In this document: positions 1-64,000 of the stretch, one piece after another
How positions within the stretch are numbered: position 1 is the stretch's first letter
How the letters are laid out: each line of letters begins with the position of its first letter
Sequence record: NZ_CP120537.1
Source: a plasmid
Direction: 5' to 3' (one strand)
Length of the DNA: 64,000 nucleotides
Notes under the pieces: model-generated
What the model saw: the letters and a program-made list of their open reading frames with translations, nothing else
Told to the model about the DNA's origin: nothing
The model's database searches: none
Position numbers and translations under genes: made by a program

Positions 1-66
1 ATCATTTAGTTATACTTAAATGGTATGTTGAAGGTTCTTAATGTAAGCATAAGATAATTTTTTAGA

Positions 67-114
67 AAATTTCGCTTGCGAAATTCATTGCATATCAATA
101 TTGATATGCAATGA
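67..114. promoter_or_regulatory. Nested palindromes upstream of parA: AATTTCGC-TT-GCGAAATT (~67-84) followed by a perfect 30-bp palindrome TCATTGCATATCAAT|ATTGATATGCAATGA (~85-114). Candidate operator or centromere-like site.
   Basis: Read directly from the sequence. The first element is a variant of the 16-bp palindrome that recurs three more times around the par operon. Confidence 0.4.
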
Positions 115-272
115 ATTTATGATATAATCCCCTCAAGATATGAATTTAGATTCATAGCTTTCAAAGATACATGAAGTTGTGTCTTTTTAGGCGAAACGCC
201 TGACTCATAGGAGTGGATATGAAAATTGATATTAATATAAGTATATTCTTGTCACACCACACCTTTCTCAAC

Positions 273-288
273 ATTTCGCATGCGAAAT
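273..288. promoter_or_regulatory. 16-bp perfect palindrome ATTTCGCATGCGAAAT at the parA translation-start region. Candidate ParB box or operator.
   Basis: Perfect palindrome, repeated at ~1966 and ~2953, with a variant at ~69. Confidence 0.4.
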
Positions 289-1167
289 ACTAAGGATTCT
301 AATATGGAACTCAAAACAGGAAAAAAACTTGGCAAGCTAATAGTAGTGTGCAGCCAGAAAGGTGGTGTAGTTAAGTCTCAATCTACTAATGAAATATCTT
401 TCAACTTGCAAAAAATGGGGTATTCAGTTCTAGAAATTGATGCGGATTGGACTACAGGGTTAACAGAACGTACCTTTCCGAATGAACTTCCATTGGAAAT
501 TGAAAAAGAACCATTAAAGCATGAGTTCACCCCTGGTGAGGCTAATACCTATCAATTGTTTTTTTCTAATACTGACATTAAACCGATAACTCTAGATGAT
601 GGACGTGACTTCATAGGCACAACGAGTGAACTTAATGAGGTTAACTATAGACACTCTGATTGTATGTTTGATTTCCGAGATCGTATATTAGAATTGAAGG
701 AAAAATATGATTTTATTTTTATAGACTCAGCCCCTTCATATTCTAATGTAATGGTAGCAAGTCATATGGCTGCTGATTATTTATTAATTCCAACCTTACT
801 AGAAAAACAATCAAGGAATGCTGTAGCTAAACAATTAACTTACATGCAAAAAATAAAGAAAAACTATAATCCATCGTTACAATTTTTGGGAACCTATGTG
901 ACTCAAGCTACAGTTGCGAACTATTCAAAACCACTTTTTGATGGTTATTTGGGGGCTGTGGATACTCATAACCTTAATATGCTAGTCGAAATACTTGAAG
1001 ATAAAGGTTATACCCAAGATTATATCTTAGCTTATATTTCGTTTGCTCAAGCAACAGCAAAAGAAGCTATAGAATTAGGTATGACATTTAAAGAATATGA
1101 GCCTAAATCTAAACCAGCAATTCAATATGAAGAATTAGCAAAACGAATTGTGAAACAGGTAGGATAA
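280..1167 (+). CDS. parA: ParA-family partition ATPase. The probable true start is the internal Met at ~304 (MELKTGKK).
   Basis: Deviant Walker A 'CSQKGGVVKS' near the N-terminus; ~290 aa; followed 6 nt later by a ParB-like gene. Confidence 0.8.
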   Translation: MRNTKDSNMELKTGKKLGKLIVVCSQKGGVVKSQSTNEISFNLQKMGYSVLEIDADWTTGLTERTFPNELPLEIEKEPLKHEFTPGEANTYQLFFSNTDIKPITLDDGRDFIGTTSELNEVNYRHSDCMFDFRDRILELKEKYDFIFIDSAPSYSNVMVASHMAADYLLIPTLLEKQSRNAVAKQLTYMQKIKKNYNPSLQFLGTYVTQATVANYSKPLFDGYLGAVDTHNLNMLVEILEDKGYTQDYILAYISFAQATAKEAIELGMTFKEYEPKSKPAIQYEELAKRIVKQVG

Positions 1168-1172
1168 ATTAA

Positions 1173-2183
1173 ATGGCTAAAAAACAATTTTTGAGTCGAC
1201 TACGTGATCAAAATCGTAAATCGGCAACCGAAGCAATTAACAAAGTTATTGAAACTAAGTCACCTAATGAGGAAATCAGAGATATTGCTGCTCACCAAAT
1301 TATGACTGATATTGCCCGCCCTGAATTAGAAACGGAAGGGCAAATAATTAGAGTTTCAATAGATGAAGTTTATGCAGAGAGTCAAGTTCGTCCAGAGGAA
1401 GATTTTGATGACTCCATAATAGAGGGAATGGCTGATACATTTAACACTGTAGGGATATTAACACCACCGCGTTGTTATCCAAAAGATAGGACTGGTTATA
1501 GGATTTGGATGGGTGAAACTCGTTGGCGAACAGCAAAAAAAAGAGGAGATACCTTTATTGATATTTATGTCGGTTCTCCACCCAAAAACGATAAATTTCG
1601 AATTATTGGTCAGTTGATAGAAAACCTACAACAATCCGGCCTTAAACCTTTAGCAACAGCAGTAGCATTTAATGAGCTTAAAACAGTTCATGGAATGACT
1701 GGAGAAGAAATAGCAAAAACTGTAGGTAAACCTACATCATTTGTGAGTAAACATTTAAAATTAATAAGTGCTCCTGAAAGTGTTACCACATTACTAAAAG
1801 ATAAAGTAACTTTAGATGTAGACTTAGCATATACACTTACTCAGATAAATGAAATTAACCCCAAAATTGCTGAAAAACTTGTTGAAAAAGCAAGAAAAAA
1901 TGGTGTTTCTCGTAATGAAGCAAAAGATGAATTAAGTAAAATAAAAAATAGAGATAAAGAAAAAATTTCGCATGCGAAATCAAAACAAGTTTCTCATTCA
2001 AAATCTCAAGTTAATACAAATGATGTGTGGCATGTTCAGGTGGAGTTTGATAACAAGATAGGTATTATTCTCACGGATAAAAAGCCTGAAAGTGACGGGG
2101 TTGTATGGGTAAAGCTTGAAAATAGCATCAACTCTGTCAATGTTGATAAATTAATAGTAAAAGGGTTAGTACAGATCAAATGA
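1173..2183 (+). CDS. parB: ParB-like partition protein.
   Basis: Operon partner of parA; motif 'MGETRWRTAKKRG' resembles the ParB GERRxRA box; the 16-bp palindrome lies inside its 3' end. Confidence 0.65.
   Translation: MAKKQFLSRLRDQNRKSATEAINKVIETKSPNEEIRDIAAHQIMTDIARPELETEGQIIRVSIDEVYAESQVRPEEDFDDSIIEGMADTFNTVGILTPPRCYPKDRTGYRIWMGETRWRTAKKRGDTFIDIYVGSPPKNDKFRIIGQLIENLQQSGLKPLATAVAFNELKTVHGMTGEEIAKTVGKPTSFVSKHLKLISAPESVTTLLKDKVTLDVDLAYTLTQINEINPKIAEKLVEKARKNGVSRNEAKDELSKIKNRDKEKISHAKSKQVSHSKSQVNTNDVWHVQVEFDNKIGIILTDKKPESDGVVWVKLENSINSVNVDKLIVKGLVQIK
1966..1981. promoter_or_regulatory. Copy of the 16-bp palindrome ATTTCGCATGCGAAAT, inside the parB coding sequence.
   Basis: Exact repeat of the palindrome at 273-288. 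Confidence 0.35.
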
Positions 2184-2620
2184 TAGGTACGCCATTTTCA
2201 ACTATGGCCACAGAGTTTCGTGGCCAGATTATTAAAACATGGTTATTGCAAATATCTGGTACAGCAACAGAAAAATCAAAAATATTATGTCAAACAGCTA
2301 TTGAACTCGGTCTTACTGAAAGGTCTAAATCAATTCCAGGTTCTGCATTAATCCAATGGACAAAAACAACACCGACAAACACGCCACTTTGGGCTGCACA
2401 AAGCGCTCTTCTATTATTATTTGCTAATGAATGGAAACCAAGCACACATGTAGAATGGTGCGGAATGGCATCTCTATTACAACGGTTATATAAGAAAAAT
2501 AGTATAGCTGAGATGTTAAGTTATCTACCTAAACATATAAATAAAGATATTGCAGCAGGCTGGATTACTGCAGCCATAGAGGAAGATGCAAATTTTAGAA
2601 GGCATAAAAAAAGAAAATGA
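2180..2620 (+). CDS. Hypothetical protein, 146 aa.
   Basis: ORF with overlapping stop/start (ATGA) to parB and to the next ORF. Confidence 0.45.
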   Translation: MIGTPFSTMATEFRGQIIKTWLLQISGTATEKSKILCQTAIELGLTERSKSIPGSALIQWTKTTPTNTPLWAAQSALLLLFANEWKPSTHVEWCGMASLLQRLYKKNSIAEMLSYLPKHINKDIAAGWITAAIEEDANFRRHKKRK

Positions 2621-2946
2621 CTTTTTCGGGACTAGAAAAAATAATTACATCTTCAGGACGTCGTTCAATATCATCATCCTTGCTAGCATATTTACTTGAT
2701 GCTTTTGATAACGGATTCGATGGTATTGATCTTGATTTGTTCCAATCAAATACTGGTTATGTAAGGACAAATATAACTCAAGTTGCAAACTATCTAAAAG
2801 ATAAAGGAATCATTTTAATATACTACTATAGAGATCAAGGTGACAAAAATAACCGAGATTATATTGAGGAGAACATTTTTGGACGGTGGGGTAAGCAGCA
2901 TTATAAATTAACATCTGATGTATTACGTTTGTATAGAAGGAATTAG
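2617..2946 (+). CDS. Hypothetical protein, 109 aa.
   Basis: ORF, translationally coupled to the upstream ORF. Confidence 0.45.
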   Translation: MTFSGLEKIITSSGRRSISSSLLAYLLDAFDNGFDGIDLDLFQSNTGYVRTNITQVANYLKDKGIILIYYYRDQGDKNNRDYIEENIFGRWGKQHYKLTSDVLRLYRRN

Positions 2947-2952
2947 AAAACC

Positions 2953-2968
2953 ATTTCGCATGCGAAAT
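2953..2968. promoter_or_regulatory. Copy of the 16-bp palindrome ATTTCGCATGCGAAAT at the end of the par operon.
   Basis: Exact repeat. Followed by a second palindrome, TGTGAATTATAAATTCACA, at ~2975-2993. Confidence 0.35.
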
Positions 2969-3027
2969 AGTAGATGTGAATTATAAATTCACATGTTTGT
3001 TTTTTAAAATGGAGTAAAGTATACTTA

Positions 3028-3047
3028 TACTGTGTATTTATACAGTA
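3028..3047. promoter_or_regulatory. LexA (SOS) box TACTGTGTATTTATACAGTA.
   Basis: Matches CTGT-N8-ACAG, ~10 bp upstream of the umuD-like start. Confidence 0.7.
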
Positions 3048-3057
3048 TTGGTGCCCT

Positions 3058-3441
3058 ATGCAAATTCCTATTTTCGAGAGTCTAGTTGCCTGTGGTTTTC
3101 CCAGTCCCGCTCAAGACTACGTCGAACGTCGTTTATCGCTCGATGCTGAACTTATTCGCTATCCTGAAAGCACCTATTTTCTTCGTGCTTCAGGGGATTC
3201 GATGAAGGATGCGGGGATTTTTGACGGTGACTTATTAGTCGTTGAAAGTCACCTTACTGCCAGTCATGGGGAAATTGTAGTCGCCGAATACAATGGTGAA
3301 TTCACCTGTAAGTACCTGCAAATCACACCGACTAAAGCGCTTATTCCCGCTAACAGCCAATTTCCCTCTATCCCCATCAATGACGATACGGACGTGCAAA
3401 TTTTCGGTGTCGTTCGTTATGCCGTGCATACCTGTCGGTGA
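3058..3441 (+). CDS. umuD: UmuD/RumA/MucA-family SOS mutagenesis protein (LexA-like S24 peptidase).
   Basis: Has the '[11 protein letters not shown]' Ser-Lys dyad region; 127 aa; LexA box upstream; immediately followed by umuC. Confidence 0.85.
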
Positions 3442-3446
3442 AAGAT

Positions 3447-3672
3447 ATGTTTGCGCTCATCGATGTTAATTCCATGTACACCGCCTGTGAATCTGTCTTT
3501 AGGCCTGATTTAAAAGGAAAGCCAATTATTTGCCTTTCGAATAACGATGGGTGCGTCATTGCGCGTTCAGCTGAAGCGAAACCTTATATCCGCATGGGAG
3601 CGCCTTATTTTGAAATCAAACAGATAATCAAACAAAAGCAAGTAGTTGTATTTTCTTCAAATTATCCACTTA
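3447..3672 (+). pseudogene. umuC: 5' fragment of a umuC/rumB-like Y-family polymerase gene, truncated by an insertion.
   Basis: '[45 protein letters not shown]...FSSNYPL' matches the UmuC N-terminus, then diverges after ~3672 and stops. Confidence 0.8.
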
Positions 3673-4223
3673 CAGTTGGGAAATACTTTAGACATCACAT
3701 GTTGTAATGTTTCAGGTTGTATAAATTAGACGTCGAGATGAGGGGCGGTTACAATTTTTACTATTGGTTAAGAAATATCTTGAAAAAGTAGATGTATGAA
3801 CGCGTAACCCCCTGGGGGAAGGCTTAGCAGTGTGAATAACGGATGATTTAGGTGTTAATGTGATTGAACAAAATAGGTCGTTTCCAGATGACTTCGGCTT
3901 TGACTATTGTCTTATGTGGATTAGTACGGAGAAATATCCCTCATTTATAAGTAGGCCACACCCTGACAGTGGCGAGGTCATCCTAGTCTGGACTCAACCT
4001 GTCAAATTCAAATCACGATGCAATTAGGTCCGACAGGTTGCTCTAACTCACCTCTGCCCCTAAGTGTGTTGTGAGCGTTTAAATACATTTCACCAAAGCA
4101 CCATTTGACTTACTTTTTGTAATACCAGTAATTTGTCTACACAAACGGGTGACTTAACTTTCAGAATTTAAGACACAAGATGTTGTTCTTGGTATCATAA
4201 AAAAAATAAGAAAAAGGACTAAA

Positions 4224-5210
4224 TTGATGACTCAAATTAATAAAATGGCATTCAGCATAGGTAATGATGATATTGATTTATACCTTACGGCAATGAAGGC
4301 TAGTGAAATTTTGCAAGTTGCCACAGTTTCTCGAGTAGATGAGGATGCACAAAAGGGGTATCAGCGTCATTTGTCAGAACCACGAGCTAAGCTGATCGCG
4401 GAATATTTAGATTCAGGGAATCTAATCCCAGGGGCCGTAATTCTGAGTGCTCAAGAAAACTCAGTTATATCATTCAGTAATTCTGAATTATCGATGGAAC
4501 TGATTCCTAACTCTTTATTCGTTATTGATGGTCAGCATCGATTATATGGCGCTCATTTGGCAGAGCAAGATATTGAACTACCCGTGTGTATTTTTAAAGG
4601 TTTAGAACACACTAACGAAGTTCAATACTTTATAGATATAAACTCTAACCAGAAAGGCGTGCCTAAAACACTTCGTCTTGAGTTGTTAAAGTTTTTGGCT
4701 GAAGAGGACTCGCTCGATGCTGTTAGAGCCCGATTATTCGATGAGCTTGGAAATGAGCCTGATTCTCCCCTTTACGGAAAACTCAGTGCAACCTCTAGTT
4801 CTAGAGGTAAAATCTCGCATGTTCCATTTCAAGCAGCCTTAGACCCTATATTGAAAGTTCATCCATTATCTAGCTTGGCTTACGATGATAAAAAACGTCT
4901 ATTATCAAACTATACCTCCGCTGTACAAGGTGTTCTTGAAAGCACATTAGGGAGCAGCGAAAAGCTAACTACAGCAGCATATTTTGAAGCTGTATTTAGC
5001 ATCTTTGGACAAGTTTGCGGCCTTTCAATGATGTATTCAAAAAGCTACTCTGCCTCCGCACTAAAGGAAGTCTTAGAAGGTTTAAAACCATTCAACTTTG
5101 CTATTCATACAGGCACAAACCGTGATGCTATCAAGAAAATGAGTGATGAAATGCAAGAGCTAATTGAAATTCATAGCCACAAACTTGGCTCGGTTCAAGA
5201 TTTGTTTTAA
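4224..5210 (+). CDS. DGQHR-domain protein (DndB-like, ParB/Srx-fold), 328 aa.
   Basis: Motifs 'AQKGYQRHL' and 'VIDGQHRLYGAHLAE'; TTG start with an RBS. Confidence 0.75.
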   Translation: MMTQINKMAFSIGNDDIDLYLTAMKASEILQVATVSRVDEDAQKGYQRHLSEPRAKLIAEYLDSGNLIPGAVILSAQENSVISFSNSELSMELIPNSLFVIDGQHRLYGAHLAEQDIELPVCIFKGLEHTNEVQYFIDINSNQKGVPKTLRLELLKFLAEEDSLDAVRARLFDELGNEPDSPLYGKLSATSSSRGKISHVPFQAALDPILKVHPLSSLAYDDKKRLLSNYTSAVQGVLESTLGSSEKLTTAAYFEAVFSIFGQVCGLSMMYSKSYSASALKEVLEGLKPFNFAIHTGTNRDAIKKMSDEMQELIEIHSHKLGSVQDLF

Positions 5211-5212
5211 TC

Positions 5213-6097
5213 ATGATCAGTTCTGAAATATCAAAGGAAGTATTAGGCAGGCTTACTTCACTGGGATTCCAAAGAAGTGATAAGCCATCAAGTTATTCGA
5301 TGGCTAATAGCTTCAAAAAAGCCCTAGTTAGCTCTATTGTCGATATAGATGTTCAAGTGATCAACTCAAGCCGCCTTGAGGTTACCATGCCGAAGAGTGA
5401 CTATCTAAATGCAATTCTAACGGACTTTCACTTTGGAAAAGTTCGTGTAGAAAACCAAATTAAACACTTAACTGAACAGGTTAATGGTGATCTACAAGCT
5501 GCATGGTGTGTTGTTACAACTTATTATGCTTGCTACTTCATGTGCAATGAGATTTCAAGGATTGCAGGAAAATTCATAACCAACCTGACAGAAGAAGATC
5601 AAACCCGATTATTAAGTGCAGCTCAAGCAGGTACATCATCGATGTTTAACATTGATGGCCCAAGTAGCTTTGCTGTAATGGCTTCTCAAGGTAATAATTT
5701 TAATGAAATTAAACTAGATATCATTAAAACGGGAGCTAGACCTCATCAAGTCGCTTGGACAAATGTAAGTAGCCTAATCAATCCTATAAAAGTATCGGAT
5801 AAACACAATACAGCATGTCAACTGCTAAAGGATATTGTATCTTCATCTAATGACAGGTGGGCTTTACCTAGCGCAATTAGAAATGAGTGGAACTACAGTG
5901 CACCTAGTCTTTATGGAGATTCTGGTACTGATATTGGAAAGAATTTTTTATCCCTTATGAAGCAAGGGTCTTCAGTTAAGTGGGCTTCAAAAATAGGTAT
6001 TCAACCCCATGAAAATAACCGTGTTGCTGCGTTAGCATATGTATATGATTGCTTAAGTGGTGCGTATCAGTTGATCGATGGGCGCTTAAACAGTTGA
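5213..6097 (+). CDS. Hypothetical protein, 294 aa, partner of the DGQHR protein; no recognisable domain.
   Basis: Starts 3 nt after the DGQHR gene stop; the two are co-inserted. Confidence 0.7.
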   Translation: MISSEISKEVLGRLTSLGFQRSDKPSSYSMANSFKKALVSSIVDIDVQVINSSRLEVTMPKSDYLNAILTDFHFGKVRVENQIKHLTEQVNGDLQAAWCVVTTYYACYFMCNEISRIAGKFITNLTEEDQTRLLSAAQAGTSSMFNIDGPSSFAVMASQGNNFNEIKLDIIKTGARPHQVAWTNVSSLINPIKVSDKHNTACQLLKDIVSSSNDRWALPSAIRNEWNYSAPSLYGDSGTDIGKNFLSLMKQGSSVKWASKIGIQPHENNRVAALAYVYDCLSGAYQLIDGRLNS

Positions 6098-6501
6098 AGC
6101 AAACCAATATTGGCCATTGAGCGGTTCAGTAGTTTTGAATACCCTATCAGTGAGCACCATCATCAAAGCGAGTGAAATTTCCATACTTTATCTAATTCAT
6201 GTTTTTCTAAATTAGCTAAAATGCAACTCAGAAATGTCCAGAAGTGAGTTGTGTGGTGTCGAGTGGAGATTGTACGATTAAGCCCCTAAGTAATTAGTCC
6301 GTCAGTCTCCCTCGGTAATCAAATTAGTACATCTTAGCGATCAAATTGGTAAAAAATTAGACATGTAGATGAATGCCCACCTTAAAAAATAGACAGCGGG
6401 TTGGGCAGGGGGATTTTTCTGGTGTTAGACGCCAGCAACCCATGCGGCAGAATGGTTGCTCACTTACTCGCCTATTTTTAGCGGGAATTCTTAGCCAACT
6501 G

Positions 6502-7554
6502 TACCCGCTTTATGCCGATTTTAGTAACCGGTTTATGGCGGTAGTCGCTCAAATTGTGCCTCAAATTGAGGTTTACAGTATTGACGAATGTTTTTGTAAC
6601 CTGACAGGCATGGATACGTTGTATTCCTGGCATGAGCTTGGCCATAAATTAAAAGAGGATGTATTCCGGTGTGCTCACTTGCCTGTAGGAGTGGGGATTT
6701 CCAGTACCAAAACGCTAGCTAAACTCGCAAATCACGCCGCCAAAACATGGAAAAAAACAGGTGGAGTTGTCGATTTAAGTGCGCCCAGTCGTCAGAAAAA
6801 ACTCATGGCACTCGTGCCAGTAGGGGATGTTTGGGGAATTGGCCGTAAACTGGCAAAACGCTTAAATCAAAGTGGGATAGAAACTGCCTTGGATTTAAGT
6901 CGGCTGCCAACGTCCCAGGCGCGTAGACTGTATTCCGTCGTTTTAGAGCGAACGGTACGAGAGTTGAACGGGGAGTCCTGTCTTCAGCTGGAAGAAATCG
7001 CACCCGCCAAGCAACAAATTATTTGCTCTCGTTCGTTTGGCCATAAAGTCATGGACTACGAGTTAGTTCGCCAATCAGTGTGCGCATTTGCCGAACGTGC
7101 AGCAGAAAAACTACGTGAAGAAAAACAGTATTGTCGGTTAGTCACATTGTGGGTACAGAGTAGCCACTTTTCCCATCATGACCCGTACTATTATCGACAA
7201 GAAACCCAAGCCTTGGTTTATCCTACCCAAGATACGCGCGAGATTATTCAGGCGGCTGTCGCTTTGTTTGACCGACTTTGGCTTCCGAATGTGAAATACA
7301 GTAAAAGTGGGATATTGCTCAGTGAGTTTACCCCTTCAGGGCAAGTGCAACTGAATTTGTTTGAAAGTGGCCATAGTTTTCGTAAAAGTGGTGAGTTAAT
7401 GCGGACAATTGACCGGATTAATCGAGGAAAAGGCGCTATCTGGTTTGCAGGCCAGGGAATACAATCGCAATCCGCTTTATGGAAAATGAAGCAGCAATTT
7501 CTATCACCCCGCTGGACAACTCAATTGTCGGATATTCCCATCGTAAAATGCTAA
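6502..7554 (+). pseudogene. umuC: 3' portion of the umuC/rumB-like gene, downstream of the insertion.
   Basis: '...YADFSNRFMAVVAQIVPQIEVYSIDECFCNLTG...TKTLAKLANHAAK...' is collinear with the rest of UmuC. The ORF-track N-terminus (6373-6501) is insertion sequence read in frame. Confidence 0.8.
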
Positions 7555-7876
7555 TCATCAAGTGATGCTTTTTTAAACAGCTCTGATATTCATTCATTAA
7601 TCAAACCATTATCCTTGTTATTAACAGGGCTATTTCAAGTTATCCACTGATTTTGTGGATACGCCCATTTTGAGTTTTGGGGCAACGGCTTTATTTTGGC
7701 GTTGAGCCAGTATTAAGCCGAACGCCGGATTGACCCCATTTACACACAGTTGGCGCAGGTTCCCCGTACACTCTCGTTCTCGCGCCTGTTTGGGGCGCGC
7801 TCACTGGCTCGCCAAATGTGGAAAATGGGGACAACCGGCTTGAAAGGTCAACCGCTGCGCCTTTTACCGTTTTCAA

Positions 7877-8287
7877 CGTGGCGCAAAGGGCAGGGGTGCA
7901 GCTCCCTGCGGGACCGCCCCTGGTTCACTGCTTAGCTGCGCTAAGCGTTAATGGCGACTTGCCGTTCGCTTCTCTCGCTGCAAGTCGGGTGCTGCCATTT
8001 TCATCACCTGTGTGATTAATCTTTCATCGAGCCCCTCCGCTTGGCCTAAAACATAGCCTCATCTCGTCATACAGCAAGCGTAAAGTGCACTCCACCAAAA
8101 TTCTTGTCGCTGCGCTTTCCAACAATTTTGTCTCCGCCCTTGCTTCCTTCCTCGTCTCGGCTATGTACGGCCTTTGCAGCGGAGGAACTCGACGAAAGAA
8201 ATCATTAATACAAAGGAGGATTAAAAAATGTCATCACATCAAAACCTTGCAGCTCCAGAATCTAACGAAAGAAGGGTTAAAACCCCA
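7877..8287 (+). repeat. Copy A of a ~400-bp direct repeat with an internal palindrome GCAGCTCCC-TGC-GGGAGCTGC. Frpo/ssi-like single-strand promoter candidate.
   Basis: ~85-90% identical to 14547-14946; both sit immediately upstream of leading-region genes and extend into their first codons. Confidence 0.6.
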
Positions 8288-8518
8288 CTGACGCATGAGC
8301 AGAAAGCGGATTTATTGCATTACATTGCGCCATTAACACGGTTATTGGAGTTATTCGAGGGGGGTATTTCACCGGAGTTATACGACGAAGAAATCACGCT
8401 GCACAGTGATGCGTTCGATTCCAACAGTATTTTTATGAAAGACGGCTATCCGATTGGCTTTAGTGACAATTTAAACAACATGTTCTATCTGCGTCCTGAA
8501 CTGATTCAGGCTTCTTAG
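8228..8518 (+). CDS. Hypothetical leading-region protein, 96 aa.
   Basis: ORF immediately after repeat copy A; N-terminus 'M..QNLAA.ESNER' is shared with the ardB-like gene because of the repeat. Confidence 0.5.
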   Translation: MSSHQNLAAPESNERRVKTPLTHEQKADLLHYIAPLTRLLELFEGGISPELYDEEITLHSDAFDSNSIFMKDGYPIGFSDNLNNMFYLRPELIQAS

Positions 8519-8582
8519 GTACTAAGGGAGTTCATGAGCCTCCCTTAGCAAAGACACATTAAAAACAATAGAGGTATCAATT

Positions 8583-10583
8583 ATGTCTACATTAGAAACT
8601 ATCATTAACCCGAAACAACGTAAAGCGAAAAAAGGCACAAAATCCGCACAAGCCGACGCAATTTATCAGGCGTTGGACAGCATGGAAGCGCATGTATTGC
8701 CGTTATCGGTATTGGTACAGAGTGAACTCAATGTCCGTAAACGCCCAGTCGATGAAAAAGCCTTGTCAGAACTGGCAGACAGTATTCAAGCGGTCGGGGT
8801 GTTACAAAACTTGGTGGTTTACCCGATGGACAATGACGTCTACGGGGTTGCAGCGGGTCAACGTCGTTTACTGGCGTTACAACAATTGGTGACAAAAGGG
8901 CATTTAGCGTCGAGTTTCCCTGTGCCTGTCAAAGTGGTTTCAGAGTCCGATGCGCTGATTATTTCCCTGACGGAGAACAGCCAACGTGAAGCCATGCATC
9001 CAGCCGACCAACTTCATGCGTTTATCGAGCTACAAAAAACAGGAAAAAATGCGTCTGAAATCGGTGACTTATTAGGGTTTAGCACTCACCACGTGAAAAA
9101 ATGTCTGCGTTTAGCAAACATGGCGCCCGAGCTATTAGCCGAATTGGATGCGGACAATATCACCCTAGACCAGCTGCAAGCGTTAGCCGGAACCCCTGAC
9201 CATGACCGCCAAGTCATGGTGTGGAACAATGCAATAGGTTGGAAAAAAGAGCCACGTTACTTACGAGAAGCGGTCGAAGAAACCAAAACCCCTGTCGAAA
9301 ATAATCGATTGGTGAAGTTTGTTGGGTTGGATGCCTACGAGCAAGCAGGGGGAACCCTTGAAATTGACCTCTTTACCGAAGCCGGATTTATTGAAAATGC
9401 CCCATTATTAGAAAAATTAGCACTCGATAAACTCACTGTCTGTGCGGAACTGTTAGCGGATATTGAGGGTTGGCAGTTCGGTATTGCACGTTTAGAGCGT
9501 CCGAGTTTTTACGGTAATGACGGGGAAACCTTGTCTATTAGTCATGCACCCGAGGCGGTCATTTCCCCTGAATTTGCGGATTTACTGGCTGAATTGCGTG
9601 CTCGTGAAACAGATTTACGTCAGCAATCATGGGAAACGAATGATGAAAATGAACAAGCTGACCTTTGCCAAGCCGTGGCAGACTGCGAAAAGCAAATCGA
9701 AGACATTAAAGATCGTACCAAAAATCAGGCGTGGACAGCCGATGGAAAAGCAACAAAAGGCGTAGTGGTCTACCTTGACCGTGATGGAGAACCCTGTGTC
9801 ATCCGTGGCGTCATTGACTTAGCACAGCAAGAGTCACAGTGCAGTGAAGTGGAAAGCGAAACTGAAAGTGTGAGTGAGCAATCAACGACTCTAGTTGAGA
9901 CGGTTTCTACCTACAGCGCAGCGTTGTGCAAAAGTTTGTCCTCAGAGCGCACCTTAGCGGTTCAAGCGGCATTAACACAGCACCCGAACGTGGCACTGGC
10001 GATTTTGGTTCATGATGCGTGCATTCAGGTGTTTGGTTCAGGGTATGCCAAAACCGCGTTTAACATTAAGTTTTCATGTACTCAGGAGGAGTTACTCAAA
10101 AATGCCCCGACCGCCCAAGACAGCGAAGCATTGCAATTAATCAATACGCAATTTGAGTCATGGTCAGCCCGTTTCCCCGAAGGGTGGCAATCCGATTTTT
10201 CATGGTTGTTGTCATGGGAGCAAGCGGATTTAGTCGCATTACTGGCATTTTGTTCCGCGCAAACCCTAAGTGAAGTGAACCATCATGCTCCGCACGATAA
10301 CACGTTAGCTAAAGCCTTGCGTCCAATTGAACAGGTGATTGCTTTTGATTTTCGCCAGTGGTGGCAGCCAACCAAAGCCAACTTCTTTGGGCGTATAAGT
10401 AAAGACCAAATCAGCGATTGTTTAGCCGAGGCTGGCGCATCAGATAAAGCCCTTGAAGCCGTCAAAATGAAAAAAGGGGATGCCGCTGAGTTAGCTGAAA
10501 ATACCCTTAAAGAGTCGCATTGGTTGCCGAGCTGTTTTCTCGATGCAAACGCTGACTCTCACCACACCGATAACGCGCAATAA
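8583..10583 (+). CDS. Large ParB-like nuclease-domain protein, 666 aa.
   Basis: N-terminal '...VYGVAAGQRRLLALQQL...' ParB/Srx motif; this size class is typical of conjugative-plasmid leading regions. Confidence 0.7.
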   Translation: MSTLETIINPKQRKAKKGTKSAQADAIYQALDSMEAHVLPLSVLVQSELNVRKRPVDEKALSELADSIQAVGVLQNLVVYPMDNDVYGVAAGQRRLLALQQLVTKGHLASSFPVPVKVVSESDALIISLTENSQREAMHPADQLHAFIELQKTGKNASEIGDLLGFSTHHVKKCLRLANMAPELLAELDADNITLDQLQALAGTPDHDRQVMVWNNAIGWKKEPRYLREAVEETKTPVENNRLVKFVGLDAYEQAGGTLEIDLFTEAGFIENAPLLEKLALDKLTVCAELLADIEGWQFGIARLERPSFYGNDGETLSISHAPEAVISPEFADLLAELRARETDLRQQSWETNDENEQADLCQAVADCEKQIEDIKDRTKNQAWTADGKATKGVVVYLDRDGEPCVIRGVIDLAQQESQCSEVESETESVSEQSTTLVETVSTYSAALCKSLSSERTLAVQAALTQHPNVALAILVHDACIQVFGSGYAKTAFNIKFSCTQEELLKNAPTAQDSEALQLINTQFESWSARFPEGWQSDFSWLLSWEQADLVALLAFCSAQTLSEVNHHAPHDNTLAKALRPIEQVIAFDFRQWWQPTKANFFGRISKDQISDCLAEAGASDKALEAVKMKKGDAAELAENTLKESHWLPSCFLDANADSHHTDNAQ

Positions 10584-10624
10584 TCAACATGGAGACACTG
10601 CCCGAAAGGGCAGTGTGAATAATC

Positions 10625-11347
10625 ATGACAACTATTCCAAACCATTTAGCCCTTGTGCCTTTTAATGACCGTCAATATGCCGCTGCAAAAGCCATCCTTT
10701 TTGTCGAAGATAAAATGCAAAAAGGGCAATACCAAAAACGATTTCCCTATGCGAGCGCGTTAATTCGCATTTTTACGGGGAATAAAGGGTCAATAACCGC
10801 AAAAGATTTGCACTATACATTGGTGTTATCTTTCGATGATAAACGTGAAATGCCGTCAAAAAATCGCTATCTTGCCGCCCTTGATACGTTTATTCAGTCT
10901 CGTGGTTATATTTGTCCGTTGCCGTTATGTGATCATCATGTGCGAGATTTTTTTCCTGAGCTGGATTACCGCGACCGTGAACGGCAGGGGCGTAAAATTC
11001 AGTCTCAAGTCCAAGTTGTGAGCCGTGCCCGACAAAAAGCCCAAATAAAAGCGCAGCAACAGTATCAAAATCGATTAGCTCAAGCTGAAATTGAGTTAGC
11101 CTTTATTACCCCCAGTGAGTTTAAATCGTGGTACAACCGGTTTAATCATGATGGGATTGAAGAGTATGATTTGATTGAATTGCTTGTAAACTGGACGACG
11201 CGATTTAACAATTTAAACTTGCGAAAATACCTTGATTTTGCCCCGTTGTGGTCGGCGCTCTTGGATTTCAATGACGATATCGATACCCGATCATACGGTG
11301 AGCAATTACTGGATAATTATGCCATTCCCAATAAATTAATCGGTTAA
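10625..11347 (+). CDS. Hypothetical leading-region protein, 240 aa.
   Basis: ORF with RBS; no recognised motif. Confidence 0.55.
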   Translation: MTTIPNHLALVPFNDRQYAAAKAILFVEDKMQKGQYQKRFPYASALIRIFTGNKGSITAKDLHYTLVLSFDDKREMPSKNRYLAALDTFIQSRGYICPLPLCDHHVRDFFPELDYRDRERQGRKIQSQVQVVSRARQKAQIKAQQQYQNRLAQAEIELAFITPSEFKSWYNRFNHDGIEEYDLIELLVNWTTRFNNLNLRKYLDFAPLWSALLDFNDDIDTRSYGEQLLDNYAIPNKLIG

Positions 11348-11351
11348 AAGG

Positions 11352-11627
11352 GTGTTGACGATGAATGAATGGAATGTGGTTTTACTCGAAACTGAAGACA
11401 GTTTGGTGCTAATGATGCGCGGTGAGCACACAAAAGAAACGGTCGTTAATTCAGCAATTGCCGCGAATGAAATTTCACAGAGTGACCGCGAAACGTGGTT
11501 AGCCTGTGAAGATATCAACGTGGGCTATTACAAGGCGGTGCCTAGAGAAGGGTATGCCACCTATTATTATCCTGTCAGTCAGGACGTTAAAGGGGCGTTT
11601 TTAGCAACCAGTCTTGTGCTATTTTAA
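11352..11627 (+). CDS. Hypothetical protein, 91 aa.
   Basis: ORF, tightly spaced after the previous gene. Confidence 0.45.
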   Translation: MLTMNEWNVVLLETEDSLVLMMRGEHTKETVVNSAIAANEISQSDRETWLACEDINVGYYKAVPREGYATYYYPVSQDVKGAFLATSLVLF

Positions 11628-11876
11628 GGTTGAGAGCCAATTAGTGAGTTGATGATGCAATTAAAAAGCAAACAAACACAATGTGTTCATTGTTATTACA
11701 ATGGCACCTTTTTATCTGCTGCATAATACTTCGGGTCAGGTGGGTGTTAATGATGCCTTTAATGGCGAGATGACGGATAACAGTACACAGTTGGATGGTA
11801 TGCGATTAACCTCCCTGAAAACTGTCTATTGTGGGGAGTGTCATCGACCTTTATGAACCGTTGAAGAACGAAAGCA

Positions 11877-11912
11877 ATAAAGGGCTGTTCGGGTAAACCC
11901 GAACAGCCCTTT
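11877..11912 (+). terminator. Stem-loop AAGGGCTGTTCGGG-TAAA-CCCGAACAGCCCTT followed by a T-rich tract.
   Basis: Perfect 14-bp stem, read directly. Confidence 0.5.
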
Positions 11913-12565
11913 ATCTCTCAAAAAACGAGGATAACCCGCTAGTCTTTGCGTTTGAGATCCGTGGGGTTTGTTAAAAAAAATGAGATTTTACTGAGGTTGC
12001 GATTGCGTATCGTTATTTTTATTTGTAAAAACAATGAGATGAAGATTTTTGACAAAAATTTAAATCAAAATTCATTTATCAAAAAAATACAATAACCCCT
12101 TATGGGTTCCTACGGCAGCTCGACTTCTTCGAGCTGTCGCCTACACTTCAACGCCATTCGTAAAACGAATGGGTTTCCGCAGAGCCGCAAGCGTCTCTGT
12201 CCTTCGGATAGCAAGCGAAACCTAACTGCACGGCATTTCGTGCTTCGCACGGCCGTTAAAGACGCCACGCGTTGCGTGTCGGCCGATTGCCTCCTCACCC
12301 GACGGTTATTTTCTTACTATCAGCCCATTCGCTAGGGCTATTGATTACGCCCTTAAGCTCAAGAACTTGCAAGGGTTCGCTTCGCCGCGTTGCGCCCCTG
12401 CAAAACCTTTCCCTTGAGGGCTTCATCGCCCTTGCCGCGACTGAACTGACAGTAAGATGAATTAACACTTTCAAAGAGAACTACGAGGCCATCGGTAAAC
12501 GTCAACACCGCCACGCCAAAACCTCCAGAAAGATGAGTTAAAAGCCAAAAACAAGGAGTATCAAC

Positions 12566-12817
12566 ATGAATTATCAAATTTTTATTGCGGAAACCCATAA
12601 GAAAAATGTGACAGGGCAAACGGATGACGTTTATCACTTCAATTCCATTGCTGAATTCTTCACTTTTCTGAAAAAAACGAAATTCGCGGAAAAAATGAAC
12701 ATGAATTACCAATATGCCTTAACCGATGGAACAAAAAACACCGATTTAACTTACCGCGAAATTGAAAGCGCCAACCACCTTAAACCGTTTAAAAAACAGG
12801 TTCGCCAATACCGTTAA
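12566..12817 (+). CDS. Hypothetical protein, 83 aa.
   Basis: ORF with RBS 'AAGGAG'. Confidence 0.45.
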   Translation: MNYQIFIAETHKKNVTGQTDDVYHFNSIAEFFTFLKKTKFAEKMNMNYQYALTDGTKNTDLTYREIESANHLKPFKKQVRQYR

Positions 12818-12913
12818 AGCGACCTATTGAATAGCGCGAAATCGTAACGCGCTATTCAATATCGAGCCAGTTCGATATTGAACCAACCACTAAATCATAA
12901 AAGGAGAAACAGT

Positions 12914-13252
12914 ATGTATCACGCATTAGAGCAGTACGAAACAGACAGTTACCAAGAAACCCAAAGCGCGGAAATGATGTATTGGATAGGACGTGAACAA
13001 GCGGCTAAAACTGCCCCGACAGAAATCACCTTAATGCAATTTATGGATGCATTATCCGTTATGCCCCCGTTGGATTGGCAAGGCAATAACAATACTGAGT
13101 CCTTTAAATTGCAAGAGATGTTTTTGGGGAACGTGACTGACATTTTTGTCAAAGTGGACGGGCGCTATTTCACGTTTAGGGATGTATCAACGTTATCTCA
13201 CGCGCAAATTATTTCGCGTGTGCGTTGTGCTGGATTACTAGCGCAACAATGA
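12914..13252 (+). CDS. Hypothetical protein; internal Met start of the 124-aa ORF-track entry 12878-13252.
   Basis: RBS 'AAGGAGAAACAGT' before ATG 12914. Confidence 0.45.
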   Translation: MYHALEQYETDSYQETQSAEMMYWIGREQAAKTAPTEITLMQFMDALSVMPPLDWQGNNNTESFKLQEMFLGNVTDIFVKVDGRYFTFRDVSTLSHAQIISRVRCAGLLAQQ

Positions 13253-13285
13253 AAAAAGCAGGCTTGCGCCTGCTTAATCCGTGCC

Positions 13286-13585
13286 TTGAGCGACTTTAGC
13301 GTAGGAACTCAAGGTATTCACCCAATCAAAGGAGTAAATCCGATGAATACAAATATCATGGCATACGCTGCCAACCCTGTAAAGCCCCAAATGCCCGTTG
13401 CGTCAAAACGTCGGGTCATGCGTCACGATATCGCGATTAGTGATATTGAGCCTACCTATCGGGCAATGGCGCGACATATCGACAAACAGCTTAAACGCAA
13501 ACAGCCCGTTCGCATCCCTGCAATGAATAACCATTGTTTGGGGCAACTCTTGCGCTGTTTGGAACTGCGTAAATCGTGGATTTAA
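13286..13585 (+). CDS. Hypothetical protein; start is more likely the internal Met at ~13343.
   Basis: ORF only. Confidence 0.4.
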   Translation: MSDFSVGTQGIHPIKGVNPMNTNIMAYAANPVKPQMPVASKRRVMRHDIAISDIEPTYRAMARHIDKQLKRKQPVRIPAMNNHCLGQLLRCLELRKSWI

Positions 13586-13629
13586 GTTAACTCACTGCCC
13601 CTTTTCAGGGGCAGTTTTGGAGCGTCGAT

Positions 13630-14436
13630 ATGTCACAATTGAGTTTTTTTGATGTAGATTTAAGCCAACCTGTAAAAACCCCCAGTCCTATCATTTCAGG
13701 CTCACCCAATAAGATAGACACAAAGACAGACAAAACAGTCGAAAAAGCAACCCTAACAACTAGCACCAAGTCAAAGCGAGATTTTCACACCGAGTTTATT
13801 CAATTGTTTAATCAAACGGCACGTTATCACAGTCGCTTAGACGTGTTTCGGGATTTTATTCATGTTGCCGCGATTTCATTAGAAAACAGCGTGAAACAGT
13901 GTCCTGAGTTGGAGCAAACTTACTTTAACGTGATTGCGCGTTATGAAAGAGCCGATTTAGATGTGTTCGCCAAATTAATGGCAATTTGTGTTAATGCCTT
14001 AGACCAGCAAGCCACCGATTTTTTAGGGGCGGTGTTTATGTCCCTTGAGTTAGGCGAAGGGGCATGGGGGCAATTTTTTACCCCATTTCATATCAGCCAG
14101 CTAATGGCAAATCTTATCATCGGTGATTGCAGCACTATAATTGAAAAAAATGGCTATATCAGCGTGTCCGAGCCAACGTGCGGGGCGGGCGGAATGGTGA
14201 TTGCCTGTGCCAATTCTGTGTTACAACAAGGTTACAACCCACAAATGCAAATGATCGCAGTGTGTACCGATATTGATGAGGTTGCCGCCCGAATGTGCTA
14301 CGTCCAATTGGCATTATTGGGAATCCCTGCCATTGTGAATATTGGTAACAGTTTAACGCTGGACGTTCGTCAAACGCTATATACCCCGATGTTAATGTTA
14401 AATTCATTTCGCTTTAAATCCTTTTTAACAGCCTAA
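13630..14436 (+). CDS. SAM-dependent DNA methyltransferase (N6-adenine type), orphan.
   Basis: Motif 'VSEPTCGAGGMVIACAN' resembles the HsdM / gamma-class FxGxG motif; no adjacent restriction gene. Confidence 0.65.
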   Translation: MSQLSFFDVDLSQPVKTPSPIISGSPNKIDTKTDKTVEKATLTTSTKSKRDFHTEFIQLFNQTARYHSRLDVFRDFIHVAAISLENSVKQCPELEQTYFNVIARYERADLDVFAKLMAICVNALDQQATDFLGAVFMSLELGEGAWGQFFTPFHISQLMANLIIGDCSTIIEKNGYISVSEPTCGAGGMVIACANSVLQQGYNPQMQMIAVCTDIDEVAARMCYVQLALLGIPAIVNIGNSLTLDVRQTLYTPMLMLNSFRFKSFLTA

Positions 14437-14546
14437 TTCACGTTATTTCAAGGGGATTTATTCCCCTTTTTTGCGCATCGGCTTAATCCTGGCATCGAGC
14501 CAGGCTCAATCCGACAACGTCAACCCCTGCGCCTTTTTACGCTGAC

Positions 14547-14946
14547 GCGTGGCGCAAAGGACAGGGATGCAAGCTCCCTGCGGGAGCTGCCCCTGATAAA
14601 CCGCTTAACGTTGTTAAGCTCAAAGGACGCCTTGCGGTTCGATTCTCTCGCCGCAAGTCGGGTTGTGTCATTTTCAGCTACTGTGTTGTTAATCTTTCGC
14701 CAAGCCCCTCCGCTCGGGCTTAAACATAGACTCAACTCGTCATCCAGCAAGCGTAAAGTGCACTCCAGCAAAATTCTTGTCGCTGCGCTTTCCAACAATT
14801 TTGCTTCCGCCCTTGCTTCCTTCCTCGTTTCGACTATGTACGGCCTTTGCAGCGAAGGAACTCAACGAAAGAAATCATTAACCCAAAGGAGACACTAAAA
14901 TGACTCAACAACAAAACCTTGCAGCTCAAGAATCTAACGAAAGAAA
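14547..14946 (+). repeat. Copy B of the ~400-bp Frpo/ssi-like direct repeat.
   Basis: Aligned by eye to 7877-8287; internal palindrome conserved. Confidence 0.6.
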
Positions 14947-15379
14947 TGGAAAAGACCAAATCGTTATCACGACAATTGAGGTGAAGAATGCTCAAGCTCG
15001 TTTAAAATTTTTACCTTCAAAATTAGGGCGGTACTGTATTGCCTTTGAAAATGCAATCTATAACTGGATGACTCGGAACGCCGTAGCCTATAACGGCGGT
15101 TATTGGGATTTTTATACGTTGTCGAATGGCGGTTTTTATCTGCAACCGACAAAAGGCTATATGCTCACTTCACCGAATGGATTTATGGACGATGTAAGTG
15201 CTCAAGAAGCAGGAATTATTGTCACTTTAATGATGTTAAGTCATTTTTCATTTGTGACCTATGAAAAAGAGCATCACGAAGATTGTGAGCGTATTTCTGC
15301 TTATTTTCATCAATTACGGGATTTTATTTTCACATTATCCCCTGAATCACAAACCAAAATATTAAACGCCATTGATTAA
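14900..15379 (+). CDS. ardB: ArdB/KlcA-family antirestriction protein (YfjX-like).
   Basis: 'AYNGGYWDFYTLSNGGFYLQP...SAQEAGIIVTLMMLSH...YFHQLRDFIFTLSPE...ILNAID' closely parallels E. coli YfjX and the KlcA family. Confidence 0.75.
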   Translation: MTQQQNLAAQESNERNGKDQIVITTIEVKNAQARLKFLPSKLGRYCIAFENAIYNWMTRNAVAYNGGYWDFYTLSNGGFYLQPTKGYMLTSPNGFMDDVSAQEAGIIVTLMMLSHFSFVTYEKEHHEDCERISAYFHQLRDFIFTLSPESQTKILNAID

Positions 15380-15449
15380 GTCTATCACGCGCAAGTCTTA
15401 GGCTTGCGCTTAATTGAACACCATCAATCAATAAATCAGAAAAAGGTAA

Positions 15450-16322
15450 ATGAATATGGAACAGCAAACATTATTATCGGTTGGTCAAGTGGTTTACACT
15501 AATTTATATAATCTCGGCAAGGGGGTTATTGTTAATATTCATGGCGAGCAAAAACCACAAAGTATAAAGAATATGTATAATGTTATGGTCACAGGGGGCA
15601 ATGCGGAATTTGATATCGTATTCTTTAATGGGAATAAATCAAATCGTTTACCGGAAAGTATTTTCCACGGCGTACAATGGAAAATTGAAAATGAAACGGT
15701 TGAACAAGAAACCATTAAATCATTAATTGAAAAAGCTGAGGCACATGAACAAGCAGAAAAAGCCGAAGAAGAACGAAAGATAAATGAATTTAAACAAGGT
15801 GTCGAATTCCAAAAAAACAACACAGAATATTCACACTTAACACAGATAACCTCTAATTCAGATAAGAAAGTCAAAATAGTCGGTAAAAATATCCGTGCTG
15901 AGTTAAAAAAACATTTTCCAAAAACAAAATTTTCAGTACGTAAACAGTATTACAGTTCTTATCATGTAAATTGGACAGATGGTCCGACAGTGGAGGAAGT
16001 CGAATCTATAATCAATAAATATGAAACATCGCGTTTTGATAGTTATACCGATTATCATTATAGTGAAACATCACCTTTTAACGTAGTTTATGGTGGTGCT
16101 GATTATGTTTTTACACATCGGGATTACAGTGATGAAATAATCGCATTGGCTATCAAATCATTGATTGATAAATATGGCGAGTCTTATGAGTTTGATACCG
16201 CGCTAATGACGGTTGAAAATTATCATCAAGGAATATTATACAAAATAGGACGAGAACAAATTATTGGGAATGATGGGATAGGTGGAGAAATTGGTCGAGT
16301 ATTAAGAAAAAACAGTTATTAA
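15450..16322 (+). CDS. Hypothetical AT-rich leading-region protein, 290 aa.
   Basis: ORF; low GC relative to neighbours. Confidence 0.55.
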   Translation: MNMEQQTLLSVGQVVYTNLYNLGKGVIVNIHGEQKPQSIKNMYNVMVTGGNAEFDIVFFNGNKSNRLPESIFHGVQWKIENETVEQETIKSLIEKAEAHEQAEKAEEERKINEFKQGVEFQKNNTEYSHLTQITSNSDKKVKIVGKNIRAELKKHFPKTKFSVRKQYYSSYHVNWTDGPTVEEVESIINKYETSRFDSYTDYHYSETSPFNVVYGGADYVFTHRDYSDEIIALAIKSLIDKYGESYEFDTALMTVENYHQGILYKIGREQIIGNDGIGGEIGRVLRKNSY

Positions 16323-16429
16323 AGAAAGCGCGCCTAAAGGCGCGTTTCTCGTTTTAATACTAAACCACATGCATTACTTAATATTAAACGTGATTATAGC
16401 GTTAAAAATAGAAAGTAAAAGGAGTAAGT

Positions 16430-16876
16430 TTAGTTATTTTTTTTAATGTTAAGATAAATGTGATAGACCTCAAGCGCATATTGATTTCTTTTTTGTTCTT
16501 GAGCCTCGGATTTTTTTAACCCTGCATTATAAGCCCCCACACCTTTCCAAATATCCCCTTGTATGCGAATAAATTTCGCGAGATAAAATGCACCCGTATA
16601 AATATTCATGCATGGGTCTTGCCTTAAATGATTTTCTGTAATGCCATACTGGGCTAATTCATTAAAATTTTGTGAATGAATTTGCATTAATCCAATCGCG
16701 TATCGTGTCGATGATGCTTGATTAATTGCATTCGGTTGGAATGAACTTTCACGAAAGGCAACCGCGCGTAATAAATCAGGGTCAATTTGATAATCTTTTC
16801 CTGCTTTATCATAGCAATCAAACGAAAATGAAAAAGGTGAGAAAATTAACGCAATGAGAATACAGATCATTCGCAT
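16430..16876 (-). CDS. Lytic transglycosylase (SLT domain), like F orf169 / R1 gene 19.
   Basis: 'AVAFRESSFQPNAINQ...AIGLMQI...' SLT catalytic region; signal peptide; adjacent to oriT. Confidence 0.8.
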   Translation of the reverse strand: MRMICILIALIFSPFSFSFDCYDKAGKDYQIDPDLLRAVAFRESSFQPNAINQASSTRYAIGLMQIHSQNFNELAQYGITENHLRQDPCMNIYTGAFYLAKFIRIQGDIWKGVGAYNAGLKKSEAQEQKRNQYALEVYHIYLNIKKNN

Positions 16877-16989
16877 ATAAACCCCATAAAATAATAAATA
16901 CGCTTAACTCAGAATCGCCCATTTTAATTAAAAAATAAAGCACCATTTAAATGCAAGCCAAAAGAAAGGAGGAGCAATAAATACGCTCC

Positions 16990-17035
16990 TCTGAAAGAAA
17001 GACATCACACCCCACGCAAAATTTCATTTTGCAAG
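16990..17035 (-). other. oriT: oriT core. On the minus strand: GCAAAAT-GAA-ATTTTGC hairpin followed by TTTTGCGTGGGGTGT|GATG, an F-like nic motif. Predicted nick between plus-strand positions ~17006/17007.
   Basis: Near-identity to the F-plasmid nic region TTTGCGTGGGGTGT|GGTG; lies between the lytic transglycosylase and traM. Confidence 0.55.
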
Positions 17036-17104
17036 AATTTATCATTAAATCAGGGTGTTAATTAAAAATAAAGCGGTGAAAATTTTAAAAATCTTAGTGT
17101 TAAG

Positions 17105-17320
17105 CCCATTACTAGCCCACCAATAGCGTCTATATGTGGGCTAAATAGATGCACTCTGTGTGTATTGCTAATAATATCAAATATATACAATTTTTCACTA
17201 AAATTAGTGGGCTAATGGTGGTCTATTGTAATATACTGTTTATATGTCATTTATTTTTCATGATTGTATTTGGTGGGCTATTTGTGGGCTGTGTGTTAAT
17301 TGACCGTAGCCCACAAATAG
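17105..17320. repeat. Array of at least 6 GTGGGCTA / TAGCCCAC motifs in direct and inverted orientation upstream of traM. Candidate TraM (sbm-like) binding sites.
   Basis: Motifs counted by eye at ~17113, 17135, 17207, 17270, 17282, 17308. Confidence 0.45.
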
Positions 17321-17349
17321 AGGCTAGTAAAAACTAAGGAAATAAAAGA

Positions 17350-17727
17350 ATGCCACGTCAACATATATATATGAAGCAAAAAACGTTAGATGGAATTCGT
17401 AATATTGTGGATAAACGAAAAAACGATGGTGCTGATGCAAACATTTCCAGTGTTGGCTCTGAATTACTGGATATTGGATTGCGCGTTGTTGAGAACTTAG
17501 AAAAAGACAAAGAAGGGGATGATGGTTTATCTTTAGAGGAGCGTTATAAAAAACAATTATTGGAAGAGGTGACTAAATCACGTCAATGTATTCAAATTTT
17601 ATTCAAAATGATGTTTGATTTAGAAGAAATAAAAAATGATAATCGATATAACTATCGAGAATATATTGAAGATTTTAAAAACAGAACTCAATCAATATTA
17701 GATGAGTATTTTCCTGATAGCAATTAA
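17350..17727 (+). CDS. traM: TraM (relaxosome accessory protein).
   Basis: 125 aa; '...IRNIVDKRKNDGADANISSVGSELLDIGLRV...' parallels the F TraM N-terminal RHH-like DNA-binding region; position is oriT-proximal. Confidence 0.8.
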   Translation: MPRQHIYMKQKTLDGIRNIVDKRKNDGADANISSVGSELLDIGLRVVENLEKDKEGDDGLSLEERYKKQLLEEVTKSRQCIQILFKMMFDLEEIKNDNRYNYREYIEDFKNRTQSILDEYFPDSN

Positions 17728-17859
17728 AAAATGGTAATGTAAGAGCGAATATAAGGATAACTTAAAATAGCTTATTTACATTACGTGAATCTAATCAAAT
17801 AGCGAGTAAAATAGGATATATTTTTATTAAAATAAAAATATATTAATTGATTTAATTAT

Positions 17860-17960
17860 TACTAACATGGTATATTTAGAATAAATAGAATCACCCAATA
17901 ATCGAGTTACAGCTCGATTATTGGGCTAATCAAATAACCCCACAGTTAAGGACGGTTAAA
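17860..17960 (-). ncRNA. finP: Candidate FinP-like antisense RNA locus in the traJ leader. Perfect 13-bp stem CCCAATAATCGAG-TTACAG-CTCGATTATTGGG at ~17894-17925.
   Basis: A strong stem-loop immediately upstream of the traJ RBS; finO is present elsewhere in the window. Confidence 0.3.
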
Positions 17961-18712
17961 TGACTACCTTCAATAATATTGATCCGCAATGTGGATCTCA
18001 AGTGATTTTTGATATCATTTATCAATTTAATGATAAACGTCTCTTTTATATCCGTAATAGCCAACATGATATCACTCATGTCAGTGATGATTTCTGTCAG
18101 ATGGTTAATATTCCATCAAAATCACCTCTTCTTTTGAAAAACTTTCCCAAATTAAAAAAATTAGAGGCTTTGGAGAAACAAGTGATCACTAACAAAAACA
18201 GCAAATCACTTTTTTTCGCCTATAAGCTTAAATCTGAATTTTATTATCTTTTTTATGTTCATATTAAATGTATATCATTTAATGATAAAAACTACACAAT
18301 AACAACTTTCAGCAAGTTTAGTGATTTCTTTAGCCATGAAACTATTTTTAACACAATTAATATTGCTGATGGTTTTTTTGTTGATGATGGTTTCCCAATT
18401 GACAATTATAATAATATTAATCCTGTTTCTTTAACTGTGAATAATGAAACAAAGAAAGAAGAGAGAATATCTTGGCATATTATTTGGCTTTTTTTAACAG
18501 GAAAGTCTATTAGATGGATTGCCGAGTTTAGCCATTTAAATAAAAAACAAGTTGAAAACTCATTAAATAAATATTACACCAATTCAGGAGTTTTAAATCA
18601 AAAAAATTTGCGAGCAATAGCCAGGAAATATGGATGGTGTAATTATATTGATAAAAATACGGTAGAACTTATTAATTTTCGCTTAAGTGAAGATGGAAAG
18701 ATTTTAATATAG
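17960..18712 (+). CDS. traJ: TraJ-like positive regulator (positional call), 250 aa, AT-rich.
   Basis: Sits between traM and traY, as in F; TraJ proteins are highly divergent, so the call is by position only. Confidence 0.45.
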   Translation: MTTFNNIDPQCGSQVIFDIIYQFNDKRLFYIRNSQHDITHVSDDFCQMVNIPSKSPLLLKNFPKLKKLEALEKQVITNKNSKSLFFAYKLKSEFYYLFYVHIKCISFNDKNYTITTFSKFSDFFSHETIFNTINIADGFFVDDGFPIDNYNNINPVSLTVNNETKKEERISWHIIWLFLTGKSIRWIAEFSHLNKKQVENSLNKYYTNSGVLNQKNLRAIARKYGWCNYIDKNTVELINFRLSEDGKILI

Positions 18713-18810
18713 AAAAAGTTAGATTTAAATATTTTATTTTTAATTATTTATGGTTTTATATGCTTTTTAGGGGTGTTTTTGTGAATATCATCACAATCAC
18801 CCCCCTTTAT

Positions 18811-18828
18811 TTGGGACAGCTGTCCCAA
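18811..18828. promoter_or_regulatory. Perfect 18-bp palindrome TTGGGACAGCTGTCCCAA upstream of traY. Candidate activator-binding site at a PY-like promoter.
   Basis: Read directly; ~45 bp upstream of the traY start. Confidence 0.35.
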
Positions 18829-18871
18829 GACATTGATTTTTATTTGTGTAATATAAATTCAGTCCAAAGGG

Positions 18872-19066
18872 ATGGGTAAGGATATGAATGCAAACAAACA
18901 TAAAAAGATTAGTGTTGATATTAGTTTAGTAACAGAAGAATGGTTAGTTAAAGCAATTGAATTATCTGGAAGAACTAAAAAAGAAGAAATTAGGATACGT
19001 CTTGCTCATAGCTTAAAAAACATTGAAAAAATAGATGATAATTATTGGGAAATAATCTCAGCCTAA
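18872..19066 (+). CDS. traY: TraY-like ribbon-helix-helix protein, 64 aa (positional call).
   Basis: 'ISVDISLVTEEWLVKAIELSG' beta-strand-then-helix pattern; lies between traJ and traA. Confidence 0.45.
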   Translation: MGKDMNANKHKKISVDISLVTEEWLVKAIELSGRTKKEEIRIRLAHSLKNIEKIDDNYWEIISA

Positions 19067-19144
19067 TTTTTTTTGATTATATAAACTGTTAAATAAAAAG
19101 ACAGCGGGAAGACTTTGCCATTAAAAATGGATTTGTCGGGCTGG

Positions 19145-19156
19145 GGCGGTAGCGCA
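19145..19156 (+). promoter_or_regulatory. ops-like element GGCGGTAGCGCA, in the traY-traA intergenic region.
   Basis: The 8-nt core GGCGGTAG is exact; 10 of 12 positions match consensus GGCGGTAGCGTG; an RfaH paralog is encoded downstream in the same operon. Confidence 0.5.
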
Positions 19157-19298
19157 TTTAAATTAAATGAATTTTTATCTCGCTTTATTTCTTTGAGATT
19201 AACGAAGGAATAAAGCGAGCTAAAAGCTCAGAAGTTATTCGAAACTCTTTAGGAGTTTATTTTGAAAATACTGAAATATCTATTAACAAGGAAAACGT

Positions 19299-19667
19299 AT
19301 GAGTCAAATTGCTATTGAATCACCGGTAACAAAAAGAAAAGGTATTTTTGCACGAGCTTGGAATTCACTGAATTCTAAAGTCGCTAAATCGCTGTATAAA
19401 TATGTTGCTTCACCATTACTCTTATGGATGGCCGCACGTGGCTTCGCACAAGCCGCCGATTTAGCGGCCGCAGGGGCAGAGGATGCAGGCGATACCTTCG
19501 GTGAAGGGTCATCGGTGATGTACTACATCATGATCGGTGAAGCGGTGTTGGTATTCTTAGCCTTTATGCGAGCACAAAACCCCGCGTTACTCCTGCTCAT
19601 TCCTGTTTTCATTGTGGGAACTAAAATCGTCTTTGGTTTAATCGAAGCACCATCAACAGGCGGTTAA
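19299..19667 (+). CDS. traA: F-type propilin TraA.
   Basis: 122 aa; long leader then a hydrophobic C-terminal half; position is before traL. Confidence 0.75.
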   Translation: MSQIAIESPVTKRKGIFARAWNSLNSKVAKSLYKYVASPLLLWMAARGFAQAADLAAAGAEDAGDTFGEGSSVMYYIMIGEAVLVFLAFMRAQNPALLLLIPVFIVGTKIVFGLIEAPSTGG

Positions 19668-19682
19668 TGGATTAGGAGTTGG

Positions 19683-19991
19683 ATGATGGAAAACGAACGT
19701 GCCCAGCGATTCATTTTCCCTCAGACGTTAACCGAGCAAGGCGGTATTCTTCCATTACCCAATGATGAAACCGCCGTTCTACTAGGCCCCATGTTATGGG
19801 GCTTTTATGACGGACATTACATGACTGGCCTTGTGGTTGGTACGTTGCTCTGGTATGCCCTGAGGTACTTCAAAAAAGGGCGGGGAAGTCAGTGGTTACT
19901 CAATGCCTGTTATTGGTACTTACCCGCTTACTGCTTTAAAAGCATTTATAAATCTCTCCCTGACTCTGCGTTCAGACTTTATTTAAAATAG
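19683..19991 (+). CDS. traL: TraL.
   Basis: ~100-aa membrane protein in the F-order position. Confidence 0.65.
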   Translation: MMENERAQRFIFPQTLTEQGGILPLPNDETAVLLGPMLWGFYDGHYMTGLVVGTLLWYALRYFKKGRGSQWLLNACYWYLPAYCFKSIYKSLPDSAFRLYLK

Positions 19992-20004
19992 GAAGGAGGC
20001 TGCC

Positions 20005-20574
20005 ATGAAACTGAGCGCAGCTAAATCCGCCACGAAATACACCTCGTTATTGTTTATTACACTGACCTTTATGTTAGGCCTCAGTTTGACAGGTAATATT
20101 TTCGCGTGGCTGAGATTAGATGATTTACTCAATAGTCGACAAGAAACGTATATCCCGATGTTTTTTGATACCCCATTTACCTTAACGCGCTCGCATGCGG
20201 ATGCGAACTACCTTGAATCCGTCGCACAGTCGTTACTTTTTTTACGCTATAACGTCAGTCCGGAATCAGTGAAAGCAAACCATCAATCGTTATTACGGTA
20301 TGTAGCCAAAGAGGCGCGACCTGAAATGCAAGATGTGTTGGCGGTCGAAGCCAAAGAAATCATCAATAACAACGTCACCTCGGCATTTTACATGACCAAA
20401 ATGGAAGTCTATCCCGCTGACGGCATTATTGATATTCAAGGTGAGCTAAAAACGTGGATAGGTAAGCGCGAATCGTTACCTGAACATAAAAAATTACGGT
20501 TGCATATCAAGTATGTCAATGGAATTAGTGAAGTGATCAGCTTTGAGGACATTATTGATGAAGAAAAAAAGTAA
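20005..20574 (+). CDS. traE: TraE.
   Basis: 189 aa (F TraE is 188 aa); N-terminal transmembrane segment. Confidence 0.75.
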   Translation: MKLSAAKSATKYTSLLFITLTFMLGLSLTGNIFAWLRLDDLLNSRQETYIPMFFDTPFTLTRSHADANYLESVAQSLLFLRYNVSPESVKANHQSLLRYVAKEARPEMQDVLAVEAKEIINNNVTSAFYMTKMEVYPADGIIDIQGELKTWIGKRESLPEHKKLRLHIKYVNGISEVISFEDIIDEEKK

Positions 20575-21331
20575 TCCGATAAAGCTTCTCTGTTTAGCGT
20601 TAGCATTTTGTGGTTTTGTCTCGACAGTGCGTGCCGAACCAACAGCGCAGTTGCCAACCCAAATTCCGGTGTCTCCGGATTCACAAGTGAAGGTGGCTTT
20701 TAGCAACAGTGAACCGAATATGTTGGTTGTGCCAGGTGACAGAATTGTGGCCATCGACAGTGCTCAAGGCATGTTTATCAATGGCAATCAAAAAGGGGCA
20801 ACAGGTGTTGCGAATGGGGGCGTGGTATTAATGACCGCGCAAACTAAGCCCTTTACGTTTTACGTCAGAACGGCAGGGGGCTTAACGGTGTCGGTTGTGG
20901 CTGTTCCGCAAAAGCGTGATGGTCGCGTGTTGCAGTTTATCTCCAATCAACCGGCACAAAGTGCCGTCGCTAAACGTTGGGAGAGGGCTTTACCGTATCC
21001 ACGTGTCTTGGTTGAAATTCACAAAGCGTTACTGAACCAACAAACGCCGAATGGGTTTATTCCTGCGCCTGTGACGGCTTTACCGTCATTCGCATTACCG
21101 TCAGCCTATCGGGTGACAGCAAACAAAATGTGGAATGGGGGAGAGCTACGGGTATACCAACTGGATGTGATGAACACCAGCGCCGTCTCACAACCGCTAA
21201 GTGAGCGGTTGTTCAATCAGCACAATGTCCGCTCTGTGGTTATCTATCCCTATAGCGATACTGTGTTGGCGGGTGCCACAGCAACGGTCTGGTTAACCGT
21301 TAGTAATGAGGTTGAAAATGGCAAATATTAA
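20543..21331 (+). CDS. traK: TraK (secretin-like); probable start at ~20558.
   Basis: 'VVPGDRIVAIDS...KPFTFYVRT...LTVSVVAVPQ' parallels F TraK. Confidence 0.8.
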   Translation: MRTLLMKKKSNPIKLLCLALAFCGFVSTVRAEPTAQLPTQIPVSPDSQVKVAFSNSEPNMLVVPGDRIVAIDSAQGMFINGNQKGATGVANGGVVLMTAQTKPFTFYVRTAGGLTVSVVAVPQKRDGRVLQFISNQPAQSAVAKRWERALPYPRVLVEIHKALLNQQTPNGFIPAPVTALPSFALPSAYRVTANKMWNGGELRVYQLDVMNTSAVSQPLSERLFNQHNVRSVVIYPYSDTVLAGATATVWLTVSNEVENGKY

Positions 21332-22679
21332 TGTTCGTGCAAAGCGAAAACAAACGGCTCTGTTTGTGTTATTGGCCTTGGGATTAACGGGGATTGGTGG
21401 CGCAGCTTGGTACATGAGCTTACCTTCGAAGCCAAAAGCGGCCGCAAAACAATCGCGGCCTGCCCCCAATATGACAGGCGTCGTGACATCATCCTTTGAT
21501 AAGAATGTGGGAAAATCGGCGATGGCCGATTTGCAATCCACGGCCTCTCAAATGGATAAGCAAATGAAGCAAGTGAACGCCCGTATTGCGAAACTGGAAC
21601 AAGAAAACCGTGCGTATCGCGATAAAATTACTGAGCAGGATAAAGAATTAACTGCCTTAGGTGAAGAACTCACGAAAATGGGAAACGATTTCATACACGG
21701 TAATAGCAATAACGGTTTGCCACAACCGCAGCAACTGCCCGTAGGAACACTACCCACACCGAATGCACAAGCCAGTCAGCCAATCATTCCGCCGCCAACG
21801 GCATTTTATCAAGGGGGGCAATATCCAGTCGGGCAACCACAAATTAATGTGAATCCCGTACTAAAACAAGGTTTATCCTCGATGACGATTGAGTATGAGG
21901 ATGAGCAGGAAAACACCGATTTACCGGATTTGCCCTACATCCCATCAGGCAGTTTTGCCAAAGCGATGGTGATTGAAGGGGCTGATGCGAATGCGTCTGT
22001 GACGGGAAACAGTAATCCCTCTCCAATGCAATTTCGGTTAACGGGTAAACTGATTATGCCGAATAACGAAGAGTATGATTTAAGTGGTTGTGCCGTTACC
22101 GCTGGGGTGTATGGCGATATTTCCAGTGAACGCGGATTGGTGCGTACCGACCGACTGTCTTGCAAACTGTTTGGTCATACCATCGATATGCCCTTTAAAG
22201 GCCACGTCTCTTTTATGGGGAAAAATGGGATTAAAGGCGAGCCGGTCATCCGAAATGGTGAGTTAGTCGGCTACGCCTTTGGCGGTGGCTTTCTTGAAGC
22301 GGTCGGTTCCGGTTTTTCAAAAGTGGGTGATAAAACGGTGGGTATTGGTGCCAGTAGCACAACCACGATGGCCGATGTGGCACGCGGTGGTGTCGGTGGC
22401 GGTGTACAGCAATCCGGAAAAATGTTGTCGGAATATTTCATTAAACGTGCTGAGCAATACCATCCGGTTATTCCCATCGGGGCAGGCATTGAAATTACGG
22501 TGGTGTTCCAGGAAGGTTTTCAGTTGAAGTTTATTGAACAAATGAAGAAAGCCAAATCGCAAAAACAAGCGGGGAACTCGCTGGAAAACTCCATTAATCA
22601 AGGTATCACCGTTTCAAAACAAGCATTAGAGCGGATTTCTTTAGGGGATGCCGTCCCCGCTGAGACTATCCCACAGTAA
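21306..22679 (+). CDS. traB: TraB; probable start MANINV at ~21318.
   Basis: Collinear similarity to F TraB (ANINVRAKRKQ...; C-terminal '...YHPVIPIGAG.E.TVVFQ.GFQLK'). Confidence 0.9.
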   Translation: MRLKMANINVRAKRKQTALFVLLALGLTGIGGAAWYMSLPSKPKAAAKQSRPAPNMTGVVTSSFDKNVGKSAMADLQSTASQMDKQMKQVNARIAKLEQENRAYRDKITEQDKELTALGEELTKMGNDFIHGNSNNGLPQPQQLPVGTLPTPNAQASQPIIPPPTAFYQGGQYPVGQPQINVNPVLKQGLSSMTIEYEDEQENTDLPDLPYIPSGSFAKAMVIEGADANASVTGNSNPSPMQFRLTGKLIMPNNEEYDLSGCAVTAGVYGDISSERGLVRTDRLSCKLFGHTIDMPFKGHVSFMGKNGIKGEPVIRNGELVGYAFGGGFLEAVGSGFSKVGDKTVGIGASSTTTMADVARGGVGGGVQQSGKMLSEYFIKRAEQYHPVIPIGAGIEITVVFQEGFQLKFIEQMKKAKSQKQAGNSLENSINQGITVSKQALERISLGDAVPAETIPQ

Positions 22680-22713
22680 CCGAAGTCCTTTCAGTATTTA
22701 TTCTTAATTTTCA

Positions 22714-22932
22714 TTGTCATCATTCAGGTACAGCCCAATGCAAAACCGAATTCGTCAGCTAAAAAAGCGGATGCGTTTGAGTTCGTTACTTATGACGCTC
22801 ATTACGATTTCTCCGGCCGCGTTATTTGTTTCCCATCATGTGAGTTGGGACTCGGTCATCTTTTTAGCGATTTACAGCGGGTTAAGTGTTTGGGTTGTAC
22901 AAATCCTGAGTGCTGACCATCAACTAAAGTGA
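22714..22932 (+). CDS. Small membrane protein, 72 aa.
   Basis: Hydrophobic ORF between traB and the rfaH-like gene. Confidence 0.4.
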   Translation: MSSFRYSPMQNRIRQLKKRMRLSSLLMTLITISPAALFVSHHVSWDSVIFLAIYSGLSVWVVQILSADHQLK

Positions 22933-22938
22933 GTCATC

Positions 22939-23430
22939 ATGGAAAAGTGGTATTTATTATATTGTAAACGTGACCAGGTTTTACGCGCGATTGAGCACCT
23001 TGAGCGTCAAGGGGTGACTGTACATAACCCAACCTACAAAACTGAGAAAATGGTGAGGAATCGCCGTAAGAAAGTGATGGAGCCGTTATTTCCCAATTAT
23101 TTATTTGTGAAGTTTGATTATGAAGTCATTCACTTTTCGACGATTGGCTCGACACGTGGCGTGAACTACTTTGTCCGCTTTGGTCAGAACCCCGTGGTTG
23201 TACCTAATGAAGTGATTGCGACACTGGTTGTACCTGATTTCGTGAAAGAGATGAGTGATAACTTACCGCAAAAAGGGGATGAAGTCGTCATTACGGACGG
23301 TATTTTTGTGGGTATTCAAGCGATTTATAACGAACCCGATGGGGAAGCACGTTCGGTATTACTTCTTAAAATCCTCAACAAAGAAGTTCCCAAAGTCGTC
23401 GATAACCGCAGCTTTGAAACCATTAAATAA
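22939..23430 (+). CDS. rfaH: RfaH-family transcription antiterminator paralog (NusG-like NGN + KOW).
   Basis: 163 aa, collinear with E. coli RfaH ('WYLLYCKR...LERQ...EPLFPNYLFV.FD.EVIH...TRGV..FVRFG..P..VP..VI..L...GD.V.IT.G.F.G.QAI..EPDGEARS.LLL..LNKE'). Confidence 0.85.
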   Translation: MEKWYLLYCKRDQVLRAIEHLERQGVTVHNPTYKTEKMVRNRRKKVMEPLFPNYLFVKFDYEVIHFSTIGSTRGVNYFVRFGQNPVVVPNEVIATLVVPDFVKEMSDNLPQKGDEVVITDGIFVGIQAIYNEPDGEARSVLLLKILNKEVPKVVDNRSFETIK

Positions 23431-23452
23431 CAGGCTAAGGGGGCAGGTAGTA

Positions 23453-23569
23453 ATGGAATCAATGACTTTTCCGATACTTGTGATTGCCATTATATTCTTA
23501 GGGTTAGCACTAAATGGGGCTATCCGTGCAGGTGAAGCTAAATTTGGAATACCCCTAAAATCAGTGTAA
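23453..23569 (+). CDS. Possible 38-aa membrane peptide (MESMTFPILVIAIIFLGLALNG...).
   Basis: Strong RBS 'AAGGGGGCAGGTAGTA' before ATG; hydrophobic. Confidence 0.3.
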   Translation: MESMTFPILVIAIIFLGLALNGAIRAGEAKFGIPLKSV

Positions 23570-23649
23570 TACCCGAACAATGCGAAGAGAAGGATTAAAT
23601 TCATTTCAGCCATCGGGTTCGTTTTCTCAAATTATCAACAGGATTAATA

Positions 23650-23883
23650 ATGGATATACAGTTTAAAGATTTTACGATAGATGGGGTTATTATTTCTAAT
23701 TTAAAAAGTGTTAGGCGTGACCGACGGCTAATGAATGATGAAATGAACCAATGGCTAAATGAAAATAATATAACCGATATCATTAATATCGAATCCTTGG
23801 AATATGAGGTCCCTCCAACTATTGGAAGCCTTGGTGGTGTTAAATTTCACGGGTTTAGGCTTTGGTATAAAATCATCAAGTAA
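23650..23883 (+). CDS. Hypothetical protein, 77 aa.
   Basis: ORF only. Confidence 0.4.
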   Translation: MDIQFKDFTIDGVIISNLKSVRRDRRLMNDEMNQWLNENNITDIINIESLEYEVPPTIGSLGGVKFHGFRLWYKIIK

Positions 23884-24053
23884 CGTCTTTCGTTTAAATT
23901 CAAATTCCTAGAAACTCACTTGTCTCAAAAAGTACATGATTATCCGTTAATTAACCGTATTTAATTAAATGGTTATGAATAAAAATATTTTTATTCGTCA
24001 CTGAATAAGCGGCGACACAAATTCATCGTTATTTCTCCACAAAACACTTCTTT

Positions 24054-24644
24054 TTGTCATTCATTTATAAGGTTCATTTTATGAAAAAATTCCTAATTCT
24101 AGGCGCATTAACCTTGCTCGCCGGTTGTACAGCGGGCATGAAAGATTCCTTTGATTGTAATGCCACCGCGCAAGATAGCTGCATGACGATGGAAGAAGCC
24201 AATCAAAAGGCAGCACAGCAAAATTTCACGTGGAACCATCCTGCTAATGGGGAGGGCATATCCCAAAAGCGAGTCGAACTGCCGCGGTTAGCACCGTTGG
24301 CAACCCCGACTGTGCCAGTTGTGACAACCGCGTCTCCAGCTCAGTCTGTTCGTACTGTGGTGCAGGATAATCGCGCTTCTTCACAAAATGTGGGGGCATT
24401 AGGTGCATTCAAGCCTTCATCCGCATCCGTTAAAAAATCCGTGCCATCCAATACACTACCCCCCATTCAACACACGGCACAAGCCTGGGCGAGTTGGAGT
24501 GATATTGGTATGGCACCGCCTCAACGATTACCGACCACGACGGCTCGCTTATGGATAGCCCCGTGGATAGATGAACAAGATAACCTGTATCAGCCTGCGG
24601 TTGTCTCTTTTGTGGTGAAAGATGGTCAGTGGAGAGTCCAGTAA
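24054..24644 (+). CDS. traV: TraV lipoprotein; probable start MKKFLIL at ~24081.
   Basis: Lipobox 'LLAGCTAG'; 'FDCNATAQDSCMTMEEANQKA' matches the F TraV Cys-rich region. Confidence 0.8.
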   Translation: MSFIYKVHFMKKFLILGALTLLAGCTAGMKDSFDCNATAQDSCMTMEEANQKAAQQNFTWNHPANGEGISQKRVELPRLAPLATPTVPVVTTASPAQSVRTVVQDNRASSQNVGALGAFKPSSASVKKSVPSNTLPPIQHTAQAWASWSDIGMAPPQRLPTTTARLWIAPWIDEQDNLYQPAVVSFVVKDGQWRVQ

Positions 24645-27357
24645 CATGAATGAAAAACCGTCCTTAATCGATAAGCTGCTTGCCCCGTTTCTCCCCAAGT
24701 CAAAAGACATTGTGTTTGATGACGAGCCCGAACCGGTATCGTTGCAAGAAGCGTTATTCAAGAACTTATTTACCGCATGGCGAGAGCCGGATGGAAGCAA
24801 AGGGGCGTCTGAAGCCTTGGACAATATGGATTATCCTTCCTTTTGCAGCGTATTACCGTATCGAAATTATGATGCGAAATCTGGCCTGTTTATCAATAAA
24901 ACCACCATTGGCTTTTTATTAGAGTGTACGCCACTGGTGGGCGCGAATGAAAAAATTGTCGATGCGCTGGATTACTTTCTACGCAATAAGCTCCCGCGTA
25001 AAACGCCATTAACATTCATGTTATTGGGCAGTAAGTGCATCAGTGAACAGTTAGGCTATGGGCTAAAAGACTTTGGGTGGCAAGGGGAAGAAGCGGAGAA
25101 ATTCAACCATATCACGCGTGCCTTTTACGAGCGTGGTGCTTTGGAAGGGCTGAATAATAAGCTCAATCTGCCGTTATCGCTACGCAATTACCGTTTGTTT
25201 GTGTGTTATGCCGAAGAGCATAAAAAAGCCGATGCACTCACATTACAAAAAGTAAATCAAACCCTCAGTATTGTCATGGAGTCCTTGGCTGGCGCCTCCC
25301 TGCACTGTGAGCAAATGGATGACAAAGGATTACTGCAACTGGTACGTGAAATCACTAACTTTCGACACGATCAGATTGCGTTATCAAGCAGTGAAGTTGA
25401 CCCGTATGAGTCGCTCAATGACCAGTGCGCTGACCGTTCGATCAACGTTGAAATTCGGCCCGATGCTATTCATCAGTCGTTATCGATGGAAAAAGGCCAG
25501 AAAAGCAAAACGCGTATCATGAATTACATGCTGGAGAAAAACCCAACACAATTCGCTTTATGGCAAACGGGCGATAACTTGAGTAATTTGCTTGATCCTG
25601 CATCCAGTGTGTCTTGTCCGTTCGTCATAACCGTGTCCGTGTATGTTGAAGATTTGGTGAAAACCCAAAACGAGGCCAAGAAAAAGTTTATCACCAATAA
25701 TAGTCGGGCTAACTCTAAGTACATCAATTGGGTGCCTGGCGTAAAGCGTAAAGCTGAAGAGTGGGGCGCATTGCGTGAAGAGCTGGACGCCAATCAAACC
25801 GCTCTCGCGCGTTACAGTTACGGTATCTCCTTATTTTGTGAAGACGATGATGATAAAGCGTTAAAAGCGGAAATGGCATTGATGAATACCTACACCACTA
25901 ATCGCTTAAAGCTATGCCCAACAACGTTTATGCAATTACGTAACTATTTGGCGCTGTTTCCTTTTGTCATGCAAGAGGGGCTTTGGGGCGATATGGTGCG
26001 TTCAGGCGGCACACTTAGAGCGAAAGCCTTTAATGTTGCCAATTTATTGCCTGTGGTGGCCGATAATCGGATTTGTCAAAAAGGTTTACCTATCCCGTCG
26101 TATCGGCACCAACTCTCCTTTCTCGACATTTTTGAGCGGGGTTCAGGTCTCGGTAATGACAACTTTAATGCGGCGGTGTGTGGGACGTCAGGCAGTGGTA
26201 AATCATTCCTCATGCAAGCGCTGATCCGTCAAGTGCTCGATGCAGGCGGTTGGGCGTATGTGCTAGATATGGGGGATTCCTATAAAGAGCTGTGTCACAG
26301 TCTTGGGGGCGTCTATGTCGATGCTCGCGACCTTAAATTCAATCCGTTCGCGGGTGTCGTCGATATAAAAGAGGCCGCGGAAAGTATTCGTGACCTGCTC
26401 ATCGTATTGGCGAATCCTTCGGGCGATATGGATGATGTGTCTAAATCTATCCTACTCAATGCCGTTCAAGATGTGTGGGAAGGGAAAGCGCCAAGCAAGC
26501 GTAAAGGCAATCAAGTCCTGATTGATGATGTTCACGATTACCTTAAAGCCGAAGTTGATTTGGGCTACTTTGATCCCCAAAGTACGGTCCAAAATAAGAT
26601 GCAAGAAATCATTGTGGCATTGAAAAAATACACTACCAAAGGGTTATATGGGGCGTATTTTAATAGTGACAAGCCGGCACTGAATGAGCAGGTACGCTTT
26701 ACCGTACTGGAAATGGGCGGACTGCAAAACAAGCCTGACCTGTTAGCCGCCGTCATGTTCTCGATGATGATCTTCATTCAGCAACGAATGTACTTAACGG
26801 CGCGCAGTATCAAAAAACTCGCGGCCATTGATGAAGGTTGGAAGCTACTGGATAACAAGAGTAGCTTTGTCGCCGACTTTATTGAAAGCGGTTATCGAAC
26901 TGCCCGTAAATACGGTGGCTCTTACATTACCATCTCACAAGGGATCGACGATTTTGACGGCGATGGTGCCAGTACTGCCGCGAAAGCCGCGTGGAGTAAC
27001 TCCTCCTTCAAAATTATCTTGCGGCAAAACATGGAAGCGTTCCGTAAATACAATCAGAAGAATCCCGACCAGTTCAATCCTGTTGAACGCGCCATTATTG
27101 AAGGGTTCCCTGCCGCAGGGGATGCACACTTTAGTGCCTTTATGCTGCGAATTGCGGGGCGCTCCTCATTCCATCGGTTGGTAACCGATCCGATTAGCCG
27201 GGCATTGTACTCAACCGATGGGGATGACTTCCAATTTCGTGAAAACCGCATGGCGGAAGGACTGTCACAACAAGCGGCGTTATTGGCACTGGCTAAGCGC
27301 AAATTCCCACAAGAAATGGAGACCTTATCCCAATGGCAGAGTCAAACACGACATTAG
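24622..27357 (+). CDS. traC: TraC (VirB4-family ATPase).
   Basis: Collinear with F TraC; Walker A 'GTSGSGKS'. Confidence 0.95.
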   Translation: MVSGESSNMNEKPSLIDKLLAPFLPKSKDIVFDDEPEPVSLQEALFKNLFTAWREPDGSKGASEALDNMDYPSFCSVLPYRNYDAKSGLFINKTTIGFLLECTPLVGANEKIVDALDYFLRNKLPRKTPLTFMLLGSKCISEQLGYGLKDFGWQGEEAEKFNHITRAFYERGALEGLNNKLNLPLSLRNYRLFVCYAEEHKKADALTLQKVNQTLSIVMESLAGASLHCEQMDDKGLLQLVREITNFRHDQIALSSSEVDPYESLNDQCADRSINVEIRPDAIHQSLSMEKGQKSKTRIMNYMLEKNPTQFALWQTGDNLSNLLDPASSVSCPFVITVSVYVEDLVKTQNEAKKKFITNNSRANSKYINWVPGVKRKAEEWGALREELDANQTALARYSYGISLFCEDDDDKALKAEMALMNTYTTNRLKLCPTTFMQLRNYLALFPFVMQEGLWGDMVRSGGTLRAKAFNVANLLPVVADNRICQKGLPIPSYRHQLSFLDIFERGSGLGNDNFNAAVCGTSGSGKSFLMQALIRQVLDAGGWAYVLDMGDSYKELCHSLGGVYVDARDLKFNPFAGVVDIKEAAESIRDLLIVLANPSGDMDDVSKSILLNAVQDVWEGKAPSKRKGNQVLIDDVHDYLKAEVDLGYFDPQSTVQNKMQEIIVALKKYTTKGLYGAYFNSDKPALNEQVRFTVLEMGGLQNKPDLLAAVMFSMMIFIQQRMYLTARSIKKLAAIDEGWKLLDNKSSFVADFIESGYRTARKYGGSYITISQGIDDFDGDGASTAAKAAWSNSSFKIILRQNMEAFRKYNQKNPDQFNPVERAIIEGFPAAGDAHFSAFMLRIAGRSSFHRLVTDPISRALYSTDGDDFQFRENRMAEGLSQQAALLALAKRKFPQEMETLSQWQSQTRH

Positions 27358-27758
27358 TCGATAAGGCAGTCAAAACGCCTGCACGAGGCATGAGCCGTCG
27401 TCGCAAAGAGTGCTTAAAAGCCATGAGCTTTTTTATGGTCATTGCCGTGGTGCTGAGTTTCAGTATTTCGGTATTTGTGGTGCGTTGGCTTGCCCCCGTT
27501 ACCGTCACTTTCGACATGACAGGCACAGTCAACCAGTATCAGCAGCAAATGGCCATGCAGTTTAACAGCGAAAACCCATTGAGCGAACAGCAAATTGCAG
27601 ATGCCACTCACCGTTTTCAAATGGCGCTCAGTGACAGTTTATCCGAGTACCAACAGTCACATCAGGCCCTGATTTTAGTCACGCCTGCGGTGGTGATGGG
27701 CGCGGAAGATATCACGGTCGATATTCAAGCCGCGATTGCAGACAAAATGGCGCAATAA
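27333..27758 (+). CDS. trbI: TrbI.
   Basis: '...LAPVTVTFDMTGTVNQ...ILVTPAVVMGAEDIT..IQ' parallels F TrbI; lies between traC and traW. Confidence 0.7.
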   Translation: MAESNTTLVDKAVKTPARGMSRRRKECLKAMSFFMVIAVVLSFSISVFVVRWLAPVTVTFDMTGTVNQYQQQMAMQFNSENPLSEQQIADATHRFQMALSDSLSEYQQSHQALILVTPAVVMGAEDITVDIQAAIADKMAQ

Positions 27759-27767
27759 GGAGGGAAA

Positions 27768-28400
27768 ATGAAGCGAATACGGCAGTCTACACTGGCAGTC
27801 TTGTTTTGTTTACCTTGTCTTGTTACCGCCAAAGATCTCGGTGTCTGGGGGGATGTGTACCCCGTTCAAGAGCAAAGTATGTTGGACTTTATCCAGGGGC
27901 GGTTAAAGCAGATGGAGGGCACGGGGGAAATCGCGCAGATGCAGCAGGATTTTAAAGATCGCGTGATTGAAAATACCCTGCGTCCACCGCCTGTGGATTG
28001 GCTCAGTACGGATACTGAAGCACACACACTGTGGTACGACCCGACGTTTACGGTTCAAGGGGATTATGCCGATCACAATGGCGTGGTGTTTGCCCGCCAA
28101 GGCGACAAAATAAACCCACTCAGTCACGTGGCACTCGGGCAAACCCTGTACTTTTTAGATGCGGATGATCCGCGCCAAATCGCGTGGATGAATGCACAGC
28201 AGCCCGCGACCTTGCGTTATAAAGTCATTTTAACTAACGGCAATATCAAGGAGGCCACACAGGCGCTGAATACGCGTGTGTTCTTTGACCAAGGGGGCAG
28301 TTTAAGTCATCAGCTCGGGCTTCAGTATATTCCCGCAGTCGTCACACAAGAGGGCGACAAGCTCAAAATCGTCTCGGTGGCGATGCAGGAGGTGCGATGA
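27768..28400 (+). CDS. traW: TraW.
   Basis: 210 aa (F TraW is 210 aa); signal peptide; F-order position. Confidence 0.7.
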   Translation: MKRIRQSTLAVLFCLPCLVTAKDLGVWGDVYPVQEQSMLDFIQGRLKQMEGTGEIAQMQQDFKDRVIENTLRPPPVDWLSTDTEAHTLWYDPTFTVQGDYADHNGVVFARQGDKINPLSHVALGQTLYFLDADDPRQIAWMNAQQPATLRYKVILTNGNIKEATQALNTRVFFDQGGSLSHQLGLQYIPAVVTQEGDKLKIVSVAMQEVR

Positions 28401-29392
28401 ATAAATTTACCCGTTGGCTATTGAGTGTGTGTGTCCTTGGCTGTGTGAGCGTGACAATGCCAGCGAAAGCCGATGTGATGTGTGAAGGGAATTTTGTTAA
28501 TCCGATCACCGATATTTGTTGGGATTGCCTGTTTCCGATGACCATTGGTAATGTCCCCGTTTTCCCTGGCGTGGCACCGGATACAGAAAACCCTTCGATG
28601 CCGATACAGATTTGCCCGATGGGAATTTTATACCGCATTGGTCTTGCCATTGGCTATTGGGAGCCCTTTGCCCTAACGGATGTGACGCGTTCACCGTATT
28701 GCATGGTGAATTTAGGCGGCTTTAACATCAATGTCGGTAAAATGGGCGGGGGCAAAGGTACGCAAAATGACCCTGCCACTCAAGGGGCGTTCTACCATGT
28801 GCATTGGTACAAATACCCGCTGACCTATTGGCTCAATATCATTACCTCGGCAGGCTGTTTAGAGCGCGGGGATATGGATATCGCCTATTTGTCGGAGTTA
28901 GATCCCTTGTGGAATGACAGTTCGTTGTCGTCGATTATTGCCCCTGAAGCGTTTGTGTTTGCCAATCCTATCGCGCAAGGGGCGTGTGCTGCGGATGCGA
29001 TTGCCAGTATTGGCAGCAAGCCCTTAAATGCGCTCTTTTGGTGTGCGGGTTCTCAAGGCAGTATGTATCCGTTTACGGGGTATACGGGGAATGAATTTAG
29101 CCCACAGGCTTCCTCGGTTCTGCTGTCTGAGCGCATGGCGTTTAAATTACATCGGCAAGGGTTGGTGATGAACAGCGTTGGGAAAAATCAGGAGGTGTGC
29201 TACACCTATCCGTCCCCGATTATCCCGAAAGACCGTTATCGCTATCAAATGGTGAATATGTACCCGGATACCGCGCAATGTCATCCTTTTGGTCGGTCCG
29301 TGATGCGCTGGCAAACGGGGCATGCCTCACCCAACAGTCGTAAAAACTTCGGTTATCTCATCTGGCGTAAACGTAACTGCGTTTTCCTCTAA
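28397..29392 (+). CDS. traU: TraU.
   Basis: 331 aa (F TraU is 330 aa); signal peptide; Cys-rich. Confidence 0.75.
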   Translation: MNKFTRWLLSVCVLGCVSVTMPAKADVMCEGNFVNPITDICWDCLFPMTIGNVPVFPGVAPDTENPSMPIQICPMGILYRIGLAIGYWEPFALTDVTRSPYCMVNLGGFNINVGKMGGGKGTQNDPATQGAFYHVHWYKYPLTYWLNIITSAGCLERGDMDIAYLSELDPLWNDSSLSSIIAPEAFVFANPIAQGACAADAIASIGSKPLNALFWCAGSQGSMYPFTGYTGNEFSPQASSVLLSERMAFKLHRQGLVMNSVGKNQEVCYTYPSPIIPKDRYRYQMVNMYPDTAQCHPFGRSVMRWQTGHASPNSRKNFGYLIWRKRNCVFL

Positions 29393-29407
29393 CACGAGGT
29401 CCTTTTC

Positions 29408-30028
29408 ATGAAATCCGTTTTCTTTTTATTCGCAAGCGTACTGCTTGCGTCGACGAGTCATGCCTTAACGGATGACCAACAGTTTTTAGAACAGCTGCGC
29501 GACCAAAGCGCGACCTTGCGGGAACACTCCTTGCCGCCGGATGGCTTTAAGCCACCGGAAATCTCGGCCAAGGATAAAGCCTGGATTGATAGCTTATTAG
29601 CCAAGCAGCAGCATGCGCAGCAACAAGTTGCCGATGCGGCTAAAGCGCAAACAGCTCGGGAAACTCCGTTTATCTATTTTGTGTCGTTTTCTATTCCCGA
29701 AGCGGGACTCAAACAGATGGTGCCAGAGGCCACGCAGCTTGGTATCCCCACGTTGATTAATGGGCTGATTGACAATGACTTTCGTAAAACGGCCAGTGCC
29801 GTGTTTGAACTGACCAAAGACAGTGGTGAAGGGGGCGTACAAATCGACCCGAAAACCTTTGCACAATACGGCATTACGCAAGTTCCTGCACTGGTAGTGC
29901 GCTGTGAGCAAGGCTTTGATGTGATATACGGCAATATTCGTTTGATATCCGCCATTGAACGGATTGCCAGCAGTGGCGATTGCCATCAGGTTGCTCAAGA
30001 TTGGTTGGTATCGAGGACGCGGCAATGA
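29408..30028 (+). CDS. trbC: TrbC.
   Basis: 206 aa periplasmic protein in the F trbC position. Confidence 0.65.
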   Translation: MKSVFFLFASVLLASTSHALTDDQQFLEQLRDQSATLREHSLPPDGFKPPEISAKDKAWIDSLLAKQQHAQQQVADAAKAQTARETPFIYFVSFSIPEAGLKQMVPEATQLGIPTLINGLIDNDFRKTASAVFELTKDSGEGGVQIDPKTFAQYGITQVPALVVRCEQGFDVIYGNIRLISAIERIASSGDCHQVAQDWLVSRTRQ

Positions 30029-31917
30029 AACGGTTATTGATTGCATTATGTGGTGTGGGGGCTCTGTCACTGGGGTTTGCGGCCAATGATTATAAAGCAG
30101 GCTCAGAATTTGCGAATAGCCTGAAAAATAAAGGGACAGACACGATAAAAAACACCAATCCCGCCGACATTATTCCGAACTATACCGCCAATCCGTCAGA
30201 AAGTGGCTATTACGGTGGGGTGACGTCAGGCGCAGCTTCGGGGCTGGAAAATGCCGGTATGAAAGCGATGAATGACACCGATGCGGGACAAACCACGATG
30301 GAGGTCATGAAAAACCGACCACCGGATAAGTTAGATTTGGACGCCCCGTTCTTAAAAGCCGGCATTGATATGCGGGAAAAGGCGGAGTCAGAAAGCGGGC
30401 AAATTACGGTGCCGTGTCAGGATGTGACGCTGGATAAAACCGAAATCACGTCACACCAATGTGAGCGAACCCCAGCGGCCAGTTTAGCCTGTACTCGCAC
30501 AGCCAAAATTACGTGGGAAGAGGATACACAATCGGTTTTGAAAGAAATTTATATCCCCAATGAACAAATCAAATATCACAATGTGGGCAGAAAACCGATT
30601 GTTGGGACATTTAATCTTGATCAAGATGGGCGAATTGAAGCCTTTACGATGTATGCATGGGCAAGAAAATGCGCCCCCTACAATGAGCCATTGTTTCCGT
30701 GGCATACAGATCAGGTTATCAGTTTATGGGGATTAACACTGACGGATTTAAAACCGCAACGCACCTGTAATTGGAATGATATGGGAAATGCAAAAACGGT
30801 TGTTGCTACTAAGGCCGTTAATGTTAAAGAGGGAAAGCATCAGTTTACGATTTCATTAACGGGGCTTTGGCAATACGGCAATATTACGGAAGGTAGCGTT
30901 GATTTATTGAATAAAAATCAATTAAGAATCAATTTGAAAATTAAGATGTGGGTACTCGAAAAAACGGTTAAACCCAAAATTGAATGGGTTGAACATTGTC
31001 CGTTTGATAAATCTGAAGAAGTGAAAGTTGAAACCCAATGTACTGAAAAAGGGGGCACGAAAACCGTCACGGTGGGCGGTAAAAAATACGATGTTTACAG
31101 TGAATGTTGGCAGTACACCGATTATTACGCCAAGCAGTCGGCAGACAATGGCAGCTGCGGTGACTACATGAAAAATCCCGCTTGCACCATTGTCAAAACC
31201 ACCTGTATTGAATCCGTTGGCAGTACGTGTTTGCGGGAGCAAGCGGTGTTTTCCTGTGAAAAAGGGCTGACCGGAGGCGGGAAAATGTGCGGCGTTGAGC
31301 TGATTTGTGCCAGCGGCGAGTGTGACCAAATCAAAAATGATAAAGCCAACAGCTTCCAAAAAGCGGTATCGGCGTTAGCAGCGGTGGCGGCGGCAGGCGA
31401 AGATGTGGCAGAGCTCAATGACGTGAATGTCAGGGCTTTTACAGGTCAGCGTTATACCTGTCGTAAAGCGGCTGCGGGGTTTAATAACTGCTGCAAAAGT
31501 GGTGGTTGGGGAAGTGATGTGGGGCTGGCGCACTGTGACAGTGAAGAAAAAGCGCTGGGTAAAGCCAAAAGTCGCAATCTGACCATTTATGTCGGTTCCT
31601 ATTGCTCGAATAAAGTCCTCGGGGTGTGTCTTCAGAAGAAAGAAGCCTACTGCGTGTTTGACAGTAAGCTTGCCAAAATCGTGCAAGAGCAAGGACGTGG
31701 CGGGCAGTTACGCATTGGTTTTGGTAGCGCCAAAAACAGTGACTGTCGCGGTATCACCGTCGATGAATTGCAGGCCATTAACTTTGACCGACTGAATTTT
31801 GCGGATTTCTATTCCGATTTGGAATCGGGCACCGATATTCCGGCTGACCAAGAACTGATTGACCGCGTAAAAAATCAAATCGCCAATGGCCTGCAAGGGC
31901 AAGGGGGACAAGGATGA
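29980..31917 (+). CDS. traN: TraN (outer-membrane mating-pair stabilisation protein); probable start at ~30025.
   Basis: 645 aa; signal peptide; C-terminal half very Cys-rich. Confidence 0.75.
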   Translation: MPSGCSRLVGIEDAAMKRLLIALCGVGALSLGFAANDYKAGSEFANSLKNKGTDTIKNTNPADIIPNYTANPSESGYYGGVTSGAASGLENAGMKAMNDTDAGQTTMEVMKNRPPDKLDLDAPFLKAGIDMREKAESESGQITVPCQDVTLDKTEITSHQCERTPAASLACTRTAKITWEEDTQSVLKEIYIPNEQIKYHNVGRKPIVGTFNLDQDGRIEAFTMYAWARKCAPYNEPLFPWHTDQVISLWGLTLTDLKPQRTCNWNDMGNAKTVVATKAVNVKEGKHQFTISLTGLWQYGNITEGSVDLLNKNQLRINLKIKMWVLEKTVKPKIEWVEHCPFDKSEEVKVETQCTEKGGTKTVTVGGKKYDVYSECWQYTDYYAKQSADNGSCGDYMKNPACTIVKTTCIESVGSTCLREQAVFSCEKGLTGGGKMCGVELICASGECDQIKNDKANSFQKAVSALAAVAAAGEDVAELNDVNVRAFTGQRYTCRKAAAGFNNCCKSGGWGSDVGLAHCDSEEKALGKAKSRNLTIYVGSYCSNKVLGVCLQKKEAYCVFDSKLAKIVQEQGRGGQLRIGFGSAKNSDCRGITVDELQAINFDRLNFADFYSDLESGTDIPADQELIDRVKNQIANGLQGQGGQG

Positions 31918-32702
31918 CAAGACGGATTTTAATATTGCTCATCAGTCTGGTGATACCCGGAGCGGGATTGGCCAACAATGAGGAAAGGGTTGAAACGCGA
32001 ACGTATGTGGATGAGCCCATCGTCGGTTGGCACTGGTACAACGAGCCTCAACCGGAAGACGAGGAAGAGCCGCCAGAGCCAGAGCAAATCCCACTTTCGA
32101 CGTTATCACCGACGCTGCAAAAAAAGGTCATGCAAAAGTTGACAGAAGAAGCCTTAGACACCGCGATTATGCAACCCTCGCCACAAAATGCCCTGCGATA
32201 CATGGCGTATCAGCGCTTTTGGTTGGAGCAGTCCGGTAAGTTTGAGCGGTCAGTAAAAAAAGGGTTATTGCTTGACCCTACCCTTGATTACAACTTGGAG
32301 CACAGTCACTACAACAGTACGGTGCCATTGCAACTATCCCAACTGCAAGGCAAGGAAAAAGCGGCTATTCAATCGTTATCGTCACAATACGGTGTGTTTT
32401 TCTTTTATCGCGGACAAGACCCACTGGATAACCAGTTAGCTACCGTGGTTCGGGAATTTGCACAGTCACACAGTATTGCTCTGATTCCCGTATCCGTTGA
32501 TGGCGTTCGCAGTGAAGCACTGCCTGAGACTCGACCTGATACGGGGCAAGTCGCCAAAATGGGTATCACCCATTTTCCGGCCTTGTTCTTAGTTGACCCG
32601 AAAAGTGAACATTACCAACCGCTTGCGTATGGGTTTATGACGCAAGATGCGTTAGCCCGCCGCTTTTTAGATGTCGCCACAGATTTTAAGCCTAATTATT
32701 AA
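31914..32702 (+). CDS. traF: TraF (thioredoxin-fold pilus assembly protein).
   Basis: '...DYNLEHSHYN.TV...FFFYRGQDPLD.QLA.V...IPVSVDGV....LP..R.D.GQ...G...FPA..LVDPK......L.YGF..QD.LA..FL.V..DFKPN' parallels F TraF. Confidence 0.85.
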   Translation: MTRRILILLISLVIPGAGLANNEERVETRTYVDEPIVGWHWYNEPQPEDEEEPPEPEQIPLSTLSPTLQKKVMQKLTEEALDTAIMQPSPQNALRYMAYQRFWLEQSGKFERSVKKGLLLDPTLDYNLEHSHYNSTVPLQLSQLQGKEKAAIQSLSSQYGVFFFYRGQDPLDNQLATVVREFAQSHSIALIPVSVDGVRSEALPETRPDTGQVAKMGITHFPALFLVDPKSEHYQPLAYGFMTQDALARRFLDVATDFKPNY

Positions 32703-33015
32703 GGATAAAGACATGACAAAACCCACGATAAAAGAACGATTAATTGAAAATACTTTGATTTACCTTGGCATGACGTTGATTTTTGCCTCACTGATTTTTT
32801 ATGGACTGATCCATTACTTAATCGATATTCGCCACGGCGTTTTAAGTGAGTCTACAAAGCAAACCCTTCAAATGATACAAGAAACCGGCATGGTATTTAT
32901 TTTCGCATTAGGGGCTGCGACGTGTTTGGCAGGGATGTTCTATGCCGTCATTAAAGCTTGGCAGCGCATTAAAGCCCCGACCGTTTTTCCGGAGGATGAG
33001 GAGAAAACATCGTGA
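32671..33015 (+). CDS. Small membrane protein (TraQ/TrbA position); probable start at ~32713.
   Basis: Two transmembrane segments; positional call only. Confidence 0.4.
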   Translation: MSPQILSLIIKDKDMTKPTIKERLIENTLIYLGMTLIFASLIFYGLIHYLIDIRHGVLSESTKQTLQMIQETGMVFIFALGAATCLAGMFYAVIKAWQRIKAPTVFPEDEEKTS

Positions 33016-33545
33016 GAATAATGATGTTAGCGATAATGTTGTTCTTCAGCGGTCTAGTTCAAGCGAGTGTGATGGATGATATTGCGGAGCTTGAAGCGCA
33101 TAAAACCGCCCCAACCGAGCGAGAAACCGTCATTGAAGAAGAAACACCGCCATCAAAAATCAATACCGTTGTAGTTAAACCGTACCGATTACCCAACGGA
33201 AAGGTCGTCAATTTAAATGATTATACCTTGGTGTTGTTTATGCAAGCTAAGTGCCCGTATTGCCAGCAGTTTGACCCGCAATTAGCCTTACTGTCAGCGC
33301 AAACGGGATTTAAGGTTTTTGCGTACACGCTCGATGGTCAAGGCGATATGGCGTTTCCCAATGCGATACCCGCGCCCGCTGAAGTGGTGCAAACTTTTTT
33401 TGGGGCAGGGATGCAAGTTGTGACGCCTTCCGTGTTTTTGGTGGAGGTCAATACCTTACGAACATACCCACTGCTACAAGGGCTGACGGATATGCAGGAT
33501 GTGATGAACCGAATCAACAGTAACTTAATGTTGGCGACACAATAA
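33012..33545 (+). CDS. trbB: TrbB (periplasmic thioredoxin/DsbC-like).
   Basis: CxxC motif 'CPYC'; signal peptide; 177 aa. Confidence 0.7.
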   Translation: MRIMMLAIMLFFSGLVQASVMDDIAELEAHKTAPTERETVIEEETPPSKINTVVVKPYRLPNGKVVNLNDYTLVLFMQAKCPYCQQFDPQLALLSAQTGFKVFAYTLDGQGDMAFPNAIPAPAEVVQTFFGAGMQVVTPSVFLVEVNTLRTYPLLQGLTDMQDVMNRINSNLMLATQ

Positions 33546-33672
33546 AGGAGATTTGGTGACTGAAAATGCGTAAAGCGCAAAAAGATGTGTAAGAAGTACT
33601 TTTTTTAGTGCTAAGTCTGTGGGGATATTTTACTGCTGACCTATTTTATCATTTGAAAATAGAGAACGTATT

Positions 33673-34074
33673 ATGCCAAATAATCAGGTGGATACTGCAA
33701 TCCAAGATGAGATAAATCGTGATAAAAATGCAAAACTCCAAAAAAGAATTCGTGAATTAAGAAAATACCAATCCTGTGAAGCGAAACGCCAAGACCAGAG
33801 CGCTTCTGAGTTTATTGGTTATGCTATCGCAGGTTTGGTTCTTTGGTTTGTGATGCATAAGGCGTTTGAGATGGCATGCTGGCCTGATAGTGAACTCGAT
33901 GCTGACCCTAACTACTTAGGAACAAAAGGACTGTGGAATGTGGTGATGTATGTTGTGCCCTTTTGTTTTTGGGGTATTGCGATAAAACACCTTGTGATAG
34001 GGGTATTTTCTTGGATCGAATATTACTTTGCACAGTTTAAAATCACTCGGTTGAAAAAGAAGTTAGCCAAATGA
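33673..34074 (+). CDS. Membrane protein (TrbF-like position).
   Basis: Hydrophobic ORF before traH. Confidence 0.4.
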   Translation: MPNNQVDTAIQDEINRDKNAKLQKRIRELRKYQSCEAKRQDQSASEFIGYAIAGLVLWFVMHKAFEMACWPDSELDADPNYLGTKGLWNVVMYVVPFCFWGIAIKHLVIGVFSWIEYYFAQFKITRLKKKLAK

Positions 34075-34466
34075 AAAAGCGAGATTATCACATTATCGAC
34101 CCACTGATTGAACCACTGGTGAAAACCTTCAATCAATGCGGTTTTAGCACTTATGCTTCCTGCCAAGGGCATGGTTGGCCTGTTGACTATCGGAAGCCCT
34201 ATATCGCGTTTATATCGACAACTGAACATGCAGGGCGGCTTGAACAGCGCTTGCGGGAGGATATGGAATCCCCATTACCCAAGCTTAACTGGGGATGGAT
34301 GATTGGCTGCGGGTTTAATGACGCTTATCAATTGTGTTTTTCACTGCGGCTTTGTGGCCATCGCCGAGGGTATTATCGCTACTGGCGGCCGTCAATCATC
34401 CATGATTTTGCGGTTATCGAGAAGATGCTCCTCACCGAGTTTGGTTCTCATTCTTCAATGGAATAA
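34071..34466 (+). CDS. Hypothetical protein, 131 aa.
   Basis: ORF only. Confidence 0.4.
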   Translation: MKKRDYHIIDPLIEPLVKTFNQCGFSTYASCQGHGWPVDYRKPYIAFISTTEHAGRLEQRLREDMESPLPKLNWGWMIGCGFNDAYQLCFSLRLCGHRRGYYRYWRPSIIHDFAVIEKMLLTEFGSHSSME

Positions 34467-34661
34467 CGCTATTTCGCTCGTTATCTCCCTTTAATCTCAC
34501 TTTACTCTTTAATGCCGACACGCAATAGCTTGCGGATGATGGCACTCAATAAGGTTTACCCACAATGAATGATTTAATCAACCCTATTCCTTGCCGGAAT
34601 AAGGCGATAAACCCTGCCTTATTCTCGTGTTGGCCTATTTATCTTCAATCCGGAGGCCCTA

Positions 34662-36038
34662 ATGCGTAAAGGACTCATTGCTGTCATTTGTTCGGCATTA
34701 CTCAATCAAACCGTGGCGGTTGCCAATGTGAACAGTGATATGAATAACTTCTTCAATAAGTTGGGCTTCGAAGGCAATGCCACCGATGCCCGTGCTTGGG
34801 AAGGTCAGGCCGCAGGTTATGCCACAGGCGGTAATTTATTCCTGCGTAGCCAAGTGAAGCAGTTGCAAATTGCGTCATTCACGCCGCCATCCATCAATGC
34901 GGGGTGTGGGGGGATTGATGCCTACCTTGGGTCTTTTTCTTATATGAACAGTGAGCAGCTGCAGCAATTTATCAAACAGATGATGACCAATGGGGCAGGA
35001 TATTTATTTGATTTGGCATTGCAAACGACTGTACCTGAACTGAAATCGGCGAAAGATTTTGTGCAAAAAATGGCGTCAGATATCAATAGTATGAATATTT
35101 CATCGTGTCAGGCCGCCCAAGGCATTATTGGCGGGCTGTGGCCCACCAATACCGTGGCCTCACAAAAAATCTGTCAGGATATTGGCGGGGCGACCAATTT
35201 GTTTGAGGACTGGGCGGCTTCACGTCAAGGATGTACGGTCGGCGGGCAGATGAACAATGCCTTTAATAAAGCCCCTGAGAACATGAAAGACCAAATCATG
35301 CAGAATAAAAACTTGATGTGGGAAATCTTGGCCAAAAGTCAGTTTTTATCCGGCGATAACGAGTTAAAAGAGTTGGTCATGAACCTGACAGGTACACTCA
35401 TTTTTGATGCCAAAGGAAATGTTAAAAGCACCATTCCCAAAGTGAACCGCCAAGAACTCATCAAAACCTTGATGGAAGGCGGCACGATGACCATTGAGGG
35501 ATGTGTGTCTACCGTGGATTGTCTGGAGCTAAAAAGCAAAAAAATCACCATCAGCAGTCAAAATGGGCTTATCTCCATGACCAAAACCATGATTGAAGGC
35601 ATTCAAGGCAAGTTACGCAGTGATGAGGGGTTAAGTGCCAAAGAAAAAGGCTTTATTCAAAGTACCTCTATCCCGATTTTGAAGTATTTGGTTGACCCGA
35701 TGCAACTAAATATTCAAGCCAATTTATTACCGGCCCTGGCCGATTATATTGCTTATGACATTTTACTTCAGTACCTGCAGGAGTTGATTGACCAAGCTAA
35801 AGGGGCAATGGGAAGCCGAAATTACATGGAAGAAGCGGTGAAGCCGCTACGAGAAAATATCGCTGAAGCCTCACGCCAATTGGAATCCCTGCAGCAAATG
35901 GTCAACACCAAGGCCAATGTCTTGATTGAGCTGGAGCGACAAATGAGTTACTTGCGCCAACAAACCTCCAGTCAGCTGCAAGAGCGTTTTATGCAAAACA
36001 CCCGCTTTAATATCGTCAATCCTGAAACACAAAAATAA
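34662..36038 (+). CDS. traH: TraH.
   Basis: 458 aa (same as F TraH); signal peptide; F-order position. Confidence 0.8.
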   Translation: MRKGLIAVICSALLNQTVAVANVNSDMNNFFNKLGFEGNATDARAWEGQAAGYATGGNLFLRSQVKQLQIASFTPPSINAGCGGIDAYLGSFSYMNSEQLQQFIKQMMTNGAGYLFDLALQTTVPELKSAKDFVQKMASDINSMNISSCQAAQGIIGGLWPTNTVASQKICQDIGGATNLFEDWAASRQGCTVGGQMNNAFNKAPENMKDQIMQNKNLMWEILAKSQFLSGDNELKELVMNLTGTLIFDAKGNVKSTIPKVNRQELIKTLMEGGTMTIEGCVSTVDCLELKSKKITISSQNGLISMTKTMIEGIQGKLRSDEGLSAKEKGFIQSTSIPILKYLVDPMQLNIQANLLPALADYIAYDILLQYLQELIDQAKGAMGSRNYMEEAVKPLRENIAEASRQLESLQQMVNTKANVLIELERQMSYLRQQTSSQLQERFMQNTRFNIVNPETQK

Positions 36039-36050
36039 AGGAGCCGCAAT

Positions 36051-38942
36051 ATGGCCGTGATAGATACCGTCTATGTGCTCGGCGGCGGTGAATACATGAT
36101 GCAAGTATTCAACGGCGTCGCTGCATTGATAGGCTCTGATACATGGGACTCGATGTTCCGCATTGTATTATCGATTTCTGCGGTATCCGTATTGATATCG
36201 TTTATGAAAGCCCATGACCCGAAAGAGCTAATTAAATTTACAGCTATCATTGTGTTGGTCTCCAGTGTGTTGTTAGTACCCAAACGAACAGTCCAAATTA
36301 TTGACCGTACCAACCCGACGGGGGTCTATTTAGTCGATAATGTCCCGTTAGGGTTAGCGGCACCGGCTAAATTTATTACCTCGATTGGAACGGGATTGAC
36401 TGAGTTGTATGACATGATATTCCATACCCCTGACTCATTAACCTACAGTAAAACCGGCATGTTGTTTGGGGCAAATCTGGTCGGTAATCTCAGCGATGCG
36501 ATGATGGTTGATGGAGATTTGGCGGAATTGATGGGGCTTTACACCAAAAACTGTGTCATCGGGGATATTTTAATTAACCATAAATATTCGTTTCAAGAAC
36601 TGATGAGTAGCCGTGACCCTTATACGCTCATTTTCCAAAAACCAAGCCCGTTACGCGGCATTATTGTGCCCTACGGTAACACCGCTGCCGTTGGCGCTAA
36701 TGGTGTTGCACAAAGTGGTTTCTGGACGTGTGCAGATATAGCAAAACATGTCTTAATGCCAAAACTCAATATCGATACACAAACGGGTGGAAAAACCTGG
36801 AATTACATGGTGAAACAAATCTTTGGCGGCCGTCCTGATGCCAATGTGTTGTACAGTAATATGATGGGCGATAGCTATAACTTTTATTACCAGGGGTCAG
36901 AAACTGCCAGTCAGTTGATGCGAAATTCCGTGGTGATGAACGCGCTTAAAAACGGCATCAGTGCTTACAGTGCGCAAAGCGGTGATACCGCCAGTTTAGT
37001 GAACTTAGCCTCCACGTCGTCATACAATAAAATGCGATTAAGTTGGGCGACGTCATCCCAAGTGGCGGTTTCCTTTGTACCGATATTGAATACCATTTTG
37101 TTGTCGTTAGTGATTGCGCTTTTTCCTATCTTTATCTTACTGGCGGTCATTCATTCACTTTCGGTGAAAATGTTATTCAACTACATCATGTCCATCATTT
37201 ACCTGCAATCCTGGCCGCCGATGTTTGCCATTTTAAATTATGCGACCAGTTTTTACTTACAGGGAAAAACTAACGGCTTAGATTTTAATCTGGCGAATCA
37301 AGCCAGTATCCAACAAATGCACAGTGATATCGGGTTAATTGCCGGTTGGTTATCCATATCGATACCCTTTATTGCAGTTGCAATAGTGAAAGGATTAGGT
37401 CCTGCAATCGCGCAAGCGGGGAACTATTTAGGCACCGCCATCAACAGTTCGGCGACAGCCACTTCCTCACAAGCGGCGGACGGAACCTGGTCATTTAATA
37501 ATATGCAAACGGGGAATGTAGCAGGCAATAAATGGGATACCAATGCCAGCTTCCGTGATGGTCAGATGACACGGCAACTGGCCAGTGGGGCAAGCAGCAC
37601 GGTAACCAGTAGTGGCCAAGAAGTGATGGATATCAGTGGCGCGATGTCGAGATTACCGGTATCCATTAAAGGCAGTGAGGCAGTGGTGAGTTCGTTACAA
37701 CAAAGTGCGAAGTTCGCTAAAACTCAAGCCGCGCAGTCGCTGAGTGCGTTCCAAAGTTCAGTGAATTCCGCATGGAATCAAGCGTCACAATTTACTAAGC
37801 AATTTGGTAACAGTGCAACAGCATCAACCTCTACAGATTCGGGATTGAGTGGCAATCAGGCCGAAGGCTTTAAGAAAGTGATTAACGCCACAGAAACGCG
37901 AGCAAAAAATGACAACATTAGCAATGAAGAGGCATTTGCCAAGCTCTTGAGTGAGAGCTTTGATGCGTCTAAAACCATGGGGGCAAAAGCGGAAGGCGGG
38001 ATATCACTCCCAGTTATTGGGGGAGCTCAAGCATATACCGATGGTAATACCCGAGATACGGACAGTAAGCAAAGCAGCGTACAAGAGCGAAGTTCAAGGC
38101 ATCAAGATACACGCAGTGAATCTGGTTCACAAACGAACCGCGACTTTACTGAAGGCTTAGATATGCTCAATAGCAGCAAAATCTCGGAAGGAACCAATCG
38201 ACACGATAATGAGGCGAATTCAGAGATTAATCAAATTGTTGCAACACTGAATGTAGCGAAAAACCAATATGAGCAATACTCAAATAGCTTAACGGAAAGT
38301 AAGGAGTTAAGTGATATGGCGAGCTTCGCTCAAAATAACAGTGCGCAGATTGACAGTAATTTAGATCAAGAGTTTGCCAGCTACGTCAGGCAAAAAGCAC
38401 CAAGTCAAGCAGATGAATTACTCAGTAATACCAGTGATATCCGTGTGGCAAAAGAAAGGGATGCTTTGGCTCAATCGTTTGTCAAAGAGCGGTTACTACC
38501 AAAACTGGAGAGTGAATACTCTCAAAATCGTGGAAATATCGAAGCTAAAGGTGCAGCTGCTTCAGGTGGAAATCTACCCTCATCGAGTGATTTAATTGCT
38601 GAACATGAATCCAATGACAAACGGATTAAATCGATGAGTGAAGGAGCAGAAATAAAACATGATACAGCTCAAAATGTACTCGCAAAAGAGGCGTCAACAA
38701 AAGGAAATATTGCTAATATTAAAAATGATATAGAGAAAGGAAAAAAAGAAATTGACCTACGAAAAAATGAGCTTGAAATTAATCATCAAGTAGAGATAAA
38801 AAAACAAGAAACAAAGTTTAAAGAGGAGCAAGATCATAAGAAAAAAGCTGGTTTAATAGTGGATGATCGGCCGATAGAAAAGAAACCAGGCTCTAATGGA
38901 ATAATGGATCCTGAGGATTTTTACAAAAAAAATAGTGATTGA
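36051..38942 (+). CDS. traG: TraG (mating-pair stabilisation / entry exclusion).
   Basis: 963 aa; polytopic N-terminus; large periplasmic C-terminus; position is before traD. Confidence 0.8.
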   Translation: MAVIDTVYVLGGGEYMMQVFNGVAALIGSDTWDSMFRIVLSISAVSVLISFMKAHDPKELIKFTAIIVLVSSVLLVPKRTVQIIDRTNPTGVYLVDNVPLGLAAPAKFITSIGTGLTELYDMIFHTPDSLTYSKTGMLFGANLVGNLSDAMMVDGDLAELMGLYTKNCVIGDILINHKYSFQELMSSRDPYTLIFQKPSPLRGIIVPYGNTAAVGANGVAQSGFWTCADIAKHVLMPKLNIDTQTGGKTWNYMVKQIFGGRPDANVLYSNMMGDSYNFYYQGSETASQLMRNSVVMNALKNGISAYSAQSGDTASLVNLASTSSYNKMRLSWATSSQVAVSFVPILNTILLSLVIALFPIFILLAVIHSLSVKMLFNYIMSIIYLQSWPPMFAILNYATSFYLQGKTNGLDFNLANQASIQQMHSDIGLIAGWLSISIPFIAVAIVKGLGPAIAQAGNYLGTAINSSATATSSQAADGTWSFNNMQTGNVAGNKWDTNASFRDGQMTRQLASGASSTVTSSGQEVMDISGAMSRLPVSIKGSEAVVSSLQQSAKFAKTQAAQSLSAFQSSVNSAWNQASQFTKQFGNSATASTSTDSGLSGNQAEGFKKVINATETRAKNDNISNEEAFAKLLSESFDASKTMGAKAEGGISLPVIGGAQAYTDGNTRDTDSKQSSVQERSSRHQDTRSESGSQTNRDFTEGLDMLNSSKISEGTNRHDNEANSEINQIVATLNVAKNQYEQYSNSLTESKELSDMASFAQNNSAQIDSNLDQEFASYVRQKAPSQADELLSNTSDIRVAKERDALAQSFVKERLLPKLESEYSQNRGNIEAKGAAASGGNLPSSSDLIAEHESNDKRIKSMSEGAEIKHDTAQNVLAKEASTKGNIANIKNDIEKGKKEIDLRKNELEINHQVEIKKQETKFKEEQDHKKKAGLIVDDRPIEKKPGSNGIMDPEDFYKKNSD

Positions 38943-38993
38943 GTCTGCATTTTAGGTTAAATAGTAGTTATTAGATTAAATTAAGGAATTAAA

Positions 38994-39491
38994 ATGGTAA
39001 AAAGAATCAGTGTTTTTATTTTGATTTTTGTTTCATTCTTTTCTTATTCAAAAGTAAGTGTTATAGGATTAATAATAAATCAAGATACTAAAAAAATAGT
39101 GGCTGAAAAATACACTATAAAAAATGACAAGTCTCAATGGAGATGGGATTTGCTTCCAATGGAAGTGAAAGTTGATCATATCAAAAAAGCAGACGTTTCA
39201 TTTGATGGCGATATTTTAAAAGGTGTGTGGCTTACATTACCTAAAGATAATTTTAATTATTTCAATGAAATACTAAAAAACAAATATGCATTGAAAGAAG
39301 AAAATACACCATTTTTAGGTGATAAGTATGCTATTTTTGAAAAAGAAAATGTTATTATTTGGATTCAGGCAAAACATATGTCTTTTGATATGAATGTTGT
39401 ATATATGGATAAAGTATTTAAAGAAAAACTAGAAAAAGATATTAATGAAATAAAACAAGAAAGCAGAGAACGACTCATTGAACAACTATAA
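38994..39491 (+). CDS. AT-rich membrane-anchored protein, 165 aa, in the TraS (entry-exclusion) position.
   Basis: N-terminal transmembrane segment; low GC; positional call only. Confidence 0.4.
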   Translation: MVKRISVFILIFVSFFSYSKVSVIGLIINQDTKKIVAEKYTIKNDKSQWRWDLLPMEVKVDHIKKADVSFDGDILKGVWLTLPKDNFNYFNEILKNKYALKEENTPFLGDKYAIFEKENVIIWIQAKHMSFDMNVVYMDKVFKEKLEKDINEIKQESRERLIEQL

Positions 39492-39579
39492 TCCTAACGC
39501 ACTTCGTTTGTTAACAGTCTATTCCCCTTAATAATAAATTTTTCAGGGGAATAGACTGTCTCGTCTCAAGAGGTTTCCA

Positions 39580-39786
39580 ATGGCTGATGAAATTGATGTC
39601 TCTCAAGCTGAGAGCGATTTTTTGCTGTCTCTAAGATTGAGTCAACGTGCTCAATATCAGGGGCAGAGTGCAAAAGTTTGCGTCGAGTGCGGTGATAATA
39701 TCCCGCTGGCTCGTCGAATCGCCTTACCTGGTGTTCAGCACTGCGTGGGTTGTGTCGAGCGCCAAGAGTTGTTCCGTTCCAGATAA
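39580..39786 (+). CDS. traR: TraR (DksA/TraR C4 zinc-finger protein).
   Basis: 'CVECGDNIPLARRIALPGVQHCVGC' C4 finger parallels F TraR; relocated relative to F (there it lies between traV and traC). Confidence 0.75.
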   Translation: MADEIDVSQAESDFLLSLRLSQRAQYQGQSAKVCVECGDNIPLARRIALPGVQHCVGCVERQELFRSR

Positions 39787-39839
39787 TGATTTTTCACATT
39801 CATACCCCGAATTTTTCCAAATATCTATTGAGGTTACAA

Positions 39840-40228
39840 TGAAAAATATAATCCGTAATAAAGCGGTGTTCGCTTTATCGTTACTATTTTTGTCAAATAT
39901 CACCTATTCATCAGAAGAAAAGAATAAACTTGATGAAGTTATGCTTTATTTTACATTATCTCAATGCAGTGAGTACGTGATTGGTACTCAACATCCCGAT
40001 AAAACGCTTGATGACAATATAACAACTTATTTGGATTATCTTAGAATAGACAAAAAGGATATTTCGTTTCTCTCACAAGAAATCATTAAATTTAAAGACA
40101 CCTTACCCACATTAGACCCTGTGTTATTTAAAGATAATGAAAATAGAGATAAAGAAGTTTCATTTTGTGCAATAGCCTCAGCGCATTATATTGAACAGTT
40201 AAAGAATAAATTGGGATTAACAAAATAA
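39840..40228 (+). CDS. Secreted AT-rich protein, ~129 aa. The ORF-track entry starting at 39647 is an artefactual N-terminal extension.
   Basis: Signal peptide 'MKNIIRNKAVFALSLLFLSNITYS'. Confidence 0.4.
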
Positions 40229-40291
40229 GTGACCTTCCTTCTCCGACTTTAAATCCTATTTTTTTTCTTATTAATTTAGAGTGATTTCATT

Positions 40292-42514
40292 ATGAGTTCA
40301 ACCAAGCATATTACGCAGGGTGGACAAGTCTTTAGCTATATGCTCGGCATGTTCATGCAAGTCAATAAGCGAATATCTTTTTGGCTTATTCTATTTTTCT
40401 TGATGATCTTCCCGATTATTTTTTATTTTAAAGTGCCACTGCAAGAAATTAAAAATGGCGGATTATATTGGTGGTTATATTTAACCGCAGGCGGTGAAAA
40501 AGCCTTATATCGCGTGGCACCCATTTATGAAGTGGATTTTGATGGCCAACTTTATCGGTTTACCTCAGATGCGATATTAAAAGACGATTATATGATCTAT
40601 GCCGGAAATATCGTGCTACAAGAATTGGGATTATCCTTATTATGGGCATGTATTGTCGTCATTGTGCTGTTTTTTGTCATCTACCGAGTATTTCATGGCT
40701 TAGGTAAGCGCCAAGCGAATGATGATGTGATTGGTGGGCGTACACTCACGGAAGATATTAAGCATGTTCGCAATATGCTGCATGCACGACGCGAAGCGTC
40801 GCCTATTACTTTTGATGGGTTACCCCTGAAGCTTAACAGTGAAGTGCAAAACATGCTAATGCACGGTACGCCCGGTTCAGGAAAATCAAATACCCTCAAT
40901 AAATTACTTATCCAGCTTCGCAAACGCGGCGATATGGTGATTGTTTATGATAAAGGGTGTTCCTTAATCAAACAGCATTACAATGAGAACATTGATAAGC
41001 TACTGAACCCATTGGATAAACGGTGTGAAAATTGGGATTTGTGGAGTGAATGCGTCACTATCCCTGATTTTGACAGCGCGTCCAATACGCTTATTCCCCA
41101 AAGCACTTCAGAAGATCCGTTTTGGACAGGGTCGGCGCGTACCATTTTTACGACTGTCGCGGCTAAACTCGGTAAGGATGATAAGCGAAGCTATAACAAA
41201 TTATTGCGTACCTTATTGGCCATTGATCTTAAGACGTTGCGTGCGTATGTCGCAGGAACGGAAGCCAGTAACTTGATGGAAGAGAAGGTGGAAAAGACTG
41301 CCATTTCAATTCGGGGTGTCTTGACTATCTATGTTAAAGCGCTGCGCTACCTACAAGGGATTGAGCGTAATGGTAAACCGCCATTTGCGATCCGTGAATG
41401 GATGAAAACCGTCAACGAGAAAAAAGACCGTCACGGTTGGTTGTGGATCACCAGTAATGAACGTGAACATGAGTCTCTAAAACCGTTAATTTCCATGTGG
41501 TTATCGCAAGCGGCGAATACGTTACTGGAAATGGGTGATAACCGCGAGCGCCGAGTGTGGTTTATCTATGACGAATTGATTTCATTGCACCAGTTACCGA
41601 ATTTACCCCTCATTTTGTCACAAGGCCGTAAATTTGGCGGATGTTTTATTCTTGGCTTTCAAAATAAAGCACAACTGAATGTGACTTATGGTAATGAAAA
41701 TGCTGATGCAATGATGGATTTACTGAATACCCGCTTTTTCTTTCGTTCTCCCGATGAAAGTATCGCTAATTGGGTACGCGGTCAGCTCGGGCAAACGCGT
41801 AAAAAAGTGGCCAGTGAGCAATACAGCTTCGGGCCTGAAACAGTACGCGACGGTGTGTCATTCAGTAAGCAGCAAGAGGATGTGGATTTAATCAACTACT
41901 CCGATGTGCAAAAACTGCCCGATTTAACGTGTTATATCACATTGCCTGGGGAATACCCGGTCATTAAGCACGCCATGAAATATGAAAAGCTGAAAGTCAT
42001 CGCGGAAGAATTTATCCCACGACAAATCAATGACAGCTTAGACCAAGAGATTGAAGCTGAAATTGACGAGCGGTTAAGCCTGGGGGCGCTGCCTGACGTG
42101 GTTAATCAGGCCATTGATAGCTTAATTAGCGGTAAACCGATTGAAACACCCGTTGATACGGCACAAAACAATATCGCTCCGGAAGTGGCTCAGACTCAAC
42201 CACAGTCTATCGTTGAGCTCACATCGCAGTCAGTCACACAAAACTCCACGCCGATAACATCGGAAACCGCAGCATCTGGCAATCCACCGGAAGCCCAAGG
42301 CGGGCAGGAGGTCATCATTGATAACGTCTTGGTGAATACGGAAACAGGGGAAGTTTTGGGGGCAGTCGTTGAACAAGAGGAAAATCCACAAGACCTGTAT
42401 GACAGTTACACGCGCATGCGGCAGGACGAAAAGGAAATTTTTAACCGACCCAAACCTTCCCAAGAAAAGCCAAAACACATAAATGATGATCATGATGAAC
42501 CGGAGATGTGGTGA
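40292..42514 (+). CDS. traD: TraD (type IV coupling protein).
   Basis: Two N-terminal transmembrane segments; Walker A 'GTPGSGKS'; 740 aa. Confidence 0.9.
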   Translation: MSSTKHITQGGQVFSYMLGMFMQVNKRISFWLILFFLMIFPIIFYFKVPLQEIKNGGLYWWLYLTAGGEKALYRVAPIYEVDFDGQLYRFTSDAILKDDYMIYAGNIVLQELGLSLLWACIVVIVLFFVIYRVFHGLGKRQANDDVIGGRTLTEDIKHVRNMLHARREASPITFDGLPLKLNSEVQNMLMHGTPGSGKSNTLNKLLIQLRKRGDMVIVYDKGCSLIKQHYNENIDKLLNPLDKRCENWDLWSECVTIPDFDSASNTLIPQSTSEDPFWTGSARTIFTTVAAKLGKDDKRSYNKLLRTLLAIDLKTLRAYVAGTEASNLMEEKVEKTAISIRGVLTIYVKALRYLQGIERNGKPPFAIREWMKTVNEKKDRHGWLWITSNEREHESLKPLISMWLSQAANTLLEMGDNRERRVWFIYDELISLHQLPNLPLILSQGRKFGGCFILGFQNKAQLNVTYGNENADAMMDLLNTRFFFRSPDESIANWVRGQLGQTRKKVASEQYSFGPETVRDGVSFSKQQEDVDLINYSDVQKLPDLTCYITLPGEYPVIKHAMKYEKLKVIAEEFIPRQINDSLDQEIEAEIDERLSLGALPDVVNQAIDSLISGKPIETPVDTAQNNIAPEVAQTQPQSIVELTSQSVTQNSTPITSETAASGNPPEAQGGQEVIIDNVLVNTETGEVLGAVVEQEENPQDLYDSYTRMRQDEKEIFNRPKPSQEKPKHINDDHDEPEMW

Positions 42515-45500
42515 TGCTGACTGTTGCACCGATTGCCAATAATGCGGCAAATTATTATACCCATGAAGACAATTATTATTTTCTCGGCAACCTTGAAGCC
42601 CGCTGGATGGGTGAAGGTGCTAAATCACTTGGATTAGAAGGCGAAGTCACTAAAGACCAATTAGGTGGGATCCTTGAGGGGCGCTTACCCAATGGCCAAA
42701 GTCTTGAGCGGATGGAAAACGGTAAAAATGCGCACCGTGAAGGGCATGACTTAACGTTTTCAGCACCCAAAAGTGTCTCGGTATTAGGACTTGTTCTTGG
42801 CGATAAGCGTATGATTGACGCACATAATCATGCCGTCGAGGTCGCCCTGAAAGAAGTGGAGAGCCTCGCGTCAACGCGAGTGATGGTTGACGGAAAAACG
42901 TCGCTGGAAATGACCAAAAACTTAGTTATCGCGGCATTTAACCATGATACGTCCCGCGAGCACGATCCTTTAGTCCATACGCATGCTCTTGTGATGAACA
43001 TGACCGAACACAATGGCGAGTGGCGCACGTTATCCAGTGATACACAGCAAAAAAGCGGCTTTAGTGAGGCGGTTTATGCCTTACAAGTGTCATTAGGGCA
43101 AATCTACCGCCATGCTTTACGTGAGCGTGTGGAAAGCTTTGGCATGCAAACCCATGAAACAGGCAAGAATGGATTATGGGAAATTGTGGGCGTGCCCGTT
43201 GTGCCGTTTTCTCAGCGGCATTACCAAATCATGGATGCGGTGGGGCATGAAGCCTCACTCAAATCCCGTGATGTGGCCGCCCTCGATACGCGTCAAGCCA
43301 AAACAACCCCTGAAAAAAGTGAGTTGTTGACCGACTGGTTTGACCGCTTGGATAAAAATGGCTTTGGCCCTGAAGAACGCAAAGCGTTTTACGCTGAAGC
43401 CGAGCAGCGTCTTGCCAAAGGCCAGATGGGTGATACCTCTCGGGATATACAGCCCGATATTACCCGCGCTGTCACTGATGCGATTGCGTTACTCAGTGAT
43501 AAGCAGCTTAGTATGACTTACAGCCAAGTGTTGGCTAAAACGCTTGGGGGATTGGAAGCCCGTGCGGGCATGATAGCGCAGGTGCGTGAAGCGATTGATG
43601 TGGCGATTGAACAGCGTCAACTTATTCCACTGGATGAGAAAAAAGGGTTGTTTACCTCGTCCATTCATTTAATGGACGAGCTGAAGCTGCAACAAATCGC
43701 CACCGACATGAAGCAACATAACCGTACCGTCAGTTTTCAGGTGCGGACAGAAACCCTCACGCCAGTCATGGAAAAAGTGGCGGACACCTTACCCAATATT
43801 GCGATTGTGGCCAGTCAAGGGCTTGGTAAAGCGCAGCGAGACGGGGTATTAGACGGTGTCACGATGGCCCAATCACAAGGGCGTGACGTGGCTGTAATGA
43901 CCCTTGATGCGACCAGCGGTAAAGCGTTTGCCAATGATAATCGCTTTGCCACTGTGCCAAAAATGACGCTGGGTGATGGTCAACCACTCAAGCCCAACAG
44001 TACCTTAGTGGTGGCTAATGCGGAAAAACTGTCATTGAAATCGGCCTTATCTCTACTGGAAAATGCTCAATCTGCCAATGTGCAGGTGCTCATGATGGAC
44101 AGTGGCGGCCGTAAAGGTACGGGAAACGTGTTGGCGACGCTGCAAGATGCGGGGGTGCCACGTTTTAAAGGTGAGTCTTCCGCTGTCTTGACGGTGAAAA
44201 CGGCACACATTCCCGATAAAAATCATCGTTATGCGGCATTGGCGGCGGATTATGCACAGCTACACAGTGACATGAAACCCGTGGTTGCGCAGGTCAGTGG
44301 CGTTCGGGAACAAAAAATTGTCACTGACACCATTCGCCAAACGCTCACTGAGCGGGGCATGCTCAGTGAAAAAACGGTGACGGTGACACAGCTCAAACCC
44401 GTGTGGCTCGACAGCCATTCGCGCAAGCAAATCGACAGCTACCGTGAAGGCATGGTGATGGAGCGTTGGAATGCGGATAAAAAAGAGGTTGAACGTTACA
44501 CCATTGACCGTGTGACGCCTGAAACTCGGTCGGTCACGTTGCTTGACAGTCAAGGGCAAAAACAGGTGATGAAACCGCAGCAATTTGATGGCCAATGGAG
44601 TGCGTATCAACGCCAAACGATGGACATCAAGCAAGGCGAGCAGTTAACGATATTGGCGAAGCAAAATAAGCTCTCTGCACGTGACAGGGTCACGGTAACT
44701 GGGTTTATGCCAAACGCAATAATGGTTAATTTCAACGGAAAAACGCACCGTATTGATGTACGAGACGGTGTCAAAGCCGATTATGGTTATGTTACCGCGC
44801 CAGGGCAACAGGCTAACGATACGGGCACAGTGTTATTGGCCGCATCAGCACGGGATACGCAACCCACATTACTCAATACGGCTGCGCGCAGTGGTGAACA
44901 TATTACCGTGTATACGCCACTGGATAAGATGGAAACCGAGCGTCGTTTATCGCGTTCGCCAGTCTATCAGCAAGCGCGGCAGTTAGCGGGGGTTGAAGGG
45001 TTAGACAGCAAAGCCATTGAACAAGCCGTCGATAAAGCCACGGAAGCGTTATTGTCTAAGCCCGAAAAAGCCCTGCAACAAGGCATGGCGTTAGCACAAG
45101 AGAGTCAGGTTTTTTTCTCGCGCATCGATGCAATTGCCAAAGCGTTACCATTACACAACTCGCTCGACAGTCAATCGCTTGGGAAAGCTTTTGACCGCTT
45201 AGTCGCCCAAAAAGCCATCATCCCCGTGACCAGTGGTAAAGGCGCAGCCCAACAACGCTACGTGACGGCCAGTACGTGGGAGATGGAAAAGCAAATCCTG
45301 ACCACCATTTTAGCCGGCAAAGGAACACAAACCCCACTGATGGAGTCTGTTCCTGAAGCCGTACTGGAAGGGCTAACGGAGGGGCAAAAGGCCGCCACTA
45401 CATTGATTTTAACCACGCGTGACCAGTTTGTCGGCATACAAGGCTATGCCGGGGTGGGGAAAACAACTCAGCTGAAGGCTGTTCTCAAGGCCTTGGAAAC

Positions 45501-47640
45501 ACTCCCTGAGACGCAGCGACCGGAAGTGATAGGTCTTGCCCCCACACACCGAGCGGTGGGGGAAATGGCCGCTGTGGGGGTGAAATCACAAACCTTGCAT
45601 GCCTTTTTGATGGATGCGAATCAACGCCAACAGCAAGGGGAAGTGCTGGATTTTAAAAACACCCTCTTTTTAGTCGACGAAGGTTCGATGGTCGGAAACA
45701 AAATTATGACTGAAGTGTTAGACGTGATTGGGCGCGGTGGCGGGCGAGCGCCGATTTCAGGGGATAGGGCGCAGCTATTGTCGGTGGACAGTGGTACACC
45801 GTTTTCCCTCGCGCAAGACCGTTCAACGCTGACGACTGCGGTTGTGAACGAAATTGTACGGCAAAGACCCGAGCTTCGCCCTGCGATTGAAGCCATCATA
45901 GCCGGTAATATTCAAACTGCGATGGATACGATGAATCGCGTGACGCCTGATGTGGTTCCCCGTCGCGCGGGGGCGGAATTCCCCGAACAGTCGGTGATAA
46001 ATTCAGGCGACAAGGTCATCACACATATTCTTGATGACTATCGCGGACGAACGGTTGAAGCCCAAAAAGAGACACTGATTGTGGCACAAACCAACCGCGA
46101 TAAAGATGAACTTAATCGCGGTATTCATCAAATCTTAGTCGAGCAAGGGCAATTACAAGGGGGAAAAGACGTCCCGATATTGGTGCGTGAAAGTACGCGC
46201 ACAGAGGCCTTGTTATCAACGGCAGGACTGGCAAAACATGCCGGTAAAATTGCCCTCATCCAAGAGCAGTACTATCGGATTGAGGTGACTCAAGAGGGCG
46301 TCAGTGACGGAGTTGTGACCCTGGTTGATGAACAAGGCAAAAGGCATTTACTTTCGGCCTTTGAAAGTAGCTTGCTGGATATTGGTATTTACCGCCAAGA
46401 AACCCGTCATATCGCCGCAGGGGAAAAAATCAACTTTACTCGCACGGATAAAGAGCGCGGACGCGTGATGAACAGTGACTGGACGGTCAGTGAAGTCAGT
46501 GGTAACGGGCAAATCACCATTACTAAGGGCGATGAGTCACGCGTGCTTAGCCCGAATAGCGAATTGACAGACCAACATCTGGATTACGGTTATGCGGGCA
46601 CGGCACACAAAGCGCAAGGGGCAAGTAGCTTGTATGTGATTGTCCTTGGGGGGGTTGAGTCAGGACGACGTATGCTGGCCACCTTACGTGATGCGTATGT
46701 GGCTTTATCTCGTACTAAAGCGCACGTGCAAACCTACAGTGATGATTTGGATAAATGGACAAAAGCCATTGAAAACCCCGGAAACCGGAAGACCGCGCAT
46801 GATGTGTTGCTGGCTGAGCAAGACCGTGCCGCCAAAGTCGGTAATCAACTGTTTGACCATGCGAAACCCCTTAATGATACGGCGATTGGTCGCGCTTTAA
46901 GTCGGCAAATGGGGCTCGGTGAATCCCATGAAGGGAAGTTTGTTTATCCGTCCACCAAGCACCCCGAGCCACATGTGGCGTGGCCCGCATTTAATGAACA
47001 CGGTAAAGCCCAAGGTACGGTGTTACAAGCGATTGAACTTGAAGAGGATAAATTGAAGGGGCTTCGTGCTGAAGTGCGCTTACTGGGAAGCGAGCAGGCA
47101 CAATTTATTGTCGTCAAACCCAGTCAAAACGGGCACACCGTGATTGTGAACAGTCTAGAATCCGCTTTTGAGACGATGGCACAGCAACCCGAACAGGGTG
47201 TGGTGGTGCAACTCAATCCGGATGAACGTTTACACACGGCCATGATTGAAAAAATCACGCAAGGGGAAGTGGATAACGCCTATTCCAACCCGAATACCGC
47301 GCAAACCGATAAAGCAGACAGTGACCCGAAAAACCTGCAAACCCCCGAGGAGCAGGCGATTGATAAAGCCTTAAAAGAGGCTGAAGCTGCCCTGCGTCAG
47401 CAAGCGAACAGCGAGCCTAAAGTGCCAGAACTGAGCGAGGACGAACTGAGGCAGGTGATGGCGCAAGAGCGTGATAGCTTACTTAAAGGGGAACATGACT
47501 TAATGGAGGCGAAAGAGCGAGTCATTGAAAAGGCCGTTCAGTTTGAGCGTGAACATCAGCAACAACAACGAGACGTTTTGCGTCAACAAGAGCGTGAAAT
47601 GGTGATGGAAAAATCCCGTGACCGTGAGTTTGGTGATTAA
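42508..47640 (+). CDS. traI: TraI (MOBF relaxase-helicase).
   Basis: N-terminal Tyr pair 'YYTHEDNYY'; His triad 'HDTSREHDPLVHTHALV'; helicase Walker A 'GYAGVGKT'; 1710 aa. Confidence 0.95.
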   Translation: MVMLTVAPIANNAANYYTHEDNYYFLGNLEARWMGEGAKSLGLEGEVTKDQLGGILEGRLPNGQSLERMENGKNAHREGHDLTFSAPKSVSVLGLVLGDKRMIDAHNHAVEVALKEVESLASTRVMVDGKTSLEMTKNLVIAAFNHDTSREHDPLVHTHALVMNMTEHNGEWRTLSSDTQQKSGFSEAVYALQVSLGQIYRHALRERVESFGMQTHETGKNGLWEIVGVPVVPFSQRHYQIMDAVGHEASLKSRDVAALDTRQAKTTPEKSELLTDWFDRLDKNGFGPEERKAFYAEAEQRLAKGQMGDTSRDIQPDITRAVTDAIALLSDKQLSMTYSQVLAKTLGGLEARAGMIAQVREAIDVAIEQRQLIPLDEKKGLFTSSIHLMDELKLQQIATDMKQHNRTVSFQVRTETLTPVMEKVADTLPNIAIVASQGLGKAQRDGVLDGVTMAQSQGRDVAVMTLDATSGKAFANDNRFATVPKMTLGDGQPLKPNSTLVVANAEKLSLKSALSLLENAQSANVQVLMMDSGGRKGTGNVLATLQDAGVPRFKGESSAVLTVKTAHIPDKNHRYAALAADYAQLHSDMKPVVAQVSGVREQKIVTDTIRQTLTERGMLSEKTVTVTQLKPVWLDSHSRKQIDSYREGMVMERWNADKKEVERYTIDRVTPETRSVTLLDSQGQKQVMKPQQFDGQWSAYQRQTMDIKQGEQLTILAKQNKLSARDRVTVTGFMPNAIMVNFNGKTHRIDVRDGVKADYGYVTAPGQQANDTGTVLLAASARDTQPTLLNTAARSGEHITVYTPLDKMETERRLSRSPVYQQARQLAGVEGLDSKAIEQAVDKATEALLSKPEKALQQGMALAQESQVFFSRIDAIAKALPLHNSLDSQSLGKAFDRLVAQKAIIPVTSGKGAAQQRYVTASTWEMEKQILTTILAGKGTQTPLMESVPEAVLEGLTEGQKAATTLILTTRDQFVGIQGYAGVGKTTQLKAVLKALETLPETQRPEVIGLAPTHRAVGEMAAVGVKSQTLHAFLMDANQRQQQGEVLDFKNTLFLVDEGSMVGNKIMTEVLDVIGRGGGRAPISGDRAQLLSVDSGTPFSLAQDRSTLTTAVVNEIVRQRPELRPAIEAIIAGNIQTAMDTMNRVTPDVVPRRAGAEFPEQSVINSGDKVITHILDDYRGRTVEAQKETLIVAQTNRDKDELNRGIHQILVEQGQLQGGKDVPILVRESTRTEALLSTAGLAKHAGKIALIQEQYYRIEVTQEGVSDGVVTLVDEQGKRHLLSAFESSLLDIGIYRQETRHIAAGEKINFTRTDKERGRVMNSDWTVSEVSGNGQITITKGDESRVLSPNSELTDQHLDYGYAGTAHKAQGASSLYVIVLGGVESGRRMLATLRDAYVALSRTKAHVQTYSDDLDKWTKAIENPGNRKTAHDVLLAEQDRAAKVGNQLFDHAKPLNDTAIGRALSRQMGLGESHEGKFVYPSTKHPEPHVAWPAFNEHGKAQGTVLQAIELEEDKLKGLRAEVRLLGSEQAQFIVVKPSQNGHTVIVNSLESAFETMAQQPEQGVVVQLNPDERLHTAMIEKITQGEVDNAYSNPNTAQTDKADSDPKNLQTPEEQAIDKALKEAEAALRQQANSEPKVPELSEDELRQVMAQERDSLLKGEHDLMEAKERVIEKAVQFEREHQQQQRDVLRQQEREMVMEKSRDREFGD

Positions 47641-47779
47641 CACCCTGTTATTTTAGTTTTAACCCGCATTGTCGGCGATTTCCGCCAGTTTCGTTTAGTT
47701 TTCTCTCGCGTCGAACCTCAAGTTTTATCACAAATTTTGTGAATAAATCGCGTCTTTATCGTGAAGACGTTGCTTGAAT

Positions 47780-48002
47780 GCGCATAGAGTGCTAAATTAG
47801 CCGACAATTGATGTGAATTTTGTGGTCGCCACGCCGAAAGGTGGCAAGAGATGGGATGTAACACACAAACATGTGCTGTGAACCCAAATAGAAAACCCCT
47901 GTAATCTTCTTCTATCTTGGCGGACCGAGGAAAGATTATCAGGGGTCATCAGAGTAATTCCGCTAGGGGTAATGTTGAACTCCTAGCGGGGAGTATAGAA
48001 TT
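47780..48002. promoter_or_regulatory. repA control region with stem-loops (GCCAC-GCCGAAAG-GTGGC; CCGCTAGG-GGTAATGTTGAACT-CCTAGCGG). CopA/CopT-like antisense target candidate.
   Basis: Inverted repeats read directly upstream of the leader peptide. Confidence 0.35.
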
Positions 48003-48059
48003 ATGTGCAAAAAAATTCAACTCCTTCCGTACAACATAAGTGCGGAGAGACATGTCTAA
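48003..48059 (+). CDS. Leader peptide (MCKKIQLLPYNISAERHV); its stop overlaps the repA start. Tap-like translational coupling.
   Basis: The ATG of repA at 48052 lies inside the leader's last codons. Confidence 0.45.
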   Translation: MCKKIQLLPYNISAERHV

Positions 48060-48990
48060 TGGGATCTCAATTCCTGCAATCCCTTGTTCCGTCGGTAAAA
48101 TTCATCGGCATTATGCGCCAAAATTTTTAGGGCAATTACCGAAATTAGTGCCTGTGCGTCGCTTTGCAGCCGCATTAAAGCGTCACGATTGGAACCGCAA
48201 CCCCCATATTTACCAACTGCGATATAGCCGAAAGCAGCGGATATCGGTGCGTTCAGAGCGTCGAGAAACCTTTGATGCATTAGCGATGGCCATGATCGCC
48301 TATGCGGATTACAACCCTGAAAGTGATGCGTTGTTCGAAGTAATGTGCTCCGTGGAGAAGTTGGCGGAGTTATGTGGACAGCTGTATCGCTATGACAGTG
48401 GTCGTAAAAGTTACGACCCGATACTGCATGCCTTGCGCGACTGGGAACAAGCCAACCTGATTGTCATTGACCGCGATTTTGATGTCGAGGCGAAGCAATA
48501 CAAAGCGATGCGTATTTGGATACGCCCTGAATTTTTCCATGGACTCGGATTTTCCGCATTAGAGCTGCGGGAAGTGGTCGCCAGCTTTAGCCGTTGGATG
48601 GAAAAAAAGGGATTAAAAGAGAGCTACCAAAAACGCTACGCCCAACATGTCTTGCGACTTGCGCGTGCGAATGTGGCGTCACTGGACACTAAGCACAAAC
48701 TTCGCAACCTGCTCAACAAGCTCAAAACCCTTGTGGTTGGGAAAGATGAAGCCCTGAAACAAGAGAAAAAACATTTAGCCAAAGCGCTGAAGGAAAAGAA
48801 AGCCTTAGCCCAAAGTACGCGTGCGCCTGAAAGTCAAGAGCATGCCGCCTGGCGTCGCTTTGAAGCCTGGAAGGTGACGCAGCCTATTGCGGCCGTCATG
48901 GCCTTTGAGCGGAAAATGAAAGCCTTGTATCCGAGTGTTCAAGGGCAGGCCATTTACCTGCATTATCTGGAACACCTACCCGACGCCTAA
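48052..48990 (+). CDS. repA: RepA-like replication initiator (IncFII RepA1-like organisation). The ORF-track start at 48040 is a GTG; the ATG at 48052 is more likely.
   Basis: Leader-peptide coupling, upstream antisense-like stem-loops, downstream repeat-rich AT region; weak direct similarity to RepA1. Confidence 0.6.
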   Translation: MSNGISIPAIPCSVGKIHRHYAPKFLGQLPKLVPVRRFAAALKRHDWNRNPHIYQLRYSRKQRISVRSERRETFDALAMAMIAYADYNPESDALFEVMCSVEKLAELCGQLYRYDSGRKSYDPILHALRDWEQANLIVIDRDFDVEAKQYKAMRIWIRPEFFHGLGFSALELREVVASFSRWMEKKGLKESYQKRYAQHVLRLARANVASLDTKHKLRNLLNKLKTLVVGKDEALKQEKKHLAKALKEKKALAQSTRAPESQEHAAWRRFEAWKVTQPIAAVMAFERKMKALYPSVQGQAIYLHYLEHLPDA

Positions 48991-49059
48991 TTCCCCCCCC
49001 CTAAATTTACCGCCTTGACTGGCGGTGGTTTCGTTCGCCCCAAATCTGGATAGCCTGTT

Positions 49060-49260
49060 TTTTGAACAGGAAATTCGTTGTTCTAATCTCTCCATTCATC
49101 TCAACGATGACACCTCGACTATTTTCGTTGGATATTTACCCCATTAACTTCGAATGGGTTTATTCTCTGCAATTAACTTCGAATCAGTTTGGGGTTTTAA
49201 AGTTAAATTCGTTTTTAGGTTCTGAACTAAACGTCCTTTTTAATAAAAGGAGTTGCGGCT
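49060..49260. repeat. AT-rich segment with direct repeats AATTAACTTCGAAT (x2) and multiple TTCGTT motifs. Candidate vegetative origin.
   Basis: Position just downstream of repA. Confidence 0.3.
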
Positions 49261-49696
49261 CTGCTTTTTCAAGCCGCACACTCTAAAGAGATAAACCCAA
49301 TAAAGCCTTCGCTTACAAGCCATAAATGGCTGTCGCTCAGATTACGGTGTCAATATCGTGCCATTGCCCCCGTAAAGCTGGCCTTTGGCCACCTTAACGC
49401 GCAGCTACAGCCGTTCATCGAGGCTACGCCTCTTGCCCGTCTCACTGCGTTTTTCAAAGGGTCAAATACGCAAAATGACGGTGTTAGTTTCAATCGGCTC
49501 AACCAGGACAGGGGGTAGATTGGGGGATTAAACAGCACGTAACCGCTCACGCGGGTCTCGACGGCCCTAACCACTATTCGTTCTTTGTGACTATTTCTGC
49601 CGTCTACAGCCCTACGGGCGGGTGATTTCGGTTAAATTTCATGATAATCTGCGATTAATGCATTGATGATAAACACGATTTTGGTGTGAGGTTGGA

Positions 49697-50260
49697 ATGG
49701 AACGCAAAACACTGACGTTAAAACGTCCGGCGATAGAAAAAGACTCGGAAAGTACTGAACCGGTTATTCAACGTCGCCGTAAACAGGTGGTGGTTAACAC
49801 ACAGCGTAAACCCCATAAACCCGCCAAAACAGCGCCAACTCAATCGACTAAAAAAGTAACCCCTGCGAAAAAACAGAAAGCGGTTGTCATCCCGTTAGAA
49901 AAGAAAGTCATTCCTCCAACGCCACCAAAACAACATCTGCCGTTAGAGGAGGCGATTGCCAATATTTCAGCCTATTGGCCACAACTCTTTCCCGATGGAC
50001 AACTTCGACCCATGGCAGTGGGGACACGAGAGGCCTTATTTGCGGACAAAAAAGTCCGTGAACTGCCTATTTCATATAAAAAATTGAAACGCAGCCTGGC
50101 GGCCATTAGTCACAGTGTCAAATACCGCACGACGATTATGCCTGGTGCAGTACGTTATGATAAAGACGGCCAACCTAACGGGGCTGTCACGGAATCGGAT
50201 GTGGCCGATACGTTAAAACGCATACAAAGACTCGCTAAACAACAATCACGACACACATGA
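49697..50260 (+). CDS. finO: FinO (FinOP fertility-inhibition RNA chaperone, ProQ/FinO family).
   Basis: Collinear with F FinO ('TLTLKRP', 'WPQLFPDGQLRPMAVGTREALFAD', 'YKKLKRSLAAISHSVKYRTTIMPGAVRYDKDG'). Confidence 0.85.
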   Translation: MERKTLTLKRPAIEKDSESTEPVIQRRRKQVVVNTQRKPHKPAKTAPTQSTKKVTPAKKQKAVVIPLEKKVIPPTPPKQHLPLEEAIANISAYWPQLFPDGQLRPMAVGTREALFADKKVRELPISYKKLKRSLAAISHSVKYRTTIMPGAVRYDKDGQPNGAVTESDVADTLKRIQRLAKQQSRHT

Positions 50261-50877
50261 CAAAAGTAATAAATCCCCCGATTTCTGTTGAAGAAAAAAA
50301 TCATTGGTTAGGTAAATTAGCCTTTTCCGCTTTAGTCGCGCTCAAGCTGGCGCAGTGGGATGGAAAAGCTGCCCGAAACGCCCAGTCCGAAAATCTTTTT
50401 CTGCTTCGCTGGCTACAAACGGCCCTGAAACAAAAACGGTTTCATCGTTGTGTCGTTCATGATTTTGAATGGCTCATTCACCTTGGCCAACAATGGCTAA
50501 TGACCTCAAAATTAAAATCACGGTTAGAATATCTGTGGCGTTCGTGTTGTTGTGATATTACCAGGCAAAGTGATTTGTTTCGTTTAACCTACGCGACCGA
50601 GCTGCTTAAAGATTTGGGCTGGGACAGTGTGGTACTCAGTGAAGACCGCTGGCAAAAACTGATTGCGAAAAAGCCGATAGTCACTGCAATTCCCACCTTC
50701 TATGTTACTGCCTCTGCTTTAACCACTGGATTCAGTGATGAAGGAAAACAGATAGACTCGGTGGCGTTTTGGGTGCTGGGTGATAAAAAACAATTTAGCG
50801 AAGTCTTCAAACAACACCATCTTTGCGGTCAGTTCGATGAAAATTTGCCACACTATACGTTGTTGTTCTTACTGTAG
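50257..50877 (+). CDS. Hypothetical protein, 206 aa; diverged fragments of a paralog occur at ~55250 and ~57045.
   Basis: ORF overlapping the finO stop; homologous fragments found elsewhere in the window. Confidence 0.5.
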   Translation: MTKVINPPISVEEKNHWLGKLAFSALVALKLAQWDGKAARNAQSENLFLLRWLQTALKQKRFHRCVVHDFEWLIHLGQQWLMTSKLKSRLEYLWRSCCCDITRQSDLFRLTYATELLKDLGWDSVVLSEDRWQKLIAKKPIVTAIPTFYVTASALTTGFSDEGKQIDSVAFWVLGDKKQFSEVFKQHHLCGQFDENLPHYTLLFLL

Positions 50878-50996
50878 GGTATGGATTTGCAGAGTTTTTC
50901 TCAAAAATACACTTAACGCACAGTTTGTGTATAGTTAGGCTTTAGTCCCTATGAGACTCAGTTGTTCGAAATTTAAGCTAAAAAAGGATATACTCC

Positions 50997-51563
50997 ATGA
51001 GAAAAATCAACATAAGCTTAAACGACTGTTTTGGTGAAAAAATCAAAATGATTAGAGAGCGAGAAAAAAATTTTTCTCCAGATATTAATTGGTTTTCTAA
51101 AATGGATATTGAACGTTTAGATACATATATGACAAAATTTCAATTCAATTCATTTGAAGAAATTCCTCAAGATATGTCTAATTTTTCATACCCACCTTTT
51201 GAGGAAATTAATTTCGAATTACCATCGCTACTCAAGCCTGAACATATAGCTAAACTTCCTCTTCAACATCAGAAAAAACCAATAATAATAGAAGTAGACG
51301 GGCTTCTTTTTTTAAAAAACCTTGGGAAAGGTGCTTTTTGTATAGACCCTCGCCGTTGGCACAGAATTAAAACTTACATAGCCCAAGGGAATGTAACTTA
51401 TCCTGAAGGGTTAAATGATGAGTTTGGTGTTTTTGATGGCCGTCACAGAACTCTTCTATTGATGCAATTATATAAGCGCAGATTTGTGCCTGTTGTCGTA
51501 GATGAAAAACAGTCTAAAGAATTTATAGCGGCTGCAAAACGATTGAAAGCGCTAAAATTCTAA
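50997..51563 (+). CDS. AT-rich hypothetical protein, 188 aa, with a 'FDGRHRTLLL' (DGQHR/ParB-Srx-like) motif.
   Basis: Motif read from the translation; ~32% GC versus ~45% in flanks. Confidence 0.5.
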   Translation: MRKINISLNDCFGEKIKMIREREKNFSPDINWFSKMDIERLDTYMTKFQFNSFEEIPQDMSNFSYPPFEEINFELPSLLKPEHIAKLPLQHQKKPIIIEVDGLLFLKNLGKGAFCIDPRRWHRIKTYIAQGNVTYPEGLNDEFGVFDGRHRTLLLMQLYKRRFVPVVVDEKQSKEFIAAAKRLKALKF

Positions 51564-51613
51564 ATTTTGATAGATATGATGTTAGGATTTCCGAGTTTTT
51601 AGTTCCACTAATT

Positions 51614-51651
51614 GGGGCCCGCTTGGAAAACAGAAAATATCCTACGTTAAG
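51614..51651 (+). repeat. 38-bp Tn3-family terminal inverted repeat, GGGGCCCGCTTGGAAAACAGAAAATATCCTACGTTAAG.
   Basis: GGGG...ACGTTAAG architecture; 33/38 identical to the inverted repeat at 57573. Confidence 0.6.
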
Positions 51652-51749
51652 GTTATGTTATATACAAATTGATATCAACTCTAGTTCCAACAAGTTTAAA
51701 AACTACAGTGGTAAAGAAAAATGCGTTCCCATTTTTAAGAGGCTAAAAG

Positions 51750-53480
51750 ATGTCAGTAATAAGAGCAATAACAATACAGAATTTTAGAAGCATAAAAGAG
51801 TTTAAGTGGCATCCAAAACCTGGGCTTAACTGTATAATTGGCCCAGGTGACACGGGAAAATCCACAATTCTAGATGCTATAGACTTAGCGCTCGGAGCGA
51901 GACGAAGTTATAATTTTACTGATGCTGATTTTCATGGTCTAAATACTCAAGAGCCTATCGTGATAACAGTCACTATCGGTTGCCTAGATGGTGAGCTCAT
52001 GAATATTGATAAATACGGCTTTTTTCTTCGTGGTTTTAACCACACATCACTTGAAATACACGATGAACCACAACCGGGTGATGAAACAGTTCTTACCATT
52101 AAACTAATAGTTGATCAGGATTTATACCCAGACTGGCGCTTGTACTCAGAAAGAGCAGAAAGTGAAGGTTTAGAGAAGCGTCTGCAATGGAAGCATAAAG
52201 AGTTACTAAGCCCAGCTAGACTTGGAACTACTACATATCAACACCTCGCTTGGGGTAACAGCTCTATCCTCAATAAACTCTCAGAAGATACCCTCGATGT
52301 TTCAGCAACACTTGCAGAATTAGGAAGACAAACTAGACAACACTTCGCAGATCAGCAAGTTGATGGTGTTAATGATGTTCTATTAAAAGTACAAAAAATC
52401 GCAAATGGATTGGGAGTACCAGTCGGTAAACTTAAAGCGCTATTAGATGTCAATGGAGTATCCCTTTCAAACGGCGCTATAAGCCTTCACAATGATGACA
52501 ATACCCCTTTACGTCAACTAGGCACTGGCTCATCTAGATTGCTTATTAGTGGGTTACAAAAGGCTGCAAGCAAATCAAACATTATTTTAGTTGATGAAGC
52601 AGAATATGGGCTAGAACCATATAGAATAACTCGTTTGCTAAATGAGTTAGGTTCCAAAGATACACAGCCAACTCAGCAGGTGTTCATTACTACACATTCA
52701 CCATATGTTCTCCGAGAGCTACAGGCTCAACAATTAAATGTATTAAGAAAAGTATCTTTAGCTACTCAAGTTTTTGGTAATACCCAAGAATCTCATAAAC
52801 TTCATAGCCTTGAAGGAAACGATGAGCAACAATCGACTTTGCGTGCTTGCGCTGAATCATTCTTCAGTAAAGCTGTAATCGTTTGTGAAGGTAAAACAGA
52901 AATTGGATATGTTCGAGGAATTGATCTTCACAATCAAAGCACGAATTACCGTAGTATTAACGCATGTGGTGTCCATTGTGCCGATGGCGGTGGAGATAGC
53001 ATGTTCGTAAGAGCGGAAATTTTTGCTCAATTAGGTTATCCCACCGCCATATTTAAAGACTCAGACAAAGCTCAGGAACATGTAGGACCTTCTCAACTGG
53101 CTGCGAGTAAAGGCATCGCTATCTATGAGTGGGGTAATAATTCTGCAACTGAAGATGTGCTTTTTATGGCTTGTCCGGCTCAGGTGATTCCTCAATTACT
53201 GGCTATTGCAATTCAGCGAAAAGGCCAAGCAGCAATCGAAGACCATATTATTGCTCACTCACAAAACCAAATAACGCTTGATGTTTGTCTAAATCACTTT
53301 CAAGAGAGTTATCGAGCGATTTTAGCCAAAGCTGCAAAAAAAAAGTCATGGTTCAAAGATATCGAACCAGCAGAAACGTTTGCACGGAATGTGATTGCTC
53401 CCAATTATGCTCAATTTTCAGAAGCTCTCACAACTACGACTAACCAACTGTTTCGATGGGCTCTAGAGCAAGGTGATTGA
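51750..53480 (+). CDS. gajA: GajA (Gabija OLD-family ATPase + TOPRIM nuclease).
   Basis: N-terminal 'IQNFRSIKEF...IIGPGDTGKSTILDAI', ABC signature 'LGTGSSRLL', Walker B 'IILVDEAE', 'TTHSP', TOPRIM 'VIVCEGKTE'; 576 aa. Confidence 0.85.
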   Translation: MSVIRAITIQNFRSIKEFKWHPKPGLNCIIGPGDTGKSTILDAIDLALGARRSYNFTDADFHGLNTQEPIVITVTIGCLDGELMNIDKYGFFLRGFNHTSLEIHDEPQPGDETVLTIKLIVDQDLYPDWRLYSERAESEGLEKRLQWKHKELLSPARLGTTTYQHLAWGNSSILNKLSEDTLDVSATLAELGRQTRQHFADQQVDGVNDVLLKVQKIANGLGVPVGKLKALLDVNGVSLSNGAISLHNDDNTPLRQLGTGSSRLLISGLQKAASKSNIILVDEAEYGLEPYRITRLLNELGSKDTQPTQQVFITTHSPYVLRELQAQQLNVLRKVSLATQVFGNTQESHKLHSLEGNDEQQSTLRACAESFFSKAVIVCEGKTEIGYVRGIDLHNQSTNYRSINACGVHCADGGGDSMFVRAEIFAQLGYPTAIFKDSDKAQEHVGPSQLAASKGIAIYEWGNNSATEDVLFMACPAQVIPQLLAIAIQRKGQAAIEDHIIAHSQNQITLDVCLNHFQESYRAILAKAAKKKSWFKDIEPAETFARNVIAPNYAQFSEALTTTTNQLFRWALEQGD

Positions 53481-54898
53481 TAATGAGCATAGAAGCAATT
53501 TTCGATAATGATGTTGGCTCTATAGTGGCTCCGGCAGGGTGCGGTAAAACCCAGTTGATCACTGATACTCTGGTGATAAAACCAAACAAGCCATATCTTG
53601 TCTTAACTCATACGACGGCAGGTGTAGCCGCTCTAAAACTAAGGTTGAAAAAATTATCTGTCCCAACAAAGAACTTCTTTGTTACAACAATAGATGGTTG
53701 GGCTTTGAAATTAGCAAAAAACTTTCCTGTTTCATGTCCTATACAAACCTCTCCTGAAAATCCAAAGGCATTCTATCCAGAGTTAAGAAGAAGTGTTCTT
53801 GCGTTACTCCAAAATGGGAACGTAAACGACATTCTAAGAGCATCATATTCACGACTACTTGTTGATGAGTACCAAGACTGTAACTTGGTGCAACATCAGG
53901 TAGTAACAGAGCTATCGTCATTAATTCCGACGACAGTTTTCGGCGATCCGATGCAGTGTATATTTAACTTCGCAGGAAGGATGCCTGACTGGAACACAGA
54001 GGTTCAAGCAAGGTTTCCTCAAATACATGAATTAACAGTACCATGGAGGTGGAATAATGCTGGTTCCCATGGTCTTGGACAGTGGGTACTCGATTGCCGA
54101 AATATATTGATCCAAGGTAATAAAATAGATCTTTCGACATGCCCTGGTTATGTTCACCACAAGCCATTGTCCGGTGTTGCAAGCACTGACTTACAAGCTC
54201 AACAAGCTGCTCAATATGATATTTTTAATAGAGCTCAAAATGAATCTTTGCTCGTAATCGGTGATTCAATAAATGCAAGATCTAGGCATAAATATGCTCA
54301 AAGTAGTAGGAATATTGATGTCGTTGAGCCAGTGCAACTCGACGATGTAGCTAATGCTGCTCGCTCTTTTGATAGTGCGCAAGGCATAGATTTGGTTGAT
54401 GCCATTCTTACCTACTCGGGTGAGATGATGACCAATGTGCAAAGGCCACAGACCCTACAAAGATTACGCACTATTCAAGCAGGGAGAAGTCGAATACCTA
54501 TCACTTCACTGGAGACTGCTCTCCTCAATGTTCTCCAGAATAGCTCTCGCAATAATATTCTGACGGCTTTGCTGCAATTAGAGTCTAAACAAGGAGCTAA
54601 AGTTTATCGCAAGGCTGCATTTTCAGCGCTGAAAGACACTATTTCACTTTCAAGCTCTATGCCTGACCAGACCATATTGGACGCCGCTTCATCAATTCGT
54701 GAGCAACTCAGGCTACATGGCGATCGACGAATATCTCGCCGCGCAATTGGATCGACACTGCTACTGAAAGGGCTAGAGTGTGATCATTCACTAATTCTTA
54801 ACGCTGATAACATGAATGCACAACATCTATACGTTGCTTTATCAAGAGGGGCAAAATCAACAACTGTTTTTTCTCAAAGCAACCTGATTGGCCCATAA
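53477..54898 (+). CDS. gajB: GajB (Gabija UvrD-like helicase).
   Basis: 'VAPAGCGKTQLI' Walker A; 'LLVDEYQD'; 'VFGDPMQCIF'; 'LYVALSRGAKSTTVF'; overlaps the gajA stop. Confidence 0.85.
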   Translation: MIMSIEAIFDNDVGSIVAPAGCGKTQLITDTLVIKPNKPYLVLTHTTAGVAALKLRLKKLSVPTKNFFVTTIDGWALKLAKNFPVSCPIQTSPENPKAFYPELRRSVLALLQNGNVNDILRASYSRLLVDEYQDCNLVQHQVVTELSSLIPTTVFGDPMQCIFNFAGRMPDWNTEVQARFPQIHELTVPWRWNNAGSHGLGQWVLDCRNILIQGNKIDLSTCPGYVHHKPLSGVASTDLQAQQAAQYDIFNRAQNESLLVIGDSINARSRHKYAQSSRNIDVVEPVQLDDVANAARSFDSAQGIDLVDAILTYSGEMMTNVQRPQTLQRLRTIQAGRSRIPITSLETALLNVLQNSSRNNILTALLQLESKQGAKVYRKAAFSALKDTISLSSSMPDQTILDAASSIREQLRLHGDRRISRRAIGSTLLLKGLECDHSLILNADNMNAQHLYVALSRGAKSTTVFSQSNLIGP

Positions 54899-55050
54899 CC
54901 ATTTAATGGGGTGTTTTGACTTAAAGAACGGTTTGTCTGATTGATTCTTAAAACGCTTTTAAAAACATAGCGTTATAATGGTTTGTTAAAATTAAAAACT
55001 TAATATTCAACATACTAATCAACTGAATATTAAGCTTATTTTTAATTTCT

Positions 55051-55329
55051 TTATTTCATAAATTCAATGCTATTAATTTCATCCTCTGTTAAAGGTAGAA
55101 ATTCTTCCATGCTGTCGGCTACACTGTGTGCATAAGCACTAATATCCTCTTCATCGACTTCACCTAAGCTATTCCTCATGCTCTCTGCAAACTCTTCGAT
55201 ATTATTGATAATATTAGCATGCAAGCTCGGATCTGCTTTAATAGCGGGGTTCAGTGATGAGGGGAAACAGGTTAACTCAGTAGAGTTTTGGGTGCTTGGG
55301 GAGAGAAAACAATTTAGTGAAGTAATCAA
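55051..55329 (-). CDS. Possible small acidic protein; its N-terminus runs into a pseudogene fragment on the other strand.
   Basis: ORF only. Confidence 0.3.
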   Translation of the reverse strand: MITSLNCFLSPSTQNSTELTCFPSSLNPAIKADPSLHANIINNIEEFAESMRNSLGEVDEEDISAYAHSVADSMEEFLPLTEDEINSIEFMK

Positions 55330-55396
55330 ACAGCACCATCTTTGTGGTCAGTTCGATGAAAATTTGCCACACTATACGTTGTTGCTATCACGTTAG
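55250..55396 (+). pseudogene. Diverged 3' fragment homologous to the end of gene 50257-50877.
   Basis: ~85% nucleotide identity to ~50730-50877; the encoded C-terminus 'GFSDEGKQ..S.EFWVLG..KQFSEV.KQHHLCGQFDENLPHYTLL' matches. Confidence 0.55.
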
Positions 55397-55564
55397 GATG
55401 TATCATATCTACAGCGTCATACACTTTAGGTAATAAACGCTCACGTTTGCGATTGGCTAAAAAATCGTAATAGCGGATCATCTTAAAATGCCGTGGTGGG
55501 TATAGAATGGGATTCCTGCGTAGAACCCATTCTGATTTATTTATAGCATAGAATAATGTAGAAT

Positions 55565-56080
55565 TTATTGTGTTGTATTCGAAGGTTTTTTACATCCTAG
55601 TTCTATAAGTGCATCAGTAATAAATGGAAATGCTGGTTGTTGCCATGGATTAATATAATTTGGTTTTAGGCTTGTTACTTCAAATTTTGTTTTATTTTTA
55701 TTGTCATAAACCCATCTCTTTGTCGTATTTATTTCTTCATACTTATCAATCTGATATTTGATGTTATCAAGAATATCTTTTAATGAGATGGATGGACAGT
55801 TCCCTGTTCCTTTTGTTACGTACTGCTGCGCCGCTTCCAAAAATCCCAAACAGTGAGAGTATTCGTTGCTTGAACCTTTTTGGGCTCCATTATTACAAAT
55901 TTTGACCAAATCTTGAATTGATGGTGCTGCATAATAGGTGGCTTTTGGTGTATCTATGTACTTGCTGATGTCACCGAATAGTTGAGAGTCAATAATTGAT
56001 GTGTTTTTACTTAATACTATTGAAGGAAAAAAAAACATCGAAAATAAAATATAACTAATTGATATGTTAGGTTTAAGCAT
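55565..56080 (-). CDS. AT-rich secreted protein, 171 aa.
   Basis: Signal peptide; Cys pairs; low GC. Confidence 0.5.
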   Translation of the reverse strand: MLKPNISISYILFSMFFFPSIVLSKNTSIIDSQLFGDISKYIDTPKATYYAAPSIQDLVKICNNGAQKGSSNEYSHCLGFLEAAQQYVTKGTGNCPSISLKDILDNIKYQIDKYEEINTTKRWVYDNKNKTKFEVTSLKPNYINPWQQPAFPFITDALIELGCKKPSNTTQ

Positions 56081-56330
56081 AATTTTATTTATCCCAATAA
56101 GTGAGATGGTGTTAGAAAAACTCTTTCTTAACTGAAGGTATACAATGTTAATCTAAAAATGCACAGTATAACATGGAGTTGGATTTTTACCGTACATGGC
56201 TAGGAATCTATGGTCACTCCTTTTTTGCAACACAGATTTTGAAGATATTGTTGGCTTGCATGAATCTATACGGCGTCTGAATCCGCACCTAATGAACCTT
56301 GTAAAATTGAGCTGCATTGGCTCCTGAGGG

Positions 56331-56377
56331 CCAATGGAACGAAAACGTACGCTAATTAGTGTACGTTTTCCGAATGG
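56331..56377. repeat. Imperfect palindrome CCAATGGAACGAAAACGTAC-GCTAATTAGT-GTACGTTTTCCGAATGG built from Tn3-IR-like inner segments (GGAACGAAAAC...).
   Basis: Read directly; resembles the inner half of the Tn3 38-bp inverted repeat. Confidence 0.35.
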
Positions 56378-56680
56378 TTGGCAGTTATCGCAGCTACCCT
56401 GTCACTGCCCCCTGAATTGTTTGTCACTTAGACATTAATGAGTGTCAATTTTGTTTAATCCCATGCCCGTTTGGTGAATAGGGTTAACATTTTTCGTGAT
56501 TTGACTGACATGATGACCTGGACGAAAAGGAATGTGATTTTTTATTTATAGTCAATGTGTCCACTAATTCATTGAAATCGTGCGATTAAATACATCTAGA
56601 TAGAGTGTGAAAATGCAAATTAGACTTCACTCGAACATTGAGAGTCGAAAAACGGACAGAAAATCGATTCTGCGTTATGA

Positions 56681-56930
56681 GGGGTTTGAAGCCTAACCGT
56701 ACGAGATCGTACGCTAAGTTTATTTTTTTAGCGGGTTTGGCGAGTAAAGAAAACGAGGGTTTTGTTTACTCTTTTCATTGATGGCAGTATCCATCAGTTT
56801 CAGACACTTCCGACGTTAATAAACTCGGTAATCAAAGTAAATCTATTCGACAACATAACGGCTTTATAGACTTAAAATCATATAGTTACTTCCTTAACGT
56901 ACGTTTCCGCACGGTTAGGCTTCAAACCCC
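56681..56930. mobile_element. ~250-bp miniature element bounded by inverted 38-bp Tn3-family inverted repeats (GGGGTTTGAAGCCTAACCGTACGAGATCGTACGCTAAG and its near-perfect inverse). Candidate Tn3-derived inverted-repeat miniature element (TIME).
   Basis: Both inverted repeats start with GGGG and end with ACG(C/T)TAAG; no ORF inside. Confidence 0.55.
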
Positions 56931-57044
56931 GATTAAGGTCCCATCAATGAGAAATATGCATAAAAAAAACATCAAATTAATGGTGTCGGATTTTTCGGCG
57001 GTTCCGGCGTGGAACCCCAATCACTAACCGTATGACAAAGACAC

Positions 57045-57178
57045 CCAATCCCTCAATTACCTTTGAAGAAAAAAATCGTTGGCTGGGTAAATTTACGTTT
57101 GCGGCTTTAGTAGCGCTCAAGATGGCGCAATGGGATGGAAAAGCTGCCTGAAACGCCCAGCCTGAAAATCTTTTTCTT
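57045..57178 (+). pseudogene. Diverged 5' fragment homologous to the start of gene 50257-50877, with an in-frame TGA.
   Basis: Alignment by eye to ~50278-50410. Confidence 0.55.
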
Positions 57179-57239
57179 CTTCCTTAGTTTTGTTATCTTA
57201 GCGTATTCTTACCTTACTTAACTTTTTCATGAGGTTTGT

Positions 57240-57548
57240 ATGCGCTATCTTCTAATTTTTCAGATTTATGATCGTAGTTGTGATATTTACCATGAAGAAA
57301 TTTTTGAAAGTTTTGAGCCTTTTATGTCATTGCATGTCGGTGATCATGTCAACCCTAATAGCCTTCCCAAATTAGCTTCATTGGCTGAGACGATTATTCA
57401 TCCTTTAGGCGGTAAATTTAAGCTCCAAGTTTCTGAGATTGAACATATGTTCCATTCTACTAATGATCTCGACAAAGGTGGTTTTGTAGAACATTCTGTT
57501 GGAGGGCATACGACTCTAATTACGTTGCAAAAATCGACAGAGGAGTGA
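57240..57548 (+). CDS. Hypothetical protein, 102 aa.
   Basis: ORF only. Confidence 0.45.
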   Translation: MRYLLIFQIYDRSCDIYHEEIFESFEPFMSLHVGDHVNPNSLPKLASLAETIIHPLGGKFKLQVSEIEHMFHSTNDLDKGGFVEHSVGGHTTLITLQKSTEE

Positions 57549-57572
57549 AGCACTAAGCAGGGTAAATAAGTA

Positions 57573-57610
57573 GGGGTTCGCTTGGGAAACGGAAATTATC
57601 CTACGTTAAG
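57573..57610 (+). repeat. 38-bp Tn3-family terminal inverted repeat, GGGGTTCGCTTGGGAAACGGAAATTATCCTACGTTAAG. Probable left end of the TA-tnpR-tnpA module.
   Basis: Canonical GGGG...ACGTTAAG architecture. Confidence 0.6.
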
Positions 57611-57851
57611 CTGGTGATGGACAGCACATCAAAGGTACAGATGAACTACTTCTGTCAGCAATATTCAGGATATTTTTGGTTTGCGAAATGGATGGAGCGA
57701 CTGGCTCAGGGGATTGCTGATGGTGTTATCGAGGTTCCGAAAGACCGCTAAAATAGTAGACCGGAAATTCCGGCGCGGCGTAGAACCCCATAACCATAGT
57801 CGAACTACAGTAACTTCCTATACACGAGTGCTTCATGCCCCGTTAAGTAGA

Positions 57852-58127
57852 TTAATATTGGCTAAAAATATCTTGGTGAGAACCCGTTCTCGCTAACTTT
57901 AATTCTTGACCAGTAATTTTATAAATTAGTAGCCAATCGCCTTCAATATGAGCATCTCTATATCCTCGCCAATTACCTGTTAAAGGGTGGTCTACATAGT
58001 CCGCAGGGATCTGTTCTTCCTTTATTAGTAACTCAATTAATACTTTTAGCTTGTTTAAATCCTTCCCTCTTTTTTTTTGTCGCTTAACATCCGCCTTAAA
58101 AGCACTAGAACGAATAGGAGTTAGCAT
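57852..58127 (-). CDS. yafQ: YafQ/RelE-family type II toxin.
   Basis: 'DVKRQKKRGKDLNKLKVLIELLI...DHPLTGNWRGYRDAHIEGDWLLIYK' closely parallels E. coli YafQ. Confidence 0.8.
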   Translation of the reverse strand: MLTPIRSSAFKADVKRQKKRGKDLNKLKVLIELLIKEEQIPADYVDHPLTGNWRGYRDAHIEGDWLLIYKITGQELKLARTGSHQDIFSQY

Positions 58128-58384
58128 CAGATCCCCAAATCATCGAAAAGTGCATTGGTTGAAGAAAATGCTTTTCCATTCCCTTTTTCTAATTCTTCAA
58201 TTGCCTCTTTAGTCACAACATTTGGTGTTTTGATATCAAATGGTAGTTTTCCTTCATCGGCAACACGAATCATAACCATACGGATAAGATCAGATGTATT
58301 TAAGCCCATCTTTGCAAGTGCAGATACAGCTCGTTCTTTGACATCTTGAGAAATTCTAGCTTTAACAGTCGTATCAGAAATCAT
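58127..58384 (-). CDS. dinJ: DinJ/RelB-family antitoxin; start at internal Met MISDTTVKARI.
   Basis: 86 aa, collinear with E. coli DinJ; stop overlaps the yafQ start. Confidence 0.8.
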   Translation of the reverse strand: MISDTTVKARISQDVKERAVSALAKMGLNTSDLIRMVMIRVADEGKLPFDIKTPNVVTKEAIEELEKGNGKAFSSTNALFDDLGI

Positions 58385-58556
58385 ATTATTATCCTCATGT
58401 GTTATCACTCTTTTATTGTGTGCCTGATGTGCCCACAAATCAAGCTTTTTTGAAGTTTATGTTTACTATGGGCTCTTTTAGGGGGGCTAGCCCACTTCAT
58501 CGAAAAGCCCAAATTTTGCTCGTAACACATTGATATCATAACTATGGATAAGTCAT

Positions 58557-59186
58557 TTATTTCGCTGCTTTCATCGATTTTGATACCTTTGAAATCGTAT
58601 GTCTTGAACAACCTATCAGGTTTTCTATCTGACTATAGCTTTTCCCTTCCATCAGCAAGCCTTTAATATTTTGGTGTAATATTTTATTGATCGGGCGACC
58701 TTTATATTTTCCTTCTTGTTTGGCTTTTTGCACTCCTTGGGCTTGGCGACGGCGTCTATCCTCATAATCCTTTCTCGCAATTGCAGCCAGCATGTCTAAC
58801 ATCATACCGTTAAGAGCCGCGAGCATTCGTTCTGTAAACGCATCAGTGCTACTCATAAATTGATAACTGGTTGGAAGATCTAAAGACACAATCTTTAGCC
58901 CTTTATGTCCAATGAGATATTTTAATTTTTCCCAGTCATCCGTATTCAAGCGGCTAATTCTATCCACTTGTTCAACTAAGATAATATCACCTGCCATGGC
59001 CACATTGAGCAAGCGGAAGAGTTCTGGTCGGTGAAGTTGAGCACCCGACTCATTCTCCTCAAACCAGCAGGCAATTTGCAGCCCCATTCCTTCCACAAAC
59101 CTAAGTAGTTCTTTTTTTGCTCTAGACGCATCTTGCTCATGCGTTGATGCGCGAAGATACCCATAAATTCGTGTATTTGTATTCAT
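58557..59186 (-). CDS. tnpR: Serine recombinase (Tn3-family resolvase).
   Basis: 'RIYGYLRASTHEQD' catalytic Ser motif; C-terminal HTH; divergent from tnpA. Confidence 0.85.
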   Translation of the reverse strand: MNTNTRIYGYLRASTHEQDASRAKKELLRFVEGMGLQIACWFEENESGAQLHRPELFRLLNVAMAGDIILVEQVDRISRLNTDDWEKLKYLIGHKGLKIVSLDLPTSYQFMSSTDAFTERMLAALNGMMLDMLAAIARKDYEDRRRRQAQGVQKAKQEGKYKGRPINKILHQNIKGLLMEGKSYSQIENLIGCSRHTISKVSKSMKAAK

Positions 59187-59362
59187 TGGTGCACTATACA
59201 TTGGTGTTGTTATGTCAGTGCATTATACATCGGTTTTTCATACTTACTACACTAGAGTTTACTTAGTGAAGTTAAGGTAGACTTAAATTGCACTTTTATA
59301 TCGATTACGCGCGCGTCCATTATATGATGTTGTTTATTTTTAGAGGATAGAACATAACCACA
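59187..59362. promoter_or_regulatory. Probable res site / divergent promoter region between tnpR and tnpA.
   Basis: Positional inference from Tn3-family organisation. Confidence 0.4.
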
Positions 59363-62300
59363 ATGAAAGAGATTAAATCAGGCCGTATTCAAATTTTGAC
59401 AGAACAGGAGATTCATGAGCTCTATTCTCGTCCAATATTTAATCAAATTGAGCGTGAAGAATATTTTTCATTAGATCCGAGTATAAAAAAAATCCTCACT
59501 AAAATGGGAAAAATTGAAACGAAAATATATTTAATTCTTCTGATTGGTTATTTTCGCGCGAAGCCTGTTGTCGCTCAATTTAAACTACGAGAGGTTAAAC
59601 AAGATGTCGACTATATTTATGCGACACATTTTCCAAATAGAAAGCCGAAATACCCCTTTATTGCTAAAAGTACTCGAGCAACATTGATCGCTAAAATGCA
59701 TGAAATACTGGGTTTTTCGCGGTTATTAAGACAAGATAAACAAGCCTTGATAGAGCGTTTGGGTGATGTCGCAACAATCTGTACATACCCCAAATATATT
59801 TTTGATGAATGCCTCGCTTTTTTAGGTCAAAACAGAATTGGATTAGTGGGTTATTCCACTTTGCAAAATATGATCACCACGGTTTTAGCTAATGAGAGGC
59901 ATCGTACCGAGTTGATCCTTTCAAATAGCGTGCCACCAATAATACATAAAAAATTAAAGAAGATACTGCATACAAAAGGGGTTTTAAATAGTCTATCTGG
60001 CCAACAAGGCGCAGCTAAAGATTTTACACCGACAGAGCTCGCAAGTGAAATTGAAACGCATAATGCCATAAAAAGTGTTTATCCCGACGTAAAACGTCTT
60101 GTTGGTGAATTGGGATTATCATTAGGTAATTTAAGCTATTATGCATCGATTATTCAACATCAATCGATTTATAAAATTCGTCGATTTCCCGAATGGCAAG
60201 GCATGTTATATCTGGTTTGTTATCTATTTTTTCGCTACCAAGAAACTAATGATAAATTGGTAACAGCTTTTTTATATGTGACGAGAAAGCAAAGGGAAGC
60301 TGCGAGTGCTTTAGCTAAGTTACGCATTGCAGAAGAACTGGAAATTATTCGTGAAAAGTTAATGCATGCGGGTAATATTTTACACCTCTTTGTTGATGAA
60401 AACGTCAGTGACAATACGCAATTTGGTGATATTCGCCAAAATGCATTTGCAATGATGTCTAAAGATGAAATTCAGTTAATAAGTCAACATCTTAATAAGA
60501 ATAGTTTTGATAAAACCCATTATGAGTGGCTATACATTGATACACAATACAGAAAAATTGCGAATACAATGAGGTCACTCTTTCTCGCGATTGATATCGA
60601 GTGCGAACCAGGATTACAACTACTATCTTCCCAATTATTAACAGCAAAATCAGAACTTCAAAAAGATAAGCACATTTCTACCGTCGATCAGCGGTTACTG
60701 TTAAAAAACGATAAACCTTTTATCCTGATAGATGAACAGGTTAATACTCAACGATTTGAATACTATTTATACCAAAAAGTGGCTCGGATGATTGAGAGTA
60801 ACAATATTTACATCAATGAAAGCGCCAGCAACAAGCGTTTAGACGATGATCTGATTTCAGCCACCGAGTGGAAAAAAAGCCATGTCATCATTCAAAAAAC
60901 AGGATTAACTCGGCTCAATACACCGATACAACAAACGCTTTCGGAATTAACGCAAAAACTGAGAGACCAAATGGAGCGAATTGGTCGCAATATCCATGAT
61001 GGAGCCAATGATTTCGTGACACTTCAACCGCGTTCAAATCAGTTAACATGGAAACTGGCGAATAAACGCTGGAAAGATGACATTGATAATCCCATATATA
61101 ACCAGCTCCAACATATGGGGATCATTGAAATTATGGACTATGTTCATCAAAAAACGGGTTACTTAGATGCATTTAAAAATATCGCATCAAAAAAGAAAAA
61201 CACTAAGGCCAAAGAGGGCGATTTACTCGCTTGCATATTTGGAAATGGCTCAAACTATGGTGTTCATCATATGTCATCAATATCAGATAGAGCCATCGGT
61301 GTGCTTAGAGCCGTCAATGATGGTTATATTAGGCCTGAAACAACGAGTGAAGCTAATGATATGATAGCTGATGCTTTAGCAAAACTCCCCATTTTCAAAT
61401 ATTATACGATTAACGAAAGTGCCCCATTTGGTAGTATTGATGGCCAAAAACATGGTTGCCGAATCAATACATTTAAAGCCCGTTTTTCTGCTAAATATTT
61501 CCGAAAAGGGAAAGGCGTATCAGCACTCACATTAGTTTCAAATCATGTACCAATAAATACGAAAGTGATTTCAGCCAATGAATATGAGGCTCACCACGCA
61601 TTCGATTTACTCTATAATAATACCAGCCATATTCAGCCCAAAACATTAGCAACAGACACGCATGGCGTTAACAATGTAAACTTTGCTATCCTTGATCTCT
61701 TTGGGTATCAGTTTGCCCCGCGATATGCAAAATTTAAACACGTTTTTAATGAATTGTTTGAGATCGAGTATGATGAAATCCTTTCCCTGAAACTTAAAAA
61801 ATCGCTCAACTTATCACTCATTCAAGAAGAGTGGGAAAATATTCAATGGATAATTTGTTCATTAAGCCGTAAAACGACGACACAAAGCACGGTGATTACT
61901 AAGCTTTCTAACAGTAAGAAAAACAATCGCACCTTAGCGGCTCTTCGTGAATATGACCGAATAATTAAGTGTTTATACGTTCTCGATTATGTTGATGACA
62001 AAATGCTCAGGCAGTTTGTCCAACAAGCACTTAATCGGGGTGAGGCTTACCATCAATTACGGCGTGCAATTGCGTCAATTAATGGTAATCAATTCAGAGG
62101 TGGCGATGATTACCAGATAGAACAATGGAATGATTGTGCTCGTATCATTGCTAACTGCATTATTTATTATAATTCTGCATTATTATCCAGTTTGATTGAA
62201 AAATTTGCGCGTGAAAATAATCAAGAAGCGGTGAATATGATAGCTGAGTTATCACCTGTCGCATGGCAGCATATACAGCTGGCCGGTAATTACACCTTTG

Positions 62301-62389
62301 GCCTTAAAAAAGATAATATTGTACTGGAAAGATTACTGGAGAATTTAGATCCTCTTATTTCAGAAGAGTCGTTAAGCTTAGCGGCATAG
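59363..62389 (+). CDS. tnpA: Tn3-family DDE transposase.
   Basis: 1008 aa; Tn3 TnpA-like N-terminus; size typical of the family. Confidence 0.9.
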   Translation: MKEIKSGRIQILTEQEIHELYSRPIFNQIEREEYFSLDPSIKKILTKMGKIETKIYLILLIGYFRAKPVVAQFKLREVKQDVDYIYATHFPNRKPKYPFIAKSTRATLIAKMHEILGFSRLLRQDKQALIERLGDVATICTYPKYIFDECLAFLGQNRIGLVGYSTLQNMITTVLANERHRTELILSNSVPPIIHKKLKKILHTKGVLNSLSGQQGAAKDFTPTELASEIETHNAIKSVYPDVKRLVGELGLSLGNLSYYASIIQHQSIYKIRRFPEWQGMLYLVCYLFFRYQETNDKLVTAFLYVTRKQREAASALAKLRIAEELEIIREKLMHAGNILHLFVDENVSDNTQFGDIRQNAFAMMSKDEIQLISQHLNKNSFDKTHYEWLYIDTQYRKIANTMRSLFLAIDIECEPGLQLLSSQLLTAKSELQKDKHISTVDQRLLLKNDKPFILIDEQVNTQRFEYYLYQKVARMIESNNIYINESASNKRLDDDLISATEWKKSHVIIQKTGLTRLNTPIQQTLSELTQKLRDQMERIGRNIHDGANDFVTLQPRSNQLTWKLANKRWKDDIDNPIYNQLQHMGIIEIMDYVHQKTGYLDAFKNIASKKKNTKAKEGDLLACIFGNGSNYGVHHMSSISDRAIGVLRAVNDGYIRPETTSEANDMIADALAKLPIFKYYTINESAPFGSIDGQKHGCRINTFKARFSAKYFRKGKGVSALTLVSNHVPINTKVISANEYEAHHAFDLLYNNTSHIQPKTLATDTHGVNNVNFAILDLFGYQFAPRYAKFKHVFNELFEIEYDEILSLKLKKSLNLSLIQEEWENIQWIICSLSRKTTTQSTVITKLSNSKKNNRTLAALREYDRIIKCLYVLDYVDDKMLRQFVQQALNRGEAYHQLRRAIASINGNQFRGGDDYQIEQWNDCARIIANCIIYYNSALLSSLIEKFARENNQEAVNMIAELSPVAWQHIQLAGNYTFGLKKDNIVLERLLENLDPLISEESLSLAA

Positions 62390-62748
62390 TCTATTAATAT
62401 TATTAAACTATATATCGGCTGTAGTCCTTGATATCAAAGGGCTACAAGCAAACTTTGGACTTTTCGATGAAATGGGCACACAACCCCATATAGGAATTAA
62501 ACCTGAATATTTGGCTATGTTATACCGAACCACTGGTGATTTAGATGGATTGAAACTCCCAAAAAGAAATCGTCATGGAAAAGTAAAAATGAGTGAAGTT
62601 TTATTGTTTAAAAAGGAGTTTGAAAATAAAAATGAAGGAGGGTAAATCTCTAGTATTGCTTTATTTTAAATTTTTGGAACGTAAAAAAGTGTGGGGTATT
62701 TACACGATGTAAATACCCCATTTATAACACAGTCATCTCGTAGAATAT

Positions 62749-63558
62749 TTATGCCGCACTTCGGTACTCAAATGGCGTCATGTCATTGAGTGAATCGTGC
62801 GGCCGTTCGTTGTTGTATAGCTCAATCCAGTCTTCGGTTATTTGCTTCACTTCGTTCAGGTTGTTGAAAATGTAGCAATTGAGTACATCATCGCGATAAG
62901 TTCGGTTAAATCGTTCAATGTATGCGTTTTGATATGGGCAACCGGGTTTAATGTAATCAATCATAATGTCATGTGCTTTTGCCCAATTTACAAACACTTC
63001 CGAGGTGAATTCGCTGCCATTATCAACCCGAATTTTCTCAGGGTAACCGTGCCACTCAGCAAGTTGGTCAAGATAGCGTATGACACGCAATGACGGCATG
63101 CTGGTCGCAATATCAATACCTAAAACTTCGCGATTAAAGTCATCAATAACGTTAAATGTGCGGAACCTGACTTTGTTGTGCAAGCTGTCACTCATAAAGT
63201 CCATTGACCAAGATTTTCCCAATGCATTCGGTGCAGCTAACGGCTCTGGGTTACGGTTGGGCAGTCGCTTTTTGCCTTTGCGTCGTAGGTTCAGTTTTAG
63301 CTCCTTATAAACGCGATAAACACGTTTGTGGTTCCAACTGTGGCCTAGCTTTCGAAGGCGTTTAAAGCACTTCGGGAACCCCCACCGATAATGCTTGTCG
63401 ATTAAAGCATTCAAGGCATCAATGATTTCGTCATCATCGGTCAGCTTTGGCTCGTAATAGTAAGCGGTACGACTGATACCAACCACATGACAGCACTTCA
63501 CTACGCTTGCGTTATACTGCACCTGTAACTCGTGTGCCCAGACTTTCCGTTCTGCCAC
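62749..63558 (-). CDS. IS3-family transposase OrfB (DDE integrase core).
   Basis: '...HGYPEKIRVDNGSEFTS...' rve-domain pattern; GTG start in the ORF track (expressed by -1 frameshift from orfA). Confidence 0.8.
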   Translation of the reverse strand: MAERKVWAHELQVQYNASVVKCCHVVGISRTAYYYEPKLTDDDEIIDALNALIDKHYRWGFPKCFKRLRKLGHSWNHKRVYRVYKELKLNLRRKGKKRLPNRNPEPLAAPNALGKSWSMDFMSDSLHNKVRFRTFNVIDDFNREVLGIDIATSMPSLRVIRYLDQLAEWHGYPEKIRVDNGSEFTSEVFVNWAKAHDIMIDYIKPGCPYQNAYIERFNRTYRDDVLNCYIFNNLNEVKQITEDWIELYNNERPHDSLNDMTPFEYRSAA

Positions 63559-63563
63559 AGGCG

Positions 63564-63824
63564 CTAGAGCTTTTTTATGATGTCTTCTTGCATCTGTGAC
63601 TTGAGACTCAACTCAGCATACATCTGCTTACGTCGACGGTTCTCTTCTTCAAGCTCTTTCAAGCGGCGCACATCAGACGCTTCCATACCGCCGTATTTTT
63701 CGCGCCATTTATAAAACGTTGAATTACTGATGCCGTACTTACGACAAATATCTTTCACCGGCATACCCGCTTCGGCTTCTTTTAAAATCGCCACAATCTG
63801 GCTTTCAGTCATGCGTTTGCTCAT
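63564..63824 (-). CDS. IS3-family transposase OrfA (HTH).
   Basis: 'ICRKYGISNSTFYKWREKY' typical IS3 OrfA HTH; leucine-zipper-like C-terminus. Confidence 0.8.
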   Translation of the reverse strand: MSKRMTESQIVAILKEAEAGMPVKDICRKYGISNSTFYKWREKYGGMEASDVRRLKELEEENRRRKQMYAELSLKSQMQEDIIKKL

Positions 63825-64000
63825 CGTAAAACTCCTTTGGCGCGTGAATCACCTTGTGTCTGAAGTCGTGCGTATTGGACAAGTGGCCAACGAACATACC
63901 TCGACGTCAAAAAGCGGACAAGCGTCGTCATTTTGAGTATCCTAGCCACTTAAGATGTGACGTGTGAAAGGCGGATTGATGAAACCCAAACAGACCCCGA

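Follow-up and report, generated by a model that had tools for sequence, protein, structure and literature searches.

Strand-biased circularizing integrative elements, or SEs, represented by SE-6283 (Tn6283) and SE-6945 from Vibrio alfacsensis (PMC5991714, PMC9345347, PMC10214605), use two tyrosine recombinases, IntA and IntB, assisted by Tfp and Srap (PMC9345347, PMC10214605). The catalytic R-H-R-Y residues are found in IntA and IntB and are missing from Tfp. An SE is copied out as a circle carrying the 6 bp to the left of the element and then integrates at a preferred target. Beside motif C, the 6 bp from the centre of attB are retained, and the 6 bp from the left flank of the donor come to lie beside motif C′ (PMC9345347, PMC10214605). 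Circle formation is reported to require that the intA-tfp-intB operon at the motif C end be intact. Here we analysed a window of 64,000 nucleotides from the Providencia plasmid NZ_CP120537.1, in which umuC is interrupted at 3671/6510. From comparison of sequences we conclude, with a probability of about 0.88, that the insert is a decayed, core-deleted SE relic that has kept both of its ends and a two-gene cargo. The SE class itself is known; as a decayed member of a described element class, the relic leaves the basic picture unchanged.

The umuDC locus that hosts the insert lies on the plus strand. A LexA (SOS) box at 3028–3047 (TACTGTGTATTTATACAGTA) matches TACTG-N10-CAGTA perfectly and overlaps a promoter-like site at 3003–3031. 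It is followed by umuD (3058–3441), which matches Peptidase_S24 (E = 1e-28) and is annotated as umuD in identical plasmid records. The box and umuD are both intact, as an earlier note on this DNA had stated. The 5′ part of umuC (3447–3670, plus strand; the attL flank) encodes residues 1–69 of the IMS family and is approximately 91.5% identical to an empty allele (L001). The 3′ part (6510–7554, plus strand; the attR flank) encodes IMS, IMS_HHH, IMS_C and DUF4113 and is collinear with empty alleles. Nine uninterrupted umuC alleles from Providencia plasmids lack the insert, and deletion of 3671–6509 in silico rebuilt a umuC ORF of 422 amino acids, which bears out the earlier claim that the insert splits this gene. 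Alignment to uninterrupted alleles of related plasmids, which the earlier note had proposed, defined the empty site. The rebuilt umuDC was equal in length to that of P. alcalifaciens, with 109 mismatches over 1658 nt, indicating that the two umuC halves are collinear and undegraded. The 5′ reading frame had been said to run to 3672; the Leu codon actually ends at 3671.

Empty sites, together with five other umuC/rumB contexts in which the ends are identical, set the boundaries of an SE-family integrative element, deleted for its core, of 2833 bp at 3671–6503 (plus strand; TACAGTTGG...CCAACTGTA). Its ends (3671–3688, the equivalent of motif C, and 6486–6503, the equivalent of motif C′, both plus strand) form an imperfect inverted repeat of 18 nt that is 78% complementary, perfect over the first 9 nt and finishes in ...GTA. 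The earlier note had described terminal inverted repeats of 8 bp; a repeat is indeed present, as is the pair ACAGTTGG / CCAACTGT, but the perfect part is 9 bp long (TACAGTTGG / CCAACTGTA). By our own arithmetic, the chance of a 9-bp match lying exactly at boundaries fixed independently by gene alignment is approximately 4e-6. SE-6283 and SE-6945 likewise have imperfect terminal inverted repeats (13–19 bp), and a right end finishing in GTA is reported for SE-6945, although the termini of the insert (TACAGTTGG...) differ from those of both elements.

The direct repeat flanking the insert (TATCCACTT / TACCCGCTT) is also real. Over 9 bp, its copies differ at 0, 2, 2 and 3 positions in four contexts, always at third codon positions. 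Together with the short terminal inverted repeat and the lack of an intact recombinase in the insert, this apparent 9-bp direct repeat would suit a non-autonomous DDE element (MITE/TIME-like) with short inverted repeats and a mutated 9-bp target-site duplication. However, the four intact rumB sites that we compared read AACTATGCGCTGTATGCA (...GCGCTG TAT), whereas the occupied left flanks all read ...GCGCTT|ACAG. Because the intact sites have CTG, the first T (of CTT) is element DNA; the outer T and the TA of the apparent repeat are terminal bases of the element itself, and a true 9-bp duplication is thereby ruled out. The mismatches in the repeat also occur alongside arms that are approximately 99% identical, which excludes mutation after insertion, and the recombinases encoded by full-length relatives are exclusively of the tyrosine type, nested IS and Tn3-family passengers aside. 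We therefore rejected membership of the MITE/TIME-like DDE elements, a reading that we regard as extremely improbable. Nor do the mismatches reflect age, because only 2 and 3 positions separate the arms from those of distant, presumably marine, copies. The earlier note had taken the imperfect duplication as a sign of an old transposition or a recombination event; instead, the repeat is imperfect by mechanism, its left 6 bp belonging to the target and its right 6 bp being a footprint.

The SE assignment follows from the arms, because these correspond to the ends of elements that have SE-family tyrosine recombinases as their sole recombination genes. Both arms are 98–100% identical to the ends of 10–40-kb elements that occupy the identical codon position in diverged umuC/rumB genes, with hosts including Alteromonas pKD02, V. 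gangliei pVgang, Shewanella, Proteus, an E. coli ICE and 13 genomes (11 named isolates and 2 metagenome-derived), whose genera we take to be marine. The left arm (3671–3983, plus strand; 313 bp) differs at two positions from that of the relative L013. Among the 13 genome copies, it is 99.4% identical over 312 bp to ten and 98.1% identical to the remaining three. The right arm (6173–6503, plus strand; 331 bp) differs at three positions from that of the relative L002 and is 99.1% identical to ICE or plasmid copies from Alteromonas, Vibrio, Proteus and E. coli. Each arm contains a 19-nt direct repeat (3723–3741 and 6354–6372), TTAGAC occurs four times against 0.28 expected, and a promoter-like site lies in the left arm at 3727–3755. 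The repeated motifs could be recombinase binding sites.

The other copies of the element ends, for which the earlier note had suggested a search, lie at the same Tyr-x-Leu codons of other umuC/rumB genes. Position and orientation were constant in at least six diverged umuC/rumB genes, which is consistent with the SE trait of few selected target sites and with the earlier description of umuC/rumB as a recurrent insertion site. Sequence comparison gave attB as ...TA|YNNNYT|N... at these codons, compared with targets in bcp for SE-6283 and in yjjNt and insJ for SE-6945. The hotspot status of umuC/rumB may thus reflect recognition of the Tyr-x-Leu codons of the gene by this SE lineage. A sister SE lineage, with sulP cargo adjoining its right end, is present in umuC of Providencia, Proteus and Morganella plasmids, and the copies seen in Morganellaceae are also decayed.

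In better-preserved relatives, intA-tfp-intB-srap lies just inside the left arm, and in intact relatives the four proteins encoded directly after this arm have 469, 822, 729 and 178 amino acids. Compared with their SE-6283 counterparts (pSEA1), IntA is 30% identical (E = 5e-38), Tfp 33% (E = 7e-97), IntB 33% (E = 1e-127) and Srap 46% over 65 amino acids (E = 5e-11). The full-length relatives therefore have the same four genes as SE-6283 in the same order, with all four proteins homologous, but at identities of only 30–46%. IntA of the relatives matched the Pfam Phage_integrase model at 7.8e-15 and IntB weakly (0.002); candidate motifs picked out by eye are HDLR...GHES...KY in IntA and HQTRR in IntB.

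The window copy has lost this core. When we searched it by tblastn with full-length IntA, residues 1–41 were found at 95% identity (3860–3983, plus strand) and nothing beyond; the ORF continues out of context to 4027. The next 63 bp (3984–4046, plus strand) are 100% identical to L013 6865–6927 and L002 5494–5556, a segment that full-length copies carry 27 bp downstream of srap (in L013, the srap ORF with its stop codon ends at 6837). The joint at 3983|3984 is thus the scar of a deletion of approximately 6.5 kb that begins at intA codon 42 and stops 27 bp beyond srap. An autonomous member would require all four core genes, and by tblastn the window copy retains only 41 intA codons. It is a deletion derivative of an SE member, and the earlier description of the insertion as non-autonomous stands. 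The accompanying statement that the insert carries no transposase or recombinase holds in function; in sequence, the first 41 codons of intA persist in the ORF at 3860–4027. Unlike SE-6283 and SE-6945, the window copy has lost the entire core, and it carries a DGQHR pair instead of resistance genes.

As in SE-6283 and SE-6945, in which narrow target choice goes with 6 bp of the target at attL and 6 bp of the donor at attR, the two junctions of the insert differ. The attL 6-mer, TCCACT (3665–3670, plus strand), is the target's own fingerprint and is native in pPROV224-1. The 6-mer at the right junction, CCCGCT (6504–6509, plus strand), differs from it, appears to be a footprint of the previous site and is native in the empty allele of pR33-1. 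The SE footprint rule held in the comparison of rumB sites, in the donor match for V. gangliei, whose footprint TGCGCT equals the attL 6-mer of rumB sites, and in the occurrence of both window 6-mers in empty Providencia alleles. Because the TA is the same in every Tyr codon, the 6-bp register is set by analogy with SEs and by the symmetry of the repeat; the sequences by themselves prove a donor origin only for positions 1–4 of the 6-mer. On this basis, the window copy would have integrated into umuC of this plasmid at attB TA|TCCACT|T, coming from another Providencia-type umuC with the 6-mer CCCGCT. Loss of the 6.5-kb core, itself evident from the scar, may have preceded or followed this last move. 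The insertion inactivates umuC, and with it the plasmid-borne polymerase V, and leaves the cargo with the LexA-controlled umuDC promoter upstream of it.

One alternative is that homologous recombination brought in a umuC segment, already occupied, from another Providencia plasmid, the 6-mer mismatch marking a crossover between alleles beside the insert. Many umuC alleles that are 73–94% identical occur on Providencia plasmids of the same replicon cluster, TCCACT and CCCGCT are both present among them, and no allele found was close enough for a mosaic test. Because no empty allele among those compared exceeded approximately 94% identity to either umuC flank, later homologous exchange among alleles may have taken place. 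The import would, however, require the crossover to have fallen no more than a few bases from the element, and the same mismatch pattern appears around the V. gangliei and rumB copies, for which the SE rule gives a direct explanation and the donor 6-mer was matched. We consider such an import improbable; it would merely move SE integration one step earlier and leave the identity of the element unchanged. If the SE reading of the junctions holds, the two 6-mers record which type of umuC allele the element last left, and the same logic could trace elements through plasmids and ICEs.

The element has probably lost the capacity to move itself; at best, its mobilization would depend on a related SE sharing its cell. 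A stronger version of this idea is that the insert is a working, cis-only 'mini-SE' for which the arms suffice, that a related resident SE moves it and that CCCGCT records a hop later than the core loss. The essentially intact arms (2 and 3 differences), the repeated motifs within them as possible binding sites and the presence of the sister lineage in umuC of Providencia, Proteus and Morganella are consistent with such mobility. Against this, the deleted form is known from a single insertion site: the six plasmids that carry it have identical junctions, and we found no second site. Neither the window nor the annotation covering the plasmid's last 15 kb showed a helper, and the sister copies in Morganellaceae are themselves decayed. 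Moreover, circle formation reportedly depends on the intA-tfp-intB operon being intact at the motif C end, and supply in trans may or may not work. We therefore regard continued mobility of this kind as unlikely, though less so than the import. As an SE relic, the window copy shows how far SE decay can go, with four mobility genes gone and arms and cargo remaining, and it offers a natural substrate for asking which cis sequences suffice for SE recombination.

In relatives, the slot between the same backbone edges holds Tn3-family and resistance DNA; here it is filled by the cargo region (4047–6172, plus strand). Its left edge follows GCTCTAA, common to L013, with the same 63-bp segment in L002; its right edge precedes TGAAATTTCC, common to L002, L003, L005 and L009. 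An unrelated contig (L032) holds a cassette with 88% identity to positions 4079–6117. The first gene (4227–5210, plus strand) encodes a DGQHR-domain protein of 327 amino acids that resembles DndB and DpdB of the phosphorothioation and 7-deazaguanine DNA-modification systems (TIGR03187, 7e-33; Pfam DndB, 1.8e-10; PADLOC DpdB, 1e-20). The second (5213–6097, plus strand) encodes a protein of 294 amino acids from an unnamed family with a HEPN-like helical domain, and this conserved partner sets the pair apart from Dnd and Dpd systems. HEPN-domain nucleases have a four-helix fold with an Rx4-6H catalytic motif. We rejected a Dnd/Dpd DNA-modification defence system: the DGQHR protein scored far below the equivalog cut-offs (DpdB, 69.5 versus 300; dnd-associated model, 77 versus 450), and none of the partner genes (dndACDE; dpdA, dpdC–K) lies beside the DGQHR gene in this two-gene cargo. 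The DGQHR and HEPN-like pair is rare and is conserved from Providencia to Massilia; in three of the six contexts read, its neighbours are CBASS-type (SMODS/SLATT), DUF4062 and zeta-toxin genes. Context and fold suggest that the pair is a candidate defence-type, probably anti-phage, module, and possibly a new defence system.

The LexA box is intact, the cargo points in the same direction as umuDC, and our promoter and terminator scan found no terminator-like site on the plus strand. Read-through of the cargo from the umuDC promoter during the SOS response, as the earlier note had proposed, would therefore be plausible, but a promoter-like site with a TG extension at 4170–4198 belongs to the cargo itself. 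A further reading would have resident SEs of the same lineage carry a mini-SE from one umuC gene to another, as transposases do with MITEs, with an as yet unnamed two-gene abortive-infection system (a DGQHR sensor and a HEPN-like effector) as cargo and a boost from SOS read-through; that all of this holds jointly we consider improbable.

Core loss has parallels among the 'broken' SEs beside tmexCD-toprJ (10.1101/2022.09.22.508988) and in SE-PaeBT2436 (PMC11695899), in which core genes are lost and an end and cargo are kept; tmexCD-toprJ modules recur in plasmid umuC regions (PMC13491359). Those 'broken' SEs belong to another SE lineage, with termini TAAGAGTAAG... / ...GAAGAACAG, and in contrast to them the window copy has an internal deletion with both ends surviving. 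In SXT/R391 elements, an ISCR2 resistance cluster disrupts rumB in variable region III (Wozniak 2009, PMC2791158), an insertion attributed to ISCR2 elements (PMC2791158). In the SXT/R391-type ICE that we examined, this cargo comprises sul2-strAB-floR-ISCR2 and Tn3-family transposase genes, and the cluster has the same left arm (with truncated intA), the right arm and the same codon position as the insert. Decayed copies of the same SE thus frame this rumB resistance cluster, a link absent from the SE and SXT literature that we text-searched.

Tn554 from Staphylococcus, likened here by description, resembles SEs in having two tyrosine recombinases, a small TnpC/Srap-like protein, site specificity and 6 bp carried over from its former site (PMC10214605), but differs in its Firmicutes host, its target and its lack of a Tfp gene. 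The ILEs/GInts in rulB of pWW0 (Rhodes 2014, PMC4542609) share with the lineage of the insert several tyrosine recombinases, a conserved left module with a variable right, and site-specific insertion in a single orientation into a umuC homologue; the literature describes SE and GInt genes as lacking BLAST similarity to each other. Their site is the GAT codon of an SN(S/N)DGC motif, with a 3-bp repeat (pWW0 position 6488 lies within SNSDGC), and their left end starts with CTGAGGG. We rejected ILE/GInt membership, as the insert lies approximately 40 codons downstream of the GAT codon and its left end (TACAGTTGG) lacks CTGAGGG. One published ILE carries sulP beside its right end, as the sister SE lineage does.

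We found that the umuC gene is split by an insertion. umuD occupies 3058–3441, the 5′ fragment of umuC starts at 3447 and its 3′ part ends at 7554. The insert ends (ACAGTTGG and CCAACTGT) and their flanks (TATCCACTT and TACCCGCTT) were present as the earlier note had described them, and a repeat finder returned an inverted repeat of 18 nt (3671–3688 and 6486–6503), whose outer 9 nt match perfectly. umuC is unbroken in nine related plasmids, and cutting out 3671–6509 in silico restored a 422-aa ORF. Aligned to the unbroken allele of P. alcalifaciens, as had been proposed, the rebuilt umuDC proved equal in length, with 109 differences over 1,658 nt and no frameshift or stop codon. The rebuilt ORF, the empty alleles and the ends and flanks therefore confirm that the umuC-splitting insertion is real and well bounded. 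The window corresponds, coordinate for coordinate, to the first 64 kb of plasmid pPROV046-NR1 of Providencia sp. PROV046 (NZ_CP120543.1); an identical 4.6-kb region is also carried by five other Providencia plasmids.

When the insert alone was used as the query, only its ends recurred in other records, the first 312 bp with 98–99% identity and the last 329 bp with 99% identity. These arms matched plasmids of Alteromonas, Vibrio gangliei and Shewanella as well as Proteus chromosomes, and a split umuC or rumB gene adjoined each match. A genome scan with the left terminus revealed 13 further copies, in 11 named isolates and two metagenome-derived genomes; 12 of these lie in the rumB type and one in another umuC type, at Y-E-L. 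The named genera are presumably marine. The search for other copies of a same-ended element that the earlier note had suggested was thus productive, and its view of umuC/rumB as a recurrent insertion site was borne out: one codon position is occupied in every case, in otherwise very different umuC/rumB genes. With a slash marking the element boundary, the left flank and element start read TAT CCA CTT/ACAG in the window (Providencia), TAC GAG CTT/ACAG in Alteromonas, TAC GCT CTT/ACAG in V. gangliei and TAT GCG CTT/ACAG in Proteus and Shewanella; the element end and right flank read CTG/TAC CCG CTT in the window, CTG/TAC GAG CTT in Alteromonas, CTG/TAT GCG CTC in V. gangliei and CTG/TAC GCG CTG in Proteus. 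The phage collection contained no copy of the element, and a scan of viral contigs gave no match.

In well-preserved copies, the left arm is followed immediately inward by genes for four proteins (469, 822, 729 and 178 aa). Pfam Phage_integrase identifies the first as a tyrosine recombinase (7.8e-15) and matches the third weakly; the fourth matches DUF6262 below threshold (E 4.5e-05; 24 bits, where the cut-off is 29). We compared them with the core proteins of SE-6283 from pSEA1, a described member of the integrative elements with strand-biased circularization (SEs), and observed significant, collinear matches for all four: IntA (30% identity, E 5e-38), Tfp (33%, E 7e-97), IntB (33%, E 1e-127) and Srap (46% over 65 aa, E 5e-11). 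SE-6283 and a second described member, SE-6945, reportedly share only ~20–27% (PMC9345347). Because the values here are 30–46%, protein comparison places the umuC/rumB lineage well within the SE family. Tn7-like ends were dropped from consideration, because the termini are oriented the wrong way and tns genes are absent. A Xer/dif module, integron cassettes or a group II intron were likewise set aside, since attC, a dif-like site and a reverse transcriptase are all lacking. One weak match, of 78 bp, in a plasmid of Shewanella putrefaciens lay outside any SE context.

The window copy has lost its core. An ORF at 3860–4027 opens with residues 1–41 of IntA (95% identity) and then runs out of frame, and from 3984 a 63-bp stretch is 100% identical to sequence 27 bp past the srap stop codon in the Neptuniibacter copy. 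This direct joining of IntA 1–41 to post-srap sequence indicates a deletion of ~6.5 kb that starts at intA codon 42 and ends shortly after srap. The joint 3983|3984 (GGTCATCC|TAGTCTGG) shows no microhomology. We found no further SE core genes in the window, nor does the annotation of the plasmid's last 15 kb list any. The insert is thus a core-deleted SE at the preferred umuC site of its lineage, and it belongs to a class of element that is already known; 'broken' SE copies without core genes are on record (10.1101/2022.09.22.508988). Decay is common in the umuC/rumB SE lineage, and most copies are decayed: intA is cut short or frameshifted in six of the 13 genome copies, tfp or intB is cut or IS-interrupted in three more, and a Pseudoalteromonas rumB gene holds a 3.1-kb remnant of the element. 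Among the 13 genome copies (L009–L021), four have intA cut near residue 193 and one at residue 56, and two carry a frameshift at residue 36; two copies have a cut tfp, and a third (L019) has an IS-interrupted tfp together with a cut intB. Seemingly intact cores were rare in this set (one Neptuniibacter MAG and one partial view).

The earlier note had taken the imperfect direct repeat around the insert for a sign of old transposition or of recombination, as opposed to a fresh target-site duplication. In SEs, the circle carries the 6 bp that formerly lay to the left of motif C, the left terminal inverted repeat, and after integration the central 6 bp of the target are found at attL (the left junction) and the carried 6 bp at attR (the right junction) (PMC9345347, PMC10214605). 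For the present lineage we infer the exact 6-bp length and the recombination chemistry. One register gives a perfect terminal inverted repeat; the element is then TACAGTTGG...CCAACTGTA (3671–6503), with an attL 6-mer TCCACT at 3665–3670 and a footprint CCCGCT at 6504–6509. In this register the T before ACAG is element DNA and therefore is not required in empty sites. Four intact rumB sites read AAC TAT GCG CTG TAT GCA, whereas all occupied left flanks read GCG CTT|ACAG. These intact sites were taken from the metagenome scan, ICE-type intact rumB being absent from the plasmid collection. Because intact rumB sites lack the T found at every occupied left flank, a true 9-bp duplication is refuted, as is a model with a 9-bp footprint, and sequence comparison fixes both the boundaries and the element-derived T.

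Both window 6-mers occur as native sequence, since they are found among the empty Providencia alleles: the central 6-mer in nine such alleles is TCCGCT (three), TCCCTT (three), TCCATT, CCCGCT or TCCACT (one each), with TCCACT in pPROV224-1 and CCCGCT in pR33-1. At least positions 1–4 of the right 6-mer can be assigned to the donor. Third codon positions account for all seven mismatches across the four repeat pairs, as expected if donor and target are alleles of one coding sequence. The mismatches are not due to age, because the arms show only 2 and 3 differences from distant copies. The 'imperfect duplication' is therefore the element's normal footprint, and its reading as a worn duplication did not hold. 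In V. gangliei the footprint is TGCGCT, identical to the 6-mer at attL of the rumB sites, which is expected if the source of that copy was an ICE.

Each arm holds one copy of a 19-nt direct repeat (3723–3741, AAATTAGACGTCGAGATGA; 6354–6372, AAATTAGACATGTAGATGA), and TTAGAC occurs four times in the arms in one orientation (3688, 3726, 6357 and 6425; 0.28 expected). These repeats may be arm-type recombinase binding sites. An Rfam scan of 3400–6700 detected no RNA family, the sole snoRNA match being at chance level (E 0.98), and thus gave no evidence of a guide or structural RNA in the arms.

Between the arms, the conserved backbone stops after GCTCTAA (4046) and restarts at TGAAATTTCC (6173). 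In the copies from Alteromonas, V. gangliei, Proteus and Pseudoalteromonas, Tn3-family and resistance DNA is bounded by the same right edge; the Neptuniibacter copy shares the left edge, and the 63-bp segment is also present in the Alteromonas copy. By this comparison, 4047–6172 is the variable slot of the element. It carries a DGQHR-domain protein gene (4227–5210; TIGR03187, 7e-33), whose product scores far under the DndB and DpdB equivalog cut-offs, and an adjacent gene for a 294-aa protein (5213–6097). Pfam, NCBIfam and PADLOC assigned the second protein to no family, a profile search of PDB sequences gave no match, Pfam was empty for all 17 family members, and only 19 relatives (clusters) were found among 5.8 billion protein sequences. 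AlphaFold2 gave a confident model (mean pLDDT 90), for which Foldseek returned no match in the PDB. An invariant stretch, R223-N-E-W-N-Y228, is similar to the Rx4-6H motif of HEPN proteins, Tyr taking the place of His.

In each of the six full contexts read, Massilia among them, a DndB-family gene immediately precedes the second gene, and the pair is kept from Providencia to Massilia (38% identity). Neighbours of the pair include SMODS/SLATT, DUF4062, a DEAD/ResIII helicase and a zeta toxin accompanied by an integrase (L029, L031, L034 and L035); the SMODS/SLATT pair is presumably CBASS-type. The cassette at 4079–6117 recurs with 88% identity in an unrelated contig. We infer that this rare two-gene module is a candidate for a role in defence. 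The same plasmid also has, outside the window, an annotated AbiH-family abortive-infection gene (NZ_CP120543.1, 73635–74528), so the plasmid has at least one other defence-type gene.

The LexA box that the earlier note had placed upstream is intact, a perfect match at 3028–3047 that overlaps the umuDC promoter-like site. A simple scan found no plus-strand terminator between this box and the cargo, and a promoter-like site with a TG extension (4170–4198) lies just before the DGQHR gene. On these predicted sites, SOS read-through into the cargo is possible but would not be needed. intA is co-directional with umuDC in every copy seen, and read-through into the recombinase operon of intact copies is, speculatively, equally possible. 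At 4111–4130, 40 bp upstream of the DGQHR gene's promoter-like site, the sequence TACTTTTTGTAATACCAGTA resembles a LexA box with a single mismatch (CTT for CTG); as a window is expected to contain ~1.2 sites with one mismatch, chance may account for it.

On an E. coli chromosome (L049, NZ_AP022095, ~5160–20331), both arms surround sul2-strAB-floR-ISCR2. This cluster sits in rumB of an ICE with mobI and int, adjoined by yjjG, whose neighbourhood we take to be the prfC attachment region of the E. coli map; the layout is presumably that of SXT/R391 variable region III. We also observed such SE-framed clusters in L005 (10031–20331), L009 and L022. In the rumB cluster (sul2-strAB-floR-ISCR2 plus a Tn3-family tnpA), the frame consists of the SE arms of the window insert, the left arm contains a truncated intA and the footprint is CGCGCT. 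The SXT literature searched puts the rumB insertion down to ISCR2 elements (PMC2791158) or to 'a typical transposon'. The SE papers searched (PMC5991714, PMC9345347 and PMC10214605) make no mention of umuC/rumB, and the SE and SXT literature searched does not link SEs to the rumB cluster. The significance of these findings lies mainly in the umuC/rumB targeting rule, the link to the SXT/R391-type rumB resistance cluster and the unexplored cargo.

Integron-like elements (ILEs) in rulB of pWW0 also have several tyrosine recombinases, but their ends differ and their site is the GAT of an SNSDGC motif, ~40 codons upstream of the present SE site (PMC4542609). The published ILE insertion point, position 6488 of pWW0 (L048), falls at the GAT codon within the conserved SN(S/N)DGC motif, so two recombinase-driven families target different conserved motifs of the same polymerase gene. 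The tmexCD-toprJ element SE-PaeBT2436 (PMC11695899) has termini unlike those of the window element, and the IntB-like genes of Klebsiella and E. coli plasmids were set aside as belonging to another SE, outside umuC. A sister lineage occupies the same umuC codon in MOBH plasmids of Providencia, Proteus and Morganella, for example at ~3100–11400 in P. stuartii pLarge (L046, NZ_CP095444) and at ~14400–20195 in L008; this group of SEs has therefore been in circulation among Morganellaceae. Relative to the window lineage, its IntB fragment is 94% identical and its right arm 76%, with the last 22 bp identical, and its cargo is usp-sulP-MFS-patatin. srap is present in the sister lineage, its footprint is CGTACT, and the copies seen are cut by multidrug-resistance regions.

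Follow-up and report, generated by a model that had tools for sequence, protein, structure and literature searches.

A stretch of 64,000 nucleotides from a plasmid (NZ_CP120537.1), here called the window, carries two adjacent genes for a DGQHR-domain protein and a partner protein which together are a good candidate for an undescribed bacterial immune system. The candidacy follows from the pair always travelling together as mobile-element cargo and from its place in a Pf phage, where it sits at the site at which sister phages carry known anti-phage systems. We give an even chance to the pair being a two-protein defence or exclusion module that joins a HEPN-like effector to a ParB-like sensor of NTP/DNA, and we infer both its trigger and its protective phenotype. 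Mobile-element cargo can equally consist of addiction, regulatory or anti-defence genes, and these readings are weighed below. A literature search on DndB/DGQHR proteins found no published description of the gene pair, and PADLOC-DB 2.0.0 (2023) holds no system matched by both components, in agreement with an earlier note on this DNA that had proposed the pair as a candidate undescribed system.

All positions are those of the window, and all genes and arms described lie on its plus strand. The DGQHR-domain gene (4227..5210) encodes 327 aa from the RefSeq-annotated ATG at 4227, while an alternative TTG start at 4224 gives 328 aa with the same end at 5210. The partner gene (5213..6097) encodes 294 aa and is separated from it by 2 nt (TAA-TC-ATG), not by the 3 nt of the earlier note, whose two-ORF layout and DndB-type signature are both confirmed. 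Indeed, in profile searches the first protein scores 114.5 bits with TIGR03187 DGQHR (E 7.1e-33, cut-off 58.85) and 40.9 bits with PF14072 DndB (E 1.8e-10, cut-off 29.1), so that the assignment of its DGQHR domain lies far beyond chance level. It combines an N-terminal ParB/Srx fold with a C-terminal helical domain, and the fold carries, numbered from the ATG at 4227, KGYQR at 43-47, VIDGQHRLYGAHL at 99-111 and the FxxxN motif (FIDIN) at 135-139. This is the set of QR, DGQ(H/Q)R and FxxxN motifs in which DGQQR is a predicted NTPase site (PMC4619093), and Q46-R47, D101-R105 and F135...N139 are unchanged across 36 homologues. The cargo leader (4047..4226) contains a candidate promoter of sigma-70-like type (4170-4198; AAGACA-17-TATCAT plus a TG extension), a pattern match only from a consensus scan that returned fewer such sites across the whole scanned region than in shuffled controls.

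The partner has no match in Pfam, NCBIfam or PADLOC, permissive E-values included (PADLOC E <= 1), and none among PDB sequences; the homology to a housekeeping or Dnd-regulatory protein that the earlier note had allowed for was likewise found in none of these searches. Its description as a protein with no recognisable motif is thus right for sequence searches but not for the fold, which appears to have a HEPN-like helical core with an alpha/beta insertion. A fold search returned HEPN-like helical bundles and no His-Me finger, and neither sequence profiles nor Foldseek gave support for the HEPN link. Across 83 members of the partner family, with identities as low as 15%, there is no variation at W98, Y104, Y105, H178, W182, R223, N227 and Y228, and among these residues Y104, Y105, H178, R223, N227 and Y228 form an invariant polar set. 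Purifying selection therefore appears to act on the putative active sites of both proteins. The canonical HEPN Rx4-6H is absent from the 83 members, which have Tyr for the expected His (R223-N-E-W-N-Y228), and since this catalytic motif is missing a nuclease activity of the partner is speculative. The family comprises ~309 representatives, and each of those that showed a source name is called "hypothetical protein". A relationship to uracil-DNA glycosylases was rejected: the sole profile matches in PDB, to poxvirus UDG (E 0.12-0.22), cover a local KxHxxxW stretch and are taken as chance because the folds differ. The earlier idea of a split NTPase-plus-effector arrangement is compatible with the folds. 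Pfam, PADLOC and the fold search gave no support to a split GmrSD in which the partner would supply the HNH part.

All 16 independent loci examined, from Gamma- and Betaproteobacteria and from metagenomic contigs, have the DGQHR gene directly upstream of the partner gene at a spacing of -4 to +12 nt; co-occurrence beyond the plasmid locus, on which the earlier note had staked its proposal, is thereby established. The identities of the two proteins to those of the window fall together (DGQHR/partner 92/84, 71/51, 64/44, 56/38, 47/27 and 36/24%), and profile comparison identifies distant partners as true homologues (probability 99.6-100%), a pattern that marks the pair as a conserved operon in which the two proteins diverge in a coupled manner. 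One metagenomic contig has only window 4206-6112 in common, at 87% identity, and the pair thus moves as a 1.9-kb unit. A DEAD-box helicase was discarded as a third component, being adjacent in two Oxalobacteraceae loci only.

[quoted passage not shown] The HEPN-like protein would be the toxin and the DGQHR protein its neutraliser or a repressor of the operon, the latter role being the one that DndB has for dnd. HEPN toxins with a cognate neutraliser upstream are common, and on plasmids and prophages the pair has further toxin-antitoxin genes beside it, zeta toxin and RelE/ParE among them. Moreover, DndB/DptB has been reported to act as a transcriptional repressor (PMC8569181, PMC10853773). Nevertheless, we regard an addiction module as unlikely, as 327 and 294 aa are far above the typical size of type II toxin-antitoxin components, the putative antitoxin retains an invariant enzymatic NTP-binding signature and the partner has no HEPN catalytic His. 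In addition, the pair is kept on a dead SE remnant and at chromosomal sites without obvious addiction benefit.

That remnant, to judge from its sequence, is a decayed SE-family integrative element that is no longer able to move by itself. It interrupts a umuDC operon, whose first gene, umuD (3058..3441, the S24 peptidase subunit of Pol V), is intact and identified by Peptidase_S24 (E 1e-28) and by the umuD annotation in NZ_CP120543.1. It is followed by a umuC 5' fragment of ~76 codons (3438..3664) that extends to the left attachment half-site and matches the IMS family at profile positions 1-70 (E 2.6e-11), and the umuC 3' part (6510..7554) contains the IMS, IMS_HHH, IMS_C and DUF4113 domains. 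The RefSeq CDS 6373-7554 begins inside the SE right arm, and its first ~45 codons are therefore element sequence. The intact umuC of NZ_OU659116.1 is colinear with the window up to 3671 and again from 6502, and by this alignment 2,839 bases have been inserted between 3670 and 6510, where umuC has its SSNYxLY codons. The earlier note was thus correct in placing the pair in an insertion in a plasmid SOS-mutagenesis gene, but it had taken such an insertion for a typical anti-phage context, and umuC is instead the attachment site of this SE lineage.

On the left, a 6-bp attL spacer, TCCACT (3665..3670), adjoins motif C and derives from the six bases at the centre of the target, which read TCCGCT in a related intact umuC according to the junction comparison. 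The SE left arm (3671..3983) then comprises the terminal motif C (TACAGTTGG...) and the first 41 intA codons (3860-3983), the intA start at 3257 in the related element L010 corresponding to window 3860. At its left end, the element in A. macleodii pKD02 shares 99.4% identity with positions 3669-3983, and P. mirabilis H110 shares 97.6% with 3650-3983. On the right, the cargo trailer (6098..6172) connects the stop codon of the partner gene to the conserved SE right arm; it is contiguous in a second relative, L021, and is without counterpart in pKD02 and H110, in which identity begins at 6173. The right arm (6173..6503) is 98-99% identical to the right element ends in pKD02, V. gangliei and P. 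mirabilis H110 and ends in motif C' (...CCAACTGTA, 6495-6503), which is adjoined by the 6-bp attR footprint CCCGCT (6504..6509). The two ends form an imperfect terminal inverted repeat with 18-nt arms (3671-3688 and 6486-6503) that are 78% complementary.

In the SE model, imperfect terminal inverted repeats of 13-19 bp are accompanied by 6-bp fingerprint/footprint spacers that need not match (PMC10214605), and the window conforms to it in both respects. In the window the spacers read TCCACT/CCCGCT, compared with TGCGCT/CGCGCT in the element L011 and CGAGCT/CGAGCT in L010, and the unequal attL and attR spacers therefore fit SE integration and not target-site duplication. A Tn7-, Tn3- or IS-type transposon with target-site duplication was rejected, as the ends are TACAGTTGG...CCAACTGTA and not TGT...ACA, there is no transposase, and the flanking 6-mers are unequal both here and in L011. 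An intron or structured RNA in the non-coding arms of 550 and 400 nt was also rejected, Rfam returning one chance-level match (E 0.98) and nothing at gathering thresholds. Direct repeats (AAATTAGAC...) occur at both arms and were first considered as recombinase sites, an idea set aside when the arms turned out to be SE ends.

Of the core genes intA-tfp-intB-srap, the window contains only the 41-codon intA remnant. The rest of intA together with tfp, intB and srap was taken by a deletion whose right edge is marked by a 63-nt segment (3984..4046). In intact relatives this segment closely follows srap; it matches L010 11445-11507 at 100%, 27 nt past the srap stop, and is contiguous with srap in L021. 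Relatives with 98-99% identical ends retain all four core genes in the case of L010, and the intB 3' part and srap in that of L021, and the Tfp homologue of a related element is 33% identical to that of pSEA1 (E 2e-51). Given the loss of all four core genes, the window copy is a non-autonomous remnant. In an Alteromonadaceae contig with 99.6% identical DNA, srap and the intB 3' part stand directly upstream of the same cargo, and elsewhere the same SE lineage carries mercury- or antibiotic-resistance cargo. The region 3000-7600 is matched at 100% by 6 Providencia plasmids and partly by 39 other plasmid records, many with an uninterrupted umuC annotated. It was SE integration into umuC that brought the pair to the Providencia plasmid, with marine Alteromonadaceae as its apparent source.

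On the plasmid, the pair is part of the leading region, with antirestriction and PsiA genes close by. This position, and the fact that phages, plasmids and integrative elements carry the pair, could suggest a counter-immunity module that lets mobile elements overcome host systems. We consider this highly improbable: the SE attachment site in umuC accounts for the leading-region position, most of the known anti-defence proteins are small and encoded by single genes, and the pair is also present in chromosomal islands beside restriction-modification and CBASS-like genes.

The homologous pairs reside in hotspots of defence genes and mobile elements. Their carriers include the SE, a Pf phage, a Vibrio inovirus region, an island with a P4-type integrase, a Burkholderia plasmid and plain chromosome, and among their neighbours are SMODS with SLATT_6 (CBASS-like), a SinI restriction-modification system, an integrase with a zeta toxin, and PD-Lambda-5_A, PDC-S28 and PDC-M38A. 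About half of the neighbourhoods across the 16 loci are housekeeping or uninformative, such as lepA-lepB-rnc and sugar transport. Homologous pairs adjoin filamentous prophages of P. aeruginosa and V. parahaemolyticus, and PfAC19, a phage in INPHARED, itself carries the pair; a scan of IMG/VR gave no relatives. In PfAC19 the pair occupies the accessory end, directly downstream of the repressor and co-oriented with it. On the same repressor side, the accessory region of sister Pf phages encodes Gabija and IetAS, and other sister phages have a retron, Kiwa or Avs in their accessory genome. The PfAC19 study assigns no defence system to the pair genes, its PADLOC annotation giving TA and PfsE only (PMC11878078).

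The same arrangement could be read as that of a pair serving its element, with a ParB-like regulator or DNA-handling factor and an accessory protein that act in lysogeny, copy number, partition or exclusion of related superinfecting elements and not in general immunity. ParB/Srx proteins take part in partition, in transcriptional silencing (KorB) and in plasmid-plasmid conflict (Osa; cited in PMC10853773), the position by the Pf repressor and the vicinity of Vibrio filamentous prophages would suit such a role, and a ParB_N gene comes after one distant pair. This explanation seems quite unlikely, since a carrier-specific maintenance role is difficult to reconcile with the same pair on unrelated carriers, and SEs have no autonomous replication and already encode their own four recombination proteins.

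A further possibility concerns DNA modification, the pair being an accessory that reads or regulates a phosphorothioate or 7-deazaguanine mark made elsewhere in the genome, as DndB, DpdB and SspE do. The best specific profiles point in this direction: in PADLOC the DGQHR protein matches DpdB alone (E 7e-21 over residues 3-239; 69.5 bits in NCBIfam), and it scores 77 bits with dnd-associated DGQHR protein 1. These scores are, however, far under the family cut-offs of 300 and 450 bits, respectively, and the partner is unlike any known modification enzyme. The earlier note had stated that the pair lacks dnd/ssp neighbours. This is true of the closest plasmid record, NZ_CP120543.1, on which no dnd, ssp or dpd genes are annotated, of PfAC19 and of the called genes of the other loci, but not of one homologous pair (45%/26% identity), which lies between Mrr_cat/dnd_assoc_4/SMC/helicase genes and dndEDCB; dnd neighbours thus occur in just 1 of the 16 loci. 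A modification accessory is accordingly very unlikely. A cysteine desulfurase is also seen among the neighbours (one protein that matches DndA as well as SspA and has a single Pfam match to Aminotran_5) and is most simply a housekeeping IscS.

The preferred reading is that of a self-contained cargo module that would provide immunity to, or exclusion of, invading DNA, for example that of phages or plasmids. Defence loci are known to encode fusions of ParB-like domains with nuclease or HEPN domains (PMC3632139). Here, the two proteins would be made from one translationally coupled transcript and presumably act as a complex. The DGQHR protein may work as a ParB/Srx-fold switch that binds nucleoside triphosphate, as a putative NTPase, and DNA, thus forming a sensor or licensing subunit like DUF262 in GmrSD, BrxU and SspE. 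The effector would be the partner, a helical bundle of diverged HEPN-like type that has gained an alpha/beta subdomain and in which H178, R223-N-x-W-N227-Y228 and Y104/Y105 may form a site that binds or, as a putative nuclease, cleaves nucleic acid, probably RNA. More tentatively, and with somewhat less than an even chance, the pair could be a widespread and so far unrecognised two-protein immune system in which the ParB-like NTP/DNA switch licenses a non-canonical HEPN-derived nuclease (R-N-x-W-N-Y/His, not Rx4-6H), which filamentous phages, SEs and plasmids spread and which may target ssDNA/filamentous invaders or incoming conjugative DNA.

If the defence reading is true, ParB/Srx-NTPase immune sensors would gain a new effector chemistry, a HEPN-like fold without Rx4-6H, and a family of ~300 clusters without functional annotation wherever a source name was seen would acquire a function. 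Part of the unannotated accessory genome would also be explained in the Pf phages of clinical P. aeruginosa and in V. parahaemolyticus prophage regions, both of which are relevant to phage therapy. Whatever the function of the pair, SE-type elements, known so far for resistance genes, also move candidate immunity cargo, the SE-borne pair links marine Alteromonadaceae and clinical Providencia plasmids, and the conserved SSNYxLY codons of umuC/rumB represent the attachment site for this SE lineage.

Comparison with known systems places the pair close to several of them. Like GmrSD, BrxU and SspE, it couples a ParB/Srx-fold domain with QR, DGQ(H/Q)R and FxxxN motifs to a possible effector module, with a total of ~620 aa and in defence and mobile-element contexts; it differs in having DGQHR in place of DGQQR, no DUF262 Pfam match and, for the partner, no HNH-type DUF1524 match in Pfam or PADLOC. 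With DndB/DptB and TIGR04172 it shares the family (PF14072, TIGR03187) and the N-terminal ParB-like and C-terminal helical domains. Unlike them, it scores 77.3 bits against the cut-off of 450 for dnd-associated DGQHR protein 1 (TIGR04172), has no dndCDE neighbours here or in 15 of the 16 loci, and is always accompanied by a dedicated partner of 290-350 aa, which sets it apart from Dnd systems. DpdB, the ParB-like ATPase of Dpd 7-deazaguanine DNA modification, is the best PADLOC match (E 7e-21), but the score of 69.5 bits compares with an equivalog cut-off of 300 (NF041060), and dpdA, dpdC and the remaining dpd genes are missing from the vicinity as well as from the called genes and family summaries of the other loci. 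HEPN effectors such as AbiV, the AbiA C-terminal domain, HepT and Csm6 have Rx4-6H where the partner has an invariant R-N-x-W-N-Y, and the partner also differs from these effectors by an extra N-terminal and inserted alpha/beta subdomain and by the separate invariant His178. Finally, the carrier resembles SE-6283, SE-6945 and SE-AmaTe101 (PMC10214605) in its imperfect 18-bp terminal repeat, unequal 6-bp spacers and target-specific insertion, and its ends are 98-99% identical to those of elements encoding intA-tfp-intB-srap; unlike intact SEs, it has lost the four core genes and carries the DGQHR pair as cargo in place of resistance genes.

An ORF check placed the DGQHR-domain gene on the + strand of the window from 4224 (TTG) or 4227 (ATG) to 5210, followed on the same strand by the partner gene at 5213 to 6097; the two are separated by 2 nt (TAA-TC-ATG) rather than by the 3 nt of the earlier note. 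The first protein carries KGYQR at 43-47, VIDGQHRLYGAHL at 99-111 and FIDIN at 135-139, which PMC4619093 lists as the three DGQHR-domain signatures. In addition, it exceeds the TIGR03187 cut-off of 58.85 with 114.5 bits (E 7.1e-33) and also passes PF14072. Both open reading frames thus match the description in the earlier note. It falls below the cut-offs of the dnd-associated DGQHR protein 1 model (77 vs 450 bits) and of the DpdB model (69.5 vs 300 bits), DpdB being its sole PADLOC match, and its C-terminal helical domain shows no conserved polar residues in the homologue alignment.

The partner, named "hypothetical protein" in public records, had been described as free of recognisable motifs; indeed, it has no match in Pfam, NCBIfam, PADLOC or PDB sequences. 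Its predicted structure (pLDDT 90.3, pTM 0.88) comprises, in order, long helices at 61-91 and 96-117, a beta-rich insertion at 120-173, which the N-terminal strands may join, shorter helices and, at 267-293, a long helix at the C-terminus. A Foldseek search with this model found nothing, and the core is therefore termed HEPN-like, not HEPN. Across 83 members with identity down to 15%, W98, Y104, Y105, H178, W182, R223, N227 and Y228 are invariant and P219 and N224 nearly so. Judging from the order of secondary-structure elements, R-N-x-W-N-Y on the helix preceding the last long helix may take the place of the HEPN Rx4-6H motif, with a Tyr at the point where HEPN proteins have the catalytic His. 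This conservation pattern argues for a functional site that is kept, with a non-canonical chemistry. Separately, partner residues ~124-193 (window ~5582-5791) weakly resemble poxvirus uracil-DNA glycosylase around K-x-H-x-x-x-W, which includes the invariant H178 and W182; the local profile match (E 0.12-0.22) was judged to be due to chance.

The co-occurrence that the earlier note had proposed to check extends beyond the window. In all 16 loci inspected, a DndB-family gene (326-376 aa) is followed by a partner homologue at a gap of -4 to +12 nt; these loci come from Massilia, Janthinobacterium, V. parahaemolyticus (two kinds of site), a Vibrionaceae MAG, Idiomarina, Dryocola, Enterobacter bugandensis, P. 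aeruginosa, a Burkholderia glumae plasmid, one proteobacterial MAG and five metagenomic or unassigned contigs, for one of which NCBI attributes the DGQHR protein to a Nitrospirae bacterium. Only 19 partner clusters were recovered by word-indexed search, while exhaustive profile search gave 309 representatives at E <= 1e-3, falling to 129 at 1e-10; leaving aside apparent fragments, the listed proteins have 280-350 aa and align over most of their length. The DGQHR clade comprises at least 419 clusters. Distant partners are homologous (profile-profile probability 99.6-100%), and identity to the window copies drops in parallel for the DGQHR protein and the partner, from 92/84% to 36/24%. One metagenomic contig shares with the window 4206-6112 alone, at 87% identity, and the pair therefore moves between carriers as a 1.9-kb module.

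Neighbours of the pair include a SMODS cyclase with SLATT_6, SinI restriction-modification, a P4-type integrase with a zeta toxin, and DUF4062, together with the PADLOC families PD-Lambda-5_A, PDC-S28 and PDC-M38A; plain housekeeping genes are also found among them. With toxin genes in such surroundings, the pair might itself be a toxin-antitoxin or addiction module, which we regard as unlikely, albeit the foremost of the alternatives. Filamentous prophages adjoin the pair in P. aeruginosa and V. parahaemolyticus. In particular, the pair forms ORF3-ORF2 of the Pf phage PfAC19 (OR863248), co-oriented with the repressor and directly downstream of it. On the same repressor side, the accessory regions of PfAC02b and PfAC08, phages of the same study as PfAC19, hold Gabija and IetAS, respectively, and a retron, Kiwa/ShosTA or Avs is part of the accessory genome in others described there (PMC11878078). 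The PADLOC-based table for PfAC19 in that paper gives only TA and PfsE; thus, the pair stands unannotated at the accessory end where sister phages hold recognised defence systems. The best-supported reading, held with moderate confidence, is that of a two-protein immunity or exclusion module. The place beside the repressor could also be read as a regulatory or exclusion function serving the element itself, which is quite unlikely. That the pair is an anti-defence module is very improbable.

In the Pf prophages of P. aeruginosa inspected, a third accessory gene always lies 3' of the pair (ORF1 at 333-1325 in PfAC19; 330 aa, annotated "secreted effector protein sseI"). It is absent from all non-Pf lineages inspected and is therefore probably separate cargo. 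In three V. parahaemolyticus loci (at ~10.2-11.0 kb), the pair has a filamentous prophage (Rep_trans, Zot) on one side and, on the other, a protein of 234 aa that matches PLDc_2 weakly; one strain shows a further filamentous prophage next in line, suggesting a dif-type integration hotspot.

The reported lack of dnd or ssp neighbours stands for the related plasmid NZ_CP120543.1, on which no dnd, ssp or dpd genes are annotated, but not for a Logan contig (SRR10267473). There, a homologous pair at 6001-7859 (45%/26% identity) sits inside a phosphorothioation island, with a helicase, an SMC-like ATPase, dnd_assoc_4 and Mrr_cat upstream and dndE-dndD-dndC-dndB downstream. Since the pair is found there among dnd genes, a phosphorothioation link is possible in some lineages; as dnd neighbours occur at this locus only (1/16), a role as an accessory of DNA-modification systems appears improbable.

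On the window plasmid, the carrier of the pair interrupts umuC. In the annotation of many related Providencia plasmids umuC is uninterrupted, and alignment with the intact gene of NZ_OU659116.1 reveals 2,839 extra bases within the codons of the conserved SSNYxLY stretch, with no transposase or integrase gene among them. Relatives sharing its arms are larger insertions in umuC/rumB-type genes: the insertion ends of A. macleodii pKD02 match 3669-3983 at 99.4% and 6173-6513 at 98.5%, the P. mirabilis H110 counterparts of the left and right arms are 97.6% and 98.3% identical, Vibrio gangliei matches both arms at ~99%, and the match to Shewanella aestuarii is 98% for the left arm but covers only ~78 nt of the right arm. 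At the start of the pKD02 element, four genes encode a tyrosine recombinase (469 aa), a 598-aa protein, a protein of 729 aa whose C-terminus weakly resembles an integrase, and a DUF6262-like protein of 178 aa; mercury and Tn3 cargo comes after them. [quoted passage not shown] The window element ends in imperfect 18-bp terminal inverted repeats (TACAGTTGG.../...CCAACTGTA), and its unequal flanking 6-mers (TCCACT left and CCCGCT right; TGCGCT/CGCGCT in P. mirabilis) agree with the published "fingerprint/footprint" behaviour of SEs. A transposon was rejected as carrier because the junctions fit the SE model instead.

The same SE ends (98-99%) flank mercury/Tn3 cargo in pKD02 and a sul2-aph(3'')-Ib-aph(6)-Id cluster in P. 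mirabilis H110, and the insertion point is in all these cases the SSNYxLY codons of a umuC/rumB-type gene. Residence in an SOS gene had been taken as a typical anti-phage context; this argument falls, since umuC is the attachment site of an SE lineage found elsewhere with mer or sul2-strAB cargo. No literature linking SEs to umuC was found. SEs at umuC/rumB may be the origin of the resistance genes inserted in rumB of SXT/R391-type elements.

Only a remnant of the SE survives in the window: pKD02 positions 3381-11444 are missing from it, and all that is left of the core genes and their surroundings is 41 codons of intA at 3860-3983 and, at 3984-4046, 63 nt normally 3' of srap. The pair is its only cargo, in line with the earlier note. 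A metagenome-assembled Alteromonadaceae contig is the probable parent, with the same cargo and SE recombination genes in place as far as it reaches, because it is 99.6% identical to window 3984-6521, with srap and a 3' portion of intB immediately preceding the cargo and a fragment of umuC behind it. Near-identical copies of the partner protein were found on 237 contigs, under the name unclassified Alteromonas in NCBI and UniRef and also in Tara Oceans data, and the identical protein on 74. The true UmuC N-terminus (~78 codons) is cut off at 3438-3671, and Pol V of the plasmid is therefore presumably inactive; the RefSeq umuC CDS (6373-7554) begins at an ATG within the SE right arm, its first ~45 codons being element sequence.

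Six Providencia plasmids are 100% identical to window 3000-7600, while elsewhere, over the tra region, the window is ~97.8% identical to NZ_CP120543.1, an F-type conjugative plasmid, with a coordinate offset of 671 bp by 51 kb; it follows that the backbone varies more than the umuDC/SE segment. The window plasmid also holds a complete Gabija system at 51750-54898 (+; PADLOC, GajA E 7e-221, GajB E 8e-174), labelled in RefSeq as ATP-binding protein and UvrD-helicase domain protein. A ~430-bp repeat (84.6% identity) occurs in the leading region at 7844-8273, within an unusually G+C-rich stretch (50-53%) upstream of the large ParB-like gene, and at 14516-14945, where it overlaps the start of the antirestriction gene; a single-strand promoter or an element of the ssi type is conceivable.

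Collectively, in the two-protein immunity or exclusion module favoured here, the sensor would be the DGQHR protein, a ParB/Srx switch binding NTP and DNA, and the effector the HEPN-like partner, both being co-produced and working as a complex. The analysis establishes which domains are present, the operon, the parallel divergence, the movement as a module and the residence in hotspots; we infer the complex, the NTPase and nuclease activities, the trigger and the phenotype. The DGQHR domain and SEs are already known, while neither PADLOC-DB 2.0 nor any paper found describes the partner family, its constant association with a DGQHR clade or its likely role. The pair is a solid, testable candidate for which Pf phages give ready experimental handles. 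It is regarded as a putative ParB-like NTPase that would be coupled to an effector of nuclease type, a proposed arrangement analogous to those of GmrSD, BrxU and SspE and to the fusions of ParB with nuclease or HEPN domains noted previously (PMC3632139).

Follow-up and report, generated by a model that had tools for sequence, protein, structure and literature searches.

Direct repeats in the leading region of an F-like Providencia plasmid are probable diverged members of the Frpo/ssi family of single-stranded DNA elements

The Frpo element of the F plasmid, a class-1 single-stranded DNA (ssDNA) promoter, reportedly goes back to work by Masai and Arai from 1997. Leading-region ssDNA promoters time anti-restriction, anti-SOS and other anti-defence genes, and they are now viewed as a determinant of resistance-plasmid establishment in new hosts. 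The class-1 promoters of F are Frpo1 (ssiD) and Frpo2 (ssp1a/ssp1b) (Couturier et al. 2023, PMC9849209), both of which are required for early expression in vivo (PMC9849209). The single-stranded form of a class-1 promoter is expected to fold into an imperfect stem-loop of ~330 nt whose stem reconstitutes the -35 and -10 boxes, with mismatches at the -10. In pESBL and F, the genes klcA (ardB) and ardA are preceded by class-2 ssDNA promoters, or ssp2 (Wen et al. 2025, PMC12672017; Shaw et al. 2026, PMC13478746). Published surveys used BLAST with five reference sequences, and the low-certainty candidates 5-7, marked 'Frpo*', are found in Supplementary Table 2 of Samuel et al. 2024, Nature (PMC11541004). 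It is these candidates that are the closest published sequences to the two repeats described below as copies A and C; over 1,100 enterobacterial plasmids contain their type at full length, and it is widespread in plasmids of Klebsiella, Enterobacter, Salmonella and Serratia.

The window, by which we mean the whole 64-kb stretch analysed, is the first 64 kb of the Providencia plasmid pPROV046-NR1 (NZ_CP120537.1), which is F-like and carries a leading-region gene set according to its RefSeq annotation. A match to the F-type nic motif (Table 1) predicts a nick on the minus strand between 17007 and 17006, the F nick position behind this assignment being one that we take to be established. Because the motif lies on the minus strand, this strand is the transferred one and serves as template for the + strand genes, as an earlier note on this DNA had proposed. 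Copy A, copy C and a further element, B, lie 2-9 kb into the leading region with their downstream genes on the + strand, so arranged that each of three co-directional leading-region blocks is headed directly by one hairpin element. Block A (8228-11627) consists of a 96-aa ORF, which comes first and has no Pfam match, a ParB-like gene, in which Pfam confirmed a ParB_N domain, PsiA and an 88-aa ORF. Block B (12566-14436) holds ORFs of 83, 112 and 80 aa and an N6-methylase, and the gene behind copy C, previously called ardB-like, has the corresponding Pfam domain.

Table 1. Coordinates of the repeats, their substructures and neighbouring features in the 64-kb window
Feature	Position	Strand	Basis or detail
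Copy A, whole unit	7848..8273	- (functional strand)	85% identity to copy C; family profile match
Copy A, accessory stem-loops	7857..7946	-	sequence; ten-copy Providencia alignment
Copy A, H1	7857-7884	-	
Copy A, H2	7891-7922	-	palindrome 7898-7918
Copy A, H3	7930-7946	-	GCTTAGC-TGC-GCTAAGC
Copy A, long imperfect hairpin (305 nt)	7963..8267	-	ssDNA MFE, dG -67.8 kcal/mol; outer pair 8267/7963
Copy A, core (upper) hairpin	8003..8204	-	minus -41.8 vs plus -33.4 kcal/mol
Copy A, candidate ssDNA promoter	8050..8077	-	putative; TTGCTG (8077-8072), 16 nt, TATGTT (8055-8050)
96-aa ORF	8228..8518	+	ORF list, RefSeq; downstream of copy A
Element B (absent from the earlier note)	12100..12565	-	hairpin 12274-12516; upstream of block B
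Intrinsic-terminator-like site	14452..14473	+	GGGGATTTATTCCC then CTTTTTTG; after methylase gene, just upstream of copy C
Copy C, whole unit	14523..14945	-	85% identity to copy A; family profile match
Copy C, accessory stem-loops	14529..14619	-	sequence; ten-copy Providencia alignment
Copy C, H1	14529-14555	-	
Copy C, H2	14562-14595	-	palindrome 14569-14590
Copy C, H3	14603-14619	-	GCTTAAC-GTT-GTTAAGC
Copy C, local stem-loop H4	14631-14657	-	competes with long hairpin
Copy C, long hairpin (294 nt)	14641..14934	-	MFE, dG -48.5 kcal/mol
Copy C, candidate ssDNA promoter	14723..14750	-	putative; TTGCTG (14750-14745), 16 nt, TATGTT (14728-14723)
ArdB/KlcA-type antirestriction gene	14900..15379	+	Pfam PF03230, E=2.3e-19; downstream of copy C
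LPD29/LPD30 gene	15456-16322	+	PF18847, PF18850; after ArdB/KlcA-type gene
oriT nic region	17003..17020	-	TTTGCGTGGGGTGT/GATG, compared with F oriT TTTGCGTGGGGTGT/GGTG (slash, nick)

The two direct + strand repeats on which the earlier note rested are present, although the first begins some 30 nt before the position 7877 given there. Aligned over their full length, copies A and C are identical at 362 of 426 positions (85%; 89.6% in the core hairpin), whereas unrelated flanks treated by the same procedure reach 57-60%; a repeat search resolved the similarity into 7916-8215/14589-14888 (300 nt, 85%) and 8225-8273/14897-14945 (49 nt, 88%). As had been noticed, both repeats run into the first ~15 codons of the downstream ORFs (MSSHQNLAAPESNER and MTQQQNLAAQESNER). 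An nhmmer profile built from these copies together with their enterobacterial relatives matches copy A at 8274-7949 (E=6.5e-98) and copy C at 14946-14622 (E=5e-102), and neither profile nor similarity searches revealed a further copy of this type elsewhere in the window. A mobile repeat of the MITE or REP kind can be rejected, since all copies found, in the window as well as in the fetched Providencia loci, share one orientation, belong to the leading region and are joined to a gene start. An Rfam scan of the whole window gave no match at gathering thresholds.

Each repeat folds, as minus-strand ssDNA, into one imperfect hairpin of ~300 nt accompanied by three small stem-loops. The palindrome GCAGCTCCC-TGC-GGGAGCTGC that both copies were thought to contain is exact in neither: copy A has GCAGCTCCC-TGC-GGGACCGCC, a degraded form in which only TCCC/GGGA and scattered pairs remain, and copy C has GCAAGCTCCC-TGC-GGGAGCTGC with a one-base bulge. 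It is a small accessory stem-loop within H2, distinct from the large promoter hairpin. Among ten aligned Providencia copies, H3 exchanges G-C for A-T while the loops vary freely, and the outer stem of H2 changes from G-C to T-A in one locus (L009). Against shuffled sequences the folds score z=-4.8 (7850-8230) and z=-3.9 (14520-14902), and a hairpin scan of the 64 kb placed seven of the eight most structured minus-strand windows within 7.6-14.7 kb, with the main hairpins favouring the minus strand by 10-12 kcal/mol. Element by element, the minus strand is more stable than the plus strand by 8-12 kcal/mol, as is also the case for F Frpo1, Frpo2 and ssp2, and the consensus fold amounts to -20.8 on the T-strand vs -7.7 on the plus strand. 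A strand-neutral count of mismatches is weakly biased (12 G.T vs 3 A.C), the Providencia copies alone showing no bias, and alifold on a MAFFT alignment, with DNA parameters or without G.U, yielded no usable consensus. The minus-strand hairpins anticipated earlier thus exist; since A and C have lost TTGACG, any promoter boxes would be presented in a non-canonical way.

Homology to the F elements became apparent at the level of the profile. With blastn or megablast against PLSDB, the repeat found only Providencia sequences and none from F or ColIb, and when the window was queried by blastn with F ssiD, Frpo2 and ColIb ssi, only chance 11-20-mers came up. Over profile positions 11-300, the family profile, on the other hand, matches F Frpo1 (E=1e-12) and Frpo2 (E=1.7e-9), each along nearly its full length, and it gives no match to F ssp2 (F 6440-6740 of locus L002). 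The Providencia type itself was found in Providencia only, with 50 PLSDB records and one GTDB species representative. When these copies are set against those of Klebsiella, Serratia, Enterobacter and Yersinia, 91% of the cells are paired, pairing being maintained across ~30% sequence divergence, and 17 of 41 stem pairs have changed on both sides, a figure that none of 500 shuffles reached (9.2 +/- 1.9) and that compares with 5-9 pairs in slid controls. Frpo/ssi family membership of the repeats is therefore well supported. The nic motif, fold, profile, covariation and strand asymmetry agree with the earlier proposal that leading-region genes are preceded by Frpo/ssi-like elements of the transferred strand, and we give a probability of roughly 0.6 to the whole reading in which A and C, with B as a third member, are diverged class-1 Frpo/ssi ssDNA elements and act in the way set out below.

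Element B is the more canonical of the three. GGCGGTGTTGACGTT is retained here, its TTGACG occupying minus-strand positions 12505-12500, and the ssDNA fold of the element reaches -91.6 kcal/mol (z=-4.35). The family profile matches it at 12533-12423 (E=2.4e-4) and its orthologues in three fetched loci (L010, L003 and L009) with E=3e-17 to 7e-61; its apex has 21 nt in common with F ssp2.

By analogy with F Frpo1/2 and ColIb ssi1-3, we infer that A and C would be active as promoters while single-stranded. The minus strand would enter the recipient 5'-first from the nick near 17006, bringing in C, B and A in this order. Once single-stranded, each unit would fold into its long hairpin with the three small GC-rich stem-loops on the 3' side, and host sigma-70 RNA polymerase would bind the pseudo-duplex stem and transcribe the entering strand towards the downstream genes before a complementary strand exists. 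The cargo expressed early would be ardB and LPD29 in block C, the small ORFs and the methylase in block B, and the 96-aa ORF, the ParB-like gene and psiA in block A. Complementary-strand synthesis would then remove the hairpin and thereby switch the promoter off.

As for the proposed geometry, the non-template strand in A and C would be the 3' arm, read from apex to base, with TTGCTG-16-TATGTT, the closest approach to a sigma-70 site that this arm offers in copy A. Of 15 Providencia copies, 11 have this candidate unchanged and two more deviate from it by a single base (TTGCGG or TATGCT); TATGTT is kept in 13 of the 15 while the facing 5'-arm bases vary. It ends in the conserved internal loop, where the last -10 bases would be located, and its positional homologue in F Frpo1/2 reads TGGAC(T/A) ... 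CTGT(C/A)T; at the corresponding -10 the Klebsiella-type relatives have TACGAC, which lacks the final T. With 7 of 12 matches, the hexamers are weak and did not reach the promoter scanner's threshold, and in the MFE folds of A and C the spacer between them forms a purine-rich 15x14 internal loop and no duplex. Transcripts would start near 8170 (A) and 14843 (C) and carry leaders of ~58 nt. The dsDNA counterpart is TTGCTT-16-TATGTA (8140-8167 in A, 14813-14840 in C); since the duplex template thus faces a TATGTA devoid of the critical final T, the promoter would be specific for ssDNA. A comparably weak match, TTGCCG-15-TAAGAT, can be found on the + strand of element B, so that such hexamer matches prove little. 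Another pair, ATGACA-18-TATTAA in copy A, was rejected because copy C has GAGTCA and the final T is missing.

The TTGAC box missing from A and C, by what looks like an 8-nt deletion, GTTTTG[ACGTTTTG], is conserved in B, F, Serratia and the Klebsiella-type relatives. We gave up, as the only model, the idea that TTGACG on the 5' arm is the family's -35 for transcription towards the loop, because none of the F, Serratia, insect-metagenome, Klebsiella-type and Providencia copies has a conserved -10 at 16-18 nt downstream of it, and because a working construct leaves the box unpaired. This is the Frpo-acrIIA4 construct that protected against Cas9 (Samuel et al. 2024, PMC11541004); it comprises F 8356-8646 of locus L002, and upon folding its TTGACG region lacks a pairing partner. 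The core hairpin of copy A, which also aligns to F and the Klebsiella-type relatives, is homologous to the very part of Frpo2 that still forms a hairpin in this construct.

Loss of the box from A and C, with the stem nevertheless kept by compensatory change, could be expected if the hairpins mainly affected complementary-strand synthesis, either as priming signals or, like ssp2, as roadblocks that delay conversion to duplex. Frpo RNA does prime DNA synthesis in vitro (review, PMC7690428), and at F ssp2 conversion comes to a stall where the stem ends, with a need for UvrD (bioRxiv 10.64898/2026.01.09.698686). Moreover, H2 and H3 are compensated and are located where complementary-strand synthesis would arrive; these GC-rich stem-loops on the 3' side might be the first obstacle for the polymerase, a variant compatible with promoter activity. 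However, a pure replication element would not need to head gene blocks as exactly as these do, with SD and ATG attached, and A and C are nearer in sequence to Frpo1/2 than to ssp2, which the profile misses. We thus consider a predominantly replicative role rather unlikely.

The attachment of the start codon deserves a closer look. In copy A, the 5' strand at the hairpin base is complementary to the start of the 96-aa ORF, comprising its SD, ATG and ~13 codons, which is why the repeats enter the ORFs and why the 96-aa protein and the ardB product have a common N-terminus. The corresponding DNA block is coding in A, C and the Klebsiella-type relatives and 5'-UTR in element B and in F. We therefore rejected a protein-level signal, and the shared N-terminal block points to a constraint at the level of DNA. 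Conceivably, SD, ATG and the first ~13 codons, being at once gene start and 5' side of the hairpin base, make the ssDNA promoter a two-level switch: polymerase starting inside the hairpin, beyond the apex, would produce a short leader with a free SD, while later read-through transcripts from the duplex would include the anti-SD/anti-AUG arm and therefore not be translated. We regard this scheme as doubtful. If it were true, unrelated leading-region proteins would owe a common N-terminal peptide (M..QNLAA.ESNER here and MNTQN.. in plasmids of the Klebsiella type) to a DNA structure, and the active promoter of the whole Frpo family would reside in the upper hairpin instead of the TTGACG box.

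Alternatively, the structure could act at the RNA level, the hairpin of read-through mRNA sequestering SD and AUG and thus keeping the genes translationally silent in established plasmids. The basal stem does pair SD/ATG with an upstream decoy (CATTTTT/GAAAATG in copy A; AGGATGAACACAC with GTGTGTTCATCCT in the relatives from Klebsiella, Serratia and Yersinia), the decoy has changed together with the second codon in Enterobacter, and the mRNA can form the Watson-Crick pairs equally well. Nevertheless, the plus strand folds less stably in each element and in the consensus, since many G.T stem positions of the minus strand become C.A in the mRNA; the homologous basal stem of F contains neither SD nor ATG, so that the stem does not depend on an SD-sequestering role; and the terminator-like site precedes copy C. 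Such an RNA-level function appears highly improbable to us. Equally improbable are duplicated ordinary dsDNA promoter-leaders or decaying, recombination-spread relics without ssDNA-specific function, for, even though copies recombine (one ardB, in L009, bears an A-type leader), B-type elements have swapped apex modules, the L003d copy is a deletion derivative and the L004 copies are visibly degenerate, a promoter/terminator scan found no sigma-70-type site on the + strand upstream of the 96-aa ORF or ardB, the compensated pairs have persisted despite divergence, and the copies keep to one region and orientation.

Returning to class-1 ssDNA elements as the preferred reading, A and C resemble F Frpo1/2 in their ~300-nt imperfect hairpin with an A/T-rich palindromic apex, in two common sequence blocks (GC.GCAA(A/G)GG with a bulge, and GT(G/T)CA(C/T)TT(T/C)AC), in a conserved internal loop at the GGCT..GT position, in the greater stability of the minus strand, and in the presence of two or more copies per plasmid that head separate gene blocks. 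Unlike Frpo1/2, they have no BLAST-level similarity to them, their -35 to -10 spacer is an internal loop, and the downstream genes are others, with no ssb or psiB directly after an element. Also missing from them are the GGTTTTGACGTT box and a stretch of ~90 nt from the basal stem, and it is by this loss that SD and ATG come to lie inside the hairpin base, whereas in F they are ~100 nt beyond it. The class-2/ssp2 elements are similar in that copy C heads an ardB/klcA-type antirestriction gene and forms a long T-strand hairpin, and in a 3'-arm motif (CCCTTGCAT...GGCTAAGAT in F ssp2, CGCTTGCTG...GGCTATGTT here), but neither profile nor BLAST detects similarity of ssp2 to A or C, only the apex of B being shared. 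With the 'Frpo*' candidates 5-7, A and C share the placement of SD and ATG directly after a TTAAT-like box, first codons within the basal stem, the order of conserved blocks, ~70% core identity and a compensated stem; in those relatives the first codons include TTGACG and the start codon is spanned by a near-perfect 13-bp stem, whereas the Providencia copies have TTGATG or TTGTTG in place of TTGACG, and TATGTT in place of TACGAC on the 3' arm.

Taken together, in an entire lineage of F-like clinical Providencia plasmids (50 records), BLAST missed elements that profile plus structure recovered, and a single plasmid can harbor canonical as well as box-less variants, with hairpin modules exchanged between copies. 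The start codon in the hairpin base and the truncated yet working Frpo-acrIIA4 construct make the position of the promoter open to a mutational test. The known concept of leading-region ssDNA promoters is left unchanged by these comparisons; its range is extended to a Providencia-specific form, and one open detail of it is sharpened.

pPROV046-NR1 of Providencia sp. PROV046 (NZ_CP120543.1, 74.8 kb), positions 1-64000 of which are identical to the window, is an F-like plasmid. The gap before traM carries a minus-strand sequence closely resembling the F oriT nic region, which on the equivalent strand reads TTTGCGTGGGGTGT/GGTG and in which the nick position (slash) is established. Since this F-type motif lies on the minus strand, the minus strand is the transferred strand (T-strand); it is predicted to enter 5'-first from ~17006 toward lower coordinates and to template all + strand leading genes. 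The earlier note had argued for precisely this polarity, and correctly so.

Features of the leading region and its surroundings (window coordinates)
Feature	Coordinates	Strand	Content
Genes before copy A		+	parAB, umuD, interrupted umuC, then copy A
Split umuC	3438-7554		ORF 3438-3707, IMS domain positions 1-70; ORF 6373-7554, position 45 to end
Insert in umuC (~2.7 kb)	4227-5210; 5213-6097		DndB-like/DGQHR gene (PF14072, E=2e-10); 294-aa ORF
Copy A	7848-8273		first direct repeat
Small stem-loops H1-H3	7857-7946; 14529-14619	minus (T-strand)	three, GC-rich; 3' side of hairpin on T-strand
Block after copy A		+	96-aa ORF, ParB-like gene, psiA
Element B	12100-12565		in 940-nt gap before 83-aa ORF (12566); T-strand hairpin 12274-12516 (ssDNA fold)
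Next block		+	several small ORFs and N6-methylase, then copy C
Copy C	14523-14945		second direct repeat
Block after copy C		+	ArdB/KlcA antirestriction gene (PF03230, E=2e-19), LPD29/LPD30 gene
Beyond LPD29/LPD30 gene		minus (SLT)	SLT gene, gap, then traM and F-type tra operon
nic-like motif in gap before traM	17020-17003	minus	TTTGCGTGGGGTGT/GATG
rfaH homologue (transcription antiterminator)	22939-23430		inside tra operon, between traB-like gene and traV

Two neighboring regions deserve mention in their own right. The insert that splits umuC, whose 294-aa ORF has no Pfam match, lies in the umu operon at the leading-region edge and may be a cassette for defence or anti-defence. In F-like plasmids, hok/sok (flm) sits between psiA and the next Frpo; at that position here (11627-12100) there are a 57-aa ORF (11683-11856) and then a strong, T-run-bearing hairpin (~11880-11915), together with an AT-rich stretch, but neither an Rfam match nor a Hok-like peptide. 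Positions 11851-12150 are among the most structured windows on both strands.

The two direct repeats are real: a repeat search recovered segments of 300 nt (85% identity) and 49 nt (88%), and alignment of the full units gave 85% overall and 89.6% in the core, against 57-60% for identically aligned flanks. Each repeat passes through the Shine-Dalgarno (SD) sequence and ATG and, as had been proposed, into ~15 codons of its ORF. Folding of the minus-strand ssDNA yields one long hairpin per unit (shuffle z-scores -4.8 for A and -3.9 for C), which with its coding extension runs from 8267 to 7963 in copy A (305 nt, -67.8 kcal/mol) and from 14934 to 14641 in copy C. At the base of the stem, the 5' strand is complementary to codons ~13 to 1, the ATG and the SD, and the 3' strand carries a diverged decoy of that sequence. 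With the gene start forming one strand of the basal stem, it becomes clear why the repeat reaches into the ORFs and how two unrelated proteins come to have M..QNLAA.ESNER in common. Among ten Providencia copies, the small stem-loops show paired changes (G-C to A-T in H3, G-C to T-A in the outer stem of H2) together with freely variable loops, and are thus real conserved structures. The palindrome quoted in the earlier note is H2, the middle one; it is inexact in both copies (GCAGCTCCC-TGC-GGGACCGCC in A, GCAAGCTCCC-TGC-GGGAGCTGC in C), and copy A has H2 in degraded form. The hairpin 5' arm begins with ~33 nt (TTCTTTCGTCGAGTTCCTCCGCTGCAAAGG) that recur ~70 nt farther out (TTCTTTCGTTAGATTCTGGAGCTGCAAGG) inside the ORF (minus strand 8170-8202 versus 8240-8273), and the same inner/outer duplication occurs in F (~13900-14010 of our F locus, L002: CACCATCACCTTTTTGAG / CCCCCATCATCTTTTGAG) and in element B, which suggests either stem growth by nested duplication or alternative pairing.

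BLAST matches to the repeat are confined to Providencia (50 PLSDB records and one GTDB species representative), and a BLAST search of the window with known Frpo/ssi sequences returned no match. Visual comparison and sensitive blastn (69-72% over ~140 nt) both show a resemblance between the repeat and the low-certainty 'Frpo*' candidates 5-7 of Samuel et al. 2024, a type that occurs at full length in >1,100 enterobacterial plasmids. When eight Providencia copies were aligned with Klebsiella, Serratia, Enterobacter and Yersinia copies, the consensus stem comprised 41 pairs with 91% of cells paired, and 17 pairs were changed on both sides, compared with 9.2 +/- 1.9 in shuffles (0/500 reached 17) and 5-9 in slid controls. 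An nhmmer profile of this alignment matches F Frpo1 (E=1e-12) and Frpo2 (E=1.7e-9) over profile positions 11-300, as well as element B and its orthologues. The compensated stem and the profile matches together bear out the suggested Frpo/ssi-like identity, and copies A and C are very probably true, if diverged, members of the Frpo family.

A profile search of the window found no family copies beyond A, C and element B. The latter region (12100-12570) folds at -91.6 kcal/mol (z=-4.35), and its 5' base, GGCGGTGTTGACGTTT, is similar to that of F (GCCGCGGTTTTGACGTTTT) and to the Serratia and insect-metagenome Frpo' of Samuel et al.; with it, each of the three co-directional leading-region gene blocks is headed by its own hairpin. 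The apex of element B, in the window and in locus L010, has 21 nt in common with F ssp2, while in loci L003, L009 and L011 the element at this position has an A/C-type apex between B-type bases. Such swapped apices between related plasmids indicate that the hairpins are modular, with parts exchanged between copies; in L009, ardB is preceded by an A-type leader. The P. rettgeri KM4 plasmid (L003) carries a fourth, degenerate copy (16425-16706) ~340 nt upstream of a relBE pair; this copy has lost the SD, ATG and first codons, which make up the segment between two ACGAAAGA repeats. Each unit ends 3' on the T-strand in GTTGAC(G/C)TT (7848-7856 and 14520-14528), in Providencia and in the elements of the Klebsiella-type plasmids (L005-L008) alike; this motif, which repeats the 5' TTGACG box of the relatives in direct orientation, may be a recombination joint between modules.

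The best-supported reading, to which we assign a probability of roughly 0.6, is that A, B and C are promoters in ssDNA form, and possibly also priming sites, which in the recipient would switch on the three blocks early and transiently. A mainly replication-related role, as a priming signal or a roadblock like ssp2, is compatible with promoter function but seems to us unlikely. A hairpin that sequesters the SD in the mRNA is more improbable still, given that the F basal stem is without an SD and that the minus strand is more stable than the plus strand, by 8-12 kcal/mol in each element and likewise in F Frpo1, Frpo2 and ssp2. The consensus fold of twelve homologues gives -20.8 kcal/mol for the T-strand versus -7.7 for the plus strand; consensus-stem cells hold 68 G.T versus 9 A.C on the T-strand, a count biased by the structure having been predicted on that strand. 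Single mismatches counted in a strand-neutral way number 12 versus 3, and the Providencia copies taken alone show no bias. Evidence that the structure resides on the T-strand is thus moderate. A scan of all 64 kb that made no use of homology placed seven of its eight most structured minus-strand windows within 7.6-14.7 kb, and the largest minus-over-plus advantage belongs to the main hairpins of A and B. That the repeats are ordinary duplicated promoter regions or relics is as improbable as the SD-sequestering hairpin, in view of their compensatory stem changes and strict position and orientation.

Where would the ssDNA promoter lie? In the profile alignment, copies A and C are without the TTGAC box: F, element B and the Klebsiella type read GGTTTTGACGTTTTG, whereas A and C have GGTTTTG at the same place, a difference that looks like an 8-nt deletion between two GTTTTG repeats. 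In none of the lineages compared is there a conserved -10 at 16-18 nt after TTGACG. Moreover, Samuel et al. 2024 (PMC11541004) used an Frpo-acrIIA4 construct whose protection of F against Cas9 was seen only from the leading T-strand; this construct corresponds to 8356-8646 of the F locus, and its truncated 3' arm leaves the TTGACG region unpartnered. Both points would place the family's active promoter in the upper hairpin. The F 3' arm there reads, from apex to base, TGGAC(T/A), a 17-nt stretch that in Frpo2 has an additional 3-nt bulge, and CTGT(C/A)T, which coincides with a conserved internal loop. The homologous positions in Providencia read TTGCTG-16-TATGTT; 11 of 15 copies agree in both hexamers and the spacing, and 2 more differ by a single base. 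TATGTT is kept in 13/15, and the facing 5'-arm bases vary, such that the duplex form reads TATGTA, TATGCA or TATGAC; this is the pattern that would be expected of an ssDNA-specific -10. The candidate boxes, a weak match (7/12) with the spacer forming an internal loop in the MFE fold, predict starts near 8170 (A) and 14843 (C) with ~58-nt leaders; the Klebsiella type has TACGAC at the candidate -10. A + strand match in element B is as good as this candidate. TTGCCG-15-TAAGAT lies over its 5' arm (12440-12470, + strand), and element B may also have some conventional dsDNA promoter activity. With a standard scanner, the + strand ahead of each ORF gave no sigma-70-like site, and a terminator-like site was placed directly before copy C.

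The concept of ssDNA promoters is well established by F Frpo1/2 (PMC9849209), ColIb ssi1-3, the pESBL promoters of classes 1-3 (PMC12672017) and thousands of BLAST-detected homologues. Judged from sequence comparison, copies A and C are new Frpo members that form a Providencia-restricted branch, nearest to the 'Frpo*' type and set apart by having lost the TTGAC box and by carrying the gene start inside the hairpin base. A doubtful extension of this picture is that the gene start would double as a switch acting on both transcription and translation, the family promoter lying in the upper hairpin. In Klebsiella, Serratia and Yersinia plasmids of the 'Frpo*' type (L005, L006, L008), the start-codon region (GTGTGTTCATCCT, T-strand) forms a perfect 13-bp helix with a 3'-arm decoy, AGGATGAACACAC; the Enterobacter representative (L007) shows a joint change of codon 2 and the decoy, from AAC to CAC, and different leading-region ORFs of 'Frpo*'-type plasmids begin MNTQN....

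Follow-up and report, generated by a model that had tools for sequence, protein, structure and literature searches.

The plasmid sequence analysed here, a stretch of 64,000 nucleotides from record NZ_CP120537.1 (hereafter the window), carries an rfaH gene within its F-type tra operon. We consider it probable that this gene encodes a functional transformer protein of the RfaH type that serves its own tra operon, in other words a self-supplied antiterminator. Family membership of the protein, conservation of its functional residues, purifying selection on the gene, a conserved ops core at a conserved position, conserved synteny and the predicted fold are directly supported by the data described below.

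RfaH family membership of the plasmid protein

The ORF list and translation give an ATG-to-stop reading frame at exactly the coordinates reported in the earlier note:

22939..23430, plus strand: rfaH paralog, 163 aa, with an NGN domain (residues ~1-100), a linker and an RfaH-type C-terminal (KOW) domain (residues ~110-160)

The product scores well above the cut-offs of both RfaH equivalog models of NCBIfam, NF006534 (227.6 bits, cut-off 124) and TIGR01955 (175.4 bits, cut-off 144.5), with matches that span residues 1-161. It falls under the NCBIfam cut-offs for NusG, UpxY (64.6 versus 100) and LoaP (33 versus 125). Residues 1-160 of E. coli RfaH (PDB 2OUG) align to residues 1-160 of the window protein at ~55% identity (E 6e-53), and since this alignment is gapless, the numbering of the two proteins is the same. 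Together with the two equivalog matches, it bears out the claim of the earlier note that the 163-aa protein is collinear with E. coli RfaH. The same note had described an NGN and a KOW domain, and both are found, the first by Pfam (NusG NGN domain, residues 3-95, E 1.6e-19) and the second by structure-based homology. The Pfam KOW model has no match in the window protein; nevertheless, residues 108-160 resemble the isolated C-terminal (KOW) domain of RfaH (PDB 2LCL, E 5e-14), and the C-terminal half is thus taken as its homolog because RfaH structures match it. Judged by its sequence, the window protein is a genuine and functional-looking member of the RfaH family. The identity of the gene had been annotated before, as the RefSeq/PGAP label "rfaH" is attached to it in dozens of records.

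Position within the tra operon

The window is from a Providencia plasmid. Its positions 22000-24700 are 99.8% identical to six plasmids of Providencia sp., including pPROV046-NR1 (NZ_CP120543.1), in which the gene order is traM, a regulator ORF, traY, traA, L, E, K, B, a 65-aa ORF, rfaH, a 77-aa ORF, traV, traC ... traD, traI. From this annotation and the ORFs of the window, the surroundings of rfaH can be described as follows:

18884..47640, plus strand: F-type tra operon, traY-A-L-E-K-B-orf-rfaH-...-V-C-trbI-W-U-trbC-N-F-trbB-H-G-...-D-I, the presumed target
22738..22932, plus strand: hydrophobic 65-aa ORF that ends 6 nt before rfaH and has an annotated counterpart there in most relatives
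23431..24080, plus strand: variable interval between rfaH and traV, consisting here of small ORFs and an AT-rich gap and in relatives of 0 to ~13 unrelated ORFs

The operon begins with traY at 18884 and is complete at 47640, where traI ends, a length of ~29 kb. TraB is encoded at 21306-22679; its product scores 501 bits against NF010289, three bits under the equivalog cut-off of 504, is above the cut-off of the Pfam TrbI model, and is named TrbI/VirB10 family protein in RefSeq. TraV is encoded at 24054/24081-24644 and is above the cut-off of TIGR02747. The gene therefore does lie between traB and traV, as the earlier note had it, although the two are not its immediate neighbours: the 65-aa ORF precedes it, and a 77-aa ORF (23650-23883), unannotated short ORFs and the AT-rich gap follow. 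The 65-aa ORF has no match in Pfam or NCBIfam. It was considered as a TrbD homolog and this was dropped, because BLASTP gave no similarity to F TrbD.

The order traB, 65-aa ORF, rfaH is invariant across the relatives of the Providencia clade that were examined, and traV always lies further on. Comparison of these sequences marks the rfaH-traV interval as a hotspot for cargo. Matches resembling sigma-70 promoters for rfaH were at chance level (23 versus 23.5 expected) in a scan that cannot exclude a separate promoter; with the gene starting only 6 nt past the preceding ORF, its independent transcription is unsupported. Terminator-like sites numbered 12 between 16.8 and 25 kb (7.0 +/- 2.8 expected), mostly on the antisense strand, and 17 between 25 and 45 kb (21.2 +/- 5.9 expected). 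Intrinsic terminators inside tra were rejected as the obstacle to be overcome, given the lack of enrichment on the sense strand, and any termination that is overcome would therefore be mostly Rho-dependent.

Conserved residues, selection and predicted fold

RfaH contacts ops DNA through K10, H20, R23, Q24 and R73 (Zuber et al. 2018, PMC5995543), and all five are unchanged in the window protein and in nine other copies from plasmid loci (10/10). The same 10/10 copies keep the hydrophobic patch for the beta' clamp helices (F51, P52, Y54, F56) as well as W4, Y8, the E48-R138 interdomain pair and the LLL segment of the C-terminal domain, residues whose roles in RfaH have been described (PMC5995543, PMC2871177). 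Among six further metagenome-derived members of the clade, the contact residues differ only in P0018, which has N20 and V73. Pairwise dN/dS among the plasmid copies is 0.03-0.11 at dS values from 0.25 to ~2. Such low ratios at deep divergence indicate, at the level of sequence comparison, long-standing purifying selection on plasmid rfaH, and they exclude the reading of the window copy as a pseudogene or remnant. A single frameshift interrupts rfaH in three plasmid lineages of P. alcalifaciens (L060, L061 and L063). In L060 and L063, traK and traB are likewise fragmented, whereas the rest of tra looks intact in L061; these frameshifts could reflect decay or sequencing error.

The AlphaFold2 model of the window protein has a mean pLDDT of 77.9 and a confident NGN domain, and its C-terminal domain is folded as an alpha-hairpin with helices at 122-131 and 135-147 (pLDDT 74-85). 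The closest structures are those of autoinhibited RfaH, 5OND, 2OUG and 8PIB (the last an encounter complex), over ~149 columns with RMSD of 1.7-3.1 A, whereas fully recruited, beta-barrel forms of RfaH match the model over the NGN domain only or at RMSD >9 A. The model thus predicts that the window protein adopts the autoinhibited state of RfaH, a prediction possibly biased by the known RfaH structure.

One motif departs from the chromosomal pattern. Residues 65-68 read HFST in the window protein and most copies of the plasmid clade, and HTST in a few metagenome-derived members, versus HTTT, which is invariant across all chromosomal RfaHs sampled. In E. coli RfaH, the substitutions H65A, T66A and T67A abolish anti-pausing while binding to the elongation complex is retained (Belogurov et al. 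2010, PMC2871177). HTT is not a criterion of the curated models, and HFS is a variant feature of an RfaH family member and no ground for exclusion.

A probable RfaH loading site in the traY-traA leader

Scanning the window with the pattern GGCGGTAGNNT and comparing related loci identified a candidate loading site at the start of the operon:

19145..19156, plus (sense, non-template) strand: ops-like element GGCGGTAGCGCA in the traY-traA leader

The element lies 3.8 kb upstream of rfaH, in the same orientation, within the 232-nt intergenic leader between traY and traA. Its positions 1-10 are those of the ops elements of E. coli rfaQ and F tra, and positions 11-12 are CA instead of TG. GGCGGTAGC occurs once in both strands of the 64-kb window, with 0.12 occurrences expected per strand and 0.0004 in the leader, and the sense strand of tra has a single CGGTAG 6-mer along the entire operon, the one inside GGCGGTAGCGCA. 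The core GCGGTAGC is invariant in 12/12 leaders that have otherwise diverged (mean column identity of the alignment 60%). Across related loci whose RfaH proteins are 73-98% identical, 11/12 have exactly one GGCGGTAG within ~14 kb, always at the same position and on the same strand; the twelfth reads AGCGGTAGC. In L065, a more distant locus that comes from a metagenome assembly and encodes a 66%-identical protein in the same synteny, the stretch between traY and traA contains GGCGGTAGCGTG, an exact match to the canonical ops.

In published mutagenesis of ops, G4, G5, A7 and G8 proved essential to the recruitment of RfaH, and C3 and T6 were important to it as well (PMC5995543). T11 and G12 drive the ops pause; G12C loses the pause and keeps recruitment, T11G is strongly defective in vivo, and TG at positions 11-12 is common to all validated E. 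coli RfaH targets (PMC5995543). Measured against the cognate ops GGCGGTAGnnTG, the recruitment core at positions 1-9 is present, unique and invariant in relatives, whereas T11-G12 is absent here and variable in relatives, positions 10-12 reading GCA, TTT or TAC within the clade. With the whole recruitment core kept, GGCGGTAGCGCA is a probable RfaH loading site. Three further sites within tra, at 19740, 22281 and 34827, differ from ops by one mismatch at A7 or G8, and were rejected as loading sites because both positions are essential to recruitment (PMC5995543). In Rfam, no family reached the gathering threshold anywhere in the window; between 16500 and 25000, four sub-threshold matches (E<=1) were obtained, of which none is JUMPstart and none overlaps the ops site.

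The leader RNA is predicted to be structured (fold z = -3.26), with hairpins on both sides of the ops-like element:

19102..19143, plus strand: predicted RNA stem-loop (minimum free energy fold) that ends 2 nt before ops position 1 and 12 nt before position 11
19168..19230, plus strand: predicted long conserved RNA hairpin just 3' of the ops-like site

Covariation in the upstream stem is partial (alignment A1), pair 71/96 switching between AU and GC in five sequences and pair 70/97 between GC and UA in three while being broken in four. All 12 leaders retain the downstream stem, which shows two compensatory changes and encloses a loop of ~15 to ~60 nt. No U-tract follows either hairpin. That the upstream hairpin stabilises a pause in place of TG is speculation.

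Distribution and relation to host RfaH

A search of the plasmid collection returned 46 records with rfaH copies at >=73% identity, all from Providencia. The next-best matches past this plasmid clade are chromosomal RfaH proteins (Proteus 62%, E. coli 55%). The number of Providencia plasmid records with the same TraB type is also 46, and rfaH thus looks like a core part of the Providencia tra backbone. In representative genomes, the chromosomal RfaHs of Providencia, Xenorhabdus, Photorhabdus and Moellerella are 56-64% identical to the window protein. Every Providencia chromosome sampled encodes an RfaH, 56-60% identical and with the same ops-contact and RNAP-binding residues, and Providencia sp. 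Me31A carries both a plasmid-type copy (L003, 98%) and a chromosomal one (L035, 58%). In a neighbour-joining tree (no bootstrap, arbitrary rooting), the plasmid copies group together in a single clade that lies apart from every chromosomal RfaH of the Enterobacterales, which indicates that plasmid rfaH is an old paralog. Recent capture of a host rfaH was rejected on two grounds, the monophyly of the plasmid clade and its low identity (56-60%) to the chromosomal RfaH of Providencia.

These results do not support two ideas put forward in the earlier note. A broad-host-range adaptation that makes tra expression independent of the host finds no support in this clade, given the restriction of all 46 records to Providencia, in which every sampled chromosome has an RfaH with identical contacts. 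Insulation from host RfaH is not supported either: both the ops core and the residues that contact it are of the canonical type, and cross-talk with host RfaH, rather than orthogonality, is therefore to be expected from the sequences.

A proposed self-supplied antiterminator and its alternatives

The proposed mechanism can be outlined as follows. RNA polymerase would start upstream of traY and transcribe the 232-nt traY-traA leader, where the non-template strand would expose GGCGGTAGC and a small ops DNA hairpin could form. The autoinhibited plasmid protein would bind ops via K10, H20, R23, Q24 and R73, and RfaH of the host probably would as well. Binding would release the alpha-helical C-terminal domain and allow the NGN domain to lock onto the beta' clamp helices. 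The polymerase so modified would shut out NusG and Rho and would remain Rho- and pause-resistant through ~28.5 kb to traI, and the refolded KOW domain may couple ribosomes to it. With the loading site and rfaH on one transcript, the gene 3.8 kb further along, read-through would yield more RfaH, a positive feedback in which supply of the factor would scale with tra transcription. We infer recruitment, antitermination and feedback by analogy with E. coli RfaH on F and with IncX3 PrfaH; a contribution of host RfaH is likewise an inference. Counting against this reading are the missing T11-G12, HFS in place of HTT, a possible redundancy with host RfaH, the frameshifted copies, the lack of a JUMPstart match and the absence of any sense-strand enrichment of intrinsic terminator-like sites in the operon. 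The proposal of the earlier note that the protein is an antiterminator for its own operon nonetheless stands as its most plausible role, backed in sequence by the conserved ops-like site; it is the rationale of host-independence that is not supported for this clade.

Plasmid rfaH might instead be a redundant passenger, dispensable for transfer, with host chromosomal RfaH loading at the plasmid ops as it does for F. The Providencia hosts sampled each have one RfaH that shares the ops-contact and RNAP-binding residues, the plasmid ops core is canonical, and rfaH is frameshifted in L060, L061 and L063 even though tra in L061 is otherwise intact-looking. Strong purifying selection (dN/dS 0.03-0.11 with dS up to ~2) does not fit a dispensable gene, nor do the invariant position of rfaH in all relatives, its 1:1 co-occurrence with the TraB type in Providencia and the independent maintenance of the same layout in a second plasmid family, and the frameshifts themselves may be sequencing errors or part of a general decay of tra, as the fragmented traK and traB of L060 and L063 suggest. 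We therefore regard a redundant copy as unlikely. A trans-acting role, in which the main targets would be chromosomal ops operons (LPS core, O-antigen, capsule and haemolysin-type loci) and the surface or virulence of the host would be remodelled when tra is on, appears less likely still. The DNA-contact residues of the plasmid protein are those of chromosomal RfaH, so that recruitment to host ops sites is expected, and E. coli RfaH does act in trans on unlinked operons (PMC7593976); the conserved ops core in the plasmid leader and the invariant placement of the gene inside tra, however, point to a role on the operon in cis.

The HFS motif raises the question of whether the protein is a modified or braking factor, which would load at ops and exclude NusG and Rho without suppressing pauses, or compete with host RfaH and so limit tra. 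T66F and T67S are clade-specific changes in the anti-pausing module, at positions where the sampled chromosomal RfaHs invariably have HTTT, and alanine substitutions at H65, T66 and T67 remove anti-pausing while binding of the elongation complex is kept (PMC2871177). On the other hand, H65 and T68 are kept, serine is a conservative replacement for threonine, a pure inhibitor would have no obvious need for the full, conserved autoinhibition and KOW apparatus, and the precedent on IncX plasmids is an activator (PMC11880322). We give this possibility very little credence. The self-supplied antiterminator could also be taken further. RfaH, a TG-less ops, two flanking RNA hairpins and an altered HTT might together form a distinct, self-amplifying and potentially bistable conjugation switch, in which the upstream hairpin, with its end 12 nt ahead of position 11 of ops, would replace the TG pause for loading, HFS would tune anti-pausing, and possible spill-over onto host ops operons would couple cell-surface synthesis to mating. 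This elaboration is rather doubtful and is offered as a tentative extension.

Implications

F-type plasmids are major vehicles for the spread of antimicrobial resistance, and their ~30-kb tra operons are classic clients of RfaH. The annotation of rfaH and the idea of tra-resident NusG-paralog antiterminators are already known; what is added here is a probable loading site, an autoregulatory geometry, the combination of a TG-less ops with HFS, a clade confined to Providencia and a second family with the same design. If our reading is true, entire F-type plasmid families bring both an RfaH and a matching loading site with them; this would hold for Providencia and, separately, for plasmids of Pantoea, Erwinia, Phytobacter and Pectobacteriaceae. 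Control of elongation during conjugation would therefore often be plasmid-autonomous and probably autoregulated. RfaH inhibitors proposed against virulence or conjugation would then have to hit the plasmid paralogs too. The natural TG-less ops variants and the HFS motif also provide test cases for separating recruitment, pausing and anti-pausing by RfaH. Current understanding is not overturned by these results; rather, a published hypothesis is extended with specific and testable elements in cis and in trans.

That hypothesis was put forward by Wang et al. (2020), who noted that plasmids encode resident NusG paralogs in tra operons and proposed that these are probably tra antiterminators, of benefit to plasmids moving between species (PMC7593976). 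According to a 2021 review, the RfaH homologs found on clinical resistance plasmids may also have a part in transfer (PMC7819879). A full-text literature search found no paper detailing or testing the traB-rfaH-traV arrangement of F-type plasmids.

Comparison with known systems

E. coli RfaH (SfrB) acting on F tra is among the closest known systems. The dependence of F tra elongation on this chromosomal factor, stated in the earlier note, is well established (PMC7593976, PMC7819879). The window protein belongs to the same family and has the same ops-contact, clamp-helix and interdomain residues, a predicted alpha-hairpin, an F-type target and the ops core GGCGGTAGC. It differs in that E. coli rfaH is a stand-alone chromosomal gene, whereas the window gene lies on a plasmid inside its target operon and belongs to a clade apart from all chromosomal RfaHs, those of its hosts included. 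The site differs as well. In the F tra region, the only GGCGGTAG is the canonical GGCGGTAGCGTG between traV and traR, ~5.5 kb into the operon, whereas the ops-like element of the window is in the traY-traA leader, at the operon start. Here T11-G12 is replaced by CA, and HTT by HFS.

PrfaH/ActX of IncX plasmids (R6K; IncX3 pHNYX644, PDB 9IK0) is likewise a NusG/RfaH-like factor encoded on a plasmid and transcribed together with the conjugation (T4SS) genes that it activates. Experiments have demonstrated antitermination by IncX3 PrfaH, whose recruitment takes place at an ops-like site that precedes the prfaH gene (PMC11880322). The window gene shares the operon-resident arrangement, being inside and co-oriented with the tra operon and having a candidate recruitment site upstream. 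The window protein does not, however, belong to the ActX/PrfaH subfamily: its identity to 9IK0 is 24% by structural alignment, and the sequence match is limited to the NGN domain (E 1.9e-11). Moreover, prfaH opens a P-type virB operon, whereas the window rfaH is in the middle of an F-type tra operon. The key DNA-contact residues and the target sequence of PrfaH differ from those of RfaH, and chromosomal RfaH is no substitute (PMC11880322); the window protein, in contrast, has chromosomal-type contact residues and a canonical ops core. UpxY of Bacteroides capsule loci and LoaP of Bacillus polyketide clusters are also specialised NusG paralogs encoded with the long operon that they make processive (PMC7819879, PMC11685472), but they represent other subfamilies with other recruitment signals.

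The layout of the window recurs in a second family, the IncFII/MOBF/MPF_F plasmids of Pectobacteriaceae, Erwinia, Pantoea, Phytobacter, Ewingella and Cedecea, whose rfaH product is ~39% identical to the window protein. These plasmids have the order traA-L-E-K-B, rfaH, variable ORFs and traV-traC, with GCGG(T/A)AGC at the start of the traA region. They differ in having no 65-aa ORF before rfaH, no traY upstream (an Arc-like regulator is on the opposite strand instead) and an ops-like element inside the annotated traA reading frame, and their contact residues have diverged (K10Q, R23N, or H20Q/T68A). Near the traA start, L064 and L068 read GCGGTAGCTTTGCC, a sequence that some Providencia leaders share over 14 nt, and L066, L067 and L069 read GCGGAAGCC. 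Where T6 has become A, the proteins show H20Q and T68A, and R23 is altered as well. In the E. coli complex, H20 and R23 are part of the T6 pocket and T68 contacts ops (PMC5995543). The joint change, seen in two lineages and with the element within an annotated frame, is suggestive of co-evolution between protein and DNA.

The ops-like site and its putative RfaH partner

In the traY-traA leader, the ops-like site (19145-19156, +), a putative RfaH loading site, is flanked on both sides by conserved RNA stem-loops, neither of which is terminator-like in character.

19102-19143, +, upstream RNA stem-loop
19168-19230, +, downstream RNA stem-loop

All 12 relatives retain the downstream stem-loop; its stem shows two compensatory changes, and its loop varies greatly. 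Pantoea, Erwinia, Phytobacter and Pectobacteriaceae harbour a second family of F-type plasmids, in which rfaH again follows traB.

L064 5523, L068 3012 and the equivalent position in L066-L069, ~42 nt into annotated traA: ops-like element, second family
L064 9001-9540 and L066-L069 6501-~7030: RfaH proteins, second family

Here, plasmids whose RfaH has H20/T68 carry the element as GCGGTAGC, and those whose RfaH has Q20/A68 and a changed R23 carry it as GCGGAAGC. With only two lineages sampled, the pairing may represent protein-DNA co-variation at the T6 pocket.

Regulation, cargo and possible decay in the tra operon

Further upstream lies a candidate regulator/operator module.

17960-18712, regulator ORF with no Pfam match
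18811-18828, +, perfect 18-bp palindrome TTGGGACAG / CTGTCCCAA, ~55 nt upstream of traY

The palindrome is likely an operator for the regulator encoded upstream of it. It is confined to one sub-clade, and other sub-clades have a CCCGAGTCGGG repeat in the company of a LuxR/GerE-type regulator; the regulator/operator modules are therefore mosaic.

Inside the tra operon, the interval between rfaH and traV is a cargo hotspot, with a content ranging from 0 to ~13 ORFs. GNAT acetyltransferases are among the genes it holds, as is a DNA adenine methylase in the second plasmid family.

23431-24080, rfaH-traV interval in the window
L053 7493-13872, the same interval in a relative
L065 5464-13441, the same interval in a distant metagenome relative

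The rfaH gene itself carries a single frameshift in each of three P. alcalifaciens plasmid lineages.

L060 7001-7476, L061 7001-7476 and L063 7001-7488: frameshifted rfaH

Either genuine decay or sequencing error at homopolymers could explain these frameshifts. In L060 and L063, traK/traB are likewise fragmented; L061 looks intact apart from rfaH.

Plasmid backbone and mobility typing

The umuD/umuC region (~3058-7554, +) has ~2.9 kb between the two genes, including an insertion of two genes, one for a DGQHR-domain protein and the other for a hypothetical protein. Within umuC, the 8-mer GGCGGTAG stands isolated at 6537 (+), probably by chance. From ~33500-34660 onward, window coordinates run ~671 bp ahead of those of the Providencia plasmid NZ_CP120543.1 (traH start, 34662 vs 33991; traI end, 47640 vs 46969), an offset that reflects either an insertion in the window relative to that plasmid or the window's origin in another of the 99.8%-identical plasmids.

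NZ_CP120543.1 and its relatives are typed as ‘non-mobilizable’ (MOB-suite/PLSDB). The same Providencia plasmids (window 1-64000) encode a complete MPF_F gene set, TraD and a 1710-aa TraI relaxase/helicase, and the typing call is probably a false negative arising from a divergent relaxase.
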